A DNA stretch of 64,000 nt, taken from assembly GCA_964445525.1 (NCBI GenBank), contig CAYULA010000002.1, forward strand, positions 34,576 through 98,575, read 5' to 3'. Below are positions 1 through 64,000 of the stretch, one piece after another. This stretch comes from an uncultured Thermoplasmatales archaeon. GTDB taxonomy: Archaea > Thermoplasmatota > Penumbrarchaeia > Penumbrarchaeales > Penumbrarchaeaceae. How positions within the stretch are numbered: the first letter of the stretch is position 1; the number at the start of each line of letters is the position of its first letter. The notes beneath the pieces were generated by a model, which was not told the origin of the DNA, made no database searches, and was given only the letters and a program-made list of their open reading frames with translations. The position numbers were made by a program, and so were the translations under genes.

Positions 1-213
1 TGCAATCATCTCAACGGATCTTTTCTCGGAGGGGCTGTTCACCGGAAACCCGGCCTCCAAAACATCGACACCGACCTCTTCCAGGGCCCTTGCTATGATC
101 ATCTTGCTGTCGGGAGAAAGCTGAATACCCGGTGCCTGCTCCCCGTCCCGGAGCGTCGTGTCGAAGATACCTACCTTACGAGAGAATTTACTCCCCCCCT
201 GACGCAAATGCAT
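1..213 (-). CDS. Partial gene running off the window start: N-terminus of a DRE-TIM metallolyase of the 2-isopropylmalate / citramalate / homocitrate synthase family
   Basis: The reverse strand translates from ATG at 213 as [71 protein letters not shown]. This contains the [10 protein letters not shown] motif and the ...LGVDxIEAGFP... signature of LeuA/CimA/AksA/NifV-type synthases. Not in the ORF table because it is truncated by the window edge. Confidence 0.6.
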
Positions 214-384
214 CCCTGGGATGTCTGTACAATTTATTATTACTATGCCAATATAAACGGAAAGGGGGGGTAGTCGAAAGTGAAATTACGGCAGAACTCC
301 CCGCCACGGGATTGATTGCTTAACCTCTCGATATTCTTATCGAAGCCCTTATCTACCTTCTCATTATCATGAGCCGAAGAACTG

Positions 385-1083
385 TTGTTTTCAAGGGGAC
401 GGATGATGCTCAAGGAATACCCTCTCGAGGATACACTGCTCAACGGATTCGAATTCCCTGTTGCGGTGGTCGTGGAAGTGACAAAACAGGGTATTGTACT
501 TTCCAAGATGAGATACCTCAAGGCTGTAGGAGACATCATCAACCAGACAATAAGATGTCCCATGATAACGGTTTACGCCCACATGGGAACCTTCAGGGAT
601 CCTCATCTTGCCTCGGACATGATCAGCCCCATGGGAGTGGACCTCATTTACCATTTCCAGATAGACAAACAATATTTCAACGAGACCATAGAGACCATCA
701 AGAGGGGGAGGGCCACTCTGAACTTCCACAATCCTCAGACCAGGGATATGGCAAGAGGCCTGATGGAGAAGATAATGAAAAAGGACAAGATCAACTTCAG
801 GAGGTTGTCGGCCCAGGAGCAGGGCCTGATCCTTGAACCCTATGTATTCTATCTCTTCCAGAGGATAGGTGAAGGCAAGAGGAACGTCTTACAAAACGTA
901 GAGCTCCTGGAAAGAGAGGGTATTCTCAAGTGCGAGATCGGAAACGACACACTCCGCTACAGACCGGCACCGGCTCCCACAATGGAGCTGGATATTCTGA
1001 TGTTCACCGATCTGAAGTATCTGCCATCAATTTTGAGAGGTCTTGAGTCTCACGGGTTCAAGCACGAGATACAGAGAGGATGA
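385..1083 (+). CDS. Hypothetical protein (232 aa). An alternative start at the MMLKEY... methionines (~403) is possible.
   Basis: Long ORF with ordinary amino-acid composition. I recognise no family. The competing ORF 369..836 in another frame is low-complexity and looks spurious. Confidence 0.4.
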   Translation: MFSRGRMMLKEYPLEDTLLNGFEFPVAVVVEVTKQGIVLSKMRYLKAVGDIINQTIRCPMITVYAHMGTFRDPHLASDMISPMGVDLIYHFQIDKQYFNETIETIKRGRATLNFHNPQTRDMARGLMEKIMKKDKINFRRLSAQEQGLILEPYVFYLFQRIGEGKRNVLQNVELLEREGILKCEIGNDTLRYRPAPAPTMELDILMFTDLKYLPSILRGLESHGFKHEIQRG

Positions 1084-1086
1084 CCC

Positions 1087-1332
1087 TCATATTATTCTGA
1101 CATCCTTGGCTCCCATCTCCCTTAGAGATGGAACGAGATTGTCGACTATGAAATCCATGTCGTCGGGAGAAGGACCTCTGGATGAAAGGTCGGCCACGAC
1201 GTTCATTTCCCTCAATCCCTTGAAACCCACCACCGCGTCAAGCTCCTCCTCGATCTGGGTAAGGGGATTTCCGCCTTTTCCCTTTCCAAAGAGTATATGA
1301 ACGGTGTCCCCTGACTGAGAAATGGTGAACAT
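1087..1332 (-). CDS. Small hypothetical protein (81 aa)
   Basis: Protein-like composition (MFTISQSGDTVHILFGKGKGGNPLTQIEE...). Sits between two real genes. No family recognised. Confidence 0.3.
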   Translation of the reverse strand: MFTISQSGDTVHILFGKGKGGNPLTQIEEELDAVVGFKGLREMNVVADLSSRGPSPDDMDFIVDNLVPSLREMGAKDVRII

Positions 1333-1397
1333 AAAAGAACATTAATTTGACCTTATAAAAAATGTAATGTATATATTGCCTAGATATTACCGTTTTT

Positions 1398-3863
1398 TCA
1401 GGCATTTCGATCAGGAGATATGTATATGTATGTGGATTTCCCGCTCTTTTTCACCACTATCTGTCCCTTCTCCTTGAGTGCCTTGATATTGTAGTTCACG
1501 GTGGAGTTTGACACCGAAAGTTCTTCTGATATCTCCTTCTGTGACAGGCCGGGTTTTACCTGTATGAGTTCGACAATTTTTTTCTGTATGGGGGATAGAC
1601 TTACCCTGTCCTCATCTATGTGGTATCCGGCCGGATAGAACCTTCTGTACAATCCGTCCCTCTGGCTCCTTATCAGGTTCTCCTTCTCGAGGGTGTAGAG
1701 GTGGTGGGCCAGGGTGCCGTTTGTAAGGTTCAGATTGACCAGTATTGCCCTGAAATGCTCTCCCGGATTGTTCTGGACATAGACGTATATCCTCTTTCTC
1801 AACCTGTTGGAGAGTAGATGCTCGGGTTTCAGTTTGCTGTATAGAGGGAAGAGACTGGCAAATAGCGGATATCTCACATATTCCGTGTTTATGAAAAGTA
1901 AAAGGGATGTCAGAACGATCGCTCCGCCACCGGCTGCCACCACAGCCGTGCTTGTCTCTATCTTTCCGCCCTCTCCCTCACCATCGGGATCGCCCGATCC
2001 CGATTTCACAGGGATCACGTTGATAGGTTCGGTCATGTCATTATCATCGTTGTCCGTCTCCTCGGACCCCTCGGGAGGCACAAGTATCGCCCTGATCTTC
2101 TGGGTTGAAGGCCTGGCGGACCAGTTGAATAATATTGTCATCTCCTCCCCCGAATTCAGCGAGACGGGTTTGGAGGAGACCTTGTTGTTGGAAAGTGAAT
2201 AGGATATCTCGTACAGTTCAAGGGTGAGCCCGCTCATGTCCAGATTTGAAGGGTTGTTTACGGTAACATTCACCTGTATGTTCTCCCCTTCGTCTATGGG
2301 TCTGTTCGGAAGAACAATTGAGGTAACCGCCACGTTGGGGAGCTCTATCATGGTAACCGGAACCACGAATTCGGTGGCAAGGACCCATTCCTTCTTGTCC
2401 TCCAGCGGGACCCTGATATCCACCTTGAAGGAGAATTCTAAGGGGACGTTTACGCTTTTGGGATACAGTATTATCTTGATATTGTTGAAATTGGAAGGGG
2501 CGAGATTGAAGGAATGATGATTGATATCGGATATGAAGCACGACGGTAGCTCTTCTAGGTCCAGTATGACCTGGGTTGATGATTCGCCGTCGTTGTGAAC
2601 CCTGAAATTGACGATTATGTCCGATCCCATTTTTGCCTCGCTCACCTCCAGATTGGAATACGAGATATTGGAATCGGAATTAACCACCACGGTCATCTTG
2701 CCTTCCACAACGTTTGCGTTGTCAGATTTTCCGTCAAGAATGATATCGAAGATCCCTGACCTGTTTCCGGGGGAGGCAACGTGCACGGTAACGGTCCTTG
2801 TCTCCCCCACTTCAAGGGTGTAGGATCCCCCTATGTCGAAAGTATAGTCCCAATCCATCTGCTGGAACGGACCTGAAAGAACCTTCAATTCCGGTTCGAA
2901 AGTGGAGGGTTTCACCCCGTTATGCATAAGATCGAACTGCAGGTGCATCTGCTCCCCGCTTCTGGATTCCACCATGGAATTGACGGGCTGGATGGATAGC
3001 GTTGAAGGATTTATGACCTTGAAATTGAAATCTATCCTGTCTGCACCCTTCCCCACTCCAAATAAGGAATACATCTCCGAAGCGGACCTGACAGATATTG
3101 TCTGGATATCCCCAACCTTGGCGGTTTCGGGAACACCGATCAGAAGCTTTGTAATGTATATGGTTCCGGACTGGAGATTCACCGTCTGGGACTGGTCCTC
3201 GTACTGGAATCTCGCCTCCCAGGATGATTGATGTTCCCCGATGGTGATCGTAATGTCATCTACCAGATCTCCCGGATTCCTCAAAAGGACCTCCATGTAG
3301 GTCCTCTGTCCGGGATAGACCTTGATCTCGACCTCCTTGCCCGAATCGGGATAGACAAGCAACTCGTGATCGACCTCCGCTTCCAGCCGAACCACAGCAA
3401 TTATGAATGCCCTGTCCCCGGTGAGATTTGCTATACCGTCGATCCGGATCTGGTATTCGCCCTCGGGATCCATCATGATGTTCTTGGGGATGGCTACATC
3501 CAGCAATATGGAGCTCCTCCCTTTTCCGGGGACCTGCACCGAACCGGTGACATAGACGTTCCAACCCTCCGGGGAAAGTAGTTCCATGATAACCGTTTGA
3601 TCCAGTTCATGGTCATTATTTACCCATATACTGTATTCCAGTTCGTCGCCCGGCGAAGCTGTCTTAACCGGATATCCGGCATCGGTAACATCGTCTCCCT
3701 CGTCGGCCTCCATGGTGATGGTTCCTTCGTTGATTTCCGCTCCGGAAACCGGATCCGCAATGATCATTGCCAGAAAGAACAGAGCCATAACTGAAAGGGC
3801 CAGTATGGAGGTCGCCTTACCGTTCATGTTATTCCAATCCTCCGTAAGACTATTTAAGCCCAT
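1398..3863 (-). CDS. Large single-pass membrane protein: extracytoplasmic multi-domain region, one TM helix, and a cytoplasmic C-terminal winged-helix (MarR/ArsR-like) DNA-binding domain. The real start is probably the internal Met at 3827 (MNGKATSILALSV..., signal/anchor-like).
   Basis: N-terminal hydrophobic signal. About 600 aa of Ig-like repeat-type sequence. A TM segment AVVAAGGGAIVLTSLLLFI. A C-terminal tail with a clear HTH (...IQKKIVELIQVKPGLSQKEISEELSVSNSTVNYNIKALKEKGQIVVKK...). Confidence 0.55.
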   Translation of the reverse strand: MGLNSLTEDWNNMNGKATSILALSVMALFFLAMIIADPVSGAEINEGTITMEADEGDDVTDAGYPVKTASPGDELEYSIWVNNDHELDQTVIMELLSPEGWNVYVTGSVQVPGKGRSSILLDVAIPKNIMMDPEGEYQIRIDGIANLTGDRAFIIAVVRLEAEVDHELLVYPDSGKEVEIKVYPGQRTYMEVLLRNPGDLVDDITITIGEHQSSWEARFQYEDQSQTVNLQSGTIYITKLLIGVPETAKVGDIQTISVRSASEMYSLFGVGKGADRIDFNFKVINPSTLSIQPVNSMVESRSGEQMHLQFDLMHNGVKPSTFEPELKVLSGPFQQMDWDYTFDIGGSYTLEVGETRTVTVHVASPGNRSGIFDIILDGKSDNANVVEGKMTVVVNSDSNISYSNLEVSEAKMGSDIIVNFRVHNDGESSTQVILDLEELPSCFISDINHHSFNLAPSNFNNIKIILYPKSVNVPLEFSFKVDIRVPLEDKKEWVLATEFVVPVTMIELPNVAVTSIVLPNRPIDEGENIQVNVTVNNPSNLDMSGLTLELYEISYSLSNNKVSSKPVSLNSGEEMTILFNWSARPSTQKIRAILVPPEGSEETDNDDNDMTEPINVIPVKSGSGDPDGEGEGGKIETSTAVVAAGGGAIVLTSLLLFINTEYVRYPLFASLFPLYSKLKPEHLLSNRLRKRIYVYVQNNPGEHFRAILVNLNLTNGTLAHHLYTLEKENLIRSQRDGLYRRFYPAGYHIDEDRVSLSPIQKKIVELIQVKPGLSQKEISEELSVSNSTVNYNIKALKEKGQIVVKKSGKSTYIYISPDRNA

Positions 3864-4020
3864 TAGTACAGGGATTGGATTGATTATTCTTATTGGTTTG
3901 CAAATTTATACTTTCTTGATCCGATTATTTTGTCCGTTTGTAAGAGCGCCGGAAAGGAAAATAATATAGTATTAAATCTCATCGGGAACCATCGACCCAG
4001 CTGGTCCAAGAGGTGTTCTC

Positions 4021-4461
4021 ATGTTTGAGGGTAAGGAGAGAATGGGCATGTTCTCCAGAACTATCGGAACGCGAATCAATTTGGTCCTCGGGATCATTGC
4101 CCTTATGATAATAATCGGGTCGCTCTCAGCACTGGTGTACAACGCCGCCAACACGAAATCAACAGATATCCTCACCGTGAACGGAAAGGAATATGATTGG
4201 GGGGCACTGGAAAGCGATTTCGACACAATGGAATCGGAGGGACACAGCGGAATACCCGTTGTTGATCTCCTGGAGGACGCCGGGATCGATGACCCGGAGG
4301 GCAGATCCTTCAGATTCACAGGGGCTGACGGCTACGAGAAGGAGGTCCCCTTCTCCGACATGGACAACGGAATGATCGATACAGATGAGAAGAAGGTCAT
4401 ATTTCCCGGACTTGCCAAGGCGTTCTGGGTGAGGGACCTCGTTGAGATAGAGGTGGTATGA
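4021..4461 (+). CDS. Membrane-anchored/secreted protein carrying one copy of a ~75-aa acidic repeat domain
   Basis: N-terminal hydrophobic anchor (LVLGIIALMIIIGSLSALV). Then a domain ending ...FPGLAKAFWVRDLVEIEVV, which recurs twice in the next ORF. The genes are only 1 nt apart, so this is the first gene of a + strand operon. Confidence 0.5.
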   Translation: MFEGKERMGMFSRTIGTRINLVLGIIALMIIIGSLSALVYNAANTKSTDILTVNGKEYDWGALESDFDTMESEGHSGIPVVDLLEDAGIDDPEGRSFRFTGADGYEKEVPFSDMDNGMIDTDEKKVIFPGLAKAFWVRDLVEIEVV

Positions 4462-4462
4462 G

Positions 4463-5188
4463 ATGAAAAGGAAAGCGGTTATGCCTTTAATCGGGATGGG
4501 CCTGATCCTACTCTCTGTAATCGTTCTGGGATGCACCGAAGAAGAAGATGAAGAAGAAGGTGTGGCAATAACGGTTGCCGGAGAGGAGGTTTCCCTGGAT
4601 GAGGTCTTCGACGATTACCAGATGAAGACCGTTTCTAGCGGAGGCAGCACTTACGAGGGTGTCTCTCTGAGCGATGTGATAAATGAAACCGCCCTAACAG
4701 ATCCTTCCGATTTGCAGTACAAGATCACGGCAAGCGACGGCTGGAATCAGGATGTGACCTGGGCTGATATGATGACGGGAGTCCTTGTTGAGGAGGAGAC
4801 CATGACAGCCTTCCCCAATCTTCCCGGAAAATACAGGATAAGGGATGTGGTCAAGATCGAAGCCGTGGATGCCGATACCATAGAGGTCAACGGTCATCTC
4901 TTCACTTGGAAACAGCCCTTCCACATCATTGACGAGACCGTCACCATGCAGGATGCGGAAAACAACACGATCGAGGGAATATACCTCTCCGATGTGGTCA
5001 ACATCACCGGTCTGACAGATCAGGGAACCCATGGTTATGACCTCCAGGCGGGTGACGGATACAACCAGACGGTGACCTGGGAGGACATGACGAAGGGACT
5101 TCTCGTGGAAGAGGAGAAAAAATGCTTCTTCCCGCATCTTTCCAAAAAATACCACGTTTCCGATATAATCAAGATAGAGGTGATATGA
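4463..5188 (+). CDS. Putative lipoprotein with two copies of the same ~75-aa repeat domain
   Basis: Signal peptide plus a lipobox-like VLGC followed by an acidic linker (TEEEDEEEG). Two repeats end ...FPNLPGKYRIRDVVKIEAV and ...FPHLSKKYHVSDIIKIEVI. The stop overlaps the next start (ATGA). Confidence 0.5.
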   Translation: MKRKAVMPLIGMGLILLSVIVLGCTEEEDEEEGVAITVAGEEVSLDEVFDDYQMKTVSSGGSTYEGVSLSDVINETALTDPSDLQYKITASDGWNQDVTWADMMTGVLVEEETMTAFPNLPGKYRIRDVVKIEAVDADTIEVNGHLFTWKQPFHIIDETVTMQDAENNTIEGIYLSDVVNITGLTDQGTHGYDLQAGDGYNQTVTWEDMTKGLLVEEEKKCFFPHLSKKYHVSDIIKIEVI

Positions 5189-5871
5189 AAATGTTAGAGA
5201 AGAGATCTGCCACGGAATACGGGATGATCGCAGCCGGGATAATCCTCCTTGGATCCATCTGGGGTCTGCTGGAATGCACCATCGGAGGTATGAAATGGGA
5301 GGTGGCCGGTCTCTACGTTTCCATGGGTGCTGTCATGGCGGGTCTTTTTGGACTTGCATTCATGATACTGGCCAGGAGAATATTCGATTTCCCGGGTGCC
5401 GCACTCTCGGTGGCTCTGGTCGCATCCCTATTGAGGTTCATCGCACCGGTTGGTTCATGCGTCATCTGTTCCGCCATAGCCATAGGTGTCGAAGGCCTCG
5501 TCTTCGAGATGATAGTAAGCAGGAAGGTGTTCCTGGGTAACCTCCGGGGAAGCAAGGATTTCAGGACCCTGGCCTTTCTCGGGGTCATCAGCGGATTCAC
5601 CGTTTTCACGGTGGGTTACATAACCACCCAGGTCCTAACGCCCGTCTTTACCGGGGGGACCCTTGTTGTAATGGATGTGGTTGACATCCTTCCGTTGATA
5701 GTGGGAAGGGCCTTTTATGCGGCGGTTCTGGGAGGAATATCCGTTCCGGTCATTGCTCTTTACGACAACCTCCATCTGGATGTTAGCAAATGGAACAAGG
5801 GTGCCTATTTCGCGGGTTCAACTGCCATAAGCGCTGTTTGCTGGATACTGGTGATATTCATTCTGTTCTGA
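5185..5871 (+). CDS. Polytopic integral membrane protein (~6 TM), function unknown. Possibly a transporter S-component-like protein.
   Basis: Start MKMLEK... overlaps the upstream stop. The sequence is hydrophobic throughout, and the gene is translationally coupled into the operon that continues into the ferredoxin and AOR genes. Confidence 0.45.
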   Translation: MKMLEKRSATEYGMIAAGIILLGSIWGLLECTIGGMKWEVAGLYVSMGAVMAGLFGLAFMILARRIFDFPGAALSVALVASLLRFIAPVGSCVICSAIAIGVEGLVFEMIVSRKVFLGNLRGSKDFRTLAFLGVISGFTVFTVGYITTQVLTPVFTGGTLVVMDVVDILPLIVGRAFYAAVLGGISVPVIALYDNLHLDVSKWNKGAYFAGSTAISAVCWILVIFILF

Positions 5872-5872
5872 G

Positions 5873-6331
5873 GTGTTGCAGATGACAGATACTGTAAAAA
5901 TAATAAAATTTCATCCGGATAAATGCAAGGGACACAGGGAATGCGAGAAGGCCTGTTCCCGGATCCATTTCAAATCCGACGAAGGTGGGGACAAGTCGGC
6001 CATCCACATAATCAAGACCGAGTCTGGTTACAAGATGGTCAACTGCAACCAGAACGGATTGTGTATGGATGTATGCCCGGTTCAGGCAATAAAAAGGCTT
6101 CCCAGCGGAGTGGTTACCGTCGATAAGAAGACCTGCATAGGATGCATGACATGTGTGGCATTCTGTCCCATGGACGGTATGAGAAGAGCCGAGGGCATGG
6201 TTGTTCCCCACAAATGCATCTCCTGCGGTGCATGCGTCAGGGCCTGTCCCGAGGGAGCTCTCGAACTGGTCGAGGTCAATATCAAGGACATAGAACAGAG
6301 GGTATACATTCATCAGGGGGTGTGCGAGTGA
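5873..6331 (+). CDS. Poly-[4Fe-4S] ferredoxin
   Basis: Two canonical CxxCxxCxxxCP motifs (CIGCMTCVAFCP, CISCGACVRACP) plus two more Cys clusters (CKGHRECEKAC, CNQNGLCMDVCP). Lies immediately upstream of AOR with a GTGA overlap. Confidence 0.8.
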   Translation: MLQMTDTVKIIKFHPDKCKGHRECEKACSRIHFKSDEGGDKSAIHIIKTESGYKMVNCNQNGLCMDVCPVQAIKRLPSGVVTVDKKTCIGCMTCVAFCPMDGMRRAEGMVVPHKCISCGACVRACPEGALELVEVNIKDIEQRVYIHQGVCE

Positions 6332-8682
6332 GCGGTAAATGCCTGAATCATGCAAGTACAGCGAGGACCATAGGAAGGGGAAACGGCCCCTTCGTTACCA
6401 ACAACACCGAGATAGAGGTGGATGTTGAAGGACTGAGGTCCGGCCACAAGGTCCTTGCAGAATACAAATACGACAAAAAACCAATCGAAAGGGGATATGC
6501 CGGCCGCCTTCTCCATGTCAACCTCACCGATCTAGAGTTCAGGGAGATACCCCTTGAAGAGGATGTCAAGGAGAAATTCACCGGAGGAAAAGGATTCGGC
6601 CTCAAGATGATGTGGGATCATATGGGACCGGATACCAGATGGAACGATCCGGAAAACATCCTGGCTCTGAACAGCGGCCCGATGAACGGAACCACCCAGT
6701 ATTCGGGAATGGGGAAAGCACTCTCCACAACCGTATCTCCCTCTACAGACATCATTTGCGATTCCAATGCGGGAGGATATTTCGCCCCCTACCTGAAATT
6801 CTGCGGATTCGATTCAATCTCCATTCAGGGAAAAGCGAAAGAGGATGTGGTCATTTTCATCGATGGGGTGGAAGGCAAGATCACCATCGAGACAGCACCC
6901 CACGAGGAGACCAACTCCCACATCCTTGCAGAGCAGTTGACCCGTATGTACGCAAAGGAGGATACCGAATCCTCCAGGCAGAAAGTGTCGGTGGTATCGG
7001 CGGGAAAAGGATCGGAGAACTCTTACTGGGGAATACTGAACATCTCGTTCTACGACCCGAGGAGGAAGGTCCCCAGGATAAAACAGCACGGCAGGGGCGG
7101 TCTCGGGACGGTACTGAGGGACAAGAAGGTCAAAGCCCTGGTATCCAGGATCGAGGGTTTCGGAGGAATGACCAATAATCCGGTTGATGTGGACAGGATC
7201 TCCAAGACCGGAATAAAGCATCACAGGGAGATCAGGGACCTCGACATGTACGAGAACAACATGAGAACCGTTGGAACCGGAAATCTCGTGGAGATCATGG
7301 ATGCCTACGATCTGCTTCCAACTGAGAATTACCGATTCGGAGGTTTCCCAAAAGCATCCAGGATATTTTCGACAAAATTCTATCACTATTTCACCCAGGG
7401 AATACCGGATGGATGCTGGTACGGATGCAACATCGCCTGTTCCAAGGCCGTTGACGGCTTTCTCCTGAAAACCGGCCCCTACAAGGGCAAGAGAGTGACC
7501 GTGGACGGTCCAGAATACGAGACCATAGCCGGCGGTTCCAACATGTCCATGTGGGATCCGGAGTGGATACTGGAGTTCAACTTCTACTGCGATACCTACG
7601 GCCTGGATACGATCTCCGCGGCCACCTCCATTGCATTCTACATGGAGATGTACGAATACGGAATACTGTCCAAGGAAAGATGCGACGGTCTGGAACTGTG
7701 CTTCGGCAATGCCCACGCCGTACTTGAGTTCCTTCACCGGATCGCATCCGGTGACAACAGCGAGTTCATCCAGGTGGCTTCCAAGGGCACCAGGAGAATG
7801 AAGGACTGGCTCAAGGAGAAAAAATGGGGAGTTCCGGACCTCATAGAGCATGCCGGAATGGAGATCAAGGGTTTGGAGTACTCCGAATATGTTTCAAAGG
7901 AATCCCTTGCGCAGCAGGGAGGCTTCGCACTTGCCACCAAAGGACCCCAGCATGACGAGGCCTGGCTTATCTTCATGGACATGGTCAACAATCAGATACC
8001 GACCTTCAAGGACAAGGCCGAGGCCCTTCACTATTTCCCCGTATGGAGGACCTGGTTCGGCCTTGTGGGCCTCTGCAAACTGCCCTGGAACGATATCGTT
8101 CCCGCAGACAACGCGGAAAAGGACGAACCCGCCAAGATTCCCGAACACGTTCAGAACTATGCGGATATCATGAGCGGAGTGACAGGCAAGGCAATAGGTC
8201 CCGATGATCTCATCGACCAGTCGGAAAGGGTCTACAACTGGCAGAGGGCCATGAGCGTCTGGATGGGAAAGGGAAGGAGGATACACGATATGCCTCCCTA
8301 CAGGTCCATGGGTCCTGTCACCGAGATGGAATACCTTTCCCGGGAGGAACGATACGACGGGCAGCTGAAAGACATCGTTGGCCTGGATGAGGAGACAATC
8401 GAGAAGATGTCCGTTCAGGACAAGATAGGTGTCCTCAGGGAATACAGATACGGTCAATATGAAAAGCTGGTGGATTCGGTCTATTACAGGAGGGGATGGA
8501 CACCCAACGGAGTACCGACTCCCGAGAAGATGAAGGAGCTGGGATTCTCCGACGAGAAGGAGATGCTGGACATTCTCCAGAAGGCCATAGACGATGATGA
8601 CGCAAACGGCCTCAACGTCTGGGGTGGGAAATATTCCGAAGGTGAGGATAAACCTTCAGATGACCAGAGATACTGGGAGTAG
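6328..8682 (+). CDS. aor: Aldehyde:ferredoxin oxidoreductase family (tungsten/pyranopterin enzyme), long variant (~784 aa) with a C-terminal extension
   Basis: The AOR N-terminal domain motifs GYAGRLLHVNLTD...KFTGGKGFG are present. The catalytic-domain motifs GLDTISAA and LVGLCKLPW (AOR DxxGxC(K/R)-type) are present. The likely start is GTG 6328, overlapping the ferredoxin stop. The ORF table extends it upstream to 6142. Confidence 0.75.
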   Translation: MSGKCLNHASTARTIGRGNGPFVTNNTEIEVDVEGLRSGHKVLAEYKYDKKPIERGYAGRLLHVNLTDLEFREIPLEEDVKEKFTGGKGFGLKMMWDHMGPDTRWNDPENILALNSGPMNGTTQYSGMGKALSTTVSPSTDIICDSNAGGYFAPYLKFCGFDSISIQGKAKEDVVIFIDGVEGKITIETAPHEETNSHILAEQLTRMYAKEDTESSRQKVSVVSAGKGSENSYWGILNISFYDPRRKVPRIKQHGRGGLGTVLRDKKVKALVSRIEGFGGMTNNPVDVDRISKTGIKHHREIRDLDMYENNMRTVGTGNLVEIMDAYDLLPTENYRFGGFPKASRIFSTKFYHYFTQGIPDGCWYGCNIACSKAVDGFLLKTGPYKGKRVTVDGPEYETIAGGSNMSMWDPEWILEFNFYCDTYGLDTISAATSIAFYMEMYEYGILSKERCDGLELCFGNAHAVLEFLHRIASGDNSEFIQVASKGTRRMKDWLKEKKWGVPDLIEHAGMEIKGLEYSEYVSKESLAQQGGFALATKGPQHDEAWLIFMDMVNNQIPTFKDKAEALHYFPVWRTWFGLVGLCKLPWNDIVPADNAEKDEPAKIPEHVQNYADIMSGVTGKAIGPDDLIDQSERVYNWQRAMSVWMGKGRRIHDMPPYRSMGPVTEMEYLSREERYDGQLKDIVGLDEETIEKMSVQDKIGVLREYRYGQYEKLVDSVYYRRGWTPNGVPTPEKMKELGFSDEKEMLDILQKAIDDDDANGLNVWGGKYSEGEDKPSDDQRYWE

Positions 8683-8687
8683 AGACG

Positions 8688-9302
8688 GTGAAACACCGGA
8701 CACTAACCGGGCCCCATGATAAAAACAGGGTGGCTGAGAGACTCCGGGATTCCTATGTAGGCATAGCCGGCGCCGGAGGCCTCGGATCCAATGTGGCAAT
8801 GTCTCTGGCCAGGGCGGGAGTCGGCCGTCTGCTCATAGCGGATTTCGACAGGGTCGAGGAATCCAATCTCAACAGGCAGTATTTCTTTCTGGATCAGGTG
8901 GGCATGTACAAGGTGGATGCACTCAAGAAGAATATTCAAAAAGCGGTCAGGGACTGCAAGGTTGAGGTCCTGAACAGGAAGCTCGAAAGAGGATCAATGG
9001 CAGCTCCTTTTTCTGAAGTCGATGTGATCGTGGAAGCCCTGGATTCGGCCTCGGTCAAGGTTGCTTTCATAGAGGAGGTCCTGACCGAATTTCCCGAAAA
9101 GCACCTCGTGGCCGCATCTGGAGTGGCAGGAATAGGCGGTTCGAACAGGATAGTTCAGAAGGACCTTGGAAATCTCATATTGGTTGAGGACCCTCAGGCG
9201 CTTTCAAGTGATGTGGAAGTTCTGCTTTCCCCCAAGGTGGGTCAATTCGCGCATCATCAGGCAAACATAGTCCTCCAGCTTCTCCTGGAGGGTGATAGAT
9301 GA
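8688..9302 (+). CDS. ThiF/MoeB/HesA-family E1-like adenylyltransferase
   Basis: Glycine-rich nucleotide-binding motif GIAGAGGLGSNVAMSLARAGVGRLLIADFDRVEESNLNRQ. Confidence 0.65.
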   Translation: MKHRTLTGPHDKNRVAERLRDSYVGIAGAGGLGSNVAMSLARAGVGRLLIADFDRVEESNLNRQYFFLDQVGMYKVDALKKNIQKAVRDCKVEVLNRKLERGSMAAPFSEVDVIVEALDSASVKVAFIEEVLTEFPEKHLVAASGVAGIGGSNRIVQKDLGNLILVEDPQALSSDVEVLLSPKVGQFAHHQANIVLQLLLEGDR

Positions 9303-9499
9303 CAATTACGGTCAACAGGAGGCCGGTGGAATTCGTGGAGGGCGAGACCGTAAAGGACCTCATCAAGAGAATGAGATATACATTCCCTCTACTTGTGGTC
9401 AAGGTTGACGGTAAGCTTGTTCCCGGAAAGCAACAGAAGGATTTCTTGATAGAGGACGGTTCCAGTATCGATATCATTCACCTTACCAGCGGAGGGTAG
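9299..9499 (+). CDS. MoaD/ThiS-like small sulfur-carrier protein
   Basis: 66 aa with a beta-grasp-like sequence ending in the diglycine ...HLTSGG. Translationally coupled to the E1-like gene upstream. Confidence 0.6.
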   Translation: MTITVNRRPVEFVEGETVKDLIKRMRYTFPLLVVKVDGKLVPGKQQKDFLIEDGSSIDIIHLTSGG

Positions 9500-9502
9500 A
9501 GC

Positions 9503-9685
9503 ATGGTTATTACAGATGAAAGAGCAAGAGAGAGGTTTACAGAGATCGCCGTTGAAGGCAGGATTTCCTGTGCAAAGTGTTTCGAGATAGCAGACGAATT
9601 TCATCTGGATAGGAGAGAGATCGCCGAAACATTGACGCAGATGGGCATAAAGATCGTACACTGCCAGCTGGGTTGTTTTCCCTGA
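9503..9685 (+). CDS. Small (60 aa) Cys-containing protein of unknown function (CAKC ... CQLGC)
   Basis: Embedded in the cofactor-biosynthesis operon. The four Cys residues suggest a small metal-binding or zinc-ribbon protein. Confidence 0.35.
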   Translation: MVITDERARERFTEIAVEGRISCAKCFEIADEFHLDRREIAETLTQMGIKIVHCQLGCFP

Positions 9686-10218
9686 GTGGTATCATGCTTA
9701 TCGTATCCCTGATCGGCTTGAAGAAATGCGGGAAGACAACAACCGCAGAGGCATTGATAGGTGAATTTCGAAGGAGAGGGTTCCGGGTCGGTGCCGTCAA
9801 GTTCATGCCCAATTCAACCCTGACACTTGATGTCGAGGGAAAGGACACCTGGAGGCACAGGAACGCAGGTGCGGAATTTGTTATCTCCCTCTCCCGCGGA
9901 GAGATAGGCTATATCGGAAACGTGGAAGGTAGGGCCACGATCGATGATGCCCTGAATATTGTTCCGGAGGGAACCGATATACTTGTCTGCGAGGGCTACA
10001 ACACGACCGATCCCGGGATAATCAAAATAATTCTCGCAAGGGATCCTCCATCTTTGGAGGAAACCATGAAAGTGAGAGGGGTGAAAGGAGATTTCCTGGC
10101 GGTGTCGGGAATAATATCGAATACTGAATTCAACCATCTCGATCTGCCTGTCCTCGATGCAACCTCTCCCATTCAGCTGAAAAAACTGGCGGACCTTATA
10201 ATAGGGAAGGGACAGTGA
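9673..10218 (+). CDS. mobB: MobB-like molybdopterin-guanine dinucleotide biosynthesis adapter (P-loop GTPase)
   Basis: P-loop GLKKCGKTT and the MobB signature GKDTWRHRNAGA. Confidence 0.65.
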   Translation: MFSLSGIMLIVSLIGLKKCGKTTTAEALIGEFRRRGFRVGAVKFMPNSTLTLDVEGKDTWRHRNAGAEFVISLSRGEIGYIGNVEGRATIDDALNIVPEGTDILVCEGYNTTDPGIIKIILARDPPSLEETMKVRGVKGDFLAVSGIISNTEFNHLDLPVLDATSPIQLKKLADLIIGKGQ

Positions 10219-10220
10219 CC

Positions 10221-10502
10221 TCATTTCTTGTCGGTCACCTTGATCAGATGAAAACCGAACTGGGTCTGAACAGGTTCCGATATGTCCCCTTTGTTCAGTG
10301 CGAAGGCCACATCCTCGAAAGGTTTCACCATCTGTCCCTTTCCGAAGTAACCCAGATCGCCACCCCTCTTGCCGGAGGGGCACTGGGAGTGCTTTTTCGC
10401 CAGGTCCTCGAACCTGGCTCCTGCCCTGATCCTGTTCAGTATCTTCGTAGCATCGTTCTTGGAACCAACAAGTATATGACTTGCCCTTACCTGAGATACC
10501 AT
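10221..10502 (-). CDS. Parvulin-type peptidyl-prolyl cis-trans isomerase (~93 aa; start at the internal Met MVSQVRASHILV)
   Basis: Parvulin hallmarks: ...ASHILV..., ...FEDLAKKHSQCPSGKRGGDLGYFGKGQMV..., ...GFHLIKV.... The ORF table's longer N-terminal extension is unlikely. Confidence 0.7.
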   Translation of the reverse strand: MVSQVRASHILVGSKNDATKILNRIRAGARFEDLAKKHSQCPSGKRGGDLGYFGKGQMVKPFEDVAFALNKGDISEPVQTQFGFHLIKVTDKK

Positions 10503-10764
10503 GTAATGACCTCGAGGGGGATCGGAGGCCATGTATATAAGATTCGCCGAAGCCGAAGGATATAAATACACCCCTCGAGGGTGGAACAGGGTCATCCTTT
10601 AATAGGAAATGATCAAAATGGTATCCGAAAAAACAGGTGATATTTCCCTGAAATGAGGCCTCAAAACAGGAGGCCAGTGTACTTCCCTTTTTATAATGCC
10701 GGGTAAATATTAACTGTTTCGAAACTTTTAAATAAGAAAAATGATGTCAGTCCAATGGAAACGT

Positions 10765-10771
10765 TTATATC
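10765..10771 (+). promoter_or_regulatory. Candidate archaeal TATA box (TTTATAT) about 45 nt upstream of the tfb start, with a purine-rich BRE-like sequence just 5' of it
   Basis: AT-rich octamer in an otherwise GC-balanced intergenic region. A second TTTTTATAA lies at ~10686. Confidence 0.3.
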
Positions 10772-10812
10772 CCATGATATGAGCGGAATAGAGCCCAAGG
10801 AGTTAGATACAG

Positions 10813-11784
10813 ATGGTAGTAGATGAAGACCCCGGCATGATTCGGAAGAAGCAGAGGTCCGACAGGGTCCAGATAGAGGAGACAACCACCTGTCCGGAGT
10901 GCGGAAGCGATCACATAATACGGGATTACGAGAGGGGGGAACTGGTTTGCGGGGACTGCGGTATTGTGATCAACGATCTCCAGATAGACATGGGCCCCGA
11001 ATGGAGAGCCTTCGACTCTGTCCAGACCGAACAGAGGGCAAGAACGGGAGCCCCGATGACCCTTACGATACACGACAAGGGTCTTTCAACGGAGATAGGC
11101 TGGAAGAACAAGGATTCCTACGGAAAGTCCATTCCCACCAGGAACAGGGCCCAGATGTACCGGCTCAGGAAATGGCAGAGAAGGATAAGGGTTTCCAACG
11201 CAACAGAGAGAAACCTGGCCTTCGCCCTTTCGGAACTTGACAGGATGGCGGCGGGAATCGGTCTTCCCCGGAATGTCAGGGAGACCGCCGCGAGGATCTA
11301 CAGGAACGCGGTGAACAAGAACCTGATCAGGGGAAGGTCCATAGAGGGAGTTGTGGCCTCCTCGATCTATGCGGCCTGCAGGCAGTGCAACGTTCCGAGG
11401 ACCCTGGACGAGATCGCATCGGCCTCGAGGGTGGGAAGGAAGGAGATCGGGAGAACCTACCGGTTCATGACAAGGGAGCTCGACATGAGGCTCATGCCCA
11501 CATCACCTCAGGATTATATCTCCAGGTTCTGCTCGGAGCTGAAGCTCTCGGGAGAGACCCAGACAAAGACAATGGAGATCCTCAAGCAGGCGGACGAGAT
11601 GGAGATAACCTCGGGCAGAGGACCCACCGGCATGGCGGCAGCGGCGATCTACATAGCCTCCATAATGACAAACGAGAGGAGGACCCAGAGAGAGGTTGCG
11701 GATGTTGCCGGTGTGACGGAGGTCACCATCAGGAACCGCTACAAGGAGCTTGCGGACAAACTCGGCATCGATCTTGAGATCTGA
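10813..11784 (+). CDS. tfb: Transcription initiation factor TFB (TFIIB homologue)
   Basis: N-terminal zinc ribbon [24 protein letters not shown], followed by two cyclin-fold repeats (...[14 protein letters not shown]..., ...[17 protein letters not shown]...). Confidence 0.9.
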
Positions 11785-11821
11785 TTTTGAAAAGAATAGA
11801 AATTAGATCAAGAAAAAGTAA

Positions 11822-11846
11822 GGGACCCTTGAGGTCCCTCGTTTAT
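11822..11846 (+). terminator. Hairpin GGGACC-CTTGA-GGTCCC followed by a T-rich tract, downstream of tfb
   Basis: Perfect 6-bp stem with a 5-nt loop, followed by TCGTTTATT. This fits archaeal oligo-T termination. Confidence 0.45.
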
Positions 11847-12337
11847 TATGAAAAATGAGCAAAGTAGCTCTCTTTTTTTCATATTTCCGCAATGCAGAGT
11901 ATACAATTGACGCTCTGTTTTGACCTTGGAATTGTTGATCTTTGAAAAATTTTATTCTAATTCCAAGGCATGCACAATGGTTTCTCTTATTAACGATCCA
12001 TTGGTGCTGTGGTGTGAAATTGCGATGCAAATAAAAAAATGACGCGAGTAATTTACGAGCTCCTTGAAAAGGAGTGACTTACGAAAAAACTCGCTTGTTA
12101 TTTTTCATGCTATGTTGTGAAAAGCAGTTCATGAGAGTTTTTTTTATAACCTGATTCTATTTATATTTTTAACAATTTAACTGAATAATACGATCCCTCT
12201 CTCCTCCATGGAAATGAAGCAGCAAAATTGCTTTAGGGGAGTAGATAGATAACATCCTAATGATATGAAATTTGATCAAGCAAGGTTGCATCTGAATATT
12301 ATATGGCCATTGAAAGGAAAATAACAAGGAAGATATT

Positions 12338-13828
12338 ATGACATCGAAGCTACCCATTAATCTTGAGGACCTCCTTCATCAGAGAAAAGTAGAGGGGGAC
12401 CGGATCGAATACAAGGCCGGATGGAATCCCGATTCAATTATGAGAACACTATGCGCCTTCGCAAATGATTTCGAGAACATTGGGGGAGGCTACATTGTTA
12501 TAGGTCAGGATACTGATGAAGATGGGAGACCGGTTTTTCCGCCTGTCGGTTTATCAGACAGTCTACTTGATAGGATTCAGCGCGAACTAATTGGATTTTG
12601 CAATCAGATCCAGCCAACCTACTTTCCGGTTTTAAGCTTGGAAGTGTTCCAAGACAAGAATCTTATCGTCTTATGGGCTCCCGGAGGCCAAAATCGTCCC
12701 TATAAGGTTCCAGAATCAGTAATATCAAAGAAAAAGTTACATAAATATTATATTCGACGCTTCACCAGTACTATAGTGGCAAAGGGTGAGGATGAACATG
12801 AATTGCTAAGTCTCACAGCAAAGGTTCCCTTTGATGACAGGTACAATCAAAATGCATCGATTGAGGATCTTTCTGTTTTATTGATGTGGGATTTTCTGAA
12901 AAAAGTAGGAAGTGAATTAGCTGAGGGGGCCAGAAACCTTGGTCATGGTGAAATTGGACTTCAGATAAATGTGGTTGGAGGACCTCCAGAGGCATTATTG
13001 CCGAAAAATGTTGGATTGCTTTTTTTTAACGAAGATCCCGAAAAGTTCTTCCCGGCAACTCAGATAGATGTGGTTTGGTTTCCAGAGGGTCCAGGTGGAG
13101 ATAGATTCGATGAAAAGATTTTCAAAGGACCTTTGGACCGAATTGCCCGAGATGCATTGAGTTATATCCAGATCAATTATCTGAAACAGACTATTATCAA
13201 GCATCCCGATAGGGCTGAGGCTGACCGATTTTGGAATTATCCCTATGTTGCAATAGAAGAAGCTGTAATAAATGCCGTTTACCATCGTTCATACGAGATT
13301 AGAGAGCCAATAGAAATCCGGATAACACCGGAGGATCTATTGGTTTTGAGTTTTCCAGGTCCCGATCGATCAATCAAAATGGAGGACCTTCAAAAAGGTA
13401 AAGCAGTTAGTCGCCGTTACAGGAACAGGCGTATCGGAGATTTCCTTAAGGAATTGGAGTTAACCGAGGGAAGGTCTACAGGGATCTCGAAGATATTAAA
13501 AGTTATACAAAAGAATAAATCTCCTTTACCCGAATTCGAAACCGATGATGATAGAAGCTATTTCATCATCAGGTTCCCGGTCCAACCGGATACGATTTCA
13601 GAAGAAGAAACGGAAAAAAGTTCGGAAAAAAGTTCGGAAAAAAGTTCGGAAGGGATCATGAACTTCATGAGGGTGAATCCAAAAATCACAATATCTGAGT
13701 TGTCTGCTGAGATTGGAATTACTACTAGAGCTATTGAAAAACAGATTGCAAAATTGAAAGCTGAAAAGAAAATTGAAAGAATTGGACCATTAAAAGGTGG
13801 ATACTGGAAAGTGAATTTGGACAAATAA
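12338..13828 (+). CDS. AlbA_2 (Schlafen-like 'divergent AAA') plus HATPase_c_4 family putative transcriptional regulator. Often annotated as RecG-related.
   Basis: N-terminal AlbA_2-type motif (...RIEYKAGWNPDS...LCAFANDFENIGGGYIVIGQD...). HATPase_c_4 motif (...IEEAVINAVYHRSYE...). C-terminal HTH (ISELSAEIGITTRAIEKQIAKLK). The gene is visibly AT-richer than its flanks. Confidence 0.65.
   Translation: MTSKLPINLEDLLHQRKVEGDRIEYKAGWNPDSIMRTLCAFANDFENIGGGYIVIGQDTDEDGRPVFPPVGLSDSLLDRIQRELIGFCNQIQPTYFPVLSLEVFQDKNLIVLWAPGGQNRPYKVPESVISKKKLHKYYIRRFTSTIVAKGEDEHELLSLTAKVPFDDRYNQNASIEDLSVLLMWDFLKKVGSELAEGARNLGHGEIGLQINVVGGPPEALLPKNVGLLFFNEDPEKFFPATQIDVVWFPEGPGGDRFDEKIFKGPLDRIARDALSYIQINYLKQTIIKHPDRAEADRFWNYPYVAIEEAVINAVYHRSYEIREPIEIRITPEDLLVLSFPGPDRSIKMEDLQKGKAVSRRYRNRRIGDFLKELELTEGRSTGISKILKVIQKNKSPLPEFETDDDRSYFIIRFPVQPDTISEEETEKSSEKSSEKSSEGIMNFMRVNPKITISELSAEIGITTRAIEKQIAKLKAEKKIERIGPLKGGYWKVNLDK
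13611..13646 (+). repeat. Three perfect tandem copies of the 12-bp unit CGGAAAAAAGTT inside the coding sequence (encodes SEKS-SEKS-SEKS)
   Basis: Direct reading: cggaaaaaagtt appears three times, then cggaaggg. Confidence 0.9.
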
Positions 13829-14039
13829 TATTATGAAAATTCGTATAGGAATCAAATCTATCAAATTTAATTTATTAATATTACTATTTGTGTAACTAGA
13901 GATTAAATCACTTAATCCTTTGTTCACTCTGAAATTCTCTTACCATTGGTTGGAGATTTGTAAAAATCTTATTTATTGAACAACAATGACGAATATTTCA
14001 GATTCGGAAAAATTCCGGTAAAAACTCCGGTAAAATAAG

Positions 14040-14432
14040 TCAGATCTGATTCCATAAAAGGAAGATCAAAATCCCGTGTAAGACAGCGGAAGCTACCATT
14101 ACAACCAGGAAGCTCTTCTTTCTTGTCTTGTGACGGAAGAAGACCATACCCGTCAATCCCCCCAGGAATCCTCCGAGCACGGCCATCATGTGGAGGTTGA
14201 ACTCCGGGATCCTCTTTCCGTTGCCTTTTGCCTGCCCCTTGTCGTAGCCGTACAATCCGAAAAGCGTGACGGAGGACCCTATCATCCATGAGATGTGAAT
14301 ACCAAGTTCAAAAGGTGAGAATGCCCAGATGGGTCCCGTCAGGACCAGGCTGAGCATTAGAGGATAGACGGTCCATTCCAGTTTTGGATGCATCCTGTAG
14401 GACCCTTTCCGCCCCTTTCTCCTTCTCGACAT
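14040..14432 (-). CDS. DUF1294-family small membrane protein
   Basis: Matches the DUF1294 consensus region ...KRIPEFNLHMMAVLGGFLGGLTGMVFFRHKTRKKSF... with additional TM helices. Confidence 0.5.
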   Translation of the reverse strand: MSRRRKGRKGSYRMHPKLEWTVYPLMLSLVLTGPIWAFSPFELGIHISWMIGSSVTLFGLYGYDKGQAKGNGKRIPEFNLHMMAVLGGFLGGLTGMVFFRHKTRKKSFLVVMVASAVLHGILIFLLWNQI

Positions 14433-14470
14433 CAGGGGACGGAAAGCCCCTTGAACATATCATATTTGCC

Positions 14471-15373
14471 TTAAAACATGAGTTCCGAGGACCTCAACAG
14501 ATCCAGCATTAGATCGATGAAAGGTCTGAGATTGCCATCAACCTGTCCAATTTCAAGACAGCTGTAGTATTCCATTTTCCTTCTGCTGGGGATGTTGACC
14601 ATGGGATAACCCTTCGAATGGAGGATGAAATTCATCAGGAGCCTGCCCACCCTTCCGTTTCCATCCACGAAGGGATGAACTGTCTCGAATCCCATGTGGA
14701 AATATGATGCAAGCACAAGCGGGTGCAGTACATGCCTGTTTCTGGTATACCACGAGAGGAGCTCCTTCATATCCTCGGGTACATCCTGTGGAGACGGGGG
14801 CATCCATTCCACCCCCCTGATGAATACCTGCACATCCCTGTATCTCCCGATCTGTCCTTTCAGATCCTCCCGGATCGCATCCTCCATTACAAGTTCATGA
14901 AGCTTCATTATCAGGTCCCTTGACATATCTCCTCTGTAAGCCAGGATGAAATCGAATCCCTTCTTGTGATTGATAACCTCATTTATCTCCCTGAGGTGCT
15001 TGGCCCGAGGTGTGATGCCTTCGAAGAGCAGACCCGCTGTTTCCTGGAGGGTCAATGTATTTCCCTCTATTGCGGTGGAATCGTGGGTGAACCTGGAAAG
15101 GAATGTCTCGTATCTGTTCATCCAGTTCTCCTTTGGAAGTGTGGAATACCTCGATTTTATCATCCCAAGTTCCTCGATCTCCGATCCCGAAAGCAGGTTT
15201 TCGAGGACGTGAAGCTCCCTGTCGGCTTCTCTTTCAAGCCTTTCCCGCTCTTTATCGGAGAGATCCTTTCCGAGGTAGATTCTGTTCTTTTTCACCTTTC
15301 CCTCCCTCCTTCTGGACCTGACCCTGTAGTAATATGACGACCCGTTCCTTTCCTTTCTTTCCGTATAGCTCAT
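14471..15373 (-). CDS. Fic/Doc-family protein (putative AMPylator) with an intramolecular inhibitory helix
   Basis: Canonical Fic active-site motif HPFVDGNGRVGR. An upstream (S/T)xxxE(G/N) inhibitory motif STAIEGN, which is the class II / intramolecular arrangement. Confidence 0.8.
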   Translation of the reverse strand: MSYTERKERNGSSYYYRVRSRRREGKVKKNRIYLGKDLSDKERERLEREADRELHVLENLLSGSEIEELGMIKSRYSTLPKENWMNRYETFLSRFTHDSTAIEGNTLTLQETAGLLFEGITPRAKHLREINEVINHKKGFDFILAYRGDMSRDLIMKLHELVMEDAIREDLKGQIGRYRDVQVFIRGVEWMPPSPQDVPEDMKELLSWYTRNRHVLHPLVLASYFHMGFETVHPFVDGNGRVGRLLMNFILHSKGYPMVNIPSRRKMEYYSCLEIGQVDGNLRPFIDLMLDLLRSSELMF

Positions 15374-15515
15374 GATAATTGTACGTCCACACTGATAGAT
15401 ATTTATTTTGGTTTGTGGACGTACAATGTACGTCTACATTAACAAAGTAAAAACGAACCATTGTAGTCGTACACATCCAAAATATCAATTTAGAGGTTTG
15501 ACGGTACCCGAATTC

Positions 15516-16070
15516 ATGCCGACAGATGATCCTTATGAGGTTCTCGGGGTCCCCAGGGATGCCGATATCACGGAGATCAGGAAAGCCTACAAGAACCTGG
15601 CAAGGAAGCTCCATCCCGACAAGAGCGGATCCAATGTCAGGGCGCTTGAACAGATGAAGCTTGTCAATGAAGCATATGCGATACTTTCTAACAAGAGAGC
15701 AAGGGACATCCTGGAAGACGAGGAAGACTGGAAATGCAATGCTACGGAGGAAACCAGGGAGAAAGTGTGGAAGGAGTACTCCAAACAGGTTGAGGAATAC
15801 TACCAGCAGGTGCAGTCCTACCTTGAGACCGAGCTCTCCTCAATAAAAAGGGAAAGGGAGAAGCTCTCCGGGATCGAATTGAAGCTCAGAAAAAGAGAGG
15901 AAGAACTGAAAAAAAGGGAATCGGAGATTGAAAGCAGTATCAAAAAAAGAGAGGATTACATTTCCAGGAAGGAATCGGAGCTGGACGAGCTCCTGATGCT
16001 GATCTCACGCTCCAATTCCATCGTGGTTGATCTGGCCCAGTCCTCCAAATCCCTGAGAAACAGGAAATAA
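15516..16070 (+). CDS. J-domain (DnaJ-like) protein with a coiled-coil C-terminus. It has no zinc-finger or substrate-binding domains.
   Basis: DPYEVLGVPRDADITEIRKAYKNLARKLHPDK carries the HPD motif. The start is at Met 15516 (MPTDDPYE). The C-terminal half is charged and coiled-coil-like. Confidence 0.7.
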   Translation: MPTDDPYEVLGVPRDADITEIRKAYKNLARKLHPDKSGSNVRALEQMKLVNEAYAILSNKRARDILEDEEDWKCNATEETREKVWKEYSKQVEEYYQQVQSYLETELSSIKREREKLSGIELKLRKREEELKKRESEIESSIKKREDYISRKESELDELLMLISRSNSIVVDLAQSSKSLRNRK

Positions 16071-16072
16071 CA

Positions 16073-16543
16073 TCATTCGATCTGTGCATAAACCTCTGTC
16101 AGGATCTCTTCGGGGGGAACCTCACTCGGGTCGTTGAGATAATATTCCCTGTATGGACCTTTCACTTCCTTTCCGTTTTCTTTCATCCATCCGAACAACC
16201 TGTTGTATGAATCCCCCACCTTCTCGTAGGGTCCCTTGTGGATGGTCTTTACCATCTTCACCCGTGGCAGTTCGTAATGTTTGATCTCGTCTGTCTCCAG
16301 GATTTTTCCGGTCACGGGGATTGCCACTTCGAGGTCCGCATTATTGTTTTTCATTGCCTCCTCAACCGCTTCCATCGTGAGTTCGTGGCAGAGGAATACG
16401 GGAGGTCCGGCGACCTCCATTCCGCTGGTCATAACGTGTTCGAACAACTTTGGAATCAGCTTCCCGGTGTCCTGGTAAGCTCCCCTGGCTCTCATTCCCA
16501 CAACCTTTAACGGTTCAAGTTCAACGATCTCGATATCTTCCAT
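16073..16543 (-). CDS. GyrI-like / AraC-effector-binding-domain small-molecule-binding protein
   Basis: Two tandem half-domains, each with a 'G..Y' core (...VGMRARGAYQD... and ...VKTIHKGPYEKVGDSYNRLFGWM...). Confidence 0.5.
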   Translation of the reverse strand: MEDIEIVELEPLKVVGMRARGAYQDTGKLIPKLFEHVMTSGMEVAGPPVFLCHELTMEAVEEAMKNNNADLEVAIPVTGKILETDEIKHYELPRVKMVKTIHKGPYEKVGDSYNRLFGWMKENGKEVKGPYREYYLNDPSEVPPEEILTEVYAQIE

Positions 16544-16654
16544 TTATTTCACCTCACTCCTCTCAAAGGATCCGGATATTTGAACCGAACCTCGGGAGTG
16601 AGAGGTGCATAAACGTGGAAATAAAGGTAGGTTTGCAGTTTCACCCGGGTGAGA

Positions 16655-17995
16655 CTACATCCAGTGTACGCTGTTGATGAACTCGTCCCACCGGGTGTCC
16701 TGACTGAACTTGATATCCTCGTAGGCGGGATTGTAAGACGAGGACCTGTATGGAAGGTAGATGGATACCCCGTGGGCGTCAGGATGACCTCCGTCCTCGT
16801 AGGTATTTCTGTACAGCATCACCAGGTCCTCGACAGCGTTCATTATATCCTGAGAATGGGAGGTCCTCAAGGTACCCGCTGTGGGTTTGGACAGCTGAAA
16901 GGCGAAATCGTAGATGTCGTAGTTTGTATATGTGGCCTGGCCGATCCAATCCATCTGGTGGGAGAAGTATTCGGTGTACAGTTTCGGGTCCTGATATTCC
17001 GGGTGCCCTATCACGGTGTTTATGAGGATTCCCTGGTTTATGGTCTGGCCGATCCCTGTCATCTTTGGGAGCAGCTCTGATGCCAGGGCATCCAGGGCCT
17101 CCACAAGGGGTACGACATTACTCAGGTTGAATATTCCGAAGACATCGGAATATCCCTGCTTGGGAATGTAAGGAGGTGCGGTCCAGGGTCCGTAGGGCTT
17201 GAACGTTTCCCCCATCACGAGTGCGAACTCTTCTGCGGACATTTTCGGATTATCGGAAAGCTCCTCCCAGCATGCGTCGTACTGCCAGTTCCCCGGTCTG
17301 TAATCATTGTTCTCGGGTTCCGCCTCACCACCCCATCCGTAGGTTGATCCTCCCACGAAGTAGCTGCAGGAATCCCTGACCTCGTAGGCGAACTCCACCA
17401 TCCCCACAAGACATGCTTCCGTGGAAAATACGTCCACTTTCCGACCCAGGTGATCGCTGAAAGATTCCATTGTCCTGCCAATTTCAGGAAGGTCCAGATG
17501 ATCTGCGGAGAGAACGTCCCAGCACATTCCCCTCCAGCCTCCGCCGTGATTTACGAGGTGGACATTGTATCTCTTGGCCGGATAGTTGTCCGCTCCCCAT
17601 TTCAGGAACTTGAGAAGCTGGTCTCCATCGCCGGTATTGAGTTCATTATGCCCCCATTCGGGGTCGATATCGGTAAGGTTGAGGTATCTTGACCCGCCGT
17701 GCTGCAGTTCTATGAGCTGGGTGTCACCTTCCAGTTCCTTGTCCAGGATAATAATGACGTTTGTCAATGGGTTGTCCGGGACCTTCTCCAGGAAATGAAG
17801 GTTGCACAGGCCCATGTTCCACTCGCCGAGGTCCCCTTCCATGCACATCCACATCAATGTGGTCCATTCGGCCTCGCCGGTGGTCTCTTCTCCGTCGCTC
17901 CCGATTTCCCTGCTGGATGTGGTCAGGAGCAGAGCTCCCGCAACCATGAAAATAGCCACAGCGACAGCTCCGATCGCAATATGCTGTCTCTTCAT
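16655..17995 (-). CDS. Secreted clostripain-like cysteine peptidase (family C11)
   Basis: Signal/anchor at the N-terminus. Catalytic His motif NVHLVNHGGGWRGMCWD and Cys motif VFSTEACLVGM, spaced as in C11 peptidases. Confidence 0.55.
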   Translation of the reverse strand: MKRQHIAIGAVAVAIFMVAGALLLTTSSREIGSDGEETTGEAEWTTLMWMCMEGDLGEWNMGLCNLHFLEKVPDNPLTNVIIILDKELEGDTQLIELQHGGSRYLNLTDIDPEWGHNELNTGDGDQLLKFLKWGADNYPAKRYNVHLVNHGGGWRGMCWDVLSADHLDLPEIGRTMESFSDHLGRKVDVFSTEACLVGMVEFAYEVRDSCSYFVGGSTYGWGGEAEPENNDYRPGNWQYDACWEELSDNPKMSAEEFALVMGETFKPYGPWTAPPYIPKQGYSDVFGIFNLSNVVPLVEALDALASELLPKMTGIGQTINQGILINTVIGHPEYQDPKLYTEYFSHQMDWIGQATYTNYDIYDFAFQLSKPTAGTLRTSHSQDIMNAVEDLVMLYRNTYEDGGHPDAHGVSIYLPYRSSSYNPAYEDIKFSQDTRWDEFINSVHWM

Positions 17996-18054
17996 CGACC
18001 CATGATATGGGCCTTTTCATATCTAAATTTCGATGGTAGCGTCCATACGTTGGA

Positions 18055-21015
18055 TCAGTGAGAGAACAGATCATCGAGATCGCTTGTATAATTCTGCCCT
18101 CCCTGTCCCTGAGGGGAGGTGTACTGGGCAGGCTGGTACTGGGAAGCCTGGGGTTGCTGATAGGTAGATTGACCCTGTTCCTGTCGGACAGGTGCCGGCT
18201 GGTAGGGTCTCAGCTGTTCCTTTTGCTGCTGGGGCTGTAGATTGGAGACCGGTTCGGCCCTCTTCTGAGCATCCGGAAGGGCTTTTTTATCCTCTTTTTC
18301 CGTGACTGCCTCCTTTGCTTGGGGTATCGATGATCTTTTCGTATAGGCTCTTGAAAACAGGAGTATGGAGACAACAATGGCCACTGATATCATGGCAAAA
18401 GCTAACAGAATACCTATCATCACCATAAGGCCCGTGGACCTGATGGTGTTCTCCATTTCCTTGTCCTCCGGTTCCGGGGAGGTCATAATATTGAGTTCCT
18501 CTCCCTCCTCGGCGTAGAAATCGGCTTCATTACCAAACTCGTCTCTGTAGCTGGTCCTTACAACCATGCAGCACTGCTCGGAATAATCCACGTGCTCTGC
18601 GGCACTGCACTGGAACGTGACAGTTGCGGTTTCTCCCGCTTCTATGGGGTCGAGCTGAACAATCGGATTATCCAGATTGATCAGGTTGTCCTTTGATAGA
18701 AGAAGGACCTCGGACCAGGTTACCCTTGCCGTGCCCGTGTTGAGGACCTTGACTGTCACGCTGAATGGTTTCCCCGGCTCAATAACCGATGACGAGGTTG
18801 ATATAACCTTGAGCTTTCCCGTGCTATCAGGTATCAATACGTAGGTCACGTAAGGCTCTTCATCGTTGAAATCCTTTGAAAAACCGTTCACATCCTCCAT
18901 GGAGGTCCTGATGGAAAGAGCATATGTGGCTCCGGGAATTGTACCTTCTCCCAGGGTGCAGTTGAAGGATATGGTCCTTTTCTGACCAAGATTGAGACCA
19001 CCAATGATAATCAGGTCGTTGTCGAATGTGAACATGTTGTCAAGGGAGGTTATGAGAACGGAGAAATCCCTTATCACGGTAGGTCCCGAGTTGATGACAT
19101 CCACATGAAGAGTGAACCTCTCGTTCACTATTTCCGAAACCCTGGTGGTCATTATGTCGATATCACCTTCACCCGGATTGATCAGTACAGAAATATCAAA
19201 TGTATTGCTCTGGACAACCCCGGTAAGGTTCCTGAAATTGATCAAGAGAGTCAGGTTCAGCTTGGTCTCGACCCTGAAGGTTCCCACATCAACAGGTATG
19301 TTCACATCGAGCGTTCCGTAGGAATTGAAATCCGCGGCGGGAATGATCATATCAATACGGTCAAGGAGTACTCCCGATCCAGGGGATCCTCCCGACCTCA
19401 CCAATCTGTCGGCTTCCGTGGTTGAAAGGATCATTGACACATCTTCCAGAGGATAGAGCTCCTTGTTGGTGACCGTGAAGGAGATCCTCTGGTCTTTGCT
19501 GGTGGAATTGAGTATGTTGTGGGAATCAACGGAGATATCAGCTCCTGCGGGATCATCCAGTACCTTAAGAATGACATAAGGACTGGGAACCTGAACCTTT
19601 CGCGGCTCATCCCTGTACCAGATTATATCGACGAAATCCTCTTTCCCCATCTCGTCCCATTGATATGAATAGAGCTTGCTCGAGACCCCCGAATCGTCGA
19701 AGGGATCCTCGAATGTGGCAAAGTAGTCCACGGGAATGATATATTCCCCCGGCGGGAGCATTTCATATACCTCGATACATGGGAAAAACACGTTGAAGCT
19801 TGTCTCGACCTTGACATCGTATTTGGTAAACTCCAGTGGTTCGTATACCTTTTCTCCGTTTCCTCCCTCGTCATACCTGTATTCGGTCTGCTTCAGATAG
19901 GTAGCAGAATCCAGGTCAAGTCTAACCGTGACCATGGCCAGATCCACATTGCCTATGTTCCTCATGTTGAAACTGATCCCGCAGGTCCTCTCCTTCTGCT
20001 CAATTGAAGCCACGGGATGATCATTTGCCATATTGGTCGGATAGAGTATCGGTGTGGATTCCACCTTGAGCCTGATCACGTATGGTCCATCAATGAACTG
20101 ATCCTCGCCTATCCTGTACCTGAAGGTGAGGGTTCCCGAGTAATATCCTGGCGGAGTTGTGTCCAGTATGTCTGTCCTCCATTTCAGTATCCTGTAGGAG
20201 CTGTCGAATATATCATAGGAAATCCTGTTTGTTACCAGCCTTATTCCTTCGTTTCCGAAATCTATGTCCGCCTTGAAATCCATGAGATTAAAGGACTGCT
20301 TCCTGAACGAATTGGTGGTCTGTATGGTCATGTATTTGGAGCCAGCATAAAGGGGTGCGGGTCCCGAACCTTCTCTTCCTTGGAGTTCGATCGGGGAATT
20401 CTGCACGCCGTACACATGGCTTCTGACGAAGAACCTGGCATATCCGTCCTGGAATTTGGACATATAATAGATCTCTCCGGGGTTTTGATCATTGTAAGCC
20501 CTTGCCACCTTGAAGCTCAACCTGAGAGGAAGGCGATAATAACCCTCTTTGATATTGGTGGCGGAAATGGTCAACTCGAAGTAATTTCCCGATTGATCCC
20601 TATAGTAATTTGCCGAATATGATATATCATAACCCTCGTTGGAGGGTCCGTTGTAAGGTGTTAGAGATCCGCTTTGAGCGGGTTGGATTATATCCCTTGG
20701 TTGACCCTCGTCATCCGTTACCGCATCTGATCTGATGGTGAGTTTCGAATCGAAAAGATAGTATCTGGCATAATAATAGTCGGTATCATCCCAGTGTCTT
20801 CCATCGTAATTATTGTAAACCCTGATCCTGAAGCTTACCCTGTCCCCTATGTAATGGGAATCGAGATAGTATGCGTTGAAGGTGCAGTACGGGTCATCTC
20901 CTTCTCCCTCTCTGGTTTCTGTTTTCCCGGCCGTGCCTGTATTGAAAATCAGCATTCCCGAAAATATCAGTATTGCAAGTACCGAAATAGATACAAACTT
21001 GCTCTTCAAATTCAT
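18055..21015 (-). CDS. Giant (986 aa) secreted surface protein with a C-terminal TM anchor and a Q/P/Y-rich cytoplasmic tail
   Basis: N-terminal signal peptide (MNLKSKFVSISVLAILIFSGMLIF). Long beta-rich extracytoplasmic region with many NxS/T sequons. A single TM near the C-terminus (LMVMIGILLAFAMISVAIVVSILLF). The tail is rich in QPQQQ...YQPAQY. Confidence 0.6.
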   Translation of the reverse strand: MNLKSKFVSISVLAILIFSGMLIFNTGTAGKTETREGEGDDPYCTFNAYYLDSHYIGDRVSFRIRVYNNYDGRHWDDTDYYYARYYLFDSKLTIRSDAVTDDEGQPRDIIQPAQSGSLTPYNGPSNEGYDISYSANYYRDQSGNYFELTISATNIKEGYYRLPLRLSFKVARAYNDQNPGEIYYMSKFQDGYARFFVRSHVYGVQNSPIELQGREGSGPAPLYAGSKYMTIQTTNSFRKQSFNLMDFKADIDFGNEGIRLVTNRISYDIFDSSYRILKWRTDILDTTPPGYYSGTLTFRYRIGEDQFIDGPYVIRLKVESTPILYPTNMANDHPVASIEQKERTCGISFNMRNIGNVDLAMVTVRLDLDSATYLKQTEYRYDEGGNGEKVYEPLEFTKYDVKVETSFNVFFPCIEVYEMLPPGEYIIPVDYFATFEDPFDDSGVSSKLYSYQWDEMGKEDFVDIIWYRDEPRKVQVPSPYVILKVLDDPAGADISVDSHNILNSTSKDQRISFTVTNKELYPLEDVSMILSTTEADRLVRSGGSPGSGVLLDRIDMIIPAADFNSYGTLDVNIPVDVGTFRVETKLNLTLLINFRNLTGVVQSNTFDISVLINPGEGDIDIMTTRVSEIVNERFTLHVDVINSGPTVIRDFSVLITSLDNMFTFDNDLIIIGGLNLGQKRTISFNCTLGEGTIPGATYALSIRTSMEDVNGFSKDFNDEEPYVTYVLIPDSTGKLKVISTSSSVIEPGKPFSVTVKVLNTGTARVTWSEVLLLSKDNLINLDNPIVQLDPIEAGETATVTFQCSAAEHVDYSEQCCMVVRTSYRDEFGNEADFYAEEGEELNIMTSPEPEDKEMENTIRSTGLMVMIGILLAFAMISVAIVVSILLFSRAYTKRSSIPQAKEAVTEKEDKKALPDAQKRAEPVSNLQPQQQKEQLRPYQPAPVRQEQGQSTYQQPQASQYQPAQYTSPQGQGGQNYTSDLDDLFSH

Positions 21016-21088
21016 TTCTCTTCCCCCGCTATGGAAACGTATAGTTCATCATCATCATAGATTAAAAAAGTATTGAATTAATGATGAA

Positions 21089-21988
21089 CTACTGGCTCCT
21101 TGCATATCTCGCAACCAGAAATATCCCTAAAAGAACAACAGGCCCACCGAGTAAGGCTCCGGTTCCCGGGTTTTCCGACAGGATCAGATATGCGAGAATT
21201 GAAGATCCAACCGGTTCCCCAAGCAATGTAACCGAGATAACGGTGGGAGAGACATAACGAAGAGCCCAGTTGTAGATCGTATGTCCAGCGAGCATGGGAC
21301 CAACCGCAAGGAGTAAGAACAACAAATATTCGTTTGGTTCAATCGGTGTAAGATCAACACCTGTTGAAAGGGAGGCTGCAAGTAAGAACAGGGAGGCAGG
21401 TCCGTAGACCAGGAATGCATAGGTAGACAGTGAAAGTTTTTTCCTGAATCTTGACCCTGCCAGTATATACAATCCCGCCATGACACCTCCACCGAGTGCA
21501 AGCAGGTTTCCCTTCAGAGCCTCGCCGGAAAATGAGAGATCCCCGCCTATTACCAATACGGATCCTATCAAAGCAAGAGCCATCCCGGCCACAACTCTGG
21601 AACTGAGTCTCTCACCGAAGGCGACAAACGAGATGACTGCCACAAATACCGGATGTGTCGTTACCAGAAGCACTGAACTTGCAACCGTGGTGAATTGAAA
21701 TGACCATATCCACAAAGTGAAATGCATTGCCAGGGCCAGACCCACAAGCATCAGGCCCAGCATTGTTCTCCTATCAAGCAGAGGAAGCTCCTTTCGTATG
21801 GATGGTATCGCAAAAGGAAGCAATATGGCCTCGGCAATTATCAATCTCCAAAGTGCAATGGTGAGGGGATGACTTTCGGAAAGCTTGATGAGGATCGCGG
21901 CGGTGGATACCGCAGCCATTGCAATGATAATCCAGAATGGGGCCTGTTCCTGGCGGAAAAGGAACCTCTCCCGATCCACTGCGGGCAT
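21089..21988 (-). CDS. DMT-superfamily (EamA-like) 10-TM transporter. Start probably at Met 21988 (MPAVDRERF...).
   Basis: Two internally repeated 5-TM halves with the typical EamA composition. It would overlap the divergent dus gene if the longer ORF-table start (22075) were used. Confidence 0.6.
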   Translation of the reverse strand: MPAVDRERFLFRQEQAPFWIIIAMAAVSTAAILIKLSESHPLTIALWRLIIAEAILLPFAIPSIRKELPLLDRRTMLGLMLVGLALAMHFTLWIWSFQFTTVASSVLLVTTHPVFVAVISFVAFGERLSSRVVAGMALALIGSVLVIGGDLSFSGEALKGNLLALGGGVMAGLYILAGSRFRKKLSLSTYAFLVYGPASLFLLAASLSTGVDLTPIEPNEYLLFLLLAVGPMLAGHTIYNWALRYVSPTVISVTLLGEPVGSSILAYLILSENPGTGALLGGPVVLLGIFLVARYARSQ

Positions 21989-22040
21989 GCCGAGGCGATC
22001 GCTGTGCAGATTATATAATAGGTGTCGGAATAGGGAAGGG

Positions 22041-23063
22041 ATGGCTGAAGGAAAACCCTGGAAGAATCTTACCATAGAGAGAAAGGGTTCGAAATTGAAC
22101 CTGAGACATCCAATCTTTCCAGGACCTATGGCAGGGGCCTTCGAACCTCCCTACAGAATGATGCTCCATGACATTGGGATCGAACTATCCTTCACAGAGA
22201 TGATCTCCGCCAGGGGCACCATAGAGGGATCCGGGAAAACCCTGGAACTCGCGGGCTGGGTGCCGGAGAAGGGATATTCGGGAGCGCAGGTATTCGGTTC
22301 CGATGCGAATTATGTCTCCGGTGCGGCCAGGGAGATGGTGAGGCTGGGGCATGATATTATCGATCTGAATGCAGGCTGTCCCAAGCGGAAGGTGCTGGTC
22401 CAGGGTTCCGGCGGAGCTCTCCTGAAAGAACATGAACGGTTCGTCTCGATTGCTTCTTCCATTCTGGATTCGGTGGATGTACCCGTCAGTGTGAAGACCA
22501 GATCGGGATTCCATGTTTTCGAACCGAATCCATTTAAAAAATTGTTGAAAGACTTAGAAAGTATCGGAATATCCATGATATCCATACACGGACGCACAGT
22601 CAGACAGGGATACAGGGGCAGTGCCGACAGGGATGTGATCTCCCAAGCCGCCTCGATCGTGGATATTCCGGTCATTGCATCGGGTGACGTGAGGTCCCTG
22701 GCGGATGTTTTAGACTATTTCGGCAGGGGAGCTTCCGGAGTGATGGTCGGCAGGGCCATGATGGGAGACCCTTTCTTCATTTCGAGGATCATTTCCGAAG
22801 ACCAAGACCCGTTTCCCTCAAAATCAGATGATGTTGAAAGGATTTTTTCCATGGCAGCGAGACACCTGGACCTCTCGATCGATTATTACGGAGAGAAGAG
22901 GGGATGCATGAAGTTCAGAAGTCAGCTCGGTTGGTATGTCCGTTCGTTCAAGGGAAGGAAACCATACATGGACAGGATCCATCATGCATCCTCAAAGGAT
23001 GATTTCACAAGTCTCATGACCGAGATCTTGCATGAATGGAAGCGTCAGCCGGGTACTTGTTAA
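22041..23063 (+). CDS. dus: tRNA-dihydrouridine synthase (Dus family, TIM-barrel flavoenzyme). Start at Met 22041.
   Basis: PMAGAFEPPYRMM..., DLNAGCPKRKV (the Dus catalytic Cys region) and TIM-barrel spacing. The ORF table's upstream extension overlaps the divergent transporter gene. Confidence 0.75.
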   Translation: MAEGKPWKNLTIERKGSKLNLRHPIFPGPMAGAFEPPYRMMLHDIGIELSFTEMISARGTIEGSGKTLELAGWVPEKGYSGAQVFGSDANYVSGAAREMVRLGHDIIDLNAGCPKRKVLVQGSGGALLKEHERFVSIASSILDSVDVPVSVKTRSGFHVFEPNPFKKLLKDLESIGISMISIHGRTVRQGYRGSADRDVISQAASIVDIPVIASGDVRSLADVLDYFGRGASGVMVGRAMMGDPFFISRIISEDQDPFPSKSDDVERIFSMAARHLDLSIDYYGEKRGCMKFRSQLGWYVRSFKGRKPYMDRIHHASSKDDFTSLMTEILHEWKRQPGTC

Positions 23064-23132
23064 ACTTTTATACCGGATATGGCCATTAACCGTCCGCCCT
23101 TAGTTTGAAGTTCTTTCGGGAGGTATCTTCAG

Positions 23133-26123
23133 ATGAGAACCTGGATAGTCCGCCAAATAACCGTTATGATCGCGATTGCATTGGCATTTACCGCTGTTTT
23201 ATCTCTTACGGAATCAGCGGAAGCAGGGACCCCGATGGGGGTGAGGTCCTCTACCGGATTCATCTCCATTGATGACTTCTATGTCCATAACGAATACAAT
23301 GTTGATGATCTCTGGGTAGTGGTCTGGCTGGAGAACAGGGATACCCATTACAGACAGTATTCCGACAGTGATTACTACTTCTATTACAGGGATATTGCAA
23401 ACTCGTTTGCAATTCCCGTGGACGGTTCACCCCATTCCTCCGGTGAAGAAAAGAGGGCTCTTGTGGAACTGTTCACCTCCACAGATTGCGTTTTCTGTCC
23501 GGGTGCGGTAGGAGCCCTGGATACCCTGGCAGAGGAGAGGTTCCCGGATGAGTTCTCTTTGATAGAGTGGCACAAGGCAATAAATCCCGGAAGCGATCCC
23601 TACGAAACCCCCGCCTCCAGGGGGAGGTTCTCTTCCTACAACATCTCTTCAAGACCGACAACCATCTTCGACGGGGCGACCGCAGCGGTGGGCGGAGATC
23701 AGGACCCCAACAACGTCCAGATACTCAAGAGCTACGGCAACACCATTGACCTGGTCAATTCCTTTCTTCTGCCACAGGTCAGTTTCTCTGGTTCCGCTGA
23801 CACGGGAGGGGATTACCTGTCCTACAATATCAGTTTCGAGGTGACCAATCCCATGGTCAAGGGTGATTGGGTGGTCAGGGCTGCTGTTTGCGAGGACATC
23901 GACAGCGATCACGGAGGGGCCAGGATGAGATTCGTACCCAGAGGGTCCCTGAATTCAAAGGCCCTCTCCGATCTTCAGGAGGGCCATCCGGATATCACCG
24001 TTGAGGAGGAAGCCACGTTCCAGGGTCTCGACCCCGAGGAGATAAAGGGCAATTTCACCATGAAATGGAACGCTTCCGACCCCCAGGACGGAGATGACGT
24101 AACCATTGACATTCGATACTGGGGACCTGACGATCAATGGAAAGAACTGGCCACAGGTTTGGAGAATACGGGTTCTTTCACCTGGAACACTGGGGATCCC
24201 AGGGTTCCCGACGGGCAATACGAGGTAGCCATTTCTGCCGAGGATTCCCAATCCAACTCGATCCTTGCCTCCGATCTTCTTGTTTTCATAATAGACAATC
24301 CTGATTTTCCCCATGCTAATTTCTCCTATCCGGCGCAATTCGAGACATTCAACGGAGAAGAGGAGATCAGATGGACCTCCTCTGATGACGAGGACGATTC
24401 CATGGATATGCTGGCCAGGGTCTCCATATCCAATGATACCGGCCAGACATGGAAGGTCATTTCTTTCAACAGGGTAACAGGCGAGGATTGGATCGCCAAT
24501 CTCGGATCCTTTACCCTGAACACCCTCAATTACGAGGATATTCCAACATACAAGCTCAAGGTTGACATCAAGGATACCGACAATATGATAACCACAATCG
24601 AATCCGCGGTATTCGAGATCTACAACAACGATGCACCGAGGGCCTTCCTCTACAGTCCGAAACTCGGGGAAACCATCAGTTCCGTTCTGGATATAGGCTG
24701 GAAGGTTACCGATCAGGAGGACCTCCCCTCCGCCATAGAAGGCAACTTCTCCATCAGGAAGTCCGGACAGGAGAGATGGACCGTCCTCTATGAAGGCCTT
24801 CTTGATGATGAGATGGAGAACAGGACCTTCGACACCGCAGACCTCATGGGCGACGGAGATTACGAACTGAAATTCTCCGTCGAGGATTCCAGGGGAAAAA
24901 CCCACTCCGTGAACAGGCAGTTCTCGATCTACGATCCCGATCCGCCTGTCTTCTCATCGATTTCATCTCCCAGAAAGGATCTCACAGACATCAGGGAGGA
25001 AACGATAACAGTATCATGGGAATGTTCCGACGCAGACGAGGGTGAGACCCTGAGTTATGATGTGCATATCTCCCAGGCGGATCTGGAAAACTGGACCCTT
25101 CTGGCGGAGGGATTGGATACGGAAACCTATGTGGTGGACCTGTCTCTCTTGGAGGAGGGAAGCTACAGGATCAGGGTTACGGCTGTGGATTCCTCTGCAG
25201 GGTCCCTTACCTCGGAAACATTCTTCGGACCGTTCTATTACAACGCCCCGGACAGTCCCGACATCAGCCAGTTCCTTCCTTCGGAGAACCTCGACGGCGG
25301 AATACCCTCCGACATCAATTCCACGATGGAAGCCGGAGAATTTTTCCTGGACCTCAGCTGGACAGCTTCCGATGATGACAACGACAACATCACCTTTGTA
25401 TTGCATTACAGGAAGACCGGGGACCAGGATTGGACCCTGATCGAGGACAACCTGGAGGGGAGCTCTTACAGCTGGAACATGACAGCTCTGCCCTCCGGTG
25501 AGTACCGGATCAGATTGACAGCCGTGGACGAATCCCCGGAAACATTGACAAGCCAGATGATATTGGGACCATTCAGCTGGAACAATGTTATACTGAATCC
25601 GCCTGCAGATGATGACACAGACGACGATGACGAGCCGGTCCCCGAAGATGAGGATGACAGCGACGAACCCGACTGGGGACTCTACATCATCATAGGCGCC
25701 GCCAGTGTGGTAGTTGTGATAATAGTGGTGATCCTGGCTCTGTTCATGGCTTCCAAATTGGGAAAGAGGAAAGGTAAGACCGACGTGATCCCCGATCAAA
25801 AAGACATGGATTTCACCCAGATACCCGATTTCGAGAGGAACAGGCCCCCTGTCCAGCAGCCTCCTCCCCGGCAGGTAATGGCCGGGACCTACCAGGAGCA
25901 GCAGGCTCCTGTTCAGGAGGAACCTCAGCCAACCTATCAGGAGCCCCAACCCCAAGGTATTGAGGGGAATGTGAACTGGGAAGGAGAGGACCAGTCAGGT
26001 ACGGAAAACGAATCCGTTCCCGAACAGACACAGGAATCATCCCTTCCCGAAGAGGATACCGGTGATCAGGAGGGATCGGAGGAGAGTACCAATATCGCAG
26101 CTCCTCCCGAGCCTCCTGTCTGA
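23133..26123 (+). CDS. Giant (996 aa) surface protein: signal peptide, N-terminal CxxC thioredoxin-fold domain, multiple Ig/FN3-like domains, C-terminal TM anchor, acidic and P/Q-rich cytoplasmic tail
   Basis: Thioredoxin-like segment ...ALVELFTSTDCVFCPGAVGALD...SSRPTTIFDG (CxxC plus a cis-Pro loop). TM WGLYIIIGAASVVVVIIVVILALFMA. Tail PPVQQPPPRQ...TYQEQQAPVQEEPQPTYQEPQPQ. Confidence 0.6.
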   Translation: MRTWIVRQITVMIAIALAFTAVLSLTESAEAGTPMGVRSSTGFISIDDFYVHNEYNVDDLWVVVWLENRDTHYRQYSDSDYYFYYRDIANSFAIPVDGSPHSSGEEKRALVELFTSTDCVFCPGAVGALDTLAEERFPDEFSLIEWHKAINPGSDPYETPASRGRFSSYNISSRPTTIFDGATAAVGGDQDPNNVQILKSYGNTIDLVNSFLLPQVSFSGSADTGGDYLSYNISFEVTNPMVKGDWVVRAAVCEDIDSDHGGARMRFVPRGSLNSKALSDLQEGHPDITVEEEATFQGLDPEEIKGNFTMKWNASDPQDGDDVTIDIRYWGPDDQWKELATGLENTGSFTWNTGDPRVPDGQYEVAISAEDSQSNSILASDLLVFIIDNPDFPHANFSYPAQFETFNGEEEIRWTSSDDEDDSMDMLARVSISNDTGQTWKVISFNRVTGEDWIANLGSFTLNTLNYEDIPTYKLKVDIKDTDNMITTIESAVFEIYNNDAPRAFLYSPKLGETISSVLDIGWKVTDQEDLPSAIEGNFSIRKSGQERWTVLYEGLLDDEMENRTFDTADLMGDGDYELKFSVEDSRGKTHSVNRQFSIYDPDPPVFSSISSPRKDLTDIREETITVSWECSDADEGETLSYDVHISQADLENWTLLAEGLDTETYVVDLSLLEEGSYRIRVTAVDSSAGSLTSETFFGPFYYNAPDSPDISQFLPSENLDGGIPSDINSTMEAGEFFLDLSWTASDDDNDNITFVLHYRKTGDQDWTLIEDNLEGSSYSWNMTALPSGEYRIRLTAVDESPETLTSQMILGPFSWNNVILNPPADDDTDDDDEPVPEDEDDSDEPDWGLYIIIGAASVVVVIIVVILALFMASKLGKRKGKTDVIPDQKDMDFTQIPDFERNRPPVQQPPPRQVMAGTYQEQQAPVQEEPQPTYQEPQPQGIEGNVNWEGEDQSGTENESVPEQTQESSLPEEDTGDQEGSEESTNIAAPPEPPV

Positions 26124-26125
26124 TC

Positions 26126-28846
26126 CTAAAATCCGAAGCTGAAATACGCTCCGATGGTGCTCTCGAGGAACAGAACGTAAATGATAACAAAGGATCCGGC
26201 AAGCATCAGGAGCACCGCGGATACCTTCTTTATCACCTGGGTCTTGGAAACCATCCTCTGGAGGAAACCCGAACCCGAGGCAGCCATGTAGGTGAACAGC
26301 ACCATCATGGCGCCGAGGGAAAGGGTGTAAAGTCCGAATATGAGCGCCCCTCCGAGGATCCCTCCTATTGCAAAGGAGATCAGTATCATACCGATGAATG
26401 CAGGGGCCATGCAGCTGGAGGCGGCGGCTCCGTATCCGAATCCGTATGCGAACAGTCCGCCGGCCGAGGAATCCTCCTCGGAGGACCTTCCCCTCATCCT
26501 CGCTATCATGATCTCGAAGGGCCTCTTGATGTAATCCATTCCTCTTTCAAGGAATGAATCCTTCCCTATGAAGGTCAGAAATCCCAGTATTACCAGTACC
26601 CCGCCAATGGGCAGGATCAGGAAACGAAGATACTGCTGGATCGCGCCTCCGACTATTGTAACCAGTATTCCGATGAGTATGAAGAAGGTGATTATGCCCG
26701 CAGCAGCGACCATGCCCCCGATCAGAGGATTCTGCTTTCTCCCGGTGGAGGATTCCTGGGTGATGTAATACGAGATATAACCCGGGAGCATGGGAAGGGA
26801 GCAGGGCGAGAAGAAGGTGACAATTCCGAAAAGGGCTGCTATCGATCCGAAGGCAATGAGGGACCCTCCGGTCTGGGTTATGGAGACGGCCTTGTAATCT
26901 CCGGTATGGGAATCCTCTATCTTATCAAGGACGGTATCCTTGTTGATGATCCCCGTGTGCTGATAGACGATATCCCCGTTGGGAGCAATTATTACCATCT
27001 TCGGTACCGCCAGTGCATCGAAGAGTTCAACGAAATCCCTGTTGAGGCCTATGGGCCATTCGGCCCCGTATTTTTCCTGGAAATCGTTCATGGCTTTGTT
27101 TGTATCGGCGTTGTCAACCGATACCGAAAGGAACTCCACATCATCGCCGTATTTATCTTTGGCTTCTTCGAAGACGTCAACCACGATCGGCATCTCCTCG
27201 TTGCAGCTTGCACAGGTTGTGAACATTATGTCAATAACCAGTGTCTTCCCCTCGTACATATCCGGGGTGTGTAACACTCCGTTGGTGTCGGTAACCCTGA
27301 AATCAGGAACCGATGATGTGGATCCCGTGAAAACCGAAGCGGCCGAGATCGATGTGATTATTATTCCGAGCGCCACGATTATTGCCAGACTCGCTTTCGA
27401 GGAAAACACCTTCAGCAGTCCCCCCTGGACCTTCCTCGTGGCAATGTATAGTACGGGCCCCAGTATGATCAGTATTATTCCGATTGTCAGGAACAGGGTT
27501 CCCGTCTCCATTCCGATCAGGGCCGTGTTCTTGTCCTTGGACGCCTCTTCCTGGCTTACCAGGGTGTATATCTGAGAGGAGGACTGGGCAAACTGATCGT
27601 CATAGAGCAGAACCTGGGCATAGAGAGGTCCTCCCGAGTGTTCTATCTCGGCAGTGCCGGTGGCGTCGGAGTAGGCATAGCAGACCCCCTGATCATCGCA
27701 TACCTCCTCCCCTGTTATGGTGAGTTCCACCGGTTCCCAGGAGGGCATATCCACTCCCTTCTGATTGATGAAGACGAAACCCCTGGCTATCCCACCCTCG
27801 TCATCCATGGTGACGGTGACCGTGTTATCGTTCAGTGTAAGTGACTTCACCTTTGGAGGTTGATTTTCCCTGTCGTATGCGGTGGACCTTGATGTTGCGG
27901 ACTGGACGCATCTGATGGAATTCGCCCTCTGGTTTCCGTCAGTGCCTCCGGGGCTGGAATCCGTGTCGGTGGTATCGAATATTGCGGCTACGGCATACAT
28001 GTCCTGAGCTTTTATCGGGATCGTGGCCTCGGGAATCTGGTAGGTGAAGGAGAACACCTTCTCGGTGCCCATGTTCATGGTGAATCTCTCGTCTTGTGCC
28101 GCATAGCCTCTGAAAACCGCATCGTTGGATACGTTCATGTCATATACCAGCGAATAGGCGGTGACGTTGTCTTCCACCATGAATACGTAAAGGGATCCTT
28201 GAAGGGGAAGAAGATTTCCTCCCACCATCTTTGCGTTGGCCTCGTACGTTGCCTTTACCTCGACGTAAAATGAGCTCCCGTCGAATATCTGGTCCACCTC
28301 CATCTTCACGAAGGGAAAGGACCAGGAAAGCCTGTCCATGGGCCTCATAGGGGCGTTGTCATACCTCCTCTCCGATTCCATAAGGGCCCAGTCTATCGTG
28401 GGTTTGTCTATTGGTTTATTGGAAGCCGAGAACCCGCCTATCTCGATGTATCCGCCGTCGAACTGGACATCCGGAGTACCTGCGAGGCCTGGCTGATAAT
28501 ACCTCATTCTGGCTGTGGCTTCCTCGGTATTGAGATCATCCTCGCCTCCGCCGTTCAATTCATGGAAGACCACCGTGCTGAAAGGTGCGGAAGGGTCCTC
28601 CCTGCCCTCCATATAAGTATCATGGACGGCTTTCTCGGGAGAATCCGCATCCGGTCCGCTTCCCATGCAGGCGGGACAGGATAGGCCGGTGAAGAATTCC
28701 ATGAGCGGTCTGTGAATGTAACCTTCCGGCGGTGGCGCATCGGTCTGGAATGAAGGTGCTTGGACGCCGTCTGCATTGAAAGATGTAACCAGTGATGCCA
28801 AAATGACGGCTGTCAACGATACGAGGAATATGATTCTTCCCTTCAT
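26126..28846 (-). CDS. Multi-domain thiol-disulfide electron-transfer protein: extracytoplasmic CxxC thioredoxin-fold domain, TlpA/ResA-like redoxin domain, and a C-terminal CcdA/DsbD-beta transmembrane domain
   Basis: Probable start at Met 28846 (MKGRIIFLVSLTAVILASL, signal-like). The ORF table extends it to 29083. N-terminal ...MEFFTGLSCPACMG...GTPDVQFDGG is paralogous to the Trx module of the neighbouring gene. The redoxin domain has the active site ...VIDIMFTTCASCNEEMP.... The CcdA motif ...FFSPCSLPMLPGYISY... and a second Cys-containing TM region are present in the C-terminal ~280 aa. Confidence 0.7.
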   Translation of the reverse strand: MKGRIIFLVSLTAVILASLVTSFNADGVQAPSFQTDAPPPEGYIHRPLMEFFTGLSCPACMGSGPDADSPEKAVHDTYMEGREDPSAPFSTVVFHELNGGGEDDLNTEEATARMRYYQPGLAGTPDVQFDGGYIEIGGFSASNKPIDKPTIDWALMESERRYDNAPMRPMDRLSWSFPFVKMEVDQIFDGSSFYVEVKATYEANAKMVGGNLLPLQGSLYVFMVEDNVTAYSLVYDMNVSNDAVFRGYAAQDERFTMNMGTEKVFSFTYQIPEATIPIKAQDMYAVAAIFDTTDTDSSPGGTDGNQRANSIRCVQSATSRSTAYDRENQPPKVKSLTLNDNTVTVTMDDEGGIARGFVFINQKGVDMPSWEPVELTITGEEVCDDQGVCYAYSDATGTAEIEHSGGPLYAQVLLYDDQFAQSSSQIYTLVSQEEASKDKNTALIGMETGTLFLTIGIILIILGPVLYIATRKVQGGLLKVFSSKASLAIIVALGIIITSISAASVFTGSTSSVPDFRVTDTNGVLHTPDMYEGKTLVIDIMFTTCASCNEEMPIVVDVFEEAKDKYGDDVEFLSVSVDNADTNKAMNDFQEKYGAEWPIGLNRDFVELFDALAVPKMVIIAPNGDIVYQHTGIINKDTVLDKIEDSHTGDYKAVSITQTGGSLIAFGSIAALFGIVTFFSPCSLPMLPGYISYYITQESSTGRKQNPLIGGMVAAAGIITFFILIGILVTIVGGAIQQYLRFLILPIGGVLVILGFLTFIGKDSFLERGMDYIKRPFEIMIARMRGRSSEEDSSAGGLFAYGFGYGAAASSCMAPAFIGMILISFAIGGILGGALIFGLYTLSLGAMMVLFTYMAASGSGFLQRMVSKTQVIKKVSAVLLMLAGSFVIIYVLFLESTIGAYFSFGF

Positions 28847-28957
28847 GGGGCCAGGCTCCTGGGGGTGGTAGGATATATATCTAATAAATCTGGTTATAAC
28901 TAATTTACCACTGAATGGGTGAGCAATATTTATATTCCATACCCTTTGGGCGCCACA

Positions 28958-30022
28958 ATGGACCTCGATCTCTTCGATTATGATCTGCCCCAGGAGATGA
29001 TCGCACAATCGAAATCTTATCCCAGGGATATGTCCCGTCTCTTCCATCTCGATGCCAGGGGAGCTGTTTCGAGGTATCGGCATATGAGGTTCAAGGATAT
29101 CGTTGAAAAGCTTGACCCCGGTGATATCCTGATTTTGAATCGCTCCAGGGTGATCCCAGCGAGGATAAGGACCAGGAAACCCACCGGGGGAAGGTCCGAG
29201 GTATTGCTCCTTGGAAGATCGGGCCGATTTGATTGGGAAGCACTTGTCGGCGGGAAAAGGATCGAGGAAGGCATGGTTCTACTCACCAAAGTGGGTGACA
29301 TGCGGATATCCGTGGAAAGGAGATTGGAAGAGGGAAGGTGCATGGTTTGCTTTTACCGGGACGGAGAGAAGGTTCCCCACCATGAAGTTCTGGAATGGCT
29401 CAGTGAATTCGGGCTGATGCCAACTCCCCCATACATCAAAAGGATGCTCTCCGATCCCGAGGAGTATCAGACGGTTTACGGCAACATAGAGGGATCGGTT
29501 GCCGCTCCAACCGCTGGACTTCACTTCACGGACGAGCTGTTGGAGAGCATCAGGAAAAAAGGAGTGGAGGTGTTGTTTGTTGTACTCCATGTCGGGTTGG
29601 GTACTTTCGCTCCTGTCAAATCCGCCAACATCAAGGATCACGTTATGGAGGAAGAGGAATACCTGGTACCTCCGGAAGTTGCTGAAAAGATAAGGGAAGC
29701 GATCTCTGATCATGATAAAGGCAAAAAGAGGATATGGGCAGTGGGGACAACCGTCATGAGAACACTGGAATCCGCATTCGACGGCAATGGAAATCTTGTG
29801 AAATCATCGGGAAGAACCGGACTCTATATCACCCCCGGATATCAATTCAAGATTCCATACAAGGGTTTCATCACCAATTTCCATCTTCCGAGGTCCACCC
29901 CTCTGATACTTGTCTCGGCCTTTCACAACCGGGAGGGAATTCTGGATGCTTACGAGGAGGCAAAGAGGGTGGGATACAGGTTCTATTCACTCGGTGATTC
30001 CATGATGATAAGGAAGGGATGA
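28958..30022 (+). CDS. queA: S-adenosylmethionine:tRNA ribosyltransferase-isomerase (QueA)
   Basis: DLFDYDLPQEMIAQ...PRDMSRL..., ...VAAPTAGLHFTDELL..., ...VGTTVMRTLES..., ...TNFHLPRSTPLILVSAF...YRFYSLGDSMMI. These match QueA along its full length. Start at Met 28958. Confidence 0.8.
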   Translation: MDLDLFDYDLPQEMIAQSKSYPRDMSRLFHLDARGAVSRYRHMRFKDIVEKLDPGDILILNRSRVIPARIRTRKPTGGRSEVLLLGRSGRFDWEALVGGKRIEEGMVLLTKVGDMRISVERRLEEGRCMVCFYRDGEKVPHHEVLEWLSEFGLMPTPPYIKRMLSDPEEYQTVYGNIEGSVAAPTAGLHFTDELLESIRKKGVEVLFVVLHVGLGTFAPVKSANIKDHVMEEEEYLVPPEVAEKIREAISDHDKGKKRIWAVGTTVMRTLESAFDGNGNLVKSSGRTGLYITPGYQFKIPYKGFITNFHLPRSTPLILVSAFHNREGILDAYEEAKRVGYRFYSLGDSMMIRKG

Positions 30023-31161
30023 TGATGACCGTTTTCAGGCTAGAGAGAGGTGGAAGTAAAGGTCCAAGGGCCGGGATATTGAACCTCCCATCGGGGATCT
30101 CCGTCGAGACACCGCTTTTCATGCCGGTTGCCACCAAGATGTCGGTGAAAACCCTGGAACCCGATGAACTGGCAAGGACCGGAACGGGCACCGTGATAAC
30201 AAACGGTTTTCTATCGTCATTGGAACCCGGGAGCGAGGTCATAAGGACCATGGGCGGAATGCATGCGATGATGGGCTGGGACGGGGGCATCTTCTCGGAC
30301 TCGGGAGGCTTCCAGTTCATAAGGAAGGGATTCGATGCCGATGTATCCGATGAAGGTGTGGGGTTGAGGTCCCCCTTTAACGGGGAGAAGGTATTCATAA
30401 CCCCGGAAAGCGTTGTTGATATGCATACCAGGCACGGGGTGGATGTTGGCATGGTCCTTGATCATTGCCCCCCCTATCCTTCCACAAAGGAGGATCTCTC
30501 CGCTTCATCCAACCGGACCATCTATTGGGCCAGGAGATCCATTCTCAGGTTAAAGGATAATAAATTGAATGATATGCTGCCCCCGGGAAAGAAACCTCCT
30601 CTCCTGTTTGCGATCACCCAGGGAGGGACGGATTCGTCCACGAGGAAGAAGTGCACGGAAAGCCTCGTTGAGATGGATTTTCCCGGGTACGGAATAGGGG
30701 GCCTTTCCATTGGAGAATCCAAAACGGAGACCTTCAGGTCCCTGGAGGCATCGACCTCCCTCATTCCGGAGGAGAGACCGAGGTATTTCATGGGGGTGGG
30801 GGACCCTGACGATATGATCAGATCTATTATGGCGGGGGTGGATATCTTCGACAGCGTCTTCCCCACCAGGAATGCAAGGCACAGGTCTGTTTTTACCCAT
30901 TCTGGCAGGGAGAATATCAGGGCCTCGGGATGGAAGGGAAAAGAGGACCCGATCAGGAAGGAATGTATGTGTGATACATGCAGGAGATTCTCCAGGGCAT
31001 ACCTGTATCATCTTTTCAAGGCAGGGGAGCCGCTGGGTCCCAGATTGGCGACCGTGCACAACATTTTCTATCTTCAGGAACTCGTTTCCAGAATAAGGAA
31101 GCTCATATTTGAAGATGATATGAAAGGAACCTTGACTTCCACTGGAGTAATGGACCCTTGA
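30019..31161 (+). CDS. tgt: Queuine/preQ1-type tRNA-guanine transglycosylase (bacterial/eukaryotic-type Tgt, ~380 aa, no PUA extension)
   Basis: DSGGFQ, GVGDPDDM...DIFDSVFPTRNARH, and the zinc motif CMCDTCRRFSRAYLYHL. The start overlaps the queA stop, so the two form an operon. Confidence 0.8.
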   Translation: MMMTVFRLERGGSKGPRAGILNLPSGISVETPLFMPVATKMSVKTLEPDELARTGTGTVITNGFLSSLEPGSEVIRTMGGMHAMMGWDGGIFSDSGGFQFIRKGFDADVSDEGVGLRSPFNGEKVFITPESVVDMHTRHGVDVGMVLDHCPPYPSTKEDLSASSNRTIYWARRSILRLKDNKLNDMLPPGKKPPLLFAITQGGTDSSTRKKCTESLVEMDFPGYGIGGLSIGESKTETFRSLEASTSLIPEERPRYFMGVGDPDDMIRSIMAGVDIFDSVFPTRNARHRSVFTHSGRENIRASGWKGKEDPIRKECMCDTCRRFSRAYLYHLFKAGEPLGPRLATVHNIFYLQELVSRIRKLIFEDDMKGTLTSTGVMDP

Positions 31162-31382
31162 GGAAACTCGGTGCATAATTCAATGGAACGGCTGAATAAT
31201 ATACATCTATACGAAAAATTGCAATAATTCGTCAATAAGTGAACTTATTGTAGAGGTTTATCAGTTGTTCCGAAAAACTCTTATATATCATCTATTTTCA
31301 TTGGCGGGTCATGGCACTGTATTCCAAAAATGTGCCTATACCTATGGATAGGGACCTATAAAGGATCATAAGAGGTGTTAGT

Positions 31383-33971
31383 ATGGATACAAAGAACAAT
31401 AGAAAAATGGGGATGGCAGCTTCTGTCATTGTCATATTGATGGGAATGGCAGCCCTGGGATTATTCGTTCCGGGCCAGGCCAACGGAGATGCGGTATGGG
31501 ATGGCCATCTGGTCAGTTCTGCATCGGTGGACCCTACATGGGTCTACAGCACCTCAACGGTTGATGTCAACATATCATATTCACTTGCTCCCGAGGATAT
31601 GAATCTGGAGCTTTCAAATCTGACCATAACCGTTGTGGAAGTAAGTTCGGGAGTCCTTCCGATGCCGATCTATAACTGGAACAGGACAGGAGACGGCGGA
31701 ATGCCGGACAATCCTTATACCTGGTCCCTGGACGGAAGCCAGGGAATAGGTGATTGGATCATCAACGTTACCGCGGATTATCACAACTCCACTCTGGGAG
31801 ATGATCATTACGGTTCCGAAGAGATCCATTTTCAGGTGATCGACGGAACCCACATCATACAGGATATATCCGCCGAACCCAAAATAGTGAAAAACAACGG
31901 AATGGACATGGTCAACATGAGTTTCATGTTCAACAGGAACTTCGACGAGATGGACATGGACAGGACAGAGGCCATGTTCTTCCACGTGGATACCATGTCA
32001 TGGGTCGATGACGAGACCCTGATGGTTCCCGAGCCCGCACCCGAAAATATCACAGACGGATTCCACAACTCATCTGTCTGGTCACACATGACCATACCCG
32101 AGGACCTCCCTGTGGGCGAATACAAGTTCTACTTCAACTTCTTCGACAGGTGGGGATACAATGAATCCATAAACGAGACCGTCTTCGAGGTCATCTGGAA
32201 AGAGCTCCCGCCGGTGATGGTGAACGATACCATCTACATACACGAGGATGGATTCGAGATAGTCGATCTCGATGATCACTTCGAGGATGTCAACGGACAG
32301 GAGCTGATGTATTACATCAACATGTCTCAATTCGAGAACCTGATGATAACCTGGGAAGATGAGGCAGAAAACCATATCAACGTGACCGCCGCCGAGAACT
32401 ATTTCGGCACGGAGACCTTTGACCTCAATGTCACAGATGGAATAGACATGCCCGGTCACAACGTGACCTTCACCATGACGGTCAATGTCATGCCTGTGGA
32501 GGATCCGTTGATGCCGGCAGAGGACCTCACCATCGAGGTCAACGAGGTCACCAAGGAAGCCCTGTTCAATCCCCAGGATCTCTTCTACGATCCTGACGGC
32601 CCCGCCGAATTCACGGTATCGCTCGGCACCGAGATGGTGAACGTCTCCGGCAACATGACCGAGATGCCCGCATGGACCTGGACGGATGGCAACTTCTCCA
32701 TTGCGATCAACGAGACCGACAACACCGTTGGAACAGCGATCATATTGGAGGACATGGAAGAGGGAATGGCAAACTTCCCAATCTATGCGTGGATGAACGA
32801 ATCCATCGTGCTCATGGAAGAGGCAACCGTGATGGTCCAGGAGGTCAACGACGTCCCGATGCCCCTGAACGACACCTTAACGATGTTCAAGAACGAACCC
32901 TTCACAGGGAATCTCTCGGAACTGTTCATGGACCCCGACAGCGAGATGCTGAACTTCACGGTCAATGACACCATGGCCGAGAATGTTGCGGTGGAGTATG
33001 ACTGGATGACCCATACGCTGACGATCACTCCTATATTGAATTGGACAGGAACCACCACCTTCATGGTTAATGCCACAGACGGTATCGATTATCAGGAATA
33101 CACCATGAACGTTGAGGTGATCCTCAGGTCCTACGAGGTCAGCGGAACCATAACCTTCGAGGAGGTTGCCGGTGTCGATGTGAACCTCTCAAACGTCACC
33201 ATGATGATAGGTGAGACCGAGGTGGTCCTGGCGGATGACGGAACCTTCTCGGTCATGATCGAAGAGGGAGACTACGAAGTCACTCTCGAGATACCTGATG
33301 AACTCACCTATTCCGAGGCTGATGAGAGGTCCGGTTACGAGATCCCGACCCTGGATCCCATCAATCTTACAGCGGATGAGACCTACGATGTGTCTGTTAC
33401 CTACATGGAATACAATGCATCAGCCGGGGAGGCCTCCTGGGATGATCTCGACTTCGAGAATGTGGAGTTCGACGACGACGATGACCTCATGGTCATGCTT
33501 CCCGTCATGGAGGGCACAGAGAACTACACCGGATGGGACACATTCGTTGTCAAGCTGGTCATAAGGGAGTCAGATGACGAGGAGCTCAACTTCACCATGA
33601 CCTGGGACGACGATAACGACAGGTTCACCGTCACCCTAACTGACGAGGACCTGGAGGACCTTGGTGATGGCAAGAAGGAATATTACTTCATGAACGAGGA
33701 CGGGACCCTCACATCGGATGAGGAGAAGTACGAGTTCAAGAGCGAGGACGAGAACGCAGGTCCCATGACCATCATAATTCTCGTCGCATTGATCCTTCTG
33801 GTGCTCATTGCCCTTATCTTCATCATGAGGAAGCCTTCAGAAGAGGACTTCGATGAGGAAGAGGAAGATGAGGAGGAAGAGGGGAGGACCTGCCCCGGAT
33901 GCGGTGAGACCGTAACCGACGATGAAGCAGAGGAATGCCCCTACTGCGGTGAGGACCTCGAAGAAGAGTAA
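31383..33971 (+). CDS. Large (862 aa) acidic, Met/Asn-rich secreted protein with a C-terminal TM anchor and a cytoplasmic CxxC...CxxC zinc-ribbon tail
   Basis: Signal peptide (MGMAASVIVILMGMAALGLFVPGQA). Many NxT/S sequons. TM PMTIIILVALILLVLIALIFIM. Tail ...EEEDEEEEGRTCPGCGETVTDDEAEECPYCGEDLEEE. Confidence 0.55.
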   Translation: MDTKNNRKMGMAASVIVILMGMAALGLFVPGQANGDAVWDGHLVSSASVDPTWVYSTSTVDVNISYSLAPEDMNLELSNLTITVVEVSSGVLPMPIYNWNRTGDGGMPDNPYTWSLDGSQGIGDWIINVTADYHNSTLGDDHYGSEEIHFQVIDGTHIIQDISAEPKIVKNNGMDMVNMSFMFNRNFDEMDMDRTEAMFFHVDTMSWVDDETLMVPEPAPENITDGFHNSSVWSHMTIPEDLPVGEYKFYFNFFDRWGYNESINETVFEVIWKELPPVMVNDTIYIHEDGFEIVDLDDHFEDVNGQELMYYINMSQFENLMITWEDEAENHINVTAAENYFGTETFDLNVTDGIDMPGHNVTFTMTVNVMPVEDPLMPAEDLTIEVNEVTKEALFNPQDLFYDPDGPAEFTVSLGTEMVNVSGNMTEMPAWTWTDGNFSIAINETDNTVGTAIILEDMEEGMANFPIYAWMNESIVLMEEATVMVQEVNDVPMPLNDTLTMFKNEPFTGNLSELFMDPDSEMLNFTVNDTMAENVAVEYDWMTHTLTITPILNWTGTTTFMVNATDGIDYQEYTMNVEVILRSYEVSGTITFEEVAGVDVNLSNVTMMIGETEVVLADDGTFSVMIEEGDYEVTLEIPDELTYSEADERSGYEIPTLDPINLTADETYDVSVTYMEYNASAGEASWDDLDFENVEFDDDDDLMVMLPVMEGTENYTGWDTFVVKLVIRESDDEELNFTMTWDDDNDRFTVTLTDEDLEDLGDGKKEYYFMNEDGTLTSDEEKYEFKSEDENAGPMTIIILVALILLVLIALIFIMRKPSEEDFDEEEEDEEEEGRTCPGCGETVTDDEAEECPYCGEDLEEE

Positions 33972-33997
33972 TCAAGCCAGAGCAAGGTGGATATTCC

Positions 33998-34025
33998 GGG
34001 GGCTTCTTTCGAGGCCCCTTTTTTT
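33998..34025 (+). terminator. GC hairpin (GGGGC ... GCCCC) followed by T7 just after the stop of the 31383..33971 gene
   Basis: ccgggggcttctttcgaggcccc followed by ttttttt. Confidence 0.45.
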
Positions 34026-34125
34026 ATGTACATTTACAAGTAATGTTTATAAATAAAAAGATGTTTTTAATTAAGTCCAGTGTCCTGTAATTGAGGGCAG
34101 GAACAACTCTGATGGGTGAGGGAAG

Positions 34126-37100
34126 ATGAAACGAGAGGTATTCGCGGTACTGATTACATTCGGATTGTTATTGGTAACTGGAGAATCAGTTTTCGGTATA
34201 ATTGCCGAAAATGAGGATATTGAACCCATGATTCCAGAATTTGATTTTCAGTTTTCAGGAGGAAATGGGACCAAAATCAATCCATACAAAATCTCGAACA
34301 TAACGGAGCTCCAATGGATGGGAAATACGTCGAATCTGGATAAACATTTCATTTTTATAAACGATATCAATGCATCCGCAACTTTAACCTGGAATGGAGG
34401 AAATGGATTCGATCCGGTTGGTGATTCAAGCAACCGCTTCGATGGCTCGATTAACGGCAATGGTTACAAAATAATAAATTTATTAATAAACAGATCGAGT
34501 GATGACTTTGTAGGGTTGGTAGGTGATCTTGGAGTAACAGGATATCTCTCCAATATCACAATGCTAAATGCCTCGATAAATGGCGAGGACATTTGCGGAA
34601 TTCTTGCTGGCAGATCTTTCAAAGGAACAATTCATAATTGCTCCGTAAACGGATCGGTGAAAGGATCAACAAATATCGGAGGTTTGGTTGGCAGAAACCA
34701 TGAAGGAAAAATTTCAAATTGCTTTTCTGGTTGTAATGTAATCGGGAGGGGACAGAAAATTGGAGGTATGGTAGGTTATAATGAAGATGCAAAAACTTTT
34801 GAAAACTGTAGTTCAAGATCTTATGTTAAGGGAACTGAAAATGTTGGAGGATTGATTGGAGATAATGAAGGATCATTTATTGAATGGTCGAATTCAACAT
34901 CCATGGTGATTGGAACCGGAGCTGTGGGAGGTTTAATCGGGTATAATCATTTTTATTCAAGAATTACTAATTGTCATTCGAGATTTGAAATAAATTCCAC
35001 AAGAGATAATATTGGAGGACTTATCGGGAAGAATCAAAACAACTGTCCAATATTCCACAGTGGTTCAATTGGAAAAATAAATGGTAGGAATCAACTTGGA
35101 GGAATTGCAGGTTACAACAATCAAAAAATCATCAATTCATCCTCAGAGGTTGAAATAACAGGTCAAAGTATGATTGGAGGTTTAGTAGGAGAAAATCATG
35201 GAGAAATAAGGAATTGCACGGCTGATGCTGAAATTGAAGGTGTCCAAAGATTAGGAGGATTGGTTGGTGATGGTAGGGACAAATCGATTTATGATAGTAT
35301 ATCTTATGGAAATGTTACAGGAACCACTTACTATATCGGAGGATTTGTAGGTGGTATTATTTCGATTGATGTAATCAATTGTCGATCATATGCTAATGTT
35401 AATTCAACAGGAGAATATGTTGGTGGATTTGCGGGTTATCCAAGTTTATCTAATATAAAGAATAGTTTATCCGATTGTGAAGTAAAGGGAGAAACCAACG
35501 TGGGAGGTTTTTTAGGTGTAAACTCTTATTGTATCATTGAAAATTGTCATTCATTTGGATGGGTTAACAGTACAAAGGATTATACTGGCGGTTTCATAGG
35601 ATTGAATTTAGGTACGATATCAAATTGTTCCTCCCTTTCAAATGTTAACGGAAAGAAATCCACTGGAGGTTTAATTGGAAAGAACAATAATAATTATGAA
35701 ATTAAGGAATGTTTCTCCAATGGTAATGTTACAGGAACCGATTACATAGGTGGTTTAATTGGTGAGAATTACGGTAAAATCTTGAATTGTTATTCTCAAG
35801 GTGGTGTGAATGGACCTATGAATAAATTGGCATATTTTGGTGGTTTATTAGGATATAATAACGGTAGAGTAACAAATTCGTATTCCACAGGAAAAGTAAC
35901 CGGAACATTTAGGAAAGGATTCATTGGTGATAATTACGGAACAGTTCAAAATAGCTTTTGGGACTATGAATCTTCAGGAGTTACATATAGTGACGGTGGA
36001 ACAGGAAAAAACTCTTCCGAGATGAAATCTCAGAACACATTTTCATCAGCAGGATGGGATTTCAACGAAACCTGGTACATTATTGAAGATGAAACCTATC
36101 CAATGTTATCCAATAATTTAATGGATTATTCCGTTCCGGTATTTCTTGATGATTATACAAATATTTCAGGGTCTACCGGGACCAATTTTACCTTTAACAT
36201 TAGTGTAACAGATAATATTGGTTTAAGTTTTGTAATGGTAGAATTCTGGTATGGCAATGGTTCGCATTTAGAAAAACAATTGAAGCTCAATAATACATAT
36301 AAAACCTTTACTGAATTGCCCGTTAATTCCACTGATACCCTATATTATTTTTTTCACGCAAGAGATTTCAAGGGAAATACTAATTCTACACCAATAAAAA
36401 ATGTAACAATCAATGATATTTTGATCCCGTTTTTTAGTAATGAAACAACACAAAATAATGGTACGACCGGTGATCAATTTCAATTCAAGATATATGCATA
36501 TGACAATATCGGTATCCAGAACGTATATTTGGAATATTGGTCAAACTTCACAAAGAAAACTAATGTTTCCATGGAGGAAAACGGTTATTTTATCAAAAAT
36601 ATACTTTTACCCTCCAATGTAACAAATATCTCTTATCAGTTCCATGCAGTGGATTTATCTTTCAATTGGAAAAGCACAGATGTAAAAACTTTATTAGTAT
36701 TGGATAACGACAAACCTCTATTTGGTAAGGACCTCACTGCTGATAACTGGACAACAGGAGATATTGTCGAATTTTCCATTATTGTACAGGATAATATCAA
36801 TGTCAATAGTGTCAAAATAGAATACTGGTTCGGTTCGGGACCTCGATTCAATGAATCCATGGTTTTCGATTCTGGATCCTATACCTTCGATCTCATGATC
36901 CCCCCGGATTCGCTTGATCAGCTTCACTACATCTTCCATGCGGTGGATACCTCGGGCAACTGGAACAGGACCGATCAGATCGATGTGGCTGTTCTGGATG
37001 ATGATAGACCAATCTTTGGTATGGATGGATCTGCGGTTCTGGGAACCACAGGTGAACAGTACCGTTTCGGAATCGGAGTGGTTGACAATATCGGTATCGA

Positions 37101-38634
37101 GGAGGTCAAGGTGGAATACTGGTTCGGAGAAGGGCCTCACACCAATGTCACAATGACCGGGGGCGGTCCTTTTTCCCACATTGCCGATATACCACTGGAT
37201 TCTTCAGAAACACTGCATTACATCTTCCACGCATCGGATACCTCCGGCAACTGGAACCATACCCCGCAGGTGGATGTGGATATACTTGACAACGATCTGC
37301 CGGCATTCATGGAGGATCTCTCAGATACCACGGCGACAACGGGTGATAATTTCTCTTTCGAGATCGAGGTGACTGACAACATCGGTATCTCCGATGTTTA
37401 CGTGGAGTACTGGTTCGGGACCGGAGACCATAACAATGAATCCATGATTTCAGTGGATTCCTTTGGTTTGAGAATCGAGATCCCATCCGACTCGGTGGAG
37501 AGGCTCAATTACATCTTCCATGCAGTGGATGAATCCGGGAACTGGGCACACACGGACCGGGTGGATATCCAGATCGCAGATAATGACATGCCGGAAATGA
37601 TCGCCGACGAGAGTCCGGACGAAGCTTTTACCGGAGAGGATCTGGAGATAATTATCCGTGCAACCGATAACATCGGGTTGGCAGAGGTCGAACTTATCTG
37701 GATGATCGGATCGGATATTGATGAACAAAGAGTCGATATGGACCTCGAGTCAGGGAATTATGTTCACACCATCCAGGTTCCGGTCGATACGGTTGATCCT
37801 CTCCGGTACGTGATGAGGATAATCGATACCTCGGGTAACATATTCGAATCGGATGAAGCAACCATTACCATAACTGACAGTATATCTCCAACCGTCGATC
37901 CTGTGGATGATATCACTGTTTATGATGGACAGGACCTCGATGTCAATGTAACAGGGTCGGATAATATCGGTATCGCTTCATATTCGTGGGAAGGAGCTCC
38001 CATCGATGCAGATGGTTCCGAACTGAAAGGGATCGTGACAGTTCCGGGTGATCATGATATCACTGTCACCATTTCCGATGAGGAGGGCAATACCGATTCC
38101 ACTACTTTCAGAGTCACGGTTCTTGCGGAGGACCATGACACTGATTCCGACGGCATCCCGGACCTAGTCGAAATGGAGTGGGGCCTCTCCATCGAGGATC
38201 CTTCGGATGGCGAGGAGGATGCAGATAATGACGGGATGTCCAATGCTCTGGAGTATGCGAACGGGACCCTTCCCTTTGATGATGATACCGATGATGACGG
38301 AATGCCGGACGGATGGGAGGACAGCTACGGCCTGGATCCAACGACCTCCTCTTCAGATAACGATGCCGATGGTGACGGCAAGACCGACCTTGAGGAGTAT
38401 CGGGAAGGTACCGATCCTCTGATCAAGGAAAAGGAAGATGACGATGATGGCGGAGGATCCCCGATAGTGATCATTGTGATCATCGCGGTTGTTATCCTCA
38501 TTGCTATCGGTCTTTTGCTGTTTTTCCTTACCAGAAAGAAGGAAGAAAAATTGGAAAATGAGCCCTCCGATGGTCAGGACACATCAGAAAATGCTATTGA
38601 GGATCCAAGAGATGATGAAAATGAAAATCCTTGA
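34126..38634 (+). CDS. Giant (1502 aa) surface protein. An N-terminal array of ~25-aa GLUG-type repeats, eight ~100-aa Ig-like repeats, thrombospondin-type-3-like Asp-rich calcium-binding repeats, a C-terminal TM anchor and a short acidic tail.
   Basis: GLUG-like periodicity (...NIGGLVGRNHEGKISNCFSGCNVIGRGQKIGGMVGYN... repeated ~25 times). The repeated module ...DNIGI..V..EYWFG.G... occurs eight times. DTDSDGIPD, DADNDGMSN, DTDDDGMPDGWEDSYGLDP and DNDADGDGKTDLEEY are also present. TM IVIIVIIAVVILIAIGLLLFFL. Confidence 0.6.
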   Translation: MKREVFAVLITFGLLLVTGESVFGIIAENEDIEPMIPEFDFQFSGGNGTKINPYKISNITELQWMGNTSNLDKHFIFINDINASATLTWNGGNGFDPVGDSSNRFDGSINGNGYKIINLLINRSSDDFVGLVGDLGVTGYLSNITMLNASINGEDICGILAGRSFKGTIHNCSVNGSVKGSTNIGGLVGRNHEGKISNCFSGCNVIGRGQKIGGMVGYNEDAKTFENCSSRSYVKGTENVGGLIGDNEGSFIEWSNSTSMVIGTGAVGGLIGYNHFYSRITNCHSRFEINSTRDNIGGLIGKNQNNCPIFHSGSIGKINGRNQLGGIAGYNNQKIINSSSEVEITGQSMIGGLVGENHGEIRNCTADAEIEGVQRLGGLVGDGRDKSIYDSISYGNVTGTTYYIGGFVGGIISIDVINCRSYANVNSTGEYVGGFAGYPSLSNIKNSLSDCEVKGETNVGGFLGVNSYCIIENCHSFGWVNSTKDYTGGFIGLNLGTISNCSSLSNVNGKKSTGGLIGKNNNNYEIKECFSNGNVTGTDYIGGLIGENYGKILNCYSQGGVNGPMNKLAYFGGLLGYNNGRVTNSYSTGKVTGTFRKGFIGDNYGTVQNSFWDYESSGVTYSDGGTGKNSSEMKSQNTFSSAGWDFNETWYIIEDETYPMLSNNLMDYSVPVFLDDYTNISGSTGTNFTFNISVTDNIGLSFVMVEFWYGNGSHLEKQLKLNNTYKTFTELPVNSTDTLYYFFHARDFKGNTNSTPIKNVTINDILIPFFSNETTQNNGTTGDQFQFKIYAYDNIGIQNVYLEYWSNFTKKTNVSMEENGYFIKNILLPSNVTNISYQFHAVDLSFNWKSTDVKTLLVLDNDKPLFGKDLTADNWTTGDIVEFSIIVQDNINVNSVKIEYWFGSGPRFNESMVFDSGSYTFDLMIPPDSLDQLHYIFHAVDTSGNWNRTDQIDVAVLDDDRPIFGMDGSAVLGTTGEQYRFGIGVVDNIGIEEVKVEYWFGEGPHTNVTMTGGGPFSHIADIPLDSSETLHYIFHASDTSGNWNHTPQVDVDILDNDLPAFMEDLSDTTATTGDNFSFEIEVTDNIGISDVYVEYWFGTGDHNNESMISVDSFGLRIEIPSDSVERLNYIFHAVDESGNWAHTDRVDIQIADNDMPEMIADESPDEAFTGEDLEIIIRATDNIGLAEVELIWMIGSDIDEQRVDMDLESGNYVHTIQVPVDTVDPLRYVMRIIDTSGNIFESDEATITITDSISPTVDPVDDITVYDGQDLDVNVTGSDNIGIASYSWEGAPIDADGSELKGIVTVPGDHDITVTISDEEGNTDSTTFRVTVLAEDHDTDSDGIPDLVEMEWGLSIEDPSDGEEDADNDGMSNALEYANGTLPFDDDTDDDGMPDGWEDSYGLDPTTSSSDNDADGDGKTDLEEYREGTDPLIKEKEDDDDGGGSPIVIIVIIAVVILIAIGLLLFFLTRKKEEKLENEPSDGQDTSENAIEDPRDDENENP

Positions 38635-38651
38635 AAAAGGTGTTTATATTT

Positions 38652-40040
38652 TCATCTGGGGATCCAGCCGATCCTCTCATATCCGTTGATAACCCTTTCA
38701 AGGTCCTCCACGGTGATTCCAAGGACCTTTTCCTCTTTCATCAAGGATATCGCATCCTCGGTGAATCCCTCTCTCGCCATTATGAAGGCATACTCGGTCC
38801 TTTTCCGGTTATGCCAATCGATTTTCTCCATGTTATTCAGGAGGTCTCTTACAACATCCGGACCCGTTGGTCTGTTCCTCCACTTGATCTCGCCGACCAG
38901 AATTGTCTTTTCCTTCCTGGAATAGAATAACGAATCCACCTCGTTTCCGGACCTGTCCCACCATGATCCGCTCCCATCCTGAACGAATGGAATGGATCCG
39001 TTCTCTTCCAGAAATGTCCTTATCACCTTCTCTATCCCTCTTCCAATGGCATCGAAGAAGGTATTTTTGTCTATCTTGGCTATCCCGTTTTTAAATAGTT
39101 CCATTTTGGGATAACATACTGAGAACCATAACTGGAAGAAGGGATCATCTATCACATATCTGACATGTTTTTCCTTTCCGAAAATGGGCCTGTCCCTTTT
39201 CACAAGTCTCATGTCCATGAGATTATTGATGTATTTGGGAAGCATCTGGACCTCCATTCCGAGCTGGTCCGCTATCATGGTAGGTCCGAACTTGCCCCTG
39301 GATATGACCTCGAGTATCGAGAAATAGGTATCCCAGGAATTGCCGAATTCCTGGATAAGGACATTCTCCCCCTCCGGTAAAAATATCGATCCGGGTGAAA
39401 ATATACTCTTTCTGATATCATCTATATTTTTCTTGTATCTGATCAATTCGAGATATCTGGGGACCCCTCCCACAAGTGAATAGGCTTCCATTGCGTCCCT
39501 GAAGGAGAATCCGGAATCGGTCAGGATACTCACCGAATCCTCCATCGCAAGAGGCCTCAGCTCCAGGAGGTGAGTGCTTCTACCGAAGAGGGGTTCTTTC
39601 CTGTCCTCGAATATCTTCTTCATCAGACTTATGTGGGAACCATCGACTATCAGCCTCAGCCTTCTCTCGTCCTTGTACTTGTCTATGAGCATCTGCAGAT
39701 CCGAGAATGCCCCTTCGTCCATGAATTTCAGATTGGAGAGCTCGTCAAGAAAAATGATCTTCCCATCCAGTCTGAACAGATATTCGAAGAATTCCTCCAA
39801 GGAACCGAAGGTCGGGGAATAGCCCGTTTGTTCCTTTAGGGACCTCGACATCTGATCCAGAGCCAGACTGAGTCTTTTCCTCGGGATGAAGAATTCAAGG
39901 AGGTCGGGACCTTTGAGGGCCTCCCTGATCAGTCGTGTTTTCCCGATCCTTCTTCTTCCGGTGATCACAAAAAAGCAGTGATCTCTGGACATTCCTTCCC
40001 GTATCATCGATGTCTCTTCATCCCTGTCGAAGAACCTCAT
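38652..40040 (-). CDS. Archaeal ATPase (Arch_ATPase / ATPase_2 family) fused to a C-terminal DUF234 domain
   Basis: Walker A FFVITGRRRIGKT, a Walker B-like IIFLDE, and the characteristic ~460-aa length with a DUF234-type C-terminus (...LVGEIKWRNRP...). Confidence 0.7.
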   Translation of the reverse strand: MRFFDRDEETSMIREGMSRDHCFFVITGRRRIGKTRLIREALKGPDLLEFFIPRKRLSLALDQMSRSLKEQTGYSPTFGSLEEFFEYLFRLDGKIIFLDELSNLKFMDEGAFSDLQMLIDKYKDERRLRLIVDGSHISLMKKIFEDRKEPLFGRSTHLLELRPLAMEDSVSILTDSGFSFRDAMEAYSLVGGVPRYLELIRYKKNIDDIRKSIFSPGSIFLPEGENVLIQEFGNSWDTYFSILEVISRGKFGPTMIADQLGMEVQMLPKYINNLMDMRLVKRDRPIFGKEKHVRYVIDDPFFQLWFSVCYPKMELFKNGIAKIDKNTFFDAIGRGIEKVIRTFLEENGSIPFVQDGSGSWWDRSGNEVDSLFYSRKEKTILVGEIKWRNRPTGPDVVRDLLNNMEKIDWHNRKRTEYAFIMAREGFTEDAISLMKEEKVLGITVEDLERVINGYERIGWIPR

Positions 40041-40214
40041 GTTTAAACCAAAACAGGATTATCCTGAAATGGTTTATAACTTTCCTCGATAATCCTGTCT
40101 TATGAATGAATTATCCCGAAACCCAATTCTGCATTTCAATAAATCCGAATTATATCGCTTCTTATTTATTCCAAGAGATTTTTCAAGTTTCCGGGATCAT
40201 TCAGGTGGACCTCC

Positions 40215-41237
40215 ATGCTGGTGGAAGCTGTAGATGACGACATCAAGAGGGATGTCTGGAAGAGGGACGAGTTCACGTGCCGCTACTGCGGGAGGACCGT
40301 TGCATGGGAGGATGTGAACCTTGTTTTGGATGTGCAGCCGGAAAAAGGAGGAGAGGTTGCCCCCTCAAATATGCTCACTGTCTGCTCCACCTGTTTGACC
40401 GAGGGAAAGACAGCCCCCGTAGAGGAGAAGGACAAGCAGAGACTTCTGGGAATAATCAGAGAGCTCGTCTGCTACACCGATCTCACAGACGAGGTAATAT
40501 TCGAGATGGACCACGAGCAGGAGATCGAGAGGCTCCTTGCGAAGATGCAGGCCCTCAAGGAGGATAATCAGAGGCTTTCTGCCGCAATTCAGCAGAGGGA
40601 GAGGCTTGCAATAGGTTACAAGCAGAAGATGGACAGGGTCCTCAAGGATATGGAAAACTTGAAGAGAAGACAGGAGTCGGATATAGAACTGAGAGTGGAT
40701 GAGGGCACCAGAAAGGTAATCCTGTCCATGATCGAGACCCTTGACGATATCGACAGGGCCATCCAGGAAGCAAGGAAGGATAACGGAGTCAAGGAGGTTC
40801 AAAATATCATTTCCGGCCTGGGAATGATAAGGAAAGCCTTGATGGACAGGCTGAGGTCACAGAGTGTCCAGAAACTGGACCCCAAGGGGGAGATATTCGA
40901 TCCGAACTATCACGAAGCGGTATCCTCGGTGATGAATAGAAAGGTCCCCAAGGGAACGGTCCTCGAGGTCCGGCAGCCGGGTTTCATCCGGGGCCACCAT
41001 CTTCTCAGACCGGCCATGGTGATCATATCCAAGGGTGGTAAAAAACCCGAAAGGAAAGAACCCGAGAAACTGGAGGAGTTCGAGCTGGACGAGGAGACAG
41101 ATGAGATAGAGGTCCTCCCCCTGGAACCCTGGACGCCGGGCAGTAACGATACCGAATTCGTGGTCAAGAAACCAAAGAAGAAGAAAAGGGTTTCAAAACG
41201 GAAGAAAAATACTCAATCCAAGGGCGATAAAACATAA
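40215..41237 (+). CDS. grpE: GrpE nucleotide-exchange factor with an N-terminal degenerate HNH-like zinc ribbon and a Lys-rich C-terminal tail
   Basis: The GrpE C-terminal domain is clear (...GMIRKALMDRL...GEIFDPNYHEAVSSV...VLEVRQPGFIRGHHLLRPAMVIISKG), preceded by a long coiled coil. The N-terminus WKRDEFTCRYCGR...LDVQPEKGG...NMLTVCSTC resembles an HNH zinc finger with the catalytic His replaced (DVQ for DHI). Confidence 0.7.
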   Translation: MLVEAVDDDIKRDVWKRDEFTCRYCGRTVAWEDVNLVLDVQPEKGGEVAPSNMLTVCSTCLTEGKTAPVEEKDKQRLLGIIRELVCYTDLTDEVIFEMDHEQEIERLLAKMQALKEDNQRLSAAIQQRERLAIGYKQKMDRVLKDMENLKRRQESDIELRVDEGTRKVILSMIETLDDIDRAIQEARKDNGVKEVQNIISGLGMIRKALMDRLRSQSVQKLDPKGEIFDPNYHEAVSSVMNRKVPKGTVLEVRQPGFIRGHHLLRPAMVIISKGGKKPERKEPEKLEEFELDEETDEIEVLPLEPWTPGSNDTEFVVKKPKKKKRVSKRKKNTQSKGDKT

Positions 41238-41269
41238 CAATTTACAACAAGGAATGGTATGCCCGTTCG

Positions 41270-43708
41270 TTGGCTCTGAAGGATCACGGATTGACTGCCC
41301 GGGAAGGGATAATGCTCCATCTTCTGGAATGCGATATCTACAGAAATGACGATATTGTGCCGGAGTCAGTGACACAGCCGGGAATCGCCAGGGCATTGGA
41401 CACTGACAGGAGCTATGTTTCCTTCGTCCTGTCGCAGATGGAGAGCAATGATACGGTGATAAACAAGCTGGGCAGGATCCAGGGGGGAAAGAGGAGAAGG
41501 AAGGTCTACTTCCTAACGGAGGAAGGGCTGAAATATGCCCAAGATATCAGGACCCTGATCTCCGGAATCCGGATTGCATACAAGAGCAAGGGGAAGGAAC
41601 TCAACAATCCCCTTGGATATGTCGCTTCCGAGGCAGGCCTCTCACTGACCACCATGGTGGTGAACATGGATGCCTCATCGGTTTTCGACCTTGACGATAT
41701 CACCCTTCTCGGCAGGACCAAAAAGAGATCCCCCGGAGGGCCCAGAGGTCCTCCTGTTCCCGATAATTTCAAGGGCAGGAAAAAAGAGATCTCAATTATC
41801 AGGTCCTGGTTGAAGGGAAGCTCCGGCATTCTCCAGGTCAACGGCATCGCGGGAACGGGAAAGACATCACTTGTGGGGAAAGCTCTCGAGGAGGAAATCG
41901 ATCCCGAACTGACCACGATTTACATTCCCGTACCCTCCTGGGGGGATGATTCGTCACTGATGACGAACCTCTCCAGGGAGCTTGAATCGGCAAATAGGTT
42001 GTCACTATCCAGCCTGCAGAAGGAGAAGGGCTCCCTTTCCCTGGATGAGTTCGCGAGAGGCCTCGAACAGGAGATATCAAGGAAATCCATGCTCCTGAAC
42101 CTGGATGACGTTCACAATCTTATCGGAAAGGGAAGGAAAAGCAAGGTCCTCGATCTGATCATCAGTATGTCCGTAAAGGACCTTAAGACCATTCTGATCT
42201 CCAGGAAGCCTCTCGAGCTTGACCCCAGGTTATCAATGAGATCGGATCCCCCCCTAATCCTGGAGGTGGCTGGATTGAAGAAGAACGATGTCAGAAGCCT
42301 TTTCGAGGACCACGATCTCGATTTCAACAATGATATCTATTCCAGAACCTCCGGTCATCCCCTCTACGTGAATCTTATTATCCATCATCACTGTCAGGGA
42401 GATGCGCTTGAACCCGGAAAGAGCATAAGGACATTCATCCGAAACGAGGTCCTGGAATGTCTCAACAGAACGGAGATGGACCTTCTGGATATCATGTCCG
42501 TTTTCAGGGTCCCAGTATCCAGGGAGAGGCTGTTCGATCTGGATGCCGGGGACCTTCTGATATCCGAGTCGGGCCTGCAGAGCCTGATGGGAGGGGGGAT
42601 ACTGACCGGAGGGGAGGGGTCCATCGTGATCCACCAGCTTATTAAGGATATTGTTCTCGAGATGATGCCCAAGAGCAGGTCTCTCAGGATACACAGGATC
42701 TTATCGGAACATTACAGGGAGAGGCTGGATCTCCAGACGATGCCGGTAAAGGATGTTTCCGGGAGGATCATCGATCTCAGGGAATACCTGCACCATATCT
42801 GGACCTGCGGAACAATCGGAGAAAGACTCTCCGCAATTTCCGACATGGGAGAGGAGATCATGAGCAGGTCCCTCAATGATGACCTGGAGAGATACAGCAA
42901 GGATATGCTGGATGAGATATCCCGGTCCCATGAAGCGGAATCACTCGATCCATCTCTCATGATCAGGATAATGATCTATCACGGATGGTGCCTGTCCGTC
43001 AGAGGAGAATGGGAAAAGGCCCTTGAAGAATACGACAGGGCCAGGATGAAAGCTGAGGAGATCCCCAGCTGGGACCTGGTTGGCAGATGCCTGAATGCCG
43101 TCGGGACCATACATCTCAGGAGGGGCGATCCCGAAAATGCCAGGGAGCTGATATCGAGGTCCATCGAGTTGATGGATGACAGGCGCACCCTTTGCAAGGC
43201 AAGGTCAAATCTTGCCATAGTACACTGGATGGAGGGACGCCTCGAGGAAGCCCTGGAGGAGGTTGACAGATCCCTGGATCTTGCACTGTATCTGGATGAT
43301 GCCATGGGAGTATCCAGGGGACTGATAAACAAGGGAATAATACTGGCCCAGATGAATGATTTCGAGGGATCGGGTTCCGCTTACGAGAAAGCCCTTGACA
43401 TATGCGAGAGGGAGGGTTTTTCCCAGACATTATCCATAGTACACGACAATCTCGGTGAGATAAGAAGGGAACTGTGTGACCTGGAGGCTTCCAGGAAACA
43501 TTTCGAAAAGAGCCTCTCGCTGGCAGCTGATCTCGGCTTCAGGTGGCAGGTGGCTGAGGCCACCCGGAACCTGGCATCCCTCACGGAGAAGGGACCGAGG
43601 AGAACCGGAATGTTCATGGAGTCCATTGAGATTTTCAGGGGCCTCGGTGACCTGAGAGAGGTCGAGAGGACCGAGGAGATGATGAGGGAGAGTCCCGATA
43701 AGGAATAG
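41270..43708 (+). CDS. STAND-type NTPase: N-terminal winged-helix DNA-binding domain, AAA/NB-ARC-like P-loop ATPase, C-terminal TPR array
   Basis: The N-terminal wHTH-like region is ...DIVPESVTQPGIARALDTDRSYVSFVLSQME.... Walker A GIAGTGKTSLVGKAL. The C-terminal ~300 aa are TPR-like (...ALEEYDRARMKAEE..., ...EEALEEVDRSLDLAL..., ...SAYEKALDICEREG...). Confidence 0.6.
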   Translation: MALKDHGLTAREGIMLHLLECDIYRNDDIVPESVTQPGIARALDTDRSYVSFVLSQMESNDTVINKLGRIQGGKRRRKVYFLTEEGLKYAQDIRTLISGIRIAYKSKGKELNNPLGYVASEAGLSLTTMVVNMDASSVFDLDDITLLGRTKKRSPGGPRGPPVPDNFKGRKKEISIIRSWLKGSSGILQVNGIAGTGKTSLVGKALEEEIDPELTTIYIPVPSWGDDSSLMTNLSRELESANRLSLSSLQKEKGSLSLDEFARGLEQEISRKSMLLNLDDVHNLIGKGRKSKVLDLIISMSVKDLKTILISRKPLELDPRLSMRSDPPLILEVAGLKKNDVRSLFEDHDLDFNNDIYSRTSGHPLYVNLIIHHHCQGDALEPGKSIRTFIRNEVLECLNRTEMDLLDIMSVFRVPVSRERLFDLDAGDLLISESGLQSLMGGGILTGGEGSIVIHQLIKDIVLEMMPKSRSLRIHRILSEHYRERLDLQTMPVKDVSGRIIDLREYLHHIWTCGTIGERLSAISDMGEEIMSRSLNDDLERYSKDMLDEISRSHEAESLDPSLMIRIMIYHGWCLSVRGEWEKALEEYDRARMKAEEIPSWDLVGRCLNAVGTIHLRRGDPENARELISRSIELMDDRRTLCKARSNLAIVHWMEGRLEEALEEVDRSLDLALYLDDAMGVSRGLINKGIILAQMNDFEGSGSAYEKALDICEREGFSQTLSIVHDNLGEIRRELCDLEASRKHFEKSLSLAADLGFRWQVAEATRNLASLTEKGPRRTGMFMESIEIFRGLGDLREVERTEEMMRESPDKE

Positions 43709-43720
43709 GAGTGTGTTGAT

Positions 43721-45259
43721 TTGAAGGCAGATTTTAGTGGAATCGATCCCAGGACCGGCCGGTCCTCGGGAGAATTGTTTAAAGATTCAACCAGGGAAGA
43801 AATTGATGAAAAGATCATAAAAGCATCAAAGTCCTTTGACGCTTTTTCATCACTTTCCAGAAATAAGAGAGCGGGATTTTTGAGGGCGGTTTCCCGTGAG
43901 ATAAAGGATCTGGCAAAGGAATTATTGGAGACCGCCGACAGGGAAACCGCACTGGGTCATAGGAGATTGAGGGGAGAGATGAATAGGACCTGCAATCAGC
44001 TTGTCTCCTTTGCCGATCACATTGAGGAAGGCTCCTATCAGGAAGTCGTGATAGATACCGGAGATCCGAACAGGTTCCCCGCTCCCAAACCCGATATCAG
44101 GAGGATGCTCTTTCCGATAGGACCGGCGGCAATATTCGGGGCATCCAACTTCCCGTTTGCATTCGGGGTGCTCGGTGGCGACACGGCATCCGCTCTTGCC
44201 GCGGGATGCACCGTTGTTGTCAAGGGACATCCGTCACATCCGGAAACCAACGAACTGTTCCTCTCAGCGGTTGAAAGAGCAGTTGATGAAACCGCTATCC
44301 CAGACGGAGTTTTTTCCCTGGTCCAGGGAGTCGGAAACGAGGTGGGTGAGGAGCTTGTGATGCATCCCTTGATCAAGGCCGTGGGATTCACGGGAAGCAG
44401 AAGAGGAGGAATGTCCCTGTCCGGGAAAGCCTCCGCCAGGGACGAACCCATACCTTTCTATGCGGAGATGGGAAGCATCAATCCTGTGATAGTAACCAGA
44501 GAGGCTGTTTCGAAGGATCCTTCTTCCGTGGCAGTGAAGGTGGCGGGGGCGGTTCTGCACGGATCGGGACAGCTGTGTACAAAACCAGGACTGGTCCTGG
44601 TGGAGGAGGCTCCCGGTCTGGAAACCTTCAGGGAGGCCCTGGAAAACAGGATGAGAACGGACAGATGCCAGCCGCTTTTAAATCACCAGATAAGGGAAAA
44701 CCTTGAACATGGCCTCGGGAAGCTATCGGGAATTGAGGGCATAGAGATGGCGGGAGGCGGGAAGGTCCGGGATGATAATTCCATAACATTTGAAAATACT
44801 CTGATCACGGCTTCCTCCGAGATCTTCCGCCGGGAGCCTCTCCTGCATGAGGAGAGGTTCGGTCCCGTAACATTGGTTGTAGGATGCAAGGGAAGGGAGG
44901 ACCTCCTGAAAACGGTGGAGTGTATCGAGGGCCAGTTGACCGGAACTGTCATGAATGCCGGGGAGGATGATGTTGAGGACATTCTGAGGGTCCTCACCTC
45001 GAAGGTGGGGAGGATCATATTGAATGGAGTCCCCATCGGTGTGGAGGTAAACCATTCAATGCAGCACGGAGGACCTTTCCCCGCAACTACAGCTCCGTGG
45101 ACGACATCCGTTGGCATGATGTCAATCAAAAGATGGCTGAGGCCCGTGGCTTTCCAGAATATTGATGAGAGGTATCTTCCCCTCGAGTTGAAGGATGACA
45201 ATCCCACGGGAATAATGAGGATCGTCAACGGGAAATATTCGAGAGGACCTGTTGGATAA
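43721..45259 (+). CDS. Aldehyde dehydrogenase superfamily protein (NAD(P)+-dependent; KGSADH/ALDH-like)
   Basis: ...IFGASNFPFAFGVLGGDTASALAAGCTVVVKGHPSHP..., the catalytic Cys region ...GQLCTKPGLVLVEE..., and ...EERFGPV.... Confidence 0.7.
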   Translation: MKADFSGIDPRTGRSSGELFKDSTREEIDEKIIKASKSFDAFSSLSRNKRAGFLRAVSREIKDLAKELLETADRETALGHRRLRGEMNRTCNQLVSFADHIEEGSYQEVVIDTGDPNRFPAPKPDIRRMLFPIGPAAIFGASNFPFAFGVLGGDTASALAAGCTVVVKGHPSHPETNELFLSAVERAVDETAIPDGVFSLVQGVGNEVGEELVMHPLIKAVGFTGSRRGGMSLSGKASARDEPIPFYAEMGSINPVIVTREAVSKDPSSVAVKVAGAVLHGSGQLCTKPGLVLVEEAPGLETFREALENRMRTDRCQPLLNHQIRENLEHGLGKLSGIEGIEMAGGGKVRDDNSITFENTLITASSEIFRREPLLHEERFGPVTLVVGCKGREDLLKTVECIEGQLTGTVMNAGEDDVEDILRVLTSKVGRIILNGVPIGVEVNHSMQHGGPFPATTAPWTTSVGMMSIKRWLRPVAFQNIDERYLPLELKDDNPTGIMRIVNGKYSRGPVG

Positions 45260-45271
45260 ACCTTTAATCAA

Positions 45272-47329
45272 CTATTCGAATGGATCCTTCTCATCCTTTT
45301 TCTTGGAGGTCCTATTGAGCAGTATTATGAACAGCAATATCATAACTATCACAACCACCACTATAATGATGATCAAAAGTGTGTTCATCATCTTGACACT
45401 TTCAAGTTCATCTTCTGTTGACCTGAGGTCCTCCTCCAGTGCGCCTCTGGATTCCGATGCGGCATCGATATCGCTCTCGGTATCCGAAAGCCCGGACTCC
45501 ACGGAATCTATCCTCGATCCTTCATTCTCCAGCAGGGATTCCAGTGAATCGATGGTGGAGTTCAGGGATTCGAGGTCCGATAAAAGGTCTTCCAGGTCCT
45601 CCTCGCTGATATTGAGGTCCTCCGAAAGGGAGGTAAGATTGGAATCAAGCGAAGAGATATCCTCCCTGATCATGGTGAGGTTCTCGAGGATGTGAAGGAT
45701 ATCTGCCTGCGTGAGGGCAAGGTCCTCGATCAGAGTAGGTATCGGGTCCGTGAAATTCACGGTCCTTGTGACGGTTTCGGAGTTACCGGAAGCATCCGTT
45801 GACGTGATGGTGATCAGGTTGCTCCCGGGGTAAATGGGAATGTCCAGCTGGAAGTAACCAGAATTTGATACATCGGCCACGATCCCGTTCACAACAACCG
45901 TGGCAAGACGTTCCGTGGTTCCGTTCACGGTCACCACCGGTGTGGAACAATTTCCATTGTCTTGAGGTCCGAAAACATCTATGGACGGAGGTACATTATC
46001 ACGCTCGAAGTAGGTGTTGGCCCAGACGCTTGGTTTTTTCGTATCATACTGGATCCAGGCTGAAATGGCATTTCCGAAGAGACCGATGTCCACAACCGGC
46101 GAATAGCAGAATGTTAACCTGGACTCAATGAGTTGTTCTGTGGACCAACCTTTTTCGGGTGTATACCTGCAATATGCAACATTGTAGGTGTCATCTTTCA
46201 GCCAGTTGCATACCATTATCGCTTCCCCTGACCGAGCCATGGAGATATCCGAACTGGTGGCGCTCTCCACGAGGATCTCTGCTTCTCCCCAACCTGTTTC
46301 CGGGGAGTAATCGTTGGTAATGATATTGTTATCGACACCATCGATCTGCCTCCAGACAGCGATGGCATTTCCCTGTCCATCCATTCCAATCCTGGGATAT
46401 CTTTCATTGGTATCATCATATGATTCGATGATTTCATCCGATCCCCAGCCCGATCCTGCCACATATCTGTTTGAGAACATGTCGTATCCTGTACCTGGAT
46501 CCTTTGACCAGACCACCAGGGCGTTTCCATCCTCATCCATGACAACACCGGGTGTGTCCACATTTCCGGGGTCGCCGCTGTCAATCCTCTCGGCCGACCC
46601 CCATCCTATGTCGGGAACATAAACATTGGCCCATACTGTAAATCCACTTGGGGTGAACTGTTTCCATGCCACAACCGCCCTGCCGGACGGATTCACGAAA
46701 ATACTTGGATACAGGGAAGACCCGGAATCAACGGTCTCCACAAGCTCGGAAGTTCCCCAACCGGAACCTCTGACCCATCTGTTTGCCCAGATACTCATTT
46801 CGCCTCCATCGTTCTGTCTCCAGACAACGATTGCAGTTCTACCCAACCTATCCATGGAAACCTCCGGATTCTCAACATTGTTGACCTCATCGGTTTCCAG
46901 AAGAACAGCTTCCTCCCAACCATCACCAATATGTCTTGTTCTTGCATAGAGATTGTATGAGGACCCTTCCAACTGGGTCCAGACCGCTACATAGTGACGA
47001 CCTTCGGGACCAACATCGATTGATGGGTACCTTGCATCCGTGAATCCGGCTGTATCGATAACCTCGGGAACATCCCACCCTGTGTCCTTGTCATAAACGT
47101 TTGTCATGGCATTGTCATAGCTGCCATCGTCCTGTATCCATATTGCACAGGCATCGTTCATATCATGGACTGCCACATCGACACTGTATGATGCCCCTTC
47201 ATGTTCGTTCTCCAGCAGCACCGGATTCTGCCAGCCAACGGGTGGCTCCTCTGCATTTGACGGCAATATCATCAACGATGAAACCATCAACATCAAACCA
47301 GCAAGTAAACAGTAAGATCCCGTTCTCAT
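45272..47329 (-). CDS. Secreted surface protein with a ~7-blade repeat region (likely beta-propeller), an Ig-like domain, an acidic Ser/Leu-rich coiled coil, a C-terminal TM anchor and a short Lys-rich tail
   Basis: Signal peptide. About seven repeats of the type ...VAVWTQ..GSSYNLYARTRHIGDGW... / ...AIVVWRQNDGGEMSIWANRWVRGSGWG.... Coiled coil ...LEDLLSDLESLNSTIDSLESLLENEG.... TM LLIIIIVVVVIVMILLFIILL. Confidence 0.55.
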   Translation of the reverse strand: MRTGSYCLLAGLMLMVSSLMILPSNAEEPPVGWQNPVLLENEHEGASYSVDVAVHDMNDACAIWIQDDGSYDNAMTNVYDKDTGWDVPEVIDTAGFTDARYPSIDVGPEGRHYVAVWTQLEGSSYNLYARTRHIGDGWEEAVLLETDEVNNVENPEVSMDRLGRTAIVVWRQNDGGEMSIWANRWVRGSGWGTSELVETVDSGSSLYPSIFVNPSGRAVVAWKQFTPSGFTVWANVYVPDIGWGSAERIDSGDPGNVDTPGVVMDEDGNALVVWSKDPGTGYDMFSNRYVAGSGWGSDEIIESYDDTNERYPRIGMDGQGNAIAVWRQIDGVDNNIITNDYSPETGWGEAEILVESATSSDISMARSGEAIMVCNWLKDDTYNVAYCRYTPEKGWSTEQLIESRLTFCYSPVVDIGLFGNAISAWIQYDTKKPSVWANTYFERDNVPPSIDVFGPQDNGNCSTPVVTVNGTTERLATVVVNGIVADVSNSGYFQLDIPIYPGSNLITITSTDASGNSETVTRTVNFTDPIPTLIEDLALTQADILHILENLTMIREDISSLDSNLTSLSEDLNISEEDLEDLLSDLESLNSTIDSLESLLENEGSRIDSVESGLSDTESDIDAASESRGALEEDLRSTEDELESVKMMNTLLIIIIVVVVIVMILLFIILLNRTSKKKDEKDPFE

Positions 47330-47492
47330 TTCCTTTTCCCCGTTACCGAATTGCCTTTCTATGATTTATCTATATTTATTCTATTATTATTGTAATGAAA
47401 TTAAATTGAAGGGAAAAAAATCCTCACTGAATCAAAGATTCGGCTGGCCTTTGTTTTCACACTTTTATAAAAATGGTTAGTGAAAACAAAGA

Positions 47493-47510
47493 TGGTGCGA
47501 GGGCTGTGAT
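47493..47510 (-). repeat. 18-nt perfect copy of the 3' end of the tRNA-Leu gene (T-stem 3' strand, acceptor, CCA), 147 bp downstream of the intact gene and in the same orientation
   Basis: tggtgcgagggctgtgat at 47493-47510 is identical to 47657-47674. Confidence 0.8.
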
Positions 47511-47656
47511 GTTAGAATCGTGATATAATTAACGTTAATCCAGATTCTAACATTCAGACCAAAAACGGTTTTCATTTCAAATTCATCATTTTTGGTTGCA
47601 GTGAATTATTTTCAAGCACCATTTTTCGTAATATTATATAATCGACGAAAGAAAAA

Positions 47657-47743
47657 TGGTGCGAGGGCTGTGATTTGAACACAGGAACCACTAAGGACTA
47701 GACCCTCAATCTAGCGCCGTTGACCAAGCTAAGCTACCCTCGC
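47657..47743 (-). tRNA. tRNA-Leu (anticodon GAG), type II with a 13-nt variable arm, CCA encoded
   Basis: Reverse-complement reading: acceptor GCGAGGG/CCCTCGC; D-arm with GG; anticodon stem CTAGA/TCTAG with loop TTGAGGG (U33, G34 A35 G36, G37); variable arm TCCTTAGTGGTTC; T-arm CTGTG-TTCAAAT-CACAG; discriminator A; then CCA. Followed on its strand by a T-rich tract. Confidence 0.85.
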
Positions 47744-47910
47744 ACACGATTGGTGGTTTCTTTTGGCGGATGTTTTCGAACCACCAATCCATGAGGGTAG
47801 CTTAACGGTCAACGGCGCCCCGGGAACTTGTTTCCGGGTTATGCGCCGTAGGTCGGTTGCCTGCAACCGGCCATTTCCGTCAACGCTTTTTCCTTTGGGA
47901 AAAAGGGTTG

Positions 47911-47967
47911 TGACCAAGCTAAGCTTTTCGTGCCCAGCTTGTTACCCTCGCACACGATTGGTGGTTC
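47911..47967 (-). repeat. Diverged direct copy of the tRNA-Leu 5' region plus ~45 nt of its upstream leader, with an 18-nt insertion. Likely a pseudo-tRNA fragment or att-like remnant.
   Basis: tgaccaagctaagct[tttcgtgcccagcttgtt]accctcgcacacgattggtggtt matches 47721-47758 apart from the bracketed insertion. Similarity continues beyond it (tggcggatg). Confidence 0.7.
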
Positions 47968-48026
47968 ACTGGCGGATGATCCTGAAGGGACCTCACATCC
48001 GGTCGGGATGTAGGTTGATTTGATAT

Positions 48027-48890
48027 TTAAGCTTCATCGAGACCCGAGATCTCTTCTCTCAGACCCTCGTATCTGTCGGAAAGCTGATTCAGGGCATAAT
48101 TGAGAGCATCCTTTGCCGGAATCGATCCATCGGTCTCGAATGTGAAGACGAACTTGTCCTCCTCGTAGGAAATCTCGACCGCCTTTTCGCCGTTTATGGC
48201 ATCCAGGGCTGAAGAATCGTAGTAGTTGGGATCCATTTTCTCCAGGGGTTTGAGGTCCTTGACAACGATCTTTCCCTTCTCATAGGCAAGGACCCCCTCG
48301 GGGAATACCTTCACTACCTCCTGGGGGTCATCAAGCTTGGCATTCTTGTTGACTACCAGCTTGGGGTAGTTCATGAATCCGCAGATTGTAACCGGCTGCC
48401 ACTTGGCATGGGTCTTTCCCATTCCGAGCACCGCCGTGGCATAGATCAGAAGCGCCTGTTTCTCCTTGAGCTTCACAACAGGTATGAGCTCCTCCTTGAT
48501 CCTGAGGCTCATATCGCCCAGAGGCTGAAGGTCCCCGGAATATACCGTGCAGGGTCCTTTCTTGTTCATTACATATATTATCGTGCAGTGAGGACACCCG
48601 GTTCCCCCGCATTCGCACTGATCCCTGAACGTGAAGTGCTCCAGGTCTGTGGGAATGGGAACCAGGCTGAGCCTGTGGGCGATCATCTCGTCGAAGAGGG
48701 CGGAATTGGAATCGTATTCGTTTCCCTCCTCGTCCCTGATCGGCCCCATATGGAACTCAACCTCGTCGATGGCCATCTTGGGGACATCGGATATGAGCGT
48801 TCTCCTGATAGAATTCATTACGTCGGGTCTGACCTTGTCTACAACCAGCGTGCATTTCGTATCGGTCAGCTCCCTTACCTCCAATTTCAT
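48027..48890 (-). CDS. rpoD: DNA-directed RNA polymerase subunit D (Rpo3) with a Cys-rich Fe-S cluster-type insertion
   Basis: The typical Rpo3/RpoD N-terminus (...VRELTDTKCTLVVDKV...VMNSIRRTLISDVP...) and a Cys cluster QCECGGTGCPHC. Its position after uS11 is the conserved archaeal order. Confidence 0.85.
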   Translation of the reverse strand: MKLEVRELTDTKCTLVVDKVRPDVMNSIRRTLISDVPKMAIDEVEFHMGPIRDEEGNEYDSNSALFDEMIAHRLSLVPIPTDLEHFTFRDQCECGGTGCPHCTIIYVMNKKGPCTVYSGDLQPLGDMSLRIKEELIPVVKLKEKQALLIYATAVLGMGKTHAKWQPVTICGFMNYPKLVVNKNAKLDDPQEVVKVFPEGVLAYEKGKIVVKDLKPLEKMDPNYYDSSALDAINGEKAVEISYEEDKFVFTFETDGSIPAKDALNYALNQLSDRYEGLREEISGLDEA

Positions 48891-48905
48891 CCTGACACCT
48901 CTGAA

Positions 48906-49295
48906 TCAGACCCTTCTGCCCCTTTTTCCGCCTTTTGGTTTTGTACCATCATGGGGAACAGGGGTGACATCCTCTATTCTGCCTATCCTCAGACCGGCTC
49001 TCGAAAGCGACCTGATTACTCCCTGGGCACCCGGTCCGGGAGATGAGGGTCCGTTACCTCCCGGGGCCCGGACCTTTATGTGGATATTGGTTATTCCCTT
49101 TTCCTTTGCCTTGTCGGCGATAACCTCTCCGGCCCTCATGGCTGCAAAAGGCGATGCCTCGTCCTTGGCTGCTTTCACTACCATTCCGCCGGTTGCCTTG
49201 GCCACTGTCTCGGCACCGGTCAGGTCGGTGAGGGTAACCAGTATGTTGTTGTAGGATGCGTATATGTGGCAGACGCCCCATTTTTCATTCATCAT
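48906..49295 (-). CDS. rps11: 30S ribosomal protein uS11
   Basis: ...[23 protein letters not shown]...[12 protein letters not shown]...[29 protein letters not shown].... Confidence 0.9.
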
Positions 49296-49903
49296 TTCTC
49301 ACCTCCCTCGGCGGTGGGTGCCTCGATGCTAATCTTCTCCGGGACCTGGGAAACCTCATCCCCGGTCTCCGATTTCACGGATGATTTTGGCCTCATTGGA
49401 TGCTCCTCGAAGGCGAAGGGAGAAGAATCCTGATAATCGATGGATCTCTCGTTCATCCTCGGGACGAGCATTCCCGGTATTGTGACCCTTCTGTCATTCA
49501 AGATGATATGGCCGTGGGAGATGAGCTGCCTGGCCTGCTTCGGAGTTGATGCCAGACCCTTCGTGTAAACAAGGGTCTGAAGCCTCCTCGACAGTATCGT
49601 CTCGATCTCGATGGCAAGAACATCCTGGAGAGGGGCTCCCTCGTTGAGAAGACCGAGTTTGTAGCACCTTTTCAGAAGCTGGTCAGCCTCCTTGATGGCC
49701 TGCCTGTCCTCGGTCCTAATCTGTGCCTGGAGGTGTCTTGCCTGCCCCCTCAGATCCCTGAGGTAGGACTCGGCCTTCCATACTTCCTTCTTGTTTTTGA
49801 GGCCGAACTTGATCATGAGCTCCTTTTCTTCCTTGATCCTCTCGCCCTGCCAGGGGTGTGAGGGTGTGTTGAATCTCTTTCTAAGCTTTCTAGGATCTCC
49901 CAT
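49292..49903 (-). CDS. rps4: 30S ribosomal protein uS4 (archaeal/eukaryotic S9-type)
   Basis: [18 protein letters not shown]... and an S4 RNA-binding domain (...[45 protein letters not shown]...). Confidence 0.9.
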
Positions 49904-49915
49904 TCATAACCCTCC

Positions 49916-50458
49916 TCACTTCATCTTCTTCCTGGACACGCCGACAGTGGCACCGGTCCTTCCGTTGGACCTGGATTTCTGTCCTCTGACCTTCTGTCCG
50001 GTCTCGTGCCTGATCCCGCGGTAGCTTCTGATCTTCCTGAGGAGATTGATATCCTCCTTCTCGGTCATGGAGAGATCCGTTGAGATGGCGTGGGTATCCT
50101 CCCCCGTCTCCAGGTCCCTCTGCCTGTTCAGAAGCCAGGAGGGTAGGAGGTTGGGGATGTCCTCGATCAGTTCAATAAGCCTGGAGACCTCTTCGTCCGT
50201 CAGGTCTCCCATGAGCTTGTCGTGGGGGACTCCGAGCTCCCTTGTCAGGATATGTGAGATCCTGTAGTTGATACCGTTTACGGAGGTGAGTCCGTCAAGG
50301 ATCTTCCTCTCTCCGTCTATGTCGGTATTTACCATACGAACAATGAATTTGAAATCAGGATCGTGTTCCCTTTCCTGATCCTTGGGCTGTCCTTTGCCCT
50401 TCTTCTTCTCTGCCAAGCGAATTCCTCCGGAAGCGGCCAGTTCGAAACCGGCCCGCAT
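49916..50458 (-). CDS. rps13: 30S ribosomal protein uS13. The N-terminal ~35 aa of the ORF-table model may be an over-extension.
   Basis: ...FKFIVRMVNTDIDGERKILDGLTSVNGI... and the C-terminal ...RSYRGIRHETGQKVRGQKSRSNGRTG... are typical of S13. Confidence 0.85.
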   Translation of the reverse strand: MRAGFELAASGGIRLAEKKKGKGQPKDQEREHDPDFKFIVRMVNTDIDGERKILDGLTSVNGINYRISHILTRELGVPHDKLMGDLTDEEVSRLIELIEDIPNLLPSWLLNRQRDLETGEDTHAISTDLSMTEKEDINLLRKIRSYRGIRHETGQKVRGQKSRSNGRTGATVGVSRKKMK

Positions 50459-50628
50459 TTTCTTGCTGCGGCGGCCAGATAATATCTGGCTTTGGCTTCA
50501 GGTTCCCCCCGATAATTGTTCTTATTTATATCCCTTTCCATGGCAACCCTCTCGAACGTCAATCACAGACCCGCAACAGGTATAAAAATAAATAGGGTAG
50601 GAGACTGTCAGCGGCAGGTTGATAGAAG

Positions 50629-51063
50629 ATGGGAATAGTGACTTTGGCCGGACCCTCCCTGGCGAAGGTGGGTACAGTATTCAAGTATGCGGGTCCAGCG
50701 GACGAATGCGAGGAATGCGGCCTAAAAGCCGTTTGCCACAAATTGAAACCCGGATACAAATACAAAGTTTCCGCCGTCAGGGACGTGGAGCATCCATGCG
50801 AGGTCCACTCCGGAGCTATAGTGAAGGTGATCGAGGTAGAGGAGCTTCCGCTGGAGGCCGCAATCCCTTCGAGGAAAGCACTTGAAGCGGCCCTGATCGC
50901 ACTTGACGAACCCGAATGTCCCAGAAAATGGTGCCCCAATCATGCGCTTTGCACCGTTCCGGAGGATGTAAGGGGTGGAAAGGTCGCCGTCAAGGAGATA
51001 AAAGGCCAACTGGAATGCCCCAGGGGTTTAAAGCTCAAGAAGGTCATTGTGGAACCTCGCTGA
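50629..51063 (+). CDS. Conserved archaeal Cys-rich protein (UPF0179-like)
   Basis: 144 aa with conserved Cys pairs (CEECGLKAVC, ...CEVHSG..., ...ECPRKWCPNHALC..., ...ECPRG...). The assignment is from memory of the UPF0179 pattern. Confidence 0.4.
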   Translation: MGIVTLAGPSLAKVGTVFKYAGPADECEECGLKAVCHKLKPGYKYKVSAVRDVEHPCEVHSGAIVKVIEVEELPLEAAIPSRKALEAALIALDEPECPRKWCPNHALCTVPEDVRGGKVAVKEIKGQLECPRGLKLKKVIVEPR

Positions 51064-51076
51064 GAAAACGGGTGAT

Positions 51077-52354
51077 ATGATGAGGTCGGACATACCGGGT
51101 CTCTACAAGATGAAGATAGAGGATAGGTTGAAAAAGATTGCAGAGGAATCGGATCTTTCTCATGAAGATCTTGTTGGTTTGAAGGGATCCTCAGAAAACA
51201 TTGAGATCCTGGAGGGAATGATCGAAAACGTTGTGGGGGTTTTCGAACTTCCCGTTGGTGTGGCAACCAACTTCATGATAAACGGTGAGGACAGGCTCAT
51301 ACCCATGGCAATCGAAGAGCCGTCCGTGGTTGCGGCTGCTTCGAAAGCCGCAAAGATAGCGAGAAAGAGGGGAGGCTTCTCATGCTCCACAACCGATCCT
51401 GTCATGATCGGCCAGGTGCAGCTTGTAAATCTCGAGGATCCCGATCAGGCTGTGAGGATACTGAAAAATTCCAGGGAGGACCTGATCGCACTTGCCAATT
51501 CCAAGGACCCCATGCTAGTCAAATTCGGGGGTGGTTGCAAGGATATCAAGATAAGGAGGATAGACTGCGACATGGGGCCCATGATCGTTCTCCATCTCCT
51601 TGTTGACTGCAGGGACGCAATGGGTGCAAATGCGGTAAATACCATGGCGGAAGCGGTGGCCCCCGAGATCGAGAACCTCACCGGAGGCACCGTGGTACTC
51701 CGGATAATCTCCAATCTGGCAGTTCACAGGATTTCCAGGGCCAGGGCGGTGTTCCCCAAGGAGGACCTGGGAGGAGAGGACGGACTGGAGCTGATAATGT
51801 GGGCCCTCTCCCTTGCAAAGACCGATCCTTTCAGGGCCACCACCCACAACAAGGGTGTAATGAACGGCATCACAGCCGTTGTCAGAGCCACCGGAAATGA
51901 TACCAGGGCAGTGGAGGCCGGTGTTCACTCATATGCTTCCTACGGAAAGGACTACGGTCCTGTCACCGACTATCATCTTGATGAGAACGGAGACCTGGTG
52001 GGTAAAATTGAGATACCCGTTCCCGTGGGACTGGTAGGCGGTGCCACCAAGGTCCATCCGGCTGCAAAGGCGGCAGTAAAAATTCTCGGTATCAAGACCG
52101 CCTCGGAGCTCGGTGAGGTCCTGGCGGCGGTCGGTTTGGCCCAGAACCTGGCCGCATTGAGGGCGCTTTCCCAGGAAGGAATTCAGAAAGGCCACATGAA
52201 GCTCCATGCCAGGAACCTGGCGATCCAGGCAGGTGCCGGTTCGGGTGAGACCGACAAGGTTGTGGCAAGGATGATCGGAACCGGGACCTTGACCGCCTCC
52301 TATGCAATGGAGATACTGGAGGATATCAGGACCAATAAATCGCGGAAACCTTAA
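51077..52354 (+). CDS. hmgA: Class II HMG-CoA reductase
   Basis: The class II-type N-terminus ...IPGLYKMKIEDRLKKIAEESDL... and ENVVGVFELPVGVATNFMINGE (ENxIGxxxLPxGxA). Overall length ~425 aa. Start at Met 51077, just after the upstream stop. Confidence 0.8.
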   Translation: MMRSDIPGLYKMKIEDRLKKIAEESDLSHEDLVGLKGSSENIEILEGMIENVVGVFELPVGVATNFMINGEDRLIPMAIEEPSVVAAASKAAKIARKRGGFSCSTTDPVMIGQVQLVNLEDPDQAVRILKNSREDLIALANSKDPMLVKFGGGCKDIKIRRIDCDMGPMIVLHLLVDCRDAMGANAVNTMAEAVAPEIENLTGGTVVLRIISNLAVHRISRARAVFPKEDLGGEDGLELIMWALSLAKTDPFRATTHNKGVMNGITAVVRATGNDTRAVEAGVHSYASYGKDYGPVTDYHLDENGDLVGKIEIPVPVGLVGGATKVHPAAKAAVKILGIKTASELGEVLAAVGLAQNLAALRALSQEGIQKGHMKLHARNLAIQAGAGSGETDKVVARMIGTGTLTASYAMEILEDIRTNKSRKP

Positions 52355-52389
52355 CTAATGAACAGAAGCTAACATAAGCAGGTGTTAAC

Positions 52390-52872
52390 ATGGATATAGA
52401 GAGCGTTCCGATAGAGAAACCCGATGACATCAATTTCATACTGGGTCAGTCCCATTTCATAAAGACGGTTGAGGACATCTACGAGGCTATTGTGAACGTC
52501 AATCCGGAACTCAAGTTCGGACTGGCCTTCTGTGAGGCTTCCATGAACTGTCTGGTCAGGTTCACCGGAAATGACGACGAGATGACAGAACTTGCAAAGA
52601 CCAATGCGAAAAGAATCGGGGCCGGACATTCCTTCATCATATTCATGAAGAACGGATTCCCCATCAACATCATTCCCAGATTGAAGGAGGTCCCCGAGGT
52701 CTGCAGGTTGTTCTGCGCCACTGCAAACCCCACCGATGTCCTGATAGTGGAGAACGATAGGGGCAGGGGGATCGTCGGTGTCATAGACGGCAGCAAGCCC
52801 AAAGGCATCGAAGGTCCCGAGGACAAGGAATGGAGAAGGGATTTCCTCAGAAAGATAGGATACAAGCAGTGA
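52390..52872 (+). CDS. DUF355 / adenosine-specific-kinase-family protein (archaeal)
   Basis: 160 aa with ...GLAFCEAS...[19 protein letters not shown].... Resembles the PF04008-type small archaeal proteins. Confidence 0.4.
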
Positions 52873-52890
52873 TGAAAGGGGACTGGTTCC

Positions 52891-54855
52891 ATGGAAGACG
52901 AAGAGGGGAAGGAGGAAGGGACAGACGAAAAGAAGGCTCCCTCATTCACTCCGGTGAAAGCCATCATGCCGATTACCATGATGGTGGTACTGATCGTTGT
53001 AACACTGGCTCTTGCACTGTGGATAGGCCCCTATTTCGATGCGCTTGGAATTACATCGGAGATGAGCGAGTACGCCGACAATCCACTCTACGCATTCGTG
53101 TTTCTCGGATTCGTGATAGCCTTTGCGGTGTTCATCTTAGTTCTAAGGAAGCTCCTCAAGAGAAGAAGGTTCAAGCTGAAGTACATCTTCGCGTTTGCGG
53201 TCCTCCTCTCGTCCCTTTACATCCTCACGCCCGTGGTGGATATAATCGCGAACGGTTTCCCGGAGGTGTGGGAGGAGTACGATCTCGATATCGATGGCAT
53301 CCGGGGAGCTCTCCCCCTCGATCCGGAGGACTCCGGGAAGGGTATCATCATAGTAGCCGACACCTCCTTCCATGTCCTTGAAAGGGACGAATACGAATAT
53401 GACGAGGTCTGGATGATCGACGGTCTCGAAGAGACATTTGACCCCCATTTCAGCAACGGCCTGTGGGCCTTTGCGGGCAAGGACCAGGGAGAGAACAGAT
53501 ACTGGACAGTGGATGTCCAAGGAGAGGAGACATCATCGGGAACCGTGGAAAATGATAACTCTACCATGGATCTGCTAGGTGTTTCCGTCGCTTACCCCAA
53601 CGGAACTCATTACCTCATATCATTCTGGGAAGGAGAGGGAAACTGGTCCCTTCTTGCCAACAAACCCGGATCAGGAAGTTACTGGTCACCGATAGAATAC
53701 ATCGGTATCAACGAAGGGCCATTCCATCCTGTATTCGGCTGGTCAAACAACCGGTTCCATTACATCGCTGATGATTCTGTCAGATACCTGAAACTGGAGG
53801 CAAGCGAAGAAAAACTCAAGACCACAGGAAGTGGAGGGTCCGGAATCGGAAACTTCACCTGGACGGTTTCTCAGGGGGAGAATGTACTTCTTTGGTCGCC
53901 TGACCCTTATCTCAAAGCAGGAGATGGGTCGCCGACGAAAGAAAATGTAATCATAACCACCTTCATCATCGAGGGAAATTCTCACACCCACACCAAGGAA
54001 GGATACCACACCGGTCCGGTTGAAAACGGATACATGGTATCTTTTACGGAAAAAAATGAAGATCACAGACTTCTCTATCTCTCAGGAGACGAGGTCGGTG
54101 TTTTAACACCGGATTCGGAAGATACCTATTCCTTCACGGAGGATCCCATTGCCGTGTTCCAGGACGGTCCCGGCGGGGATATCTATCTCGTTTTCGAGGG
54201 AGCTGTCCTCATAGGCGATTTCGAGGACCAGGAGAGGATGCAGGTCTGGATCCAGGTTGCAGCCTTCCTGATCTCTCTTGGAATACTGGTACTCCTCCTC
54301 AAGGTCCCCAAATGGTGGATAATAGACATATCCGGGATCCTGATGGGGGCCGGCGTGGTCGCATTGATGGGGACCTCATTCCCGCTTCTTTTCACACTGC
54401 TTTTACTGATACTGCTTGCTATCTACGATGCGATCTCGGTATACAAAACAAAACACATGATTTCCCTTGCGGATGCGGTTGTGGAGTCCAAGATGCCCAT
54501 ACTCCTGGTATTCCCGATGAGGCTGGATTACCGCTACGAGGACGAGACCAACCTGATGGATCCCAAGCGCAAGAGGGAGTCCCTCTTCATGGGACTGGGA
54601 GACGTGATAATACCGGGAATACTGGTGGTATCCTCGTTCGCCTGGCTTCCGAGGGCAGAAGGATTGTTCGGCATCTCAGGTCCCTTGACGGTCGCATTGT
54701 TCTCACTTGCGGGAATGCTTTTAGGCTATGCCGTTCTGATAGGATGGGTTCTCAAGGGAAAGGCCCATGCGGGCCTCCCTCCTCTTAACGGAGGGGCCAT
54801 ACTCGGATTCCTTCTGGGGCATCTCCTTGTATACGGAACCTTCGTTTTCTGGTGA
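52891..54855 (+). CDS. Presenilin/signal-peptide-peptidase-like GxGD intramembrane aspartyl protease (9 TM) with a ~330-aa hydrophilic insertion between TM3 and TM4
   Basis: YD motif in a TM helix (LLAIYDAISVY). GLGD motif in the next helix (LFMGLGDVIIPGIL). A PAL-like motif near the C-terminus (HAGLPPLNGG). Nine hydrophobic segments. The insertion between TM3 and TM4 (residues ~130-450) is hydrophilic and has NxS/T sequons. Confidence 0.65.
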   Translation: MEDEEGKEEGTDEKKAPSFTPVKAIMPITMMVVLIVVTLALALWIGPYFDALGITSEMSEYADNPLYAFVFLGFVIAFAVFILVLRKLLKRRRFKLKYIFAFAVLLSSLYILTPVVDIIANGFPEVWEEYDLDIDGIRGALPLDPEDSGKGIIIVADTSFHVLERDEYEYDEVWMIDGLEETFDPHFSNGLWAFAGKDQGENRYWTVDVQGEETSSGTVENDNSTMDLLGVSVAYPNGTHYLISFWEGEGNWSLLANKPGSGSYWSPIEYIGINEGPFHPVFGWSNNRFHYIADDSVRYLKLEASEEKLKTTGSGGSGIGNFTWTVSQGENVLLWSPDPYLKAGDGSPTKENVIITTFIIEGNSHTHTKEGYHTGPVENGYMVSFTEKNEDHRLLYLSGDEVGVLTPDSEDTYSFTEDPIAVFQDGPGGDIYLVFEGAVLIGDFEDQERMQVWIQVAAFLISLGILVLLLKVPKWWIIDISGILMGAGVVALMGTSFPLLFTLLLLILLAIYDAISVYKTKHMISLADAVVESKMPILLVFPMRLDYRYEDETNLMDPKRKRESLFMGLGDVIIPGILVVSSFAWLPRAEGLFGISGPLTVALFSLAGMLLGYAVLIGWVLKGKAHAGLPPLNGGAILGFLLGHLLVYGTFVFW

Positions 54856-54901
54856 ACCGATAAGGATTTGATGCATCATCCTTCTCCACCTATGATATCG
54901 G

Positions 54902-55636
54902 ATGGAATCACTGATAGCTATACTGATCCTGATGTTCCTGCTCGGAACGGTCCAGGGTCTGACCGTATGCAATCTCACCTGCGGACCCCTGCTGATTCTC
55001 CGGCTTGCGGGACAGTCAAGAGGTGCCAGGGAGGGCCTGGGCCTTTCATTTCTCTTCTCGATGCCCAGAATAATCATCCTCACAATACTCGGAGCTCTCC
55101 TTGGAGCCCTGGGTTTCTCCATCTCATCACTTGCGGGCCTCTCATCTTTTCCCTGGTTCCAGGCAGTTGTATACATCATAATCGCTTTGATCATGATAGC
55201 CACCGGTTTCAGGTTCCTTGGATTCCCAAAAAAAAGGAGCAAGGACTGTCATGAACACGGATCGATGAACCGACTGCTGATGCTCATCATGAAACTCGGT
55301 CCGAGAAAAGGAGAGGCCGAGAAGAGATCCATGGTAGGCCTCGGGATCCTGGTATCCCTGATCTGTTTCGTGGAGGCATCCGGAGCTTCCCTGGCGGTGG
55401 CGCAGATGCTCTCACTGGATACCGGGGAGATCGGCTCCGGTATAATGGTTGGATCTCTAACGATGTTCTTTTATTCCGTCGGTCTGGCAGTCCCTCTACT
55501 GATCCTCGGTTCGGGGGCCTCGGAACTCGGAAAGAGATTGAACAGAGATGATGTCAGGATCGTGGGGGGGATACTCCTTATCGGATTCGGGTTACTACTG
55601 CTCATATTCGAGTTCATATCGATATTATTGTTCTAG
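54902..55636 (+). CDS. Polytopic membrane protein with a CxxxC motif in TM1. Possibly a DsbD_2/CcdA-like or TauE-like family member.
   Basis: ...GLTVCNLTCGPLLIL... in the first TM, and a second half with ...SGASLAVAQM.... Two homologous halves separated by a charged loop. Confidence 0.35.
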   Translation: MESLIAILILMFLLGTVQGLTVCNLTCGPLLILRLAGQSRGAREGLGLSFLFSMPRIIILTILGALLGALGFSISSLAGLSSFPWFQAVVYIIIALIMIATGFRFLGFPKKRSKDCHEHGSMNRLLMLIMKLGPRKGEAEKRSMVGLGILVSLICFVEASGASLAVAQMLSLDTGEIGSGIMVGSLTMFFYSVGLAVPLLILGSGASELGKRLNRDDVRIVGGILLIGFGLLLLIFEFISILLF

Positions 55637-55924
55637 GAAGAACAGATGGGAACCGCACCTGCAGTCCGAGCAGCCGAATCCTCTGATCGAATCGAATCTT
55701 TCGGAAAGAAGGGAAGCCGTCCCGCACTCATCCCCTTCCATATGTTCTTTGAAAAAAACCTTTCTGGATGTGGAATGACCTGTAATAGAATCGATGTGCC
55801 ATCTCCTCCTATTAGGGTTGGATAGATGTCTCTTCACCCTCCCCCAGAGTCCGGATTTCGCCGATCCGACATAGGCATATCTACCCTTCTTAAATGAAAC
55901 AGAACCTAGTGAACCCACATTCAC
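55625..55924 (-). CDS. DUF123-family (GIY-YIG-like) small protein. The conserved N-terminal region continues in frame upstream with no ATG, so this is either a non-canonical start or a pseudogene.
   Basis: ...FKKGRYAYVGSAKSGLWGRVKRHLS...RRRWHIDSI...GFGCSDCRCGSHLFF matches the DUF123 pattern. In frame upstream of the GTG used by the ORF table, the sequence reads ...PATYILILDFDVDREVNVGSLG..., which is also conserved-looking. The frame opens right after the aCPSF1 stop. Confidence 0.5.
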   Translation of the reverse strand: MNVGSLGSVSFKKGRYAYVGSAKSGLWGRVKRHLSNPNRRRWHIDSITGHSTSRKVFFKEHMEGDECGTASLLSERFDSIRGFGCSDCRCGSHLFFLEQ

Positions 55925-56030
55925 TTCCCTATCAACATCGAAATCAAGGATCAGAATGTAGGTGGCAGGACCCTCATAGGGATCATCAAGGTCGAGTTCG
56001 GAGTATCCCTCGACCGGGACCTTCAGGGTC

Positions 56031-57956
56031 TCACCTCAGCCTGAATGTTTCGAGGTTCAATGGTATGGTGGTGGTCATGCCGTATTTTCTATGCAATGAG
56101 GATGCAAGGTCCATCTCCTTGGTCTCGTCGCCGTGATGGATTATAATCCGATCGGGTTTTGGATCCATTGTCGAGATGTAGTTGATCAACTGCTTGCGGT
56201 CGGAGTGGCCTGAGAATCCGTCAACGGTCTCCGCATCTATCTTCAGACTGACGGACATGGGCTTGCCCTTCTCCGATATCATCAGCTCCTTCATGCCCTT
56301 CTGTATCTTCCTGCCCAGGGTGCCTTCCGCCTGGTAACCGACGAACACCAGAGTGTTCCTCGGGTCAGCTCCCCAGTATTTGAGATACTCCATTACCGGA
56401 CCTCCGTTGAGCATACCTGAGGTGGCCAGGACCACGGCCGGTTCGCTATCGTGTATGATCCTGTCCCTCATGTCCCTTGAATCCACCTTCTGGAAGAATT
56501 CCGAAAGGAAGGGATTCTCGTTGCGCTGAAATATCTGTGTCCTGAGCTGATTGTTGAGGAACTCGGGATAGGCGGTATGAATGGCGGTGGCCTCCCATAT
56601 CATTCCGTCCAGGTAGATCGGTGCCCTGGGGATCTGACCGTTCTTCATCTGTTTCTCCAGGACTATCATGACCTCCTGGGACCTCCCCACTGCAAACACG
56701 GGGACAAGGACCTTGCCTCCCCTGGAGAGGGTCCTCTTCATGACGTTCCTCATCTGGGTAGCGGCTTCCTTCCTGGTGGGCTGGAAGTCCCTTCTACCGC
56801 CGTAGGTGGATTCCATCACAAGCGCCTCCAATCTGGGGAACTTGTTCGTGGCGGAATTGAACAGCCAGGTTCTCTCGAACTTTATATCACCCGAATACGC
56901 TATGTTGAAGAGACCGTCGCCCACATGGAAATGGGGAGATGCCGAACCCAGGATATGACCCGCGTTGTGAAGTGTCAGCCTGATGTCCGGTGCTATGTCG
57001 GTGGTTTCGTTGTATTTGATGGGTATCGTGTGAAGTATCTCATCCTGAACGTGTTTGGATTCGTAAGGTGGCCTCTTACCTTCGGCCACGGCGACCTTGA
57101 TGTAATCCAGCTGCAGAAGGGCCATCATGTCCCTGGTGGGAGCTGTACAGTAGATCGGCCCGTCGAATCCATACTTGTACATAAGGGGAACCAGGCCGGA
57201 ATGGTCCAGATGAGCGTGTGTGAGGACCACCGCATCGATGGAATCGAATGGCTGGACCTCCGCCATCTGCAGATATGGAGATGGATGGTCCTGTGATCCG
57301 ACGTTCACTCCGATGTCTATTATCACCTTGGAATTCCTGGTGGTCAGCATGTGGCAGGACCTGCCCACTTCCCTGTAGCCTCCGAGACTCGTGGTCCTGA
57401 CCCAGTTCTCGTCATCGGGAATGTCACGGAAGATCCTCCTTCCGACCTTTTTCAGGAAATTCTTCCTCTTTTCGGTCACACCCGGTTCCTTGAGGAACTG
57501 CCTTATGTCCTTGACACTTTTGGATTCGATTGGAGGTGTCCTGACAACAAGCGGGGCCCATCCGGTCCTTTTCTTGATGTCGTTGAGATTGGAACCGTGC
57601 TTGCCTATGGCAAGACCGGGAGAGAGGGCTTCTATGGTAACCTCGTTGGAATCATGATTGAAGGCAACATCGGTGATCTTTGCCTCGTCGGGTATGATCT
57701 CCTTGATTATCTCGCTTGCCTCGTTTACATCCTTGACCAGGGAGGAATGGGGTCTGATCGCTACCCTCCTCTTAAGTCCCTGGGCAAGTTTCCTGACCAG
57801 ATTGGAATCGTACACGAACTCGTCCATGCTCCTCGTCTTGATCACTACCACAGGTCCCTCGAAATCGACCTCGGTGATCTCCACACCTTCGGGCACTATC
57901 GATTCCACATCGGCCTTGATACGCTTTATAAGGGCCTCATAACTCGTTTTAACCAC
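56031..57956 (-). CDS. aCPSF1 / FttA (KH-KH-metallo-beta-lactamase-beta-CASP ribonuclease; archaeal transcription termination factor)
   Basis: Two N-terminal KH domains. The MBL motif VVLTHAHLDHSGLVP. beta-CASP motifs. Length 641 aa. Confidence 0.85.
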   Translation of the reverse strand: MVKTSYEALIKRIKADVESIVPEGVEITEVDFEGPVVVIKTRSMDEFVYDSNLVRKLAQGLKRRVAIRPHSSLVKDVNEASEIIKEIIPDEAKITDVAFNHDSNEVTIEALSPGLAIGKHGSNLNDIKKRTGWAPLVVRTPPIESKSVKDIRQFLKEPGVTEKRKNFLKKVGRRIFRDIPDDENWVRTTSLGGYREVGRSCHMLTTRNSKVIIDIGVNVGSQDHPSPYLQMAEVQPFDSIDAVVLTHAHLDHSGLVPLMYKYGFDGPIYCTAPTRDMMALLQLDYIKVAVAEGKRPPYESKHVQDEILHTIPIKYNETTDIAPDIRLTLHNAGHILGSASPHFHVGDGLFNIAYSGDIKFERTWLFNSATNKFPRLEALVMESTYGGRRDFQPTRKEAATQMRNVMKRTLSRGGKVLVPVFAVGRSQEVMIVLEKQMKNGQIPRAPIYLDGMIWEATAIHTAYPEFLNNQLRTQIFQRNENPFLSEFFQKVDSRDMRDRIIHDSEPAVVLATSGMLNGGPVMEYLKYWGADPRNTLVFVGYQAEGTLGRKIQKGMKELMISEKGKPMSVSLKIDAETVDGFSGHSDRKQLINYISTMDPKPDRIIIHHGDETKEMDLASSLHRKYGMTTTIPLNLETFRLR

Positions 57957-58121
57957 CCCTTGAAATATTGTTAAAAGGGTTATACCGTTCAGTTAGCTCA
58001 TAGTCCTTTACAGAACATTGGTGATTTGAAATATGATCACAACCGCCCAATGGCGAGGACGGTATTGCGATAAATAATGGATAATGGGAGCGGATTATCC
58101 CGTTCCGGCCGCACTTATGAT

Positions 58122-58763
58122 CTATTTAATATTTAATTTTTGCTTCCTTTTTTCGAGATCTTTCTCGGTTAAGGGTTTCCATCCTGATTTTGAGATCACA
58201 ACTATATCATAGCCGTTTCCGGAAGCGCTGTCCCTCCTCATTGCGGCATTCAGGGCCTTTATTGCGATATCAACACCCTGGCTGCTCGAGAGGTCCTCCT
58301 TGAAATTGTCCTCGAGTACACCGTAAGCATAGGGCGATCCCGATCCTGTTGCACAGTATTTATCGGGTATGGAACCTCCCGCGGCATCAAGTGAGTAAAC
58401 ATGTCCCCCGTCCCTGTCCCAGCCTCCGAGGAGGAGCTGGACCCAGTAGGGGAAGTATCTGCTTCCCGAGAGAATATTGGCTGTGAGTGTTGCAGCGGCC
58501 TTGATGGTCATTGGCTGGTCCCTCTTCAGCCTGTAAAGCTCTGCCTCTGCGGTTATGTAACGTGAAAGGTTCTGCGCATCTCCCACGAGGCCCGCCGTGG
58601 TGAGACCTATATGCTCGTCTATCCTGAAGAGCTTCTGCGTCTCCGTATGTGCGATGAGGGTTCCCATGGTGGCCCTGTGCTCGGTAGCCAGAACAACCCC
58701 GTCCTTGCATACTATGCCAAGGGTTGTCGTGCCTGTTTTCATCTTTTCCTGTTCGTTGTTCAT
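58122..58763 (-). CDS. psmB: Proteasome beta subunit
   Basis: A propeptide followed by TTTLGIVCKDGVVLATEHRAT... (the active-site Thr after processing). Confidence 0.85.
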   Translation of the reverse strand: MNNEQEKMKTGTTTLGIVCKDGVVLATEHRATMGTLIAHTETQKLFRIDEHIGLTTAGLVGDAQNLSRYITAEAELYRLKRDQPMTIKAAATLTANILSGSRYFPYWVQLLLGGWDRDGGHVYSLDAAGGSIPDKYCATGSGSPYAYGVLEDNFKEDLSSSQGVDIAIKALNAAMRRDSASGNGYDIVVISKSGWKPLTEKDLEKRKQKLNIK

Positions 58764-58925
58764 GGGATTTAGCCTCCTTTAAAAGAACTTCGCCCTTCAT
58801 TCTATCCGCTATATATAAGGTTGTTGTAACCCGCCTGAAAATGGAAAATAACCAGGTCAGAAATATTTACCAGGGATTATCTATAAGTAATCATTAATAA
58901 TAGTTGACCCTCCCGGAGGAAATCG

Positions 58926-61900
58926 ATGAGATCACTTTCCCTTCCAACCGCCCTCGGTATTCTGATCATTGTTGTCGCGGGTCCCTCAAGCATGATAGCT
59001 GTGGAAGGGGACCAAGAACCTTTCGAGGATATCATCCCTCTCGACACCCAGGTTCCGCTTTCATTCAGGGGATGGGACAGAGACAGCGACGAAAACAGAG
59101 TGGATGACATGCTTTCGGGAAATGAGAACCTGGATGTCACCGAAGGTATGATAGGAATAAACGTCCACATGAAAGGACCCGTTACAGCCAAAGATGTGAG
59201 ATCCGTGATGGAAAGAGCTGAGGTCCTGGGTATGGATCCCGTTTTTCTGAGGGTCGGCTCCCATACAACTGCAATCTATCTTCTGGTCAGGGAATCCAAA
59301 GATTTCCGATCGCTTCTCATAGGAAACGTGGAATTTGTGGAGTACAGACCAATGACGATCCCATTTCTGGATTCGTCCTCGCCAGGGGTGAGGGCGGCCT
59401 CTTCCTCTGTTTACTCTCCTTTCACCGCAGAGGACCTTGGATACACGGGAGAGGGGATCACCATCGCTGTACTGGATTCCGGGGTGGATAACACTCTCCA
59501 CGAATCCCTCAGAGGGAAATACGAATACGGTGTTGATTTCACGGGGACAACGGTAGTCCAGGGCCTTGACCCCGATGACGTGGACGGCCACGGAACCCAT
59601 GTCGCCGGGACCGCACTGGGTTCCGGAGGAGGCACCGAAACCTACAGGGGAACGGCTCCCGAAGCCTCCCTGGTTGACCTGAAGATCTTCAAGACCTTCG
59701 GATCCTTCCTCGGGAACTCGGACCAGGCTTTCGAGTGGCTTATAGACAATCATGAGGAGAGGGATATCAAGGTGGTATCCTGCTCTTTCGGTTCCACCAA
59801 TCCGACATCCGGTCGCGATACAACCGCCCAGCTGGCAAACAGGCTGGTGGACGAGGGTGTCGTGGTTGTGGCCGCTGTTGGAAATGACGGAGCCCAGGGA
59901 ATACCGAGCCCTGCTTCGGCGGACAAGGTTATCTCGGTTGGAGCCTATTCGGATCAGGATACTATCGGGAGGGGAGACGATGTTGTTCAGGGATTCTCCA
60001 ACAGGGGACCGAGGAACAGCGACGGGGACCTGGACCAGACCGATGAATTGAAACCGGACATCTCCGCCCCGGGAAGGGACATCAGGGCCCCCAATCACAA
60101 TTCCGTTTTCGAGTATGTGGACAAGACAGGAACCTCGATGTCCTGCCCTCACATATCCGGAATTGCGGCATTGATGCTGCAGGCCAATCCCGAACTGTCC
60201 CCCTCGGATGTAAAATCCATTTTGAGAGACACAGCCCAGCAGGAATATTCCCCCTCAAGGCAGAATATCGATGACAAATACAATTACAGGTCCGGGTGGG
60301 GCCTCGTTGACGCGTACGGGGCTGTAAAGAGGTCTGTTGACCTGCTCAACCTCGAGATATCATCTCCGGTGGAGGTCGCTTCCGGGATCCCGCTTGATAT
60401 CAGGTTAACGGGTGAATTCACGAAGACCGAATACGATGAAACCCCGGACATTCACGAGATGGAGTTGAGGACCCCGTACGGTTGGGGAATACCTGACGAT
60501 ATCCGGACGGATCCCGACATGCTCGATGCGGATGTGGAGGTTATAGGCCCCGGAAGATCAGGGGACTCATGGATAACGACATTGAGAACATATTACAATT
60601 CAAGCTTCGAAGGGGCGGAACCCGAACTCTCCGTTACCGTGATACCCTCGGGCGGGGTAGGAGATTCCGGTAATGTACTCGGAACACTTACCATAAACGG
60701 GATCAATCTCAAAGCGGAGGTAAAGGAGATCAATATCACCGAAGGCCCCTCTCCTCCTGACCTCTCCATAGTCCCTCTTGCCATTTCATTTTCGGACAAT
60801 CTTCCCGAGAACGGTGACACCGTTGTGATAAACGTAAGGGTGAACAACACCGGCGGAAGGACCGTCGAGAACGCTCTGATCAGGCTCCTGGACGGTCCGG
60901 AAAGGACCGGGACGGTGATCGGAGAGGATACCATAATGGTGCCGTCCAGTTCATTCGGCATGGCGGAATTCGAATGGGTGGCCAATCCGGGGATCCATGC
61001 GATAACGGCAATAGCGGATCCGGAAAACGAGATAGCCGAATCCGACGAGGACAACAACGAGGCGGAGAGGCCCCTGACTGTCCGGGGTATAAATCCCCCG
61101 CCGGTTGCCCAGCTGGAAGTCAGTCCCTCCCAGGGAACCACCGTCACGAGGTTCGTGTTCGACGGGTCCTCATCACAGGACACCAACATAAGGGGAGGGA
61201 ACGTGGTTGCATACAACTTCGATTTCGGGGACGGGACCGAAAGCGGATGGGTGGATACATCCACAATAGAACACAGGTATCTTTCCGGTGGGAGCTACAC
61301 CGCATCATTGAGGGTCAGGGACAACGGCGGGGGGGAATCCACCAATGACGCGGAGGTGCAGGTCAACGTCTCCGAGGTTTCCTCCAGCAAGCAAGTCCTC
61401 TACCTGACCAACGATTCCAGGCTGGACCCGGACCCGGGTCCCCCGGGCAGCCGCGAGGTCGAGGGAAGGGTCGGTGAATGGTCCTCCGATCCCCTGGAAG
61501 AGACCAGAATGATCGGATCGCTTCTTTCCCTTAGAATGGAGATAACATCAATGGATCAGGGCGAGATGGAATACGAGATCGGTCTCCTGGTAGATGGTGA
61601 CGAGAGGGTCTTCCATACTGGATCGCAGACCCTCCTGGGAGGAGAGCAGAGCTTCCAGGTCGATATTACCATAGAGGAGCTGGTGGTGAAGGCTGGAGAG
61701 GACATATCCCTTGCCATATCGGCCACATCCTCAGCATCCGATACAAGACTGCTTGTTGGAGAGGACGGCACATTCCTGGAATACATGTATTACAATCCTC
61801 CCAACATGCCTCCCGAGGTGAATGCGGGAGAGGATATCGAGGTAAGGGTTGACACTCCCGTTACGTTCTCCGGTACAGCGGACGACCCCGACGGAAACAT

Positions 61901-63278
61901 CGAGAACATACGATGGGACATTGACGATGACGGAGTATACGAGAGCGAGGGGTTGCTTACCTTCGAGTACTCCGGATACAACGAGGAAGGCATATTCCAG
62001 GCGGTTCTTGAGGTGATGGACGACGACGGTGCCTGGTCCTCGGATTCCCTGGAGGTTATCGTCAGGCCATCAGACTACAATTTCCCTCCGTCGGTCACAA
62101 TCGATTGCGGGAAGAATTTGACGGGAATGGTGGAGATAACGGGCACCGCAGAAGATGACGTATCCGTCGAATCAGTTGAGGTAAGGATCGAATCCTCAGA
62201 TGGGGAAGTGCTGCCATGGACGGAAGCGGACGGGGAAGAGGAATGGTCCCTCGAATGGGATTCCAGGGGAGTTCCTGACGGTGAATACACCATCTCGGCC
62301 AGGGCATTCGACGGATCAGTTTACTCCGAGACCGATACCTGCCCGGTACGTGTCTCCAACATCAACACACCGCCGGAGATCATCGATTTTGAGATGGATC
62401 CTCCCTCCATGATATCGGGTCAGGAGATAATGATCATGATAACCGCCGTGATATCGGATCCGGACATTCCCGGAGACAGCCTGGAGGTTATCGTGGATCT
62501 GGGGAATCTGGAAGGTCCTCCGTCCCTGGCCCTTGCCGATGACGGCAGGGGAGCCGATGAAGAGGACGGGGACGGTATTTTTTCGGCCGTATTCGATCCT
62601 CCCGTTGATATCCAGCCTGGGACATACAGAATCTTTGTCGAGGCCCGGGATTCCGCAGGCGGTATCGATCAGGATTTTGTTGATTTCAGCGTGGTGTCCG
62701 ATATCATGATAATCCCCAATATATCCCCTACAGACCTTGATCCCGGCGAGGAGGTCCTCATAGAGGTGGAGATCGACACGACCCTTGATGTAATAATAAG
62801 GGCGGAATCCGAACTCTTTCCCAATGGTTCGGTGACCCTGAACGATCAGGGACTGGAGGGTGACAGGGTCCTCGGAGACGGCATCTATTCCAGGAAACTG
62901 GCAATAGACGGCGATCCAGGAAGGTATCCGGTCCTTATAATCGTGGAGGAGGACGGATCGGTCCTCTCCAGGGAAGAGATGGTCATCAGAATAGTTGGAT
63001 CTCCCCAGACCCAGGCGGATGAGGAATCGGGATTGGTATGGATCCTCATCGCGGGTGCTGTTGTGATATTACTCACTCTGGTCATTGTTCTCATGATAGT
63101 TCTGGGTCGGAGGAGCAAACCGGAGATTGATCCTACCCCGGTATACGATCTGCCAATGGTTGCAGAAGTGGTGGAGGCGGAGGTCCTAGAGGGAGAGCTC
63201 CCCGTCGAGGGAGAGATGCCAGAGGTATCCCAGGATCCCGAGTATTCCTATCAGGACGGCTCCCTCCAGGCCGAGTGA
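58926..63278 (+). CDS. Giant (1450 aa) subtilisin-like serine protease (S8) with PKD/Ig-like domains, a C-terminal TM anchor and an acidic cytoplasmic tail
   Basis: Signal peptide. Catalytic Asp (ITIAVLDSGVD), His (HGTHVAGTA) and Ser (GTSMSCPHISG). A PKD-like module (...FVFDGSSSQDTN...YNFDFGDGTE...). TM LVWILIAGAVVILLTLVIVLMIVL. Confidence 0.8.
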   Translation: MRSLSLPTALGILIIVVAGPSSMIAVEGDQEPFEDIIPLDTQVPLSFRGWDRDSDENRVDDMLSGNENLDVTEGMIGINVHMKGPVTAKDVRSVMERAEVLGMDPVFLRVGSHTTAIYLLVRESKDFRSLLIGNVEFVEYRPMTIPFLDSSSPGVRAASSSVYSPFTAEDLGYTGEGITIAVLDSGVDNTLHESLRGKYEYGVDFTGTTVVQGLDPDDVDGHGTHVAGTALGSGGGTETYRGTAPEASLVDLKIFKTFGSFLGNSDQAFEWLIDNHEERDIKVVSCSFGSTNPTSGRDTTAQLANRLVDEGVVVVAAVGNDGAQGIPSPASADKVISVGAYSDQDTIGRGDDVVQGFSNRGPRNSDGDLDQTDELKPDISAPGRDIRAPNHNSVFEYVDKTGTSMSCPHISGIAALMLQANPELSPSDVKSILRDTAQQEYSPSRQNIDDKYNYRSGWGLVDAYGAVKRSVDLLNLEISSPVEVASGIPLDIRLTGEFTKTEYDETPDIHEMELRTPYGWGIPDDIRTDPDMLDADVEVIGPGRSGDSWITTLRTYYNSSFEGAEPELSVTVIPSGGVGDSGNVLGTLTINGINLKAEVKEINITEGPSPPDLSIVPLAISFSDNLPENGDTVVINVRVNNTGGRTVENALIRLLDGPERTGTVIGEDTIMVPSSSFGMAEFEWVANPGIHAITAIADPENEIAESDEDNNEAERPLTVRGINPPPVAQLEVSPSQGTTVTRFVFDGSSSQDTNIRGGNVVAYNFDFGDGTESGWVDTSTIEHRYLSGGSYTASLRVRDNGGGESTNDAEVQVNVSEVSSSKQVLYLTNDSRLDPDPGPPGSREVEGRVGEWSSDPLEETRMIGSLLSLRMEITSMDQGEMEYEIGLLVDGDERVFHTGSQTLLGGEQSFQVDITIEELVVKAGEDISLAISATSSASDTRLLVGEDGTFLEYMYYNPPNMPPEVNAGEDIEVRVDTPVTFSGTADDPDGNIENIRWDIDDDGVYESEGLLTFEYSGYNEEGIFQAVLEVMDDDGAWSSDSLEVIVRPSDYNFPPSVTIDCGKNLTGMVEITGTAEDDVSVESVEVRIESSDGEVLPWTEADGEEEWSLEWDSRGVPDGEYTISARAFDGSVYSETDTCPVRVSNINTPPEIIDFEMDPPSMISGQEIMIMITAVISDPDIPGDSLEVIVDLGNLEGPPSLALADDGRGADEEDGDGIFSAVFDPPVDIQPGTYRIFVEARDSAGGIDQDFVDFSVVSDIMIIPNISPTDLDPGEEVLIEVEIDTTLDVIIRAESELFPNGSVTLNDQGLEGDRVLGDGIYSRKLAIDGDPGRYPVLIIVEEDGSVLSREEMVIRIVGSPQTQADEESGLVWILIAGAVVILLTLVIVLMIVLGRRSKPEIDPTPVYDLPMVAEVVEAEVLEGELPVEGEMPEVSQDPEYSYQDGSLQAE

Positions 63279-63731
63279 TGTTGAAAGGAAAACATAGGAC
63301 CCGAATGCGGTTCCGAAGACCGCCCCGGGTGTTATCGAATGCATCCATCCCCTGTGTTTCATGGGAAGGAGAATGATCAGGTATCCCGCAGTCGTCAGTA
63401 TCAAAAAGAGCCGTGCGCCCTCATACCACACGAATGAGAATGCCTCAAGAGGACCTCGATCCGTGAAATTTCCCAGAAAAGGCGGCAGCAGGGCAAAGGC
63501 ACCCAGAACGGGCCCCATGGTCCACCTGATCCTGCCTTTCCCGTCAATATCAGGAAGGACCGATCCCACGATCAATGCCGCAAAACCGAGACAGAGGATC
63601 TGGATCAGAGGGAAGGTCCTCTCGATCTCGGAGATGGTTATCCCTTGCTGGTATATGCCCAGGGAAAAACCTGTTGCGATCGACAGGACCGCTGTCAGCG
63701 ATACGGAAAGGTGAACCTCCCATCTGGGCAT
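63186..63731 (-). CDS. DUF457 / YdjM-like membrane-bound metal-dependent hydrolase (start at Met 63731, MPRWEV...)
   Basis: A polytopic hydrophobic protein with His/Asp-containing motifs (...LPDIDG..., ...HRGWMHS...). Its 3' end overlaps the protease gene's 3' end by ~93 nt. TATA-like TTTATATA / CTTATAAA sequences lie 30-45 nt upstream of the start. Confidence 0.45.
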   Translation of the reverse strand: MPRWEVHLSVSLTAVLSIATGFSLGIYQQGITISEIERTFPLIQILCLGFAALIVGSVLPDIDGKGRIRWTMGPVLGAFALLPPFLGNFTDRGPLEAFSFVWYEGARLFLILTTAGYLIILLPMKHRGWMHSITPGAVFGTAFGSYVFLSTSLGLEGAVLIGILGILGYLWHLSLDGELSL

Positions 63732-63783
63732 GCCATCCCCTTTATAAGTGGATCGGTGTGGAGTATATAAATGGTTTTTGTTC

Positions 63784-64000
63784 TCACCACGGCTCCTTCT
63801 TGACACCGATCCAGTATCCTATGTAATTTGCAATTGTGTGTGCAAGCCAGGCAACGGCAAAAAACAGTATCAGAGCTATCCAGGAGAAATCCGCTATGAG
63901 ATGATCGTACCACCACGGAAAAAAGGGGATTATGAAAATTGCGGTCCCGATCAGATAATCCCACTGGTCCAGAAGAGGCGTTCTGGTGCCCCTGGGCCTG
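63784..64000 (-). CDS. Partial gene (C-terminal part of a hydrophobic membrane protein) running off the window end
   Basis: The reverse strand reads ...LIGTAIFIIPFFPWWYDHLIADFSWIALILFFAVAWLAHTIANYIGYWIGVKKEPW and then a stop at 63784-63786. Confidence 0.3.
   Translation of the reverse strand, partial: RPRGTRTPLLDQWDYLIGTAIFIIPFFPWWYDHLIADFSWIALILFFAVAWLAHTIANYIGYWIGVKKEPW

Follow-up and report, generated by a model that had tools for sequence, protein, structure and literature searches.

The 340 amino acid protein encoded at 40215..41237 (+ strand, stop codon included) of the window, by which we mean the whole 64-kb stretch of DNA analysed here, is a fusion in which the usual floppy N-terminus of GrpE is replaced by a catalytically dead HNH zinc domain. 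The fusion is conserved, is apparently new to the literature and is not the housekeeping GrpE. We refer to it as GrpE2 and to the canonical copy as GrpE1, because a related MAG (CAWEDU01) holds the fusion together with a canonical grpE-dnaK-dnaJ cluster on another contig. In our best reading, to which we attach a probability of about 0.6, GrpE2 is a lineage-specific second GrpE, a specialised DnaK exchange factor of uncultured EX4484-6-type Thermoplasmatota, and is not part of a three-gene system. A sequence-only reading of the region had grouped the gene with its two neighbours. The three ORFs, encoding proteins of 462 (38652..40040, − strand), 340 and 812 (41270..43708, + strand) amino acids, lie exactly where that reading placed them, and their domains are real.

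Architecture of the GrpE2 protein

In GrpE2, an HNH-fold zinc domain (residues 1–68) is joined through a linker helix to a complete GrpE domain, and the protein ends in a disordered tail with acidic and basic parts. The full-length AlphaFold model has a mean pLDDT of 77.6 and, when used as a Foldseek query, returns GrpE structures at ranks 1–12 and HNH nucleases (Cas9 HNH, 4h9d, Cap5, Cas5-HNH) at ranks 13–29. There are about nine close homologues, and the family as a whole forms no fewer than 12 clusters when grouped at 50% identity, all from Thermoplasmatota wherever the source is named. Mean column identity is 77% across the N-terminal 107 residues compared with 66% for the whole protein, the two values coming from slightly different sequence sets.

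The zinc module (40215..40418, + strand) carries four cysteines, C22, C25, C57 and C60. The window protein lies below the Pfam HNH cut-off, with weak matches to HNH (0.024) and HNH_5 (0.055) over residues 22–60, but 11 of 12 family N-termini match PF01844 when scanned alone, and a profile built from 12 such N-termini finds the Cas9 HNH domain in the PDB (E=0.0018) as well as IscB, the Gme HNH 4h9d and DotN/IcmJ (E about 0.01). Modelled alone, the N-terminal part is predicted with moderate confidence (pLDDT 67). Profile, Pfam and Foldseek matches thus bear out the earlier suggestion that this segment is HNH-like, and identify it as an HNH-derived Cys4 module, whilst alignment with active relatives bears out the loss of its catalytic histidine; the proposed register was off by one, however, as the catalytic D-H of active enzymes aligns with V37-L38 rather than D39-V40. 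L61 occupies the position of the metal-binding N/H, whilst N52 is kept. Comparison of 20 fusions with 18 active HNH relatives shows the four cysteines in every fusion and a complete active site in none, whereas the relatives have D-H...N/H in 17 cases and H-H in the other. Nor is this the ordinary zinc ribbon of archaeal GrpE that it might have proved to be, such an N-terminus not being general among archaeal GrpE proteins.

The linker (40419..40544, + strand), delimited by model secondary structure and pLDDT, begins with a helix (residues 72–87) that alignment shows to be common to the canonical GrpE1 of the lineage (L021 and L003), and continues as a low-confidence acidic segment with a conserved F96-E97-x-D99, invariant in the family alignment. 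The GrpE domain proper (40545..41033, + strand; residues 111–273) consists of a long stalk helix, a helical bundle and a beta domain, and matches positions 6–165 of the 165-position Pfam model PF01025 (5e-37; 127.5 bits, the cut-off being 25.8). It is modelled with pLDDT values of 86–97 and its Foldseek matches include 1DKG, 3A6M, 4ANI, 9BLS and 8GB3. Across 17 diverse members the signature residues D145, R152, R181, F228-D229-P230, H233-E234 and V269 are invariant and N148, D177 and R265-P266-A267 nearly so; the description of this domain as textbook holds.

The C-terminal tail (41034..41234, + strand) runs from SKGGKKP through an acidic LEEFELDEE and LEPWTP to the basic KKPKKKKRVSKRKK. It is mostly predicted to be disordered (pLDDT below 50 from residue 285 on), and its motifs are conserved across the family. 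The tail is as basic as had been noted, but is no special feature of the fusion, because low-complexity ends of K-rich and acidic character are frequent among other Thermoplasmatota GrpEs: GrpE1 carries similar acidic-aromatic and K-rich modules at its N-terminus, and further GrpEs of the phylum have them at their ends.

The grpE2 locus and its STAND neighbour

In EX4484-6-type relatives and in L017, grpE2 is found in the order queA-tgt-orf862-grpE2. The upstream syntenic anchor orf862 (31383..33971, + strand) encodes a protein that is Ig/cadherin-like and ends in a zinc ribbon (Pfam Big_9 1.8e-08, Zn_ribbon_3 1.1e-04), and its synteny was recovered by tblastn in L001, L002, L004, L008–L012, L017, L022 and L023. 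A BRE/TATA-like element, ATCGCTTCTTATTTATTC, lies 44–61 nt 5' of the grpE2 ATG (40154..40171, + strand) and occurs only once in the window. It is a conserved, putative promoter: a related ATCGCTTC/TTATWTAT element is present at equal distance from grpE2 in L001, L012, L005 and L009–L011. In L002, L004, L009–L011 and L017, orf862 ends in a hairpin and T-run, terminator-like and presumably its own, that is followed by a promoter-like element. Judged from these sequence elements, grpE2 is apparently transcribed from its own promoter.

Downstream lies the gene for the 812 amino acid STAND protein, whose start codon (TTG/GTG) is conserved. The earlier description of a wHTH, P-loop NTPase and TPR protein is upheld for the NTPase (Walker A GIAGTGKT, Walker B LLNLDD) and for the TPR sensor (TPR_12, 4e-24), whilst the N-terminal wHTH is weakly supported (PadR, 0.035). 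AAA_22, ATPase_2 and NB-ARC all score below threshold at residues 167–311, and the best solved relative is Pyrococcus horikoshii PH0952 (PDB 6MFV; phmmer E=5.1e-14 over the NOD, residues 162–467), which has the same combination of NOD and TPR sensor. This places the protein, albeit as a distant relative, in the PH0952-type class. PH0952 is a predicted transcription factor according to its authors, and the 812 amino acid protein is probably one also.

Could GrpE2 work together with the STAND protein in the subclade to which the window belongs, the latter controlling grpE2 expression or reading LEEFELDEE with its TPR domain as a signal of proteotoxic stress? In the window, L001, L012 and L005 the two genes are co-directional and separated by 32–53 nt that contain no terminator-like site, the acidic tail motif is conserved, and PH0952-type STANDs have been described as ligand-triggered. 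We nevertheless regard such a pairing as unlikely. Among the 12 GrpE2 lineages with visible flanks the STAND gene is directly downstream of grpE2 in four, nearby in one and absent from the locus in seven, and the tail motif persists where the gene is gone (L004, ex4484_6, L017). In the nearby case (L002), the STAND gene is 1.3 kb away with two genes between, one of them on the other strand, whilst in L001 and L012 a TATA-like box 5' of the STAND start suggests a promoter of its own. Furthermore, the EEFEL motif is internal and offers no free C-terminus. The STAND gene is therefore best described as a neighbour of grpE2 and not an obligatory partner.

GrpE1, DnaK and the wider neighbourhood

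GrpE2 had been noted to lack the usual dnaK operon context, and this is indeed the case: a tblastn search with the DnaK of the lineage finds no dnaK in the 64-kb window, and none adjoins grpE2 at the approximately 14 grpE2 loci that were fetched, whereas the non-fusion GrpEs of sister lineages do adjoin dnaK. On this basis, GrpE2 might have left DnaK altogether and been neofunctionalised as a coiled-coil scaffold, its zinc module and basic tail binding nucleic acid or another partner. Its scores below the cut-off of every NCBIfam GrpE equivalog model (best 109 against 192), the basic tail and the ability of HNH-derived domains to retain a DNA-binding surface would all fit. We think this distinctly unlikely, as the signature residues are invariant or nearly so even in members only 31–40% identical to the window protein, which points to selection on the DnaK-binding fold; in addition, the zinc module is acidic, with a net charge of about −6 by residue count, and basic tails are also found on dnaK-linked GrpEs.

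The related MAG CAWEDU01 (ERZ25039514) shows that, in a relative, a dnaK lies elsewhere in the genome. It encodes grpE2 on contig_53627 and a canonical cluster, grpE (331 amino acids)-dnaK (716 amino acids)-dnaJ, on contig_14614, so that GrpE2 is a second GrpE there; the contigs have a tetranucleotide correlation of 0.98 and GC contents of 45.2% and 44.2%, respectively. In L003 also, a grpE1-dnaK arrangement is found on a contig of similar tetranucleotide signature, and the close accession numbers of HHD15290 (DnaK) and HHD15985 (GrpE2) hint at a second MAG with both. The co-occurrence of GrpE1 and GrpE2 is thus documented by one binned MAG and indirect hints, all from relatives, the window itself covering 64 kb only. 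GrpE1 is also the best non-fusion match of GrpE2 (1.8e-31, the next being 4e-14), and the two have in common a pre-stalk helix, an SKGGKxRPK segment and 32–40% identity. The J-domain-only gene pointed out earlier (15516..16070, + strand) is real, with an ATG at 15516, an HPD motif (KLHPDK), a coiled-coil tail and a Pfam DnaJ match of 3.7e-20, and implies that an Hsp70 partner is present in the genome from which the window derives. That GrpE2 is the sole housekeeping GrpE, extended at its N-terminus specifically in this lineage and encoded by a gene that has drifted from dnaK, would suit the intact domain, the housekeeping context and the missing dnaK, but is very improbable given the second, canonical grpE beside dnaK in CAWEDU01 and the like arrangement in L003.

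The divergently transcribed gene encodes an ATPase_2 (P-loop), wHTH and DUF234 protein (Pfam ATPase_2 3.5e-15; HTH_45 3.8e-05, under the cut-off; DUF234 2.5e-10). It matches the PADLOC candidate PDC-S27 over residues 2–389 (5.9e-32), and occurs at the grpE2 locus in two of the 12 lineages only (the window and L001/L006); it is a sporadic insertion here that resembles a defence candidate. GrpE genes have been recruited outside the housekeeping operon in GAP1-N2 GTPase conflict systems that also encode HSP70, mostly of Actinobacteria and Firmicutes (Kaur et al. 2020, PMC7159879). Despite that precedent and the PDC-S27 match, the stress or defence module of all three genes, likened to Avs/STAND systems, can be set aside as highly improbable: the genes do not co-occur among the 12 lineages, the full trio being confined to the window and one other species, the housekeeping synteny of grpE2 is fixed down to 35% identity, the HNH domain is inactive by residue loss, Pfam and PADLOC reveal neither an effector domain in the STAND protein nor an Avs match, and the adjacent HSP70 and GTPase of the published systems are absent from the grpE2 locus.

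Proposed origin and comparison with known systems

Taking GrpE2 to be a specialised second GrpE, we envisage that the lineage's own GrpE was duplicated and that the disordered charged N-terminus of one copy was swapped for an HNH nuclease domain, which would later have lost its active site whilst retaining the four-cysteine zinc site. The canonical grpE1-dnaK-dnaJ cluster would have stayed elsewhere in the genome, with grpE2 apparently transcribed alone from its fixed housekeeping position and joined by the STAND gene in one subclade only, the three genes of the window not amounting to one system. The stalk and beta domain are likely to bind the DnaK nucleotide-binding domain and promote ADP release, as in any GrpE, and the acidic zinc module would be a docking or regulatory device rather than a nuclease, one that might bind a partner or act, through its zinc site, as a sensor of heat or oxidation.

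The N-terminus of GrpE2 shares its W-x-R-D-x-F-x-CxxCG...N...CxxC framework and fold with HNH (beta-beta-alpha-Me) nucleases such as the Cas9 HNH domain and 4h9d, and with DotN/IcmJ, but unlike the active nucleases has the D-H and the last N/H replaced. DotN is a non-catalytic zinc-binding adaptor of the Legionella Dot/Icm system. In its stalk helix, helical bundle, beta domain and signature residues, GrpE2 is the equal of canonical GrpE (E. coli GrpE in 1DKG; GrpE1 of L021 and L003). It differs in having a folded domain where canonical GrpE has a disordered N-terminus, a part of the GrpE-like architecture that is conserved across kingdoms (2025 review, PMC12987570), and from GrpE1 in carrying its charged low-complexity module at the C-terminus instead of the N-terminus and in a gene that is never beside dnaK.

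Exchange domains coupled to an unrelated module are familiar from the BAG family, in which the added module links Hsp70 to a specific process (PMC12987570). The likeness to GrpE2 is an analogy of modular layout only, the BAG fold being unrelated and eukaryotic and a targeting role for the HNH domain hypothetical. A parallel may be offered by vertebrate mitochondria, where GRPEL1 and GRPEL2 are described as paralogues in one compartment, one an essential co-chaperone and the other stress-regulated (PMC11500471, PMC12987570), with redox regulation reported for GRPEL2 (PMC6089081). The duplications are independent and, unlike GRPEL2, which has no added domain, GrpE2 has recruited a whole zinc-binding domain; a stress-regulated second GrpE would nonetheless have its precedent in GRPEL2. 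If the mechanism proposed here is correct, GrpE2 would be a specialised exchange factor comparable to GRPEL2 beside GRPEL1.

A GrpE protein with an HNH-derived zinc module

Judged by its profile matches, the 340 amino acid protein encoded at 40215–41237 (+), referred to here as GrpE2, is a divergent member of the GrpE family. The Pfam GrpE model (PF01025) matches it end to end, with residues 111–273 aligning to model positions 6–165 of 165 at 127.5 bits (5e-37; cut-off 25.8), so that the GrpE assignment made in the sequence-only reading is secure; the best of the NCBIfam GrpE equivalog models, NF010739, scores 109.2 bits, below its cut-off of 192. In the full-length AlphaFold model (mean pLDDT 77.6), the stalk helix, helical bundle and beta-domain are modelled at pLDDT 86–97 across residues 101–270, the N-terminal blocks average 64–85 and the tail is disordered (pLDDT <50 from residue 285). 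Foldseek searches with this model return GrpE structures at all of ranks 1–12 (1DKG, 3A6M, 4ANI, 9BLS and 8GB3 among them) and the signature residues D145, N148, R152, D177, R181, FDP228–230, HE233–234 and RPA265–267 are invariant or nearly so. The GrpE fold of GrpE2 is intact.

The N-terminal segment, which had been likened to an HNH zinc finger, has an HNH fold by profile, Pfam and Foldseek matches alike. Residues 22–60 give weak Pfam matches to HNH (0.024) and HNH_5 (0.055), the HNH score of the window protein being 15.2–17.9 bits, under the gathering cut-off of 21.4. When the N-termini of 12 family members are scanned alone, PF01844 is found in 11 and HNH_5 in nine, with a best E-value of 3.6e-06, and precomputed Pfam HNH matches are recorded on two distant fusions (P0143 and P0287). 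A profile of the same 12 N-termini, searched against the PDB, matches the HNH domain of Acidothermus Cas9 (E=0.0018) and also IscB, the Gme HNH nickase 4h9d, a group II intron maturase and DotN/IcmJ. HNH nucleases likewise occupy Foldseek ranks 13–29 of the full-length model (Cas9 HNH domains, 4h9d, CBASS Cap5 and Cas5-HNH). Searched exhaustively by HMM, 1.84 billion representative sequences yielded 1918 proteins at E<=0.001, and the non-fusion matches examined are ordinary HNH proteins with D-H-I-x-P motifs.

To compare catalytic residues, 20 fusion proteins were aligned with 18 active HNH relatives. At positions 37–38 (numbered as in the window protein) the active relatives have D-H in 17 of 18 cases and H-H in the other, and position 61 is N or H in all 18; the window protein has V37-L38 at the D-H site and L61 at the N/H metal-ligand site. 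The histidine is retained in only five of the 20 fusions and the final histidine in only one, whilst the complete catalytic set is found in none. The proposal of a degenerate HNH motif with its catalytic histidine replaced therefore stands, but its register (DVQ for DHI) has to be shifted by one residue. The four cysteines C22, C25, C57 and C60 are kept in all 20 tabulated fusions; a variant outside this set, P0009, has tyrosine at C25. Two of the distant fusions preserve different halves of the motif, P0143 (C-H-I-I-P ... CxxC-Y) keeping the first histidine and P0287 (L016:1383–2393; G-Y-I-L-P ... CxxC-H) the last, a pattern which suggests that the HNH ancestor was active and was inactivated independently in separate branches. 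Mean column identity is 77% in the N-terminal domain against 66% for the protein, as calculated from slightly different sequence sets; this higher conservation indicates selection on the domain as a zinc-holding structural module and not as a nuclease. Nucleic-acid binding by the module is not favoured, since residues 1–70 are acidic (14 D/E against 8 K/R).

The basic C-terminal tail of GrpE2 had also been taken as a sign of nucleic-acid binding. The tail is present, but charged ends of a similar kind are found on other Thermoplasmatota GrpEs, the dnaK-linked proteins included, which makes it a trait of the phylum and rules it out as a fusion-specific nucleic-acid-binding feature. An acidic-aromatic and K-rich module lies at the N-terminus of GrpE1, the canonical dnaK-linked GrpE (EEFEFEFDEDEEE...KKK), and at the C-terminus of GrpE2 (LEEFELDEE...KKPKKKK). 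The positions of this 'EEFEF/EEFEL' and K-rich module (GrpE1 at L021:6830–7825 and L003:4885–5859; window 41070–41234) are as if it had moved once the HNH domain occupied the N-terminus.

A second GrpE beside the dnaK-linked copy

Close full-length homologues of GrpE2 are few, numbering about nine among 5.8 billion clustered proteins, and a scan of one genome per species found seven carriers, all of them Thermoplasmatota MAGs of EX4484-6 type. MAGs with GrpE2 include CAWEDU01, CBDDUX01, JAUVCN01, NJDO01, JBLIRL01, JBLIRI01, JBLIRG01 and JAFGLL01. With the distant fusions added by the representative search, at least 12 clusters at 50% identity have a GrpE domain behind the zinc module. It is through this exhaustive search that the family becomes visible: a word-indexed protein search with a 17-sequence alignment found only two distant fusions, and a metagenome scan added only two ex4484_6-type loci and three plain HNH genes.

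The best non-fusion relative of GrpE2, P0010, matches at 1.8e-31 (the next best at 4e-14) and is encoded directly upstream of an HSP70 gene. Cluster membership of the adjoining DnaK led to P0296, whose contig, contig_14614, is part of ERZ25039514, the related MAG CAWEDU01, and this same MAG has a GrpE2 fusion on contig_53627. Contig_14614 encodes a GrpE of 331 aa, a DnaK of 716 aa and a fragment of DnaJ, and L003 shows the same MCM-DUF424-grpE-dnaK context; contig_14614 and contig_53627 have a tetranucleotide correlation of 0.98 and GC contents of 45.2% and 44.2%, respectively. A DnaK (HHD15290) and a fusion (HHD15985) with close accession numbers, both labelled 'MAG TPA Euryarchaeota archaeon', hint at a second case of DnaK and GrpE2 in one MAG.

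No dnaK adjoins grpE2 at any fetched fusion locus, the grpE-dnaK-dnaJ adjacency belonging instead to GrpE1, and tblastn with a same-lineage DnaK finds none in the 64 kb of the window, in agreement with what had been said of the missing operon context. The separate J-domain-only gene noted earlier is likewise real (ATG at 15516; HPD motif; Pfam DnaJ 3.7e-20). GrpE2 is thus a second GrpE and not the housekeeping copy, the co-occurrence of the paralogues coming from one binned MAG and indirect hints. GrpE1 and GrpE2 are 32–40% identical and have in common a helix before the stalk and an SKGGKxRPK segment after the beta domain, features that point to a within-lineage duplication after which the N-terminus was replaced. 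In other Thermoplasmatota lineages, the loci of the DnaK entries P0038 and P0061 are examples of dnaK-linked GrpEs without HNH.

Two further observations concern these relatives. In CAWEDU01, orf862 (see below), MCM and dnaJ are broken up or shortened by comparison with orthologous genes (L001:4601–7189; L021:3253–5380 and 10829–11326), probably through assembly frameshifts rather than as pseudogenes, and absences of single genes from this MAG need to be read with care. The DnaK proteins of this and related Thermoplasmatota lineages are 690–956 aa long (L003:6033–8216; L021:8001–10151), and that of L003 has a C-terminal extension with two CPxC...CPxCG zinc ribbons and K-rich spacers between them; others have zinc-ribbon Pfam matches. 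DnaK does not usually have such an extension, which may bear on a GrpE with a zinc module.

The grpE2 locus and its neighbours

The gene order Redoxin-queA-tgt-orf862-grpE2 is found in EX4484-6-type relatives, down to 35% GrpE2 identity (L017), with orf862 (862 aa; window 31383–33971 (+)) as the constant upstream neighbour. The orf862 product resembles Ig/cadherin proteins and has a zinc ribbon at its C-terminus; this make-up, with the gene's own terminator-like hairpin in relatives, excludes it as a divergent Hsp70. More distant fusions (P0141, P0146, P0287) are placed among other housekeeping genes, and every fusion locus has a chromosomal housekeeping context. A strong hairpin with a T-run lies at the end of orf862 in L002, L004, L009–L011 and L017, and a BRE/TATA-like element related to ATCGCTTC-TTATWTAT is found ~45–60 nt upstream of the grpE2 start codon (ATG) in the window (40154–40171), L001, L012, L005 and L009–L011; together, these elements make it appear that grpE2 is its own transcription unit with a putative promoter. 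An Rfam search of the window gave no match. No sigma-70 promoter or terminator was found between grpE2 and the downstream gene, although the model is a bacterial one and does not apply to an archaeon.

Several other features of the region deserve mention. A low-GC island at 34126–38634 (36–42% against about 50%) encodes a surface protein of 1502 aa that has GLUG repeats, Ig-like repeats and a TM segment at its C-terminal end; this gene adjoins the ATPase_2-DUF234 gene, lies between orf862 and grpE2 in the window genome only and looks like an acquired insertion. The divergent intergenic region contains a perfect palindrome, CAGGATTATCCTG (40054–40066), and a half-copy, GATAATCCTG (about 40085–40100), just upstream of the ATPase_2-DUF234 start, a possible operator. 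In L009, a Thermoplasmatota MAG, grpE2 is closely followed by a gene for a type VI secretion Hcp-like protein (L009:5383–6066; Pfam T6SS_HCP 5.1e-24), which is unexpected for an archaeon. Elsewhere in the window, 14471–17995 encodes Fic/DOC (−), the J-domain-only HPD protein with its coiled-coil tail (+), a small-molecule-binding GyrI-like protein (−) and a clostripain C11 peptidase (−); the Fic and J-protein genes, lying side by side, may constitute a small stress or toxin pair.

GrpE2 had been proposed to form a stress or defence module with its two neighbours, and the three open reading frames are as described: 38652–40040 (−), 40215–41237 (+) and 41270–43708 (+). The downstream gene encodes an 812-aa STAND NTPase with a TPR sensor, as had been read, with TPR_12 (4e-24), TPR_2 (5e-19) and weak TPR_MalT matches, sub-threshold AAA_22, ATPase_2 and NB-ARC matches over residues 167–311, and Walker A (GIAGTGKT) and Walker B (LLNLDD; hhhhDD) motifs apparent in the sequence. 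Its closest solved relative, and hence its classification, is PH0952 (6MFV; E=5.1e-14, residues 162–467, the homology extending over the NOD), with which it has a common layout, although the claimed N-terminal wHTH is only weakly detected in the window protein (PadR 0.035 and DUF7343 0.032, both below cut-offs). The N-terminus is conserved in orthologues. The divergent gene encodes a 462-aa ATPase_2-DUF234 protein (ATPase_2 3.5e-15; DUF234 2.5e-10; HTH_45 3.8e-05, below cut-off) that matches PDC-S27 of PADLOC at 5.9e-32 (residues 2–389; model 5–418 of 484). On the strength of this match a defence flavour is plausible for the ATPase_2-DUF234 gene alone, PDC-S27 being only a candidate family.

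Could grpE2 and the STAND gene nonetheless be linked locally, in the subclade of the window? The STAND gene lies directly downstream of grpE2, with a gap of 32–53 nt, in four of 12 lineages (the window, L001/L006, L012 and L005); in L002/L007 two genes intervene and the distance is 1.3 kb, and no STAND gene is present at the locus in L004, the ex4484_6 group (L022, L023), L009, L017, L016, L018 and L019/L020. We consider such a link unlikely. The three-gene module itself fails, since the genes do not co-occur across lineages: ATPase_2-DUF234 is at the grpE2 locus in only two of the 12 (the window and L001/L006), the only places where the full trio is seen. The analogy with STAND/Avs defence is not borne out either, PADLOC giving no Avs match for the STAND protein, and none for GrpE2, and Pfam finding no effector domain (nuclease, protease or similar) in the STAND protein. 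Adjacency to grpE2 in this locus reflects common descent in part and local insertion in part, a caution against reading gene neighbours in poorly sampled lineages as modules.

A possible modular exchange factor and its precedents

The relative CAWEDU01 carries both GrpE paralogues and DnaK, and the window carries the HPD J-protein. Within such a system GrpE2 would dock on the DnaK nucleotide-binding domain and release ADP, whilst its zinc module would either bind a partner or sense heat or oxidation via the Cys4-zinc site, making GrpE2 a specialised exchange factor. A bolder proposal, to which we give a probability of about one in four, is that GrpE2 is the first prokaryotic 'modular' Hsp70 exchange factor, its dead-HNH zinc domain acting as a targeting or zinc-redox switch module that gates or directs DnaK. 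If so, DnaK activity would be steered or gated towards a particular client or condition, and candidate partners would include the unusual zinc-ribbon C-terminus of DnaK in this lineage and the STAND protein encoded next to grpE2 in one subclade. Whatever its role, GrpE2 shows a nuclease domain without catalysis re-used on a chaperone co-factor, a conserved arrangement, and the retention of GrpE1 beside it offers a natural experiment on specialisation of the Hsp70 cycle in prokaryotes.

No account of a GrpE bearing a folded zinc or HNH domain came up in full-text literature searches: a search combining GrpE, HNH and archaea returned nothing relevant, and the archaeal DnaK-system papers searched had no passage on GrpE paralogues or fusions. 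A 2025 review attributes a disordered N-terminus to GrpE-like proteins across kingdoms and makes no mention of zinc (PMC12987570). On this basis the GrpE paralogue with a dead-HNH domain, which is real and conserved, is apparently undescribed, though it is not a new system. GrpE is known from bacterial conflict systems, always with adjacent HSP70 and GTPase genes (Kaur et al. 2020; PMC7159879), whereas no dnaK adjoins the archaeal grpE2. Precedents for a specialised exchange factor come from elsewhere. Ruc of M. tuberculosis is reported to be a redox-regulated zinc-ribbon chaperone, in a paper that also mentions GrpE (PMC7448276), and is a precedent for zinc or redox sensing by GrpE2. A specialised second GrpE has its counterpart in vertebrates, where an essential GRPEL1 exists beside a stress-regulated GRPEL2 (PMC11500471; PMC12987570), and exchange factors of BAG type, which carry added modules (PMC12987570), provide a precedent for the modular reading. 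Should that reading be correct, GrpE2 would represent a BAG-like or GRPEL2-like solution at which archaea arrived independently, starting from a nuclease domain.

Follow-up and report, generated by a model that had tools for sequence, protein, structure and literature searches.

Locus organization around tRNA-Leu(GAG)

The window, which is the whole 64-kb stretch of DNA analyzed, belongs to an uncultured Thermoplasmatota archaeon. ARAGORN identified a single tRNA in it, a tRNA-Leu(GAG) at positions 47657 to 47743 of the minus strand, with an encoded CCA and a score of 44.9 bits against the Rfam tRNA model (RF00005). The order on the minus strand, which carries all the repeats and modules described here, is rps13-rps4-rps11-rpoD, a 208-nt upstream element, the tRNA, a single downstream unit of 164 nt, and a terminal module of hairpins that includes a T7 run. 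The modules span the interval from a TATA-like box (CTTAAATA, 48024 to 48031), which overlaps the rpoD stop codon, to the T7 run. Nearly all related loci have a box of the GCTTAAATA type at the rpoD stop, and it is the presumed promoter of the tRNA-Leu transcription unit, judging from archaeal promoter architecture. An independent Logan assembly (SRR7048224, locus L111) was identical over the whole locus base for base, indicating that the arrangement is not a one-off assembly artefact.

The original prediction had described four repeats in this region, and all of them are present, far beyond chance. The 18-nt direct copy of the tRNA 3' end, TGGTGCGAGGGCTGTGAT, is found exactly twice (47493 to 47510 and 47657 to 47674); with up to three mismatches, 0.04 matches are expected, and two or more matches occurred in 0 of 100 shuffles. 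The exact run of this repeat is 19 nt, extending to 27 nt at 93% identity, and the copies are spaced 164 nt start to start, with 146 nt between them. The inverted copy at 47793 to 47818 consists of two perfect 12-nt arms, 47793 to 47804 and 47807 to 47818, matching 47730 to 47741 and 47714 to 47725, with a small indel between them (repeats I6 and I7). The diverged direct copy is composed of a perfect 15-mer (47911 to 47925, equal to 47721 to 47735; repeat D3) and a perfect 24-mer (47943 to 47966, equal to 47735 to 47758; repeat D2), with an 18-nt insertion between them; the chance expectation for the 24-mer is zero. The inverted repeat of the leader is also present, but it measures 11 nt (GATTGGTGGTT/AACCACCAATC, repeat I9) instead of the 8 nt predicted.

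The upstream element opens with a first leader copy (CATCCGCC...AACCACCAATCGTGT, 47952 to 47978), which is part of direct repeat D2 shared with the true leader at 47744 to 47772. This is followed by S5, a sense copy of tRNA positions 1 to 21 (47911 to 47951, repeats D2 and D3), made up of GCGAGGGTA (47951 to 47943), the 18-nt insertion (47942 to 47925), and GCTTAGCTTGGTCA (47924 to 47911). Homologous insertions of 15 to 17 nt occupy the same position in two related loci (L010 and L011). Hairpin hp1 (CAAC-CC-TTTTTCC/GGAAAAA-GC-GTTG, 47881 to 47910) recurs with differing but complementary stems in L001, L002, L008, L011, L013, and L106, and a change of the outer CAAC/GTTG to GAAC/GTTC is seen. 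Hairpin hp2 (47851 to 47872) is predicted by the minimum free energy (MFE) fold and has a positional equivalent of other sequence in relatives. The interval from 47849 to 47819 contains ACGGCGC, a copy of tRNA positions 22 to 28, and then hairpin hp3 (CCCGGAAAC-AAG-TTCCCGGG); hp3 is conserved in the form CCGGGAACAAGTTCCCGG in L001, L002, and L106 and covaries in L011 (CCCTGGAAGC/GCTTCCAGGG). Next to it lies A5 (47793 to 47818, repeats I6 and I7), which is antisense to tRNA positions 3 to 28. A5 forms a closing helix with S5 in the MFE structure of the isolated upstream element, and its partner in the whole-locus MFE structure is the true 5' third of the tRNA. Directly 5' of the tRNA, the anti-leader GATTGGTGGTT (47789 to 47779) and the true leader (47772 to 47744) form a hairpin (47744 to 47789, repeat I9), equivalents of which, with covarying arms GGCGGAT/ATCCGCC and TGCGGAT/ATCCGCA, were read directly in L007, L010, and L008.

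On the other side of the tRNA, its 3' end and the trailer GCACCATTTTTC pair with GAAAAATGGTGC to form the junction hairpin X1 (47616 to 47662; inverted repeat I4, 12/12). The X1 loop has 23 nt, is AT-rich, and includes TTTCGTCGAT and a TATA-like TTATATAA; its motif starts 6 nt after the CCA in most loci. Hairpin H1 (ACCAAAAATG/CGTTTTTGGT, 47558 to 47596), which is identified by covariation, always starts 17 nt after TGGTGCT, has a variable loop opening with TGATGA, and shows a conserved U.G wobble in 14 of 19 units. Hairpin X2 (TGTTAGAATC/GATTCTAACA, 47510 to 47552), recognized by pairing and compensatory changes, has a loop related to that of X1. The downstream unit ends with S3, an exact copy of tRNA positions 60 to 76 (TCACAGCCCTCGCACCA, 47493 to 47509). 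The 3' repeat extends from the T-loop (position 59/60) to the CCA, the place where one class of tRNA-targeting integrases leaves an identity block. In this unit (D-unit) the GCACCA is paired with UGGUGC, so it is not a mimic of the tRNA top half with a free tail. The terminal module (47414 to 47491) comprises the hairpin CTTTGTTTTCAC/GTGAAAACAAAG (inverted repeat I3, 12/12), a second small hairpin, and the T7 run (47420 to 47414). The same module is found after the final unit of L002, L003, L106, and L107, and L010 has a variant of it.

Conservation and pairing constraint in related loci

The same module types were found at the same tRNA in about 40 related loci, from MAGs and metagenomes, whose RpoD is 62 to 98% identical to that of the window. 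Upstream modules open with a copy of the leader and tRNA 5' end, downstream modules close with an exact copy of the last 17 nt of the resident tRNA, starting in the T-loop, and every module has two or three hairpins and a segment antisense to its own tRNA-end copy. Of the 32 loci tabulated, 20 have S3 copies identical to the 17-mer of the resident tRNA; for the most part these are the loci whose downstream sequence is long enough. The copies also track a change in the T-stem, the 17-mer matching exactly in both CACAG-type and CTCAG-type genomes. The geometry is equally regular: the J1 junction is 17 nt, the start of H1 is constant, the unit period is 162 to 164 nt, the upstream type-1 core measures 81 to 85 nt, and units of 164 or 115 nt recur.

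Downstream units are arranged in tandem, an array having from 1 to at least 6 of them. Whole cassettes distinguish assemblies that are otherwise nearly identical (L106/L107, L105/L108, L115 to L119, L120/L121, and L126 to L129), all of these being short-read metagenome assemblies of repeats. The cassettes are dispensable, some genomes having no upstream elements or only few units, and upstream and downstream modules occur independently of one another. A further type, the M-units (L013 and L124 to L129), closes by pairing of GAGGGCTGA or GCGAGGGCTGA with TCAGCCCTC(GC), after which (GC)ACCA is left free; this acceptor/T-stem-like helix has 11 bp in L013 and 9 bp in L124 to L129. By nhmmer, the unit is present only beside tRNA-Leu(GAG), in the window as in all loci, the related sequence covered amounting to about 260 kb. 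The loop motif TCGTCRAT had 38 of its 49 matches at the tRNA-Leu locus, which represents a quarter of the sequence. The only other tRNA available, the tRNA-Leu(CAA) of L025, was searched for analogous flanking repeats, and none were found.

The gene content linked to the tRNA is variable, which agrees with the tRNA hotspot that had been proposed. Three extra genes in the window displace the ancestral neighbor GrpE, toxin-antitoxin genes are found in the same region in relatives, and synteny downstream of tRNA-Leu(GAG) is broken.

Seven helices show compensatory substitutions. In X2, 94.7% of cells were paired (67% in shuffled controls), with changes on both sides in 8 of 10 pairs; the corresponding values were 91% (82%) and 5 of 11 pairs for H1, 97.4% (90.5%) and double changes in 5 of 12 pairs for X1 (13 junctions), and 90% (80%) and 17 of 32 pairs for the upstream type-1 core (P2, hpA, hpB, and hpC). 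In all four tests the observed paired fraction or covariation score was reached in 0 of 500 shuffles, and shifting the partner by one or more columns made pairing fall sharply, to 70% or less. Folding was also strongly non-random, with z-scores of −5.6 for the upstream element, −4.3 for the D-unit, and −9.6 for the whole locus.

The strand on which these helices form is less clearly marked. In 15 of 18 units, H1 folds more stably on the tRNA-sense strand, and the wobble pairs of the E-module closing helix, read directly, fit that strand. Except for the single conserved wobble of H1, G.U pairs are no more common than A.C mismatches on the sense strand (9 versus 9 in the upstream core, 2 versus 4 in X2, and 2 versus 3 in X1), and whole-element folding energies favor neither strand consistently, upstream elements included. 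Folding as DNA or on either strand fits equally well, and this lack of a G.U excess or strand preference is atypical of structured RNAs.

Interpretation of the cassettes

These data suggest that the partial tRNA copies are probably the ends of hairpin-rich cassettes that are functional structured elements and not dead integration scars. That the cassettes are conserved, constrained, and bounded by tRNA ends, as opposed to random scars, we hold with high confidence. Each has a sense copy of one tRNA end on the side facing away from the tRNA (the leader and 5' 15 to 28 nt in upstream cassettes; the last 17 to 28 nt, from the T-loop, in downstream ones), and the antisense segment matching the same tRNA end adjoins the tRNA. 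With this anatomy a cassette can self-close; alternatively, the real tRNA end can be the partner of its antisense segment.

We tentatively favor, at somewhat below an even chance, the reading of the cassettes as tRNA-derived structured RNAs inside the tRNA-Leu transcription unit, a proposal built on sequence comparison. They would act as RNA of the tRNA-sense strand and be transcribed as part of the unit running from the TATA box at the rpoD stop codon to the T7 run, and transcription may re-initiate from the TATA-like X1 loops. Should the X1 loop serve as a promoter, the predicted start would be downstream of the antisense segment, and X1 would then not be an RNA helix. With their copy of the tRNA 3' end and its T-rich trailer, the cassettes would draw on the termination or 3'-processing signal of the tRNA. 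In the M-units of relatives, the copy is predicted to fold into a "top-half" helix of acceptor and T-stem, its GCACCA tail being free; RNase P, tRNase Z, and the CCA-adding enzyme recognize helices of this kind. The outcome could be structured small RNAs in a tRNA-punctuated array, or structured leader and trailer domains modulating the folding of pre-tRNA-Leu. Cassettes probably originated as partial duplications of the tRNA gene, possibly through ancient integration events, and arrays would grow and shrink by recombination between the tRNA-end repeats.

Our search of the full-text literature found no prior description of such cassettes. It is possible, though rather doubtful, that they constitute a previously undescribed system in which tRNA-end copies delimit self-closing hairpin cassettes. 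This could be a tRNA-punctuated small-RNA operon, its products including GCACCA-tailed top-half mimics; RNase P or tRNase Z would free these RNAs, which could hide or expose the real ends of tRNA-Leu. It could also be a miniature, ORF-less, integron-like cassette array in archaea, with the tRNA ends serving as recombination sites.

A reading confined to DNA, which we consider unlikely, takes the modules as miniature non-autonomous integrative cassettes or accreted attP-like sites moved by a site-specific recombinase whose gene lies elsewhere. Crossover would take place in S3, the block from the tRNA T-loop to the 3' end, and in S5, the leader/D-loop block, and the hairpins with their TCGTCRAT loop would be recombinase features in folded single-stranded DNA, like integron attC or HUH-nuclease sites. 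Such a system agrees with the exact direct repeat of a tRNA end that bounds every cassette and with the start of S3 at T-loop position 59/60, the expectation for att sites of T-loop-type integrases. The whole-cassette differences between near-identical assemblies, the variable gene island, and the helices without a bias of G.U over A.C also speak for it, as do the loop motif conserved on variable stems, in both orientations in L120, and the 52-nt spacing of the two motif copies flanking an S3 (three junctions, counted by hand). Against it, no integrase, HUH, or transposase gene was found near the locus in the window or beside any array. The att 17-mer gave 2 chance matches in IMG/VR, both in bacterial phage ORFs, the unit pattern gave 78 there, none with nhmmer support, and blastn against INPHARED phages and PLSDB plasmids returned nothing relevant to either, which rejects an att site of a provirus or plasmid in these collections. 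Cassettes were seen at this one tRNA only, in the related sequence surveyed, and their subtypes are common to species roughly in step with RpoD divergence, suggesting vertical descent. A 146-nt insert would moreover be implausibly small as a double-stranded DNA circle, and the differences in copy number could be errors in the assembly of repeats.

The original prediction, which saw non-functional, neutrally decaying scars of repeated integration and excision or of tandem duplication at a tRNA hotspot, is partly supported. The modules are indeed bounded by direct repeats equal to tRNA ends, a well-known mark of element integration in archaea (PMC3293823; bioRxiv 10.1101/2022.07.05.498093; PMC3218864). 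The T-loop start of the 3' repeat, the differences in module number and presence among near-identical assemblies, and the broken synteny fit as well, as does the decay of some terminal units (such as unit 3 of L001, the L007 unit, and the L015 units, whose S3 is degenerate). Neutral decay itself we judge quite improbable: the supposed fragments are the termini of modules whose architecture and length are constant over a deep clade (the approximately 40 loci, with RpoD identity down to about 62%), and covariation in the seven helices largely contradicts it, along with the conserved loop motif, the fixed junction lengths, and the non-random folding. The inverted copy and the 18-nt insertion noted there are both parts of the conserved and strongly folding upstream element. 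Independent deletions could not yield a 164-nt or 115-nt unit repeatedly. The involvement of an integrase found no support either; the DNA between the repeats (146 nt and about 200 nt) contains neither integrase remnants nor foreign cargo, its sole ORF (47763 to 48023, plus strand) has no Pfam match, and no cognate element occurs in the viral and plasmid collections. The fragments could alternatively belong to split, tri-split, permuted, or intron-containing tRNA-Leu isoacceptors joined by bulge-helix-bulge (BHB) splicing, since they carry leaders and end where introns or permutations are known in archaeal tRNAs, 59/60 among these positions (PMC3218864), and S5 and S3 are complementary and paired in the whole-locus MFE structure. 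This check, which the original prediction had named as its refutation, was negative by ARAGORN, Rfam, and a BHB motif scan, and we regard the explanation as extremely improbable and refuted for practical purposes. ARAGORN and the Rfam model give one intact tRNA only, positions 29 to 58 (the anticodon arm, variable arm, and 5' strand of the T-stem) are in no fragment, and the 11 BHB-like motifs found do not exceed chance (shuffle mean 6.3, maximum 13), none of them lying at a fragment boundary. The sequence adjoining S3 is also already paired in cis in X2, and upstream and downstream modules are independent of each other.

Comparison with known systems and other candidates

Integron cassette arrays and Xer-exploiting (IMEX) arrays are built on folded single-stranded att sites. 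The cassettes resemble them in their tandem arrangement, the repeated recombination-type site between them, the covarying hairpin stems, and the strain-variable array length, but they lack an integron integrase, an Xer-type context, an R/L-box attC consensus, and ORFs, and the repeated site is a tRNA end. An integron-type array proper was rejected accordingly, there being no integrase and the X2 and X1 stems, read directly, having no GTTRRRY/RYYYAAC boxes. Other RNAs are carried in tRNA precursors or processed by tRNA enzymes, such as the tRNA-C/D sRNA dicistrons of plants and Nanoarchaeum and the MALAT1 mascRNA. The 3'ETS-leuZ sponge of Escherichia coli is mentioned as a functional RNA from a tRNA precursor in PMC6191717, and viral tRNA-like structures and minihelices are described (PMC7749636, PMC4695843). 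As in such RNAs, the predicted structured RNA of the cassettes adjoins a tRNA in the same putative transcription unit, and the top half of acceptor and T-stem, NCCA tail included, is imitated by the M-units. The cassettes differ in occurring in tandem, up to at least 6 units, each ended by an exact copy of the neighboring tRNA 3' end, and in that the D-unit of the window pairs its CCA end, which is not left free; they are known here from sequence.

Duplicated att sites and tandem accretion at tRNA genes have been described for SSV- and pNOB8-type integration in archaea, and partial tRNA genes in Thermococcaceae and Caldiarchaeum (PMC3293823, bioRxiv 10.1101/2022.07.05.498093). The cassettes share with these elements the bounding direct repeats of tRNA ends (17 to 19 nt for S3; 24 + 15 nt for S5 and the leader), an intact tRNA, a 3' identity block from T-loop to CCA, and a variable locus with module content differing among close relatives. 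They differ in being about 100 to 200 nt long, with no integrase or cargo and no cognate element found, in a fixed hairpin architecture kept by compensatory changes over a deep clade, in holding antisense to the duplicated end, in flanking the tRNA on both sides, and in a 5' duplication that includes the leader. Split, tri-split, and circularly permuted tRNA genes are known in Nanoarchaeum, Caldivirga, and Thermofilum (PMC3218864, PMC3491384, PMC4390854). The cassettes also have tRNA fragments with their own leaders and a break point at T-loop 59/60, but here the tRNA is intact, there is no BHB or middle fragment, and the fragments are paired in cis to antisense rather than to a partner fragment.

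Partial tRNA copies beside tRNA genes are routinely dismissed as integration scars, while those studied here are conserved ends of long-kept structured cassettes that track the tRNA sequence and form arrays. If the cassettes are RNAs, they would define a new archaeal class of small RNAs linked to tRNAs and a natural case of tRNA-end mimicry used in processing or in controlling tRNA folding; if they are DNA cassettes, they would show a new, minimal way for cassettes to accrete site-specifically at a tRNA. In both cases, the locus is a concrete system that can be tested in an uncultured archaeal lineage, and it calls for caution in annotating tRNAs and genomic islands.

Several other assignments were considered and rejected. 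With Rfam 15, the window and nine related loci matched the tRNA model alone, remaining hits being far below threshold and inconsistent between loci, which gives no support to known RNA families (C/D and H/ACA sRNA, hammerhead, tmRNA, or T-box). The TGATGA of the H1 loop is not a k-turn, since by eye it has no partner CUGA in register. A dispersed MITE or REP-like element was discarded because the unit HMM matches the tRNA-Leu locus only, a casposon-like insertion with target-site duplication because the unit ends, read directly, are not terminal inverted repeats, and a retroelement primer-binding site because the antisense segment has a match of just 6 nt to the end of the mature tRNA. Small ORFs in the units are not conserved. 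TCGTCRAT is not a general promoter element of the genome: the rest of the window shows no enrichment for it, and the BRE/TATA pattern upstream of other genes is different. The geminivirus-like TAATATTAC is confined to the X1 loop of the window and is therefore probably due to chance; the part of the X1-loop end that does recur is the terminal ..TAC only.

The tRNA-Leu(GAG) locus and its neighborhood

The only tRNA of the window is tRNA-Leu(GAG) (minus strand, 47657-47743). It scores 44.9 bits with the Rfam tRNA model, and ARAGORN called it but no further tRNA and no tmRNA. The partial copies listed in the original prediction are all present: an exact copy of the last 18 nt of the tRNA at 47493-47510 (chance expectation of 0.04 matches at ≤3 mismatches), an inverted copy of its 5' third at 47793-47818, made of two perfect 12-nt arms, and a direct copy of the leader and tRNA 5' end at 47911-47966, with an 18-nt interruption. 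The inverted repeat reported in the leader was also recovered, with a length of 11 nt. An independent second assembly is identical to the window across the entire locus. An 86-aa ORF without a Pfam match (47763-48023, plus strand) overlaps the upstream element on the opposite strand and is most likely spurious.

The genes rps13, rps4, rps11, and rpoD (Pfam) lie directly upstream of the tRNA locus on the same strand, and the RpoD relatives assign the window to uncultured Thermoplasmatota. We gathered ∼40 loci from species-representative genomes, one metagenome scan, an RpoD protein search, and look-ups of the encoding contigs. In these relatives, tRNA-Leu(GAG) follows rpoD down to ∼62% RpoD identity, and both the rpoD-tRNA spacer and the sequence after the tRNA consist of recurring modules. 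The interval between the tRNA and GrpE is variable among relatives, where it includes toxin-antitoxin genes. In the window, three genes (41270-47329) encoding a 685-aa surface protein with a glucodextranase-B domain, an aldehyde dehydrogenase, and an 812-aa STAND/AAA-TPR ATPase separate the tRNA array from GrpE (40215-41237). Since GrpE immediately follows the array in several relatives, this block is an inserted or variable island; no tRNA-end repeat flanks it.

Self-complementary modules on both sides of the tRNA

Every module has a copy of a tRNA end on its far side, then hairpins, and then a segment antisense to the copy on the side of the tRNA. The upstream element of the window (47951-47744, minus strand, 208 nt) is ordered as S5 (a sense copy of tRNA positions 1-21 carrying an 18-nt insertion), hairpins hp1 and hp2, ACGGCGC, hairpin hp3, A5 (antisense to tRNA positions 3-28), and an anti-leader/leader hairpin. 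Its first 159 nt (47951-47793, S5 through A5) have a strong fold (z = −5.6) closed by the helix GAGGGUA/UACCCUC. Related loci L001, L002, L008, L011, L013, and L106 also contain the hp1/hp2 module and hp3, with stems that differ in sequence but are again complementary. Another upstream type (type-1) has a core fixed at 81-85 nt, in which a closing helix, P2, formed by a D-arm copy (GCTTGGTCAA) and its complement, encloses hairpins hpA, hpB, and hpC; its 12 copies show compensatory changes in 17 of 32 pairs. In locus L012 (2367-2466), the type-1 element occurs in two tandem copies, and there is an N-run gap within the array, where scaffolding bridged the repeat.

Downstream, the window carries one D-unit (47662-47493, minus strand), with hairpin X1, a 17-nt junction, hairpins H1 and X2, and S3; a terminal hairpin module, which is conserved, and a T7 run come next. 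X1 pairs the GCACCA of the tRNA and its trailer with GAAAAATGGTGC around a 23-nt AT-rich loop, H1 pairs a T-run with an A-run, and S3 is the exact final 17 nt of the tRNA, from T-loop position 60. Relatives have one to three tandem D-units with a period of 162-164 nt and a fixed geometry. The pairing of the hairpins is maintained by compensatory substitutions: the cells paired were 94.7% in X2 (67% in shuffles), with both-sided changes in 8 of 10 pairs, 91% in H1 (82% in shuffles), with a U.G wobble kept in 14 of 19 units, and 97% in X1 (90.5% in shuffles), where the trailer covaries (TTTTC/GAAAA, CATTC/GAATG, TTCCC/GGGAA). The X1 and X2 loops share the motif TYTCGTYRAY, which in most loci starts 6 nt past CCA; it is concentrated around the tRNA (38 of 49 matches) and is not a general motif of the genome of the window. 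The strands of X2 resemble the variable arm (CCTTAG) and T-loop (GTTCAAAT versus GTTCTAAGG) of the tRNA, a likeness suggesting that the D-unit derived from the tRNA 3' half. The X1 loop of the window (47628-47650) contains TAATATTAC, the geminivirus/CRESS-DNA origin nonanucleotide, which is probably due to chance in AT-rich sequence, because it is missing from all other X1 and X2 loops.

A second downstream family, the M-units (period of ∼115 nt, copy number up to at least 6), was found in L013 and L124-L129, where the T-stem of the tRNA is CTGAG/CTCAG. M-units end in TCTCAGCCCTCGCACCA and therefore track their own tRNA; they start with GAGGGCTGA or GCGAGGGCTGA, and start and end form an acceptor-plus-T-stem-like helix that leaves a (GC)ACCA tail free. 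The third type, E (L120 and L121), has a near-complete T-arm and an antisense copy of it. In the distal tRNA-GrpE spacer of L120 (4240-4420) and L012 (2830-2900), additional hairpins have the TCGTCAATTA motif in their loops, in reverse orientation, and there is also a conserved GGTCTGGACATCC...GATGTCCAG hairpin, indicating that the hairpin with its motif is a building block that can be reused outside the D-unit.

When the locus was folded thermodynamically in its entirety, A5 was predicted to bind the 5' third of the real tRNA, the real 3' end was taken up in X1, and the two decoys, S5 and S3, were paired together. Alternative pairings are thus available, which the real and decoy tRNA ends may or may not adopt.

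Module differences among assemblies

Near-identical assemblies differ by entire modules; these are short-read assemblies of repeats, so each individual difference is provisional. The upstream element of L106, which lies between copies of a 57-nt direct repeat, and one extra D-unit of L106, bounded by the 17-mer, are both missing from L107; L118 lacks a 51-nt submodule; and unit number or order varies between L105 and L108, between L120 and L121, and within the L115-L119 and L126-L129 sets. Unit subtypes are common to several species, roughly in step with RpoD divergence, and units inside L001 are 90-95% identical to each other, a pattern that fits vertical inheritance of units that were duplicated and lost locally.

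The annotated tRNA-Leu of L003 (4698-4784) has an acceptor-stem mismatch (3' strand CACTCGC versus CCCTCGC), while the perfect 3' sequence is present in each of its two downstream S3 copies; the mismatch could stem from faulty sequencing or assembly, or the functional 3' end could be preserved in a downstream copy. The L117 tRNA (3676-3790) has a 25-nt internal duplication (TTCCTTAGTGGTTCCTGTGTTCAAAT) and no ARAGORN call, in a locus whose unit order differs from that of L106. The duplication is probably an assembly artifact in repeats but could be a disrupted allele.

Possible mode of action and origin

The cassettes are conserved across the clade, selected for base pairing, fixed in geometry, and variable in their arrays, and S3 is coupled to the sequence of the resident tRNA; that they are neutral scars is improbable. 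We tentatively propose that they may act as RNA. They are bracketed by the T7 run and a TATA-like box that overlaps the stop codon of rpoD, the wobble kept in H1 is a U.G of the sense strand, on which H1 is more stable in 15 of 18 units, and M-units mimic the top half of a tRNA, a substrate shape for tRNA-processing enzymes. However, beyond the H1 wobble, G.U pairs are no commoner than A.C mismatches, and folding energies favor neither strand. Single-stranded DNA folding and recombination-based cassettes are thus real alternatives, although we regard such a DNA-level system as rather unlikely.

The original prediction took the copies for remnants of integration and excision, or of a tandem duplication. 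No integrase, transposase, or Rep gene was found near the locus, the att 17-mer and the unit were absent from IMG/VR and from phage and plasmid collections, and the unit did not occur elsewhere in the window or in the collected loci. S3 starts where T-loop-type integrases leave their identity block, which, with the variable tRNA-GrpE region, makes it plausible that the cassettes arose by ancient integration or by partial duplication. A split, intron-containing, or permuted tRNA was rejected as very improbable, with BHB motifs only at chance level. Beyond the tRNA, no Rfam family matched in the window or nine relatives. Duplications of tRNA ends and tRNA-linked small RNAs are already known; we found no description in Rfam or in the full-text literature searched of conserved, self-complementary cassettes bounded by tRNA ends, in tandem on both sides of one tRNA.

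Elsewhere in the window, a Fic/DOC-family gene (14471-15373, minus strand) is divergent from a DnaJ-domain gene (15408-16070, plus strand), and their common 34-bp intergenic region has an inverted repeat (TGTACGTCCACA / TGTGGACGTACA) that looks like an operator. Two low-GC islands (12001-14000 and 34001-38000; GC of 0.36-0.42 versus ∼0.51 elsewhere), which may both be horizontally acquired, hold a Schlafen AlbA_2/HATPase_c_4 protein (12338-13828) and a 1502-aa GLUG-repeat protein (34126-38634), respectively.

Follow-up and report, generated by a model that had tools for sequence, protein, structure and literature searches.

We analysed a 64-kb stretch of DNA, referred to here as the window, which carries on its + strand, at window:52891-54855, a complete gene for a PSH-type protease with an inserted, predicted beta-propeller. 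The gene encodes 654 aa, from an ATG start to a stop codon at 54853-54855, and its assignment draws on the open reading frame (ORF) list, on Pfam and NCBIfam searches and on a match to the structure 4hyc. It is flanked by two co-directional genes that always adjoin it in related MAGs. Upstream, 18 nt before the PSH start, lies a gene of the PF04008 ("adenosine specific kinase") family (52390..52872, + strand; Pfam E=3.7e-74), and downstream, 46 nt past the PSH stop, a gene for a DsbD_2/CcdA-like membrane protein (54902..55636, + strand; PF13386, E=5.8e-13). The neighbourhood also comprises DUF123 and aCPSF1 genes.

A presenilin homologue encoded in a single frame

The product had been described in a reading made without database searches (the sequence-only reading) as a 654-aa protease of the A22 family, and profile searches bore this out with strong matches to the single ORF. 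The model NF041679, "presenilin family intramembrane aspartyl protease PSH", matched in two stretches with 240.4 bits against a curated cut-off of 125. A Pfam search of the 654-aa protein returned PF06550 with 180.3 bits (cut-off, 23.9; E=7.5e-53) and the SPPL-type family PF04258 with 38.8 bits (cut-off, 23.3; E=1.1e-9). The top-scoring model was that of archaeal PSH and not the SPPL-type PF04258. Using phmmer, we aligned residues 462-651 to residues 111-296 of the solved 301-aa PSH (4HYC/4HYG) with E=1.8e-45, and the N-terminal part gave a weak stretch to residues 13-90 of 4hyc. Judged by its sequence, the 654-aa protein is an archaeal presenilin homologue (PSH, MEROPS A22/PF06550).

We considered whether the unusual length could be an artefact, with two genes joined by a frameshift or a misassembly, or a spurious ORF call. 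One related MAG locus (L003/P0009) does have a frameshift at about residue 446. However, the same contig is frameshifted in the adjacent DUF123 gene too, and the break is therefore attributed to assembly errors there. Moreover, PSH homology flanks the insert on both sides in one frame, with TM1-TM3 upstream and TM4-TM9 downstream of it in all homologues. The uninterrupted long form is also seen in independent assemblies, which supplied 13 full-length homologues, and again in the matching genomic loci (15, from about 14 MAGs, some of them ending at a contig edge; the scan used the full-length alignment). The conserved single-ORF architecture has already refuted the artefact, to which we attach a negligible probability.

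Membrane topology and catalytic motifs

Nine hydrophobic/helical segments were found, as had been anticipated: TM1 (residues 27-51), TM2 (65-85), TM3 (98-120), TM4 (452-471), TM5 (476-493), TM6 (497-518), TM7 (563-585), TM8 (597-621) and TM9 (634-653). An N-terminal cytoplasmic tail (aa 1-26) and TM1-TM3 (aa 27-120) are encoded at 52891..53250 (+ strand), as delimited by hhalign, the weak phmmer stretch and charge counts. In this part of the protein, the first outer loop is acidic (SEMSEYADNPL) and a cytoplasmic loop is strongly basic (RKLLKRRRFKLK). The second part, the TM4-TM9 catalytic core (aa 452-654), is encoded at 54244..54852 (+ strand) and was delimited by hhalign and by the phmmer alignment to 4hyc. 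Lys and Arg residues number 4, 8, 1, 9 and 2 in the successive cytoplasmic segments (total, 24), compared with 0, 0 and 1 in the short outer loops (total, 1). The predicted arrangement is that of PSH: nine TM helices with the N terminus in the cytoplasm and the C terminus outside.

The catalytic motifs were likewise found where the sequence-only reading had placed them. The YD motif (Y512-D513, in LLAIYDAISVY; 54424..54429, + strand) lies inside TM6 and the GLGD form of the GxGD motif (G568-D571, in FMGLGDVIIP; 54592..54603, + strand) inside TM7; both are invariant in 13 homologues and align to the YD and GMGD motifs of 4hyc, respectively. A PAL-type motif, P-P-L (P630-L632, in AGLPPL; 54778..54786, + strand), precedes TM9 within AGLPPLNGGAILGF, which is identical in 4hyc and nearly invariant among the homologues. 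The cytoplasmic loop between TM6 and TM7 is also almost invariant among them. The core is most likely an active di-aspartyl intramembrane protease, as the conservation of these motifs suggests.

A 331-residue insert between TM3 and TM4

Comparison with canonical PSH by hhalign confirmed the claim of an insert of ~330 aa between TM3 and TM4. Residues 27-113 corresponded to canonical residues 7-89 (probability, 94%; E=1.1e-7) and residues 453-653 to canonical residues 108-309 (E=6e-68). Because both flanks align in this way, the canonical TM3-TM4 linker of ~18 aa has been swapped for ~331 aa (aa 121-451; 53251..54243, + strand), for which AF2 and Foldseek predict a beta-propeller of ~7 blades. 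The insert is entered at the exit of TM3 through the motif N-G-x-P-x-x-W (NGFPEVW; 53251..53271, + strand), in which N121, G122, P124 and W127 do not vary among 13 homologues. It is left just ahead of TM4 through E-R-x-Q (ERMQ; 54232..54243, + strand), in which R449 and Q451 are equally invariant. These invariant junctions suggest a fixed packing of the insert against the core.

The insert is hydrophilic and acidic, with a net charge of -44 and no Cys; across all homologues the net charge ranges from -19 to -44. Its proposed extracytoplasmic location agrees with topology rules, namely the charge distribution and the positive-inside bias of 24 Lys/Arg in cytoplasmic segments versus 1 in the short outer loops, and on these rules we infer that the insert lies outside the cytoplasm. 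It had further been described as hydrophilic with several sequons. The hydrophilicity and the sequons themselves (four of the N-x-S/T type) were confirmed, but an enrichment received weak support, since shuffled sequences averaged 2.1 and the count did not exceed chance for this protein alone (P=0.14). Each of the four positions is occupied in 5 to 8 of 12 homologues, several of which are significantly enriched in sequons; this sharing of positions speaks for an outside location as well.

In the alignment of 13 homologues, the conserved residues of the insert are almost all Gly, Trp or Pro and look structural; no conserved binding surface or pocket residues were identified in this alignment. 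A putative Ser-His-Asp catalytic site assembled from the seemingly invariant "SFH" and "LPLDP" motifs was rejected, since H161 and D144 vary in more distant homologues. We also discarded the idea that the DsbD_2/CcdA-like neighbour serves disulfides of the propeller, since the inserts hold 0 or 1 Cys, none of them conserved. The insert is under purifying selection, with a pN/pS of ~0.23 versus at most ~0.1 in the TM core, and it is the fastest-diverging segment locally, with synonymous divergence raised as well.

Predicted propeller fold of the insert

We then modelled the insert alone with AlphaFold (AF2). The model had a pLDDT of 87.8 and a pTM of 0.88 and was all-beta, with 27 strands and no long helices. 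In the full-length model the propeller part retained a pLDDT of ~90, whereas the model as a whole reached a pLDDT of 65.8 and a pTM of 0.59 with a poor TM core; it was consequently not used to place the propeller on the core. Foldseek returned 399 matches in the PDB at E<=1e-3. All 50 of the 50 listed were beta-propellers, mostly seven-bladed, including WDR91, Swd1, YncE, Dtox_1751, PALB2 and RFWD3, and they matched with a probability of 1.00 and a TM score of ~0.52-0.56 over the whole domain at ~10% identity. Some of the best superpositions were with bacterial propellers of the YVTN/lactonase-like type (3u4y; rmsd, 5.5 A). The insert is thus predicted to be a beta-propeller, and its blade count is estimated at about seven.

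At the sequence level the domain stands apart. For 10 of 11 insert sequences no Pfam family was found at E<=5, and the eleventh gave a stray match to DUF3994 (E=0.17). Neither family HMMs nor repeat motifs of the named propeller families (WD40, PQQ, YVTN, Kelch, NHL and TolB-like) matched, profile self-comparison of the insert detected no internal blade repeats, and the insert alignment is devoid of any conserved stretch of 7-10 columns. A search of 1.84 billion (1.84e9) cluster representatives recovered insert-bearing PSH only and no stand-alone relative; profile searching with 12 of the inserts turned up no stand-alone relative either. The 64-kb window holds no second copy of the propeller. 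Matches of the insert to two giant Ig-like repeat proteins (P0014 and P0017) were dismissed as compositional, given their tandem repeats rich in T, D, G, S and V. The insert is therefore like the generic seven-bladed propellers, whether WD40-like or YVTN/lactonase-like (9dta, 6e29, 3u4y and 7seu), in its predicted fold, but it differs from them in its ~10% identity, in giving no Pfam propeller signal and in being known only inside one PSH clade.

Distribution and gene neighbourhood

A survey of homologues confined the propeller-bearing PSH to one clade of Thermoplasmatota MAGs, several of them labelled EX4484-6 ("Ca. Penumbrarchaeia"). Contigs of this lineage include CBDDUX010000014.1, CAWEDU010000009.1 and NJDO01000052.1, and a protein-amended enrichment of it exists (PMC12220078). 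In a tree computed from the core only, the 14 long forms were monophyletic on a long stem, as a clade separate from canonical PSH; the core of the window protein is only 44-55% identical to the nearest canonical PSH. This pattern points to a single origin, in which the TM3-TM4 hairpin was replaced by the propeller once, in one Thermoplasmatota lineage.

Within the reach of the individual contigs, synteny was near-perfect at all 15 loci from the MAGs. A foreign or mobile origin was rejected, since the GC content of the gene (0.49-0.53) resembles that of its flanks and synteny is kept. The long form occupies the slot PF04008-PSH-DsbD_2, while canonical PSH follows aIF2beta and is itself usually followed by Metallophos. 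Since the two slots differ, the long form may be either an orthologue of canonical PSH that has moved or a paralogue of it; neither a second PSH nor the aIF2beta/S8e slot occurs within the 64-kb window. The sequence-only reading had placed the gene in a core region and taken this to suggest a housekeeping role and no mobile origin. The core location and the non-mobile origin are supported by the 15-locus synteny and the ordinary GC content, but a housekeeping role is not established, because the gene may be of either kind.

Discussion

A presenilin-type core with an outer propeller in its TM3-TM4 loop is an undescribed design, and we regard this overall architecture as nearly certain. The protein shares with canonical PSH of the MCMJR1 type (4HYC/4HYG) the nine-TM layout, YD in TM6, GxGD in TM7 and AGLPPLNGGAILGF before TM9, but canonical enzymes measure ~296-333 aa and have a linker of ~18 aa at the place of the 331-aa propeller. 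Among A22-family proteases, SPPL2a/b/c also carry an extramembrane domain of their own on the non-cytosolic side, and their PA domain influences substrate recognition and discrimination (PMC12043953). That domain is N-terminal and of another fold, in contrast to an insertion in the TM3-TM4 loop, and Pfam found no PA-domain match in the window protein or the inserts. SPP and SPPL proteases, moreover, are inverted in the membrane and act on substrates of type II (PMC2947513).

Gamma-secretase likewise combines a presenilin-type core with a large extracytoplasmic domain over the enzyme, a functional analogy only and not a matter of membership. There the outer domain belongs to a subunit of its own, nicastrin, which spans the membrane once, has a two-lobed ectodomain and keeps out long-ectodomain substrates by steric hindrance (PMC7248309). 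Nicastrin is not a propeller, and the ectodomain of the window protein lies within the protease chain itself; a nicastrin-family Pfam match was found neither in the protein nor in the inserts, and the analogy implies no homologues of APH-1, PEN-2 or nicastrin for the window protein. The site-2 proteases RseP and RasP can be likened to it in that their periplasmic PDZ domains belong to the protease chain, as the propeller does in cis, and the PDZ tandem of RseP is a size-exclusion filter that lets a substrate pass only after its ectodomain has been shed (PMC7728848). This analogy, too, is functional only: these enzymes are zinc metalloproteases with another core fold, and PDZ domains are not propellers.

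The best explanation as a whole, to which we give a probability of roughly 0.5, would be an active PSH whose cis propeller ectodomain selects or gates substrates. The ends of the propeller chain are probably side by side, which would let it be built into a hairpin while leaving the helices in place; the domain is held by TM3 at one end and by TM4 at the other. The substrate pocket of presenilin-1 is formed by TM2, TM3, TM5, TM6 and TM7 (PMC7248309); with TM3 as one wall of that pocket, the propeller should sit beside or over its mouth on the outer face, probably near the point where the outer juxtamembrane stub of a substrate emerges. There it would most likely be a built-in ectodomain that controls the access of single-pass membrane proteins to the active site, either by steric size exclusion of substrates still bearing a large ectodomain or by docking of the substrate stub or of a partner protein. 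Physiological substrates are not known for any archaeal PSH, canonical ones included (PMC2947513); candidates here include at least six large proteins, predicted to be type I single-pass, that are encoded in the window. Surface proteins of the window with C-terminal anchors are encoded at 58926-63278, 34126-38634 and 45272-47329. Against gating, the homologue alignment showed no conserved binding surface on the insert, canonical PSH does without a cofactor when it cuts substrates in vitro (PMC2947513), so that an ectodomain is unnecessary for catalysis, and the TM3-TM4 hairpin, where PEN-2 docks in presenilin-1, may just be a place that tolerates insertions. By analogy with the systems above, that the propeller gates or recognises substrates, as the sequence-only reading had suggested, has, in our estimate, slightly less than an even chance. 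A narrower version, a single-chain "presenilin plus gatekeeper" that would let in type I surface proteins only once their ectodomain has been shed, and in which ectodomain gating would have arisen convergently and independently, is tentative and has the odds against it. In such a scheme, the surface subtilase encoded nearby, which is conserved, could be one enzyme that does the shedding.

Substrate selection has to be weighed against other roles for the propeller. As a sensor or regulatory module, it would bind an extracellular ligand or partner and switch the protease allosterically, with no selection based on ectodomains. Propellers of the matched fold are generic binding platforms, the invariant junction motifs at TM3 and TM4 could relay a conformational change, and TM3 and TM4 move together with PEN-2 in conformers of gamma-secretase (PMC7248309). 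The fast local divergence of the insert is also what would be expected of a surface tracking variable partners. Yet the homologue alignment revealed no conserved pocket residues, and no regulator or anti-sigma-like gene stands out nearby (PF04008, DsbD_2, DUF123 and aCPSF1); we hold a sensory role to be unlikely. The TM3/TM4 hairpin of presenilin-1 is the docking site of PEN-2 (PMC7248309), and the insertion exactly at this hairpin could instead indicate a structural role, in which the propeller stabilises the enzyme as a cis substitute for PEN-2-like support, or anchors it to the cell envelope or S-layer, and would play no part in choosing substrates. The structural Gly, Trp and Pro among the conserved insert residues and the YVTN/lactonase-like propellers among the best superpositions are consistent with this. 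On the other hand, thousands of canonical PSH (5769 matches) function with a linker of ~18 aa and therefore need no stabiliser, and a 330-aa domain under purifying selection would be costly for stabilisation alone, which makes a purely structural role improbable.

It could also be argued that the PSH core is an inactive pseudo-protease, a mere membrane anchor for an extracellular propeller with its own function. Nothing specific favours this, except that the long-form slot differs from the canonical one, so that protease activity could come from a canonical paralogue. Conversely, YD, GLGD, PPL and the residues around them vary little or not at all, the core is under strong purifying selection, as its low pN/pS given above shows, and the TM6-TM7 cytoplasmic loop has hardly changed. 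Loss of activity is accordingly very improbable.

Archaeal PSH is the standard minimal model of presenilin, since it is cofactor-free, and both substrate choice by presenilin-type enzymes and the contribution of nicastrin's large ectodomain are still debated. A natural PSH with its own outer domain, probably at the edge of the pocket, makes substrate choice testable in one polypeptide. If its function is not gating, the protein would be a domain-architecture curiosity of uncultured archaea. Even so, the TM3-TM4 hairpin tolerates an insertion of 330 residues, which is useful for engineering and for cryo-EM fiducials, and the orphan propeller family marks an archaeal lineage about which little is known (EX4484-6 MAGs, "Ca. 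Penumbrarchaeia"). If the gatekeeper reading is true, these archaea would offer a case of ectodomain gating within one polypeptide, open to structure determination and mutagenesis.

A presenilin-family protease with an insert between TM3 and TM4

The ORF at 52891-54855 (+) begins with ATG and encodes 654 aa, and the motifs picked out by a sequence-only reading lie at the expected places in its translation. The YD motif (Y512-D513, in LLAIYDAISVY) falls within the predicted TM6 and the GLGD motif (G568-D571, in FMGLGDVIIP) within the predicted TM7, while the PAL-type motif is found at P630-L632 (in AGLPPL). The proposed A22/presenilin identity was borne out by matches to PF06550 ("SPP, presenilin aspartyl protease"; E=7.5e-53) and PF04258 (E=1.1e-9), and by NCBIfam NF041679 ("presenilin family intramembrane aspartyl protease PSH"), which scored 240.4 bits in two stretches against a curated cut-off of 125. 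Moreover, the protein matched its sole solved relative, the 301-aa presenilin homologue (PSH) of Methanoculleus marisnigri (4hyc/4hyd/4hyg/4y6k; E=1.8e-45). Query residues 462-651 aligned with chain residues 111-296, spanning YD and GxGD, and the string AGLPPLNGGAILGF is identical in both proteins; a second, weak stretch placed residues 31-113 on chain residues 13-90. Every testable criterion assigns the protein to the archaeal PSH family (A22).

The position of the extra sequence was investigated by profile-profile alignment of 13 insert-bearing long forms with 22 canonical PSH proteins of ~310 aa. Residues 453-653 corresponded to canonical positions 108-309 (E=6e-68) and residues 27-113 to positions 7-89 (probability 94%, E=1.1e-7). 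Since both flanks align to canonical PSH, residues ~114-452 replace the ~18-residue TM3-TM4 hairpin, in agreement with the proposed placement between TM3 and TM4. Hydropathy and AlphaFold2 (AF2) secondary structure likewise gave the nine predicted helices (27-51, 65-85, 98-120, 452-471, 476-493, 497-518, 563-585, 597-621 and 634-653). The Lys+Arg counts were 4, 8, 1, 9 and 2 in the predicted cytoplasmic segments and 0, 0 and 1 in the short loops predicted outside. This distribution fits the N-in/C-out presenilin topology and thus supports, as a prediction, an extracytoplasmic insert. The insert is essentially devoid of Cys and carries a net charge of -44 (-19 to -44 across all homologues). The N-glycosylation sequons ascribed to it are indeed present, but their number (four) is not above chance in the window sequence (shuffle mean 2.1, P=0.14). 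However, four positions (223, 237, 251 and 321) are each shared as sequons by 5-8 of 12 homologues. Sequons are also enriched at P<=0.01 in four homologues, which lends mild extra support to an outside location.

The insert is predicted to form a beta-propeller

No Pfam family was found for the insert even at E<=5 when 11 insert sequences, including that of the window protein, were searched; the lone match was a stray DUF3994 (E=0.17) in one of them. AF2, run on the insert alone with an 11-sequence alignment, yielded a model with a mean pLDDT of 87.8 and a pTM of 0.88, containing 27 beta-strands and no long helix. The insert region also reached a pLDDT of ~90 in the full-length model, which was poor in the TM core (mean pLDDT 65.8, pTM 0.59). 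Foldseek searches of the PDB with the insert model returned 399 matches at E<=1e-3, with identities of ~10%. The best 50 of these were all beta-propellers, most of them seven-bladed; examples include WDR91 (9dta; E=1.8e-7, TM 0.55), Dtox_1751 (3u4y; rmsd 5.5 A), Swd1 (6e29), YncE (7seu), PALB2, RFWD3 and EED. We concluded from the model that the insert is a predicted beta-propeller of about seven blades, a count read from the 27 strands and the type of Foldseek matches. By sequence, the propeller falls into none of the named families, no internal sequence repeat was detectable in it, and no second copy was found within the window. In the model, the last blade is three-stranded and the chain opens with a short strand that stands alone, which suggests the usual "velcro" closure with the chain ends together. 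Such a closure would leave the ends adjacent, as splicing a domain into a hairpin loop requires.

Apart from the junction motifs NGxPxxW (TM3 exit) and ERxQ (before TM4), nearly every insert residue that is invariant across 13 homologues is a Gly, Trp or Pro. A second catalytic site in an S-F-H / LPLDP cluster was considered and is unsupported, since the His and Asp are lost in more distant members. We then compared the insert (window 53245-54240) with positions 3355-4350 of the contig L020, which is 98% identical and collinear without indels. The insert showed a pS of 0.127 and a pN of 0.030; the ratio of ~0.23 argues for a real domain under selection. The two TM parts of the gene gave pS values of 0.024-0.039 and pN values of 0-0.004, and neighbouring genes pS values of 0.016-0.073. 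The insert is the divergence hotspot of an 8-kb stretch, synonymous sites included (Fisher P=2e-4 versus the core); the synonymous excess might reflect recombination in a surface domain that varies.

Distribution of the long form

An exhaustive phmmer search of 1.84 billion cluster representatives, with the insert as query, returned seven proteins at E<=1e-3. Five were PSH of identical architecture, of which four measured 641-668 aa and the fifth was a 249-aa fragment; the other two, giant T/D/G/S-rich Ig-repeat proteins, were rejected as compositional matches. A word-indexed search that used the full-length sequence identified ten relatives (45-96% identical), nine of them insert-bearing proteins of 641-677 aa and the tenth a 522-aa protein, P0009, frameshifted after the insert. 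Searching with a profile of 12 inserts brought up no further relatives. When only the catalytic core was searched, 5769 PSH proteins were retrieved; once long-form fragments on short contigs (71-88% identity) are set aside, the closest were 44-55% identical and mostly of 296-333 aa. When the C-terminal core was used for a neighbour-joining tree, the 14 long forms were monophyletic on a long stem (0.12), consistent with a single acquisition of the insert.

Among GTDB contigs (one genome per species), 15 loci from about 14 MAGs matched, all labelled Thermoplasmatota, Thermoplasmatales or Thermoplasmata, including "ex4484_6" and "Protein_d157_A_EX4484-6". The uncultured class EX4484-6, for which the name "Candidatus Penumbrarchaeia" has been proposed, was enriched from marine sediment on protein (PMC12220078); the paper describing it makes no mention of presenilin or intramembrane proteases. 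In two loci, L014 (1-1222) and L015 (1-1494), the long hydrophilic insert exists in a second version that has diverged much further: its alignment with the main group is confined to the final ~77 residues (hhalign E~1e-4). The downstream neighbours of both loci are unchanged to each contig's limit. As these inserts are barely recognisable, the insert-bearing clade is somewhat wider than insert sequence searches reveal, and the insert, judging from these alignments, evolves fast enough to evade such searches. In another locus, L003 (contig CAWEDU010000009.1), frameshifts at 7367-7368 and 8947-8955 affect the long PSH gene and the adjoining DUF123 gene, that in PSH (at about residue 446) giving the database proteins P0009 and P0019. 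They are probably assembly errors rather than marks of pseudogenes.

Gene neighbourhood

The gene order rpS13 / UPF0179 - hmgA - PF04008 - PSH-propeller - DsbD_2 / DUF123 / aCPSF1 / proteasome beta / 1450-aa S8 subtilase was kept in every long-form locus, to the limits of the contigs. GC content across the gene is unremarkable, in support of the earlier view of a core rather than mobile region. The intergenic gaps of 18 nt upstream and 46 nt downstream make co-transcription with PF04008 and DsbD_2 plausible; the whole region is syntenic among related genomes, so adjacency says little about function. DUF123 (55625-55924, -; a weak GIY-YIG-like match) and UPF0179 (50629-51063, +) are small conserved genes flanking the cluster, syntenic in related MAG loci where the contig extends to them; DUF123 was not detected in locus L004.

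Canonical PSH occupied a CTP synthase-aIF2beta-PSH slot in all five other Thermoplasmatota contigs checked (L016, L018, L022, L023 and L024). It lies directly downstream of aIF2beta in four, with one opposite-strand gene between them in the fifth. A Metallophos gene comes after PSH in four of these contigs, and rpS8e often follows it. The propeller form occupies another slot, between PF04008 and DsbD_2 (window 52390-55636), and the window contains neither an aIF2beta-PSH slot nor a second PSH. The long form could be either a relocated orthologue or a specialised paralogue; since both are possible, the suggested housekeeping role is not established.

Putative role of the propeller

Presenilin-1 accommodates the substrate helix in a pocket of TM2, TM3, TM5, TM6 and TM7, and its TM3/TM4 contact PEN-2 (PMC7248309). 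As TM3 lines that pocket, a propeller whose two ends are anchored at the outer tips of TM3 and TM4 would sit beside or over its outer mouth. Elsewhere, substrates with long ectodomains meet steric hindrance from nicastrin (PMC7248309), RseP uses its periplasmic PDZ tandem as a size-exclusion filter (PMC7728848), and SPPL2 proteases rely on their PA domains to tell substrates apart (PMC12043953). In view of these three precedents of non-cytosolic domains controlling substrate access, our preferred reading is a substrate gate or docking platform acting in cis, to which we assign a probability of roughly 45%. The nicastrin, SPPL2-PA and S2P-PDZ systems are functional analogies only, the window protein being a member of none.

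The propeller might instead be a regulatory module sensing a ligand or partner, which we consider unlikely, and a purely structural or anchoring role is somewhat less likely still. The catalytic signatures and a cytoplasmic TM6-TM7 loop that is nearly invariant in the homologue alignment indicate a presumably active protease, and we give very little credence to the long form being a pseudo-protease. For an architecture that homologues share, an artefact is the least probable explanation.

At least six large window proteins (685-1502 aa) have a hydrophobic, signal-like N-terminus together with one TM helix at the C-terminal end and an acidic tail. These predicted type I surface proteins (58926-63278, +; 34126-38634, +; 18055-21015, -; 23133-26123, +; 31383-33971, +; and 45272-47329, -) carry Ig-like/PKD/CARDB/fn3/GLUG domains; that at 58926-63278 is the S8 subtilase, syntenic with the PSH gene in related MAGs. 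Speculatively, the six could be candidate substrates, or a candidate sheddase, of a presenilin-type protease, and such proteins would suit presenilin-type cleavage after shedding. A 985-aa protein with Redoxin/thioredoxin-like and DsbD_TM domains (26126-29083, -), together with the DsbD_2 gene (54902-55636), suggests extracytoplasmic thiol-redox machinery in the organism. Other window genes encode an 821-aa protein whose C-terminus carries HTH_24/HVO_0163-type winged-helix domains (1398-3863, -) and an 812-aa AAA_22 and TPR protein (41270-43708, +; STAND-like).

We found no description of such an architecture in the literature on presenilin, PSH, archaea, propeller, ectodomain, nicastrin and domain architecture, and the homologues' database names are just "presenilin family intramembrane aspartyl protease PSH". 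The architecture should come as a moderate surprise to specialists. Although the proposed function is inferential and these archaea have not been cultured, the protein offers a one-polypeptide system for testing ectodomain gating in presenilin-type proteases.
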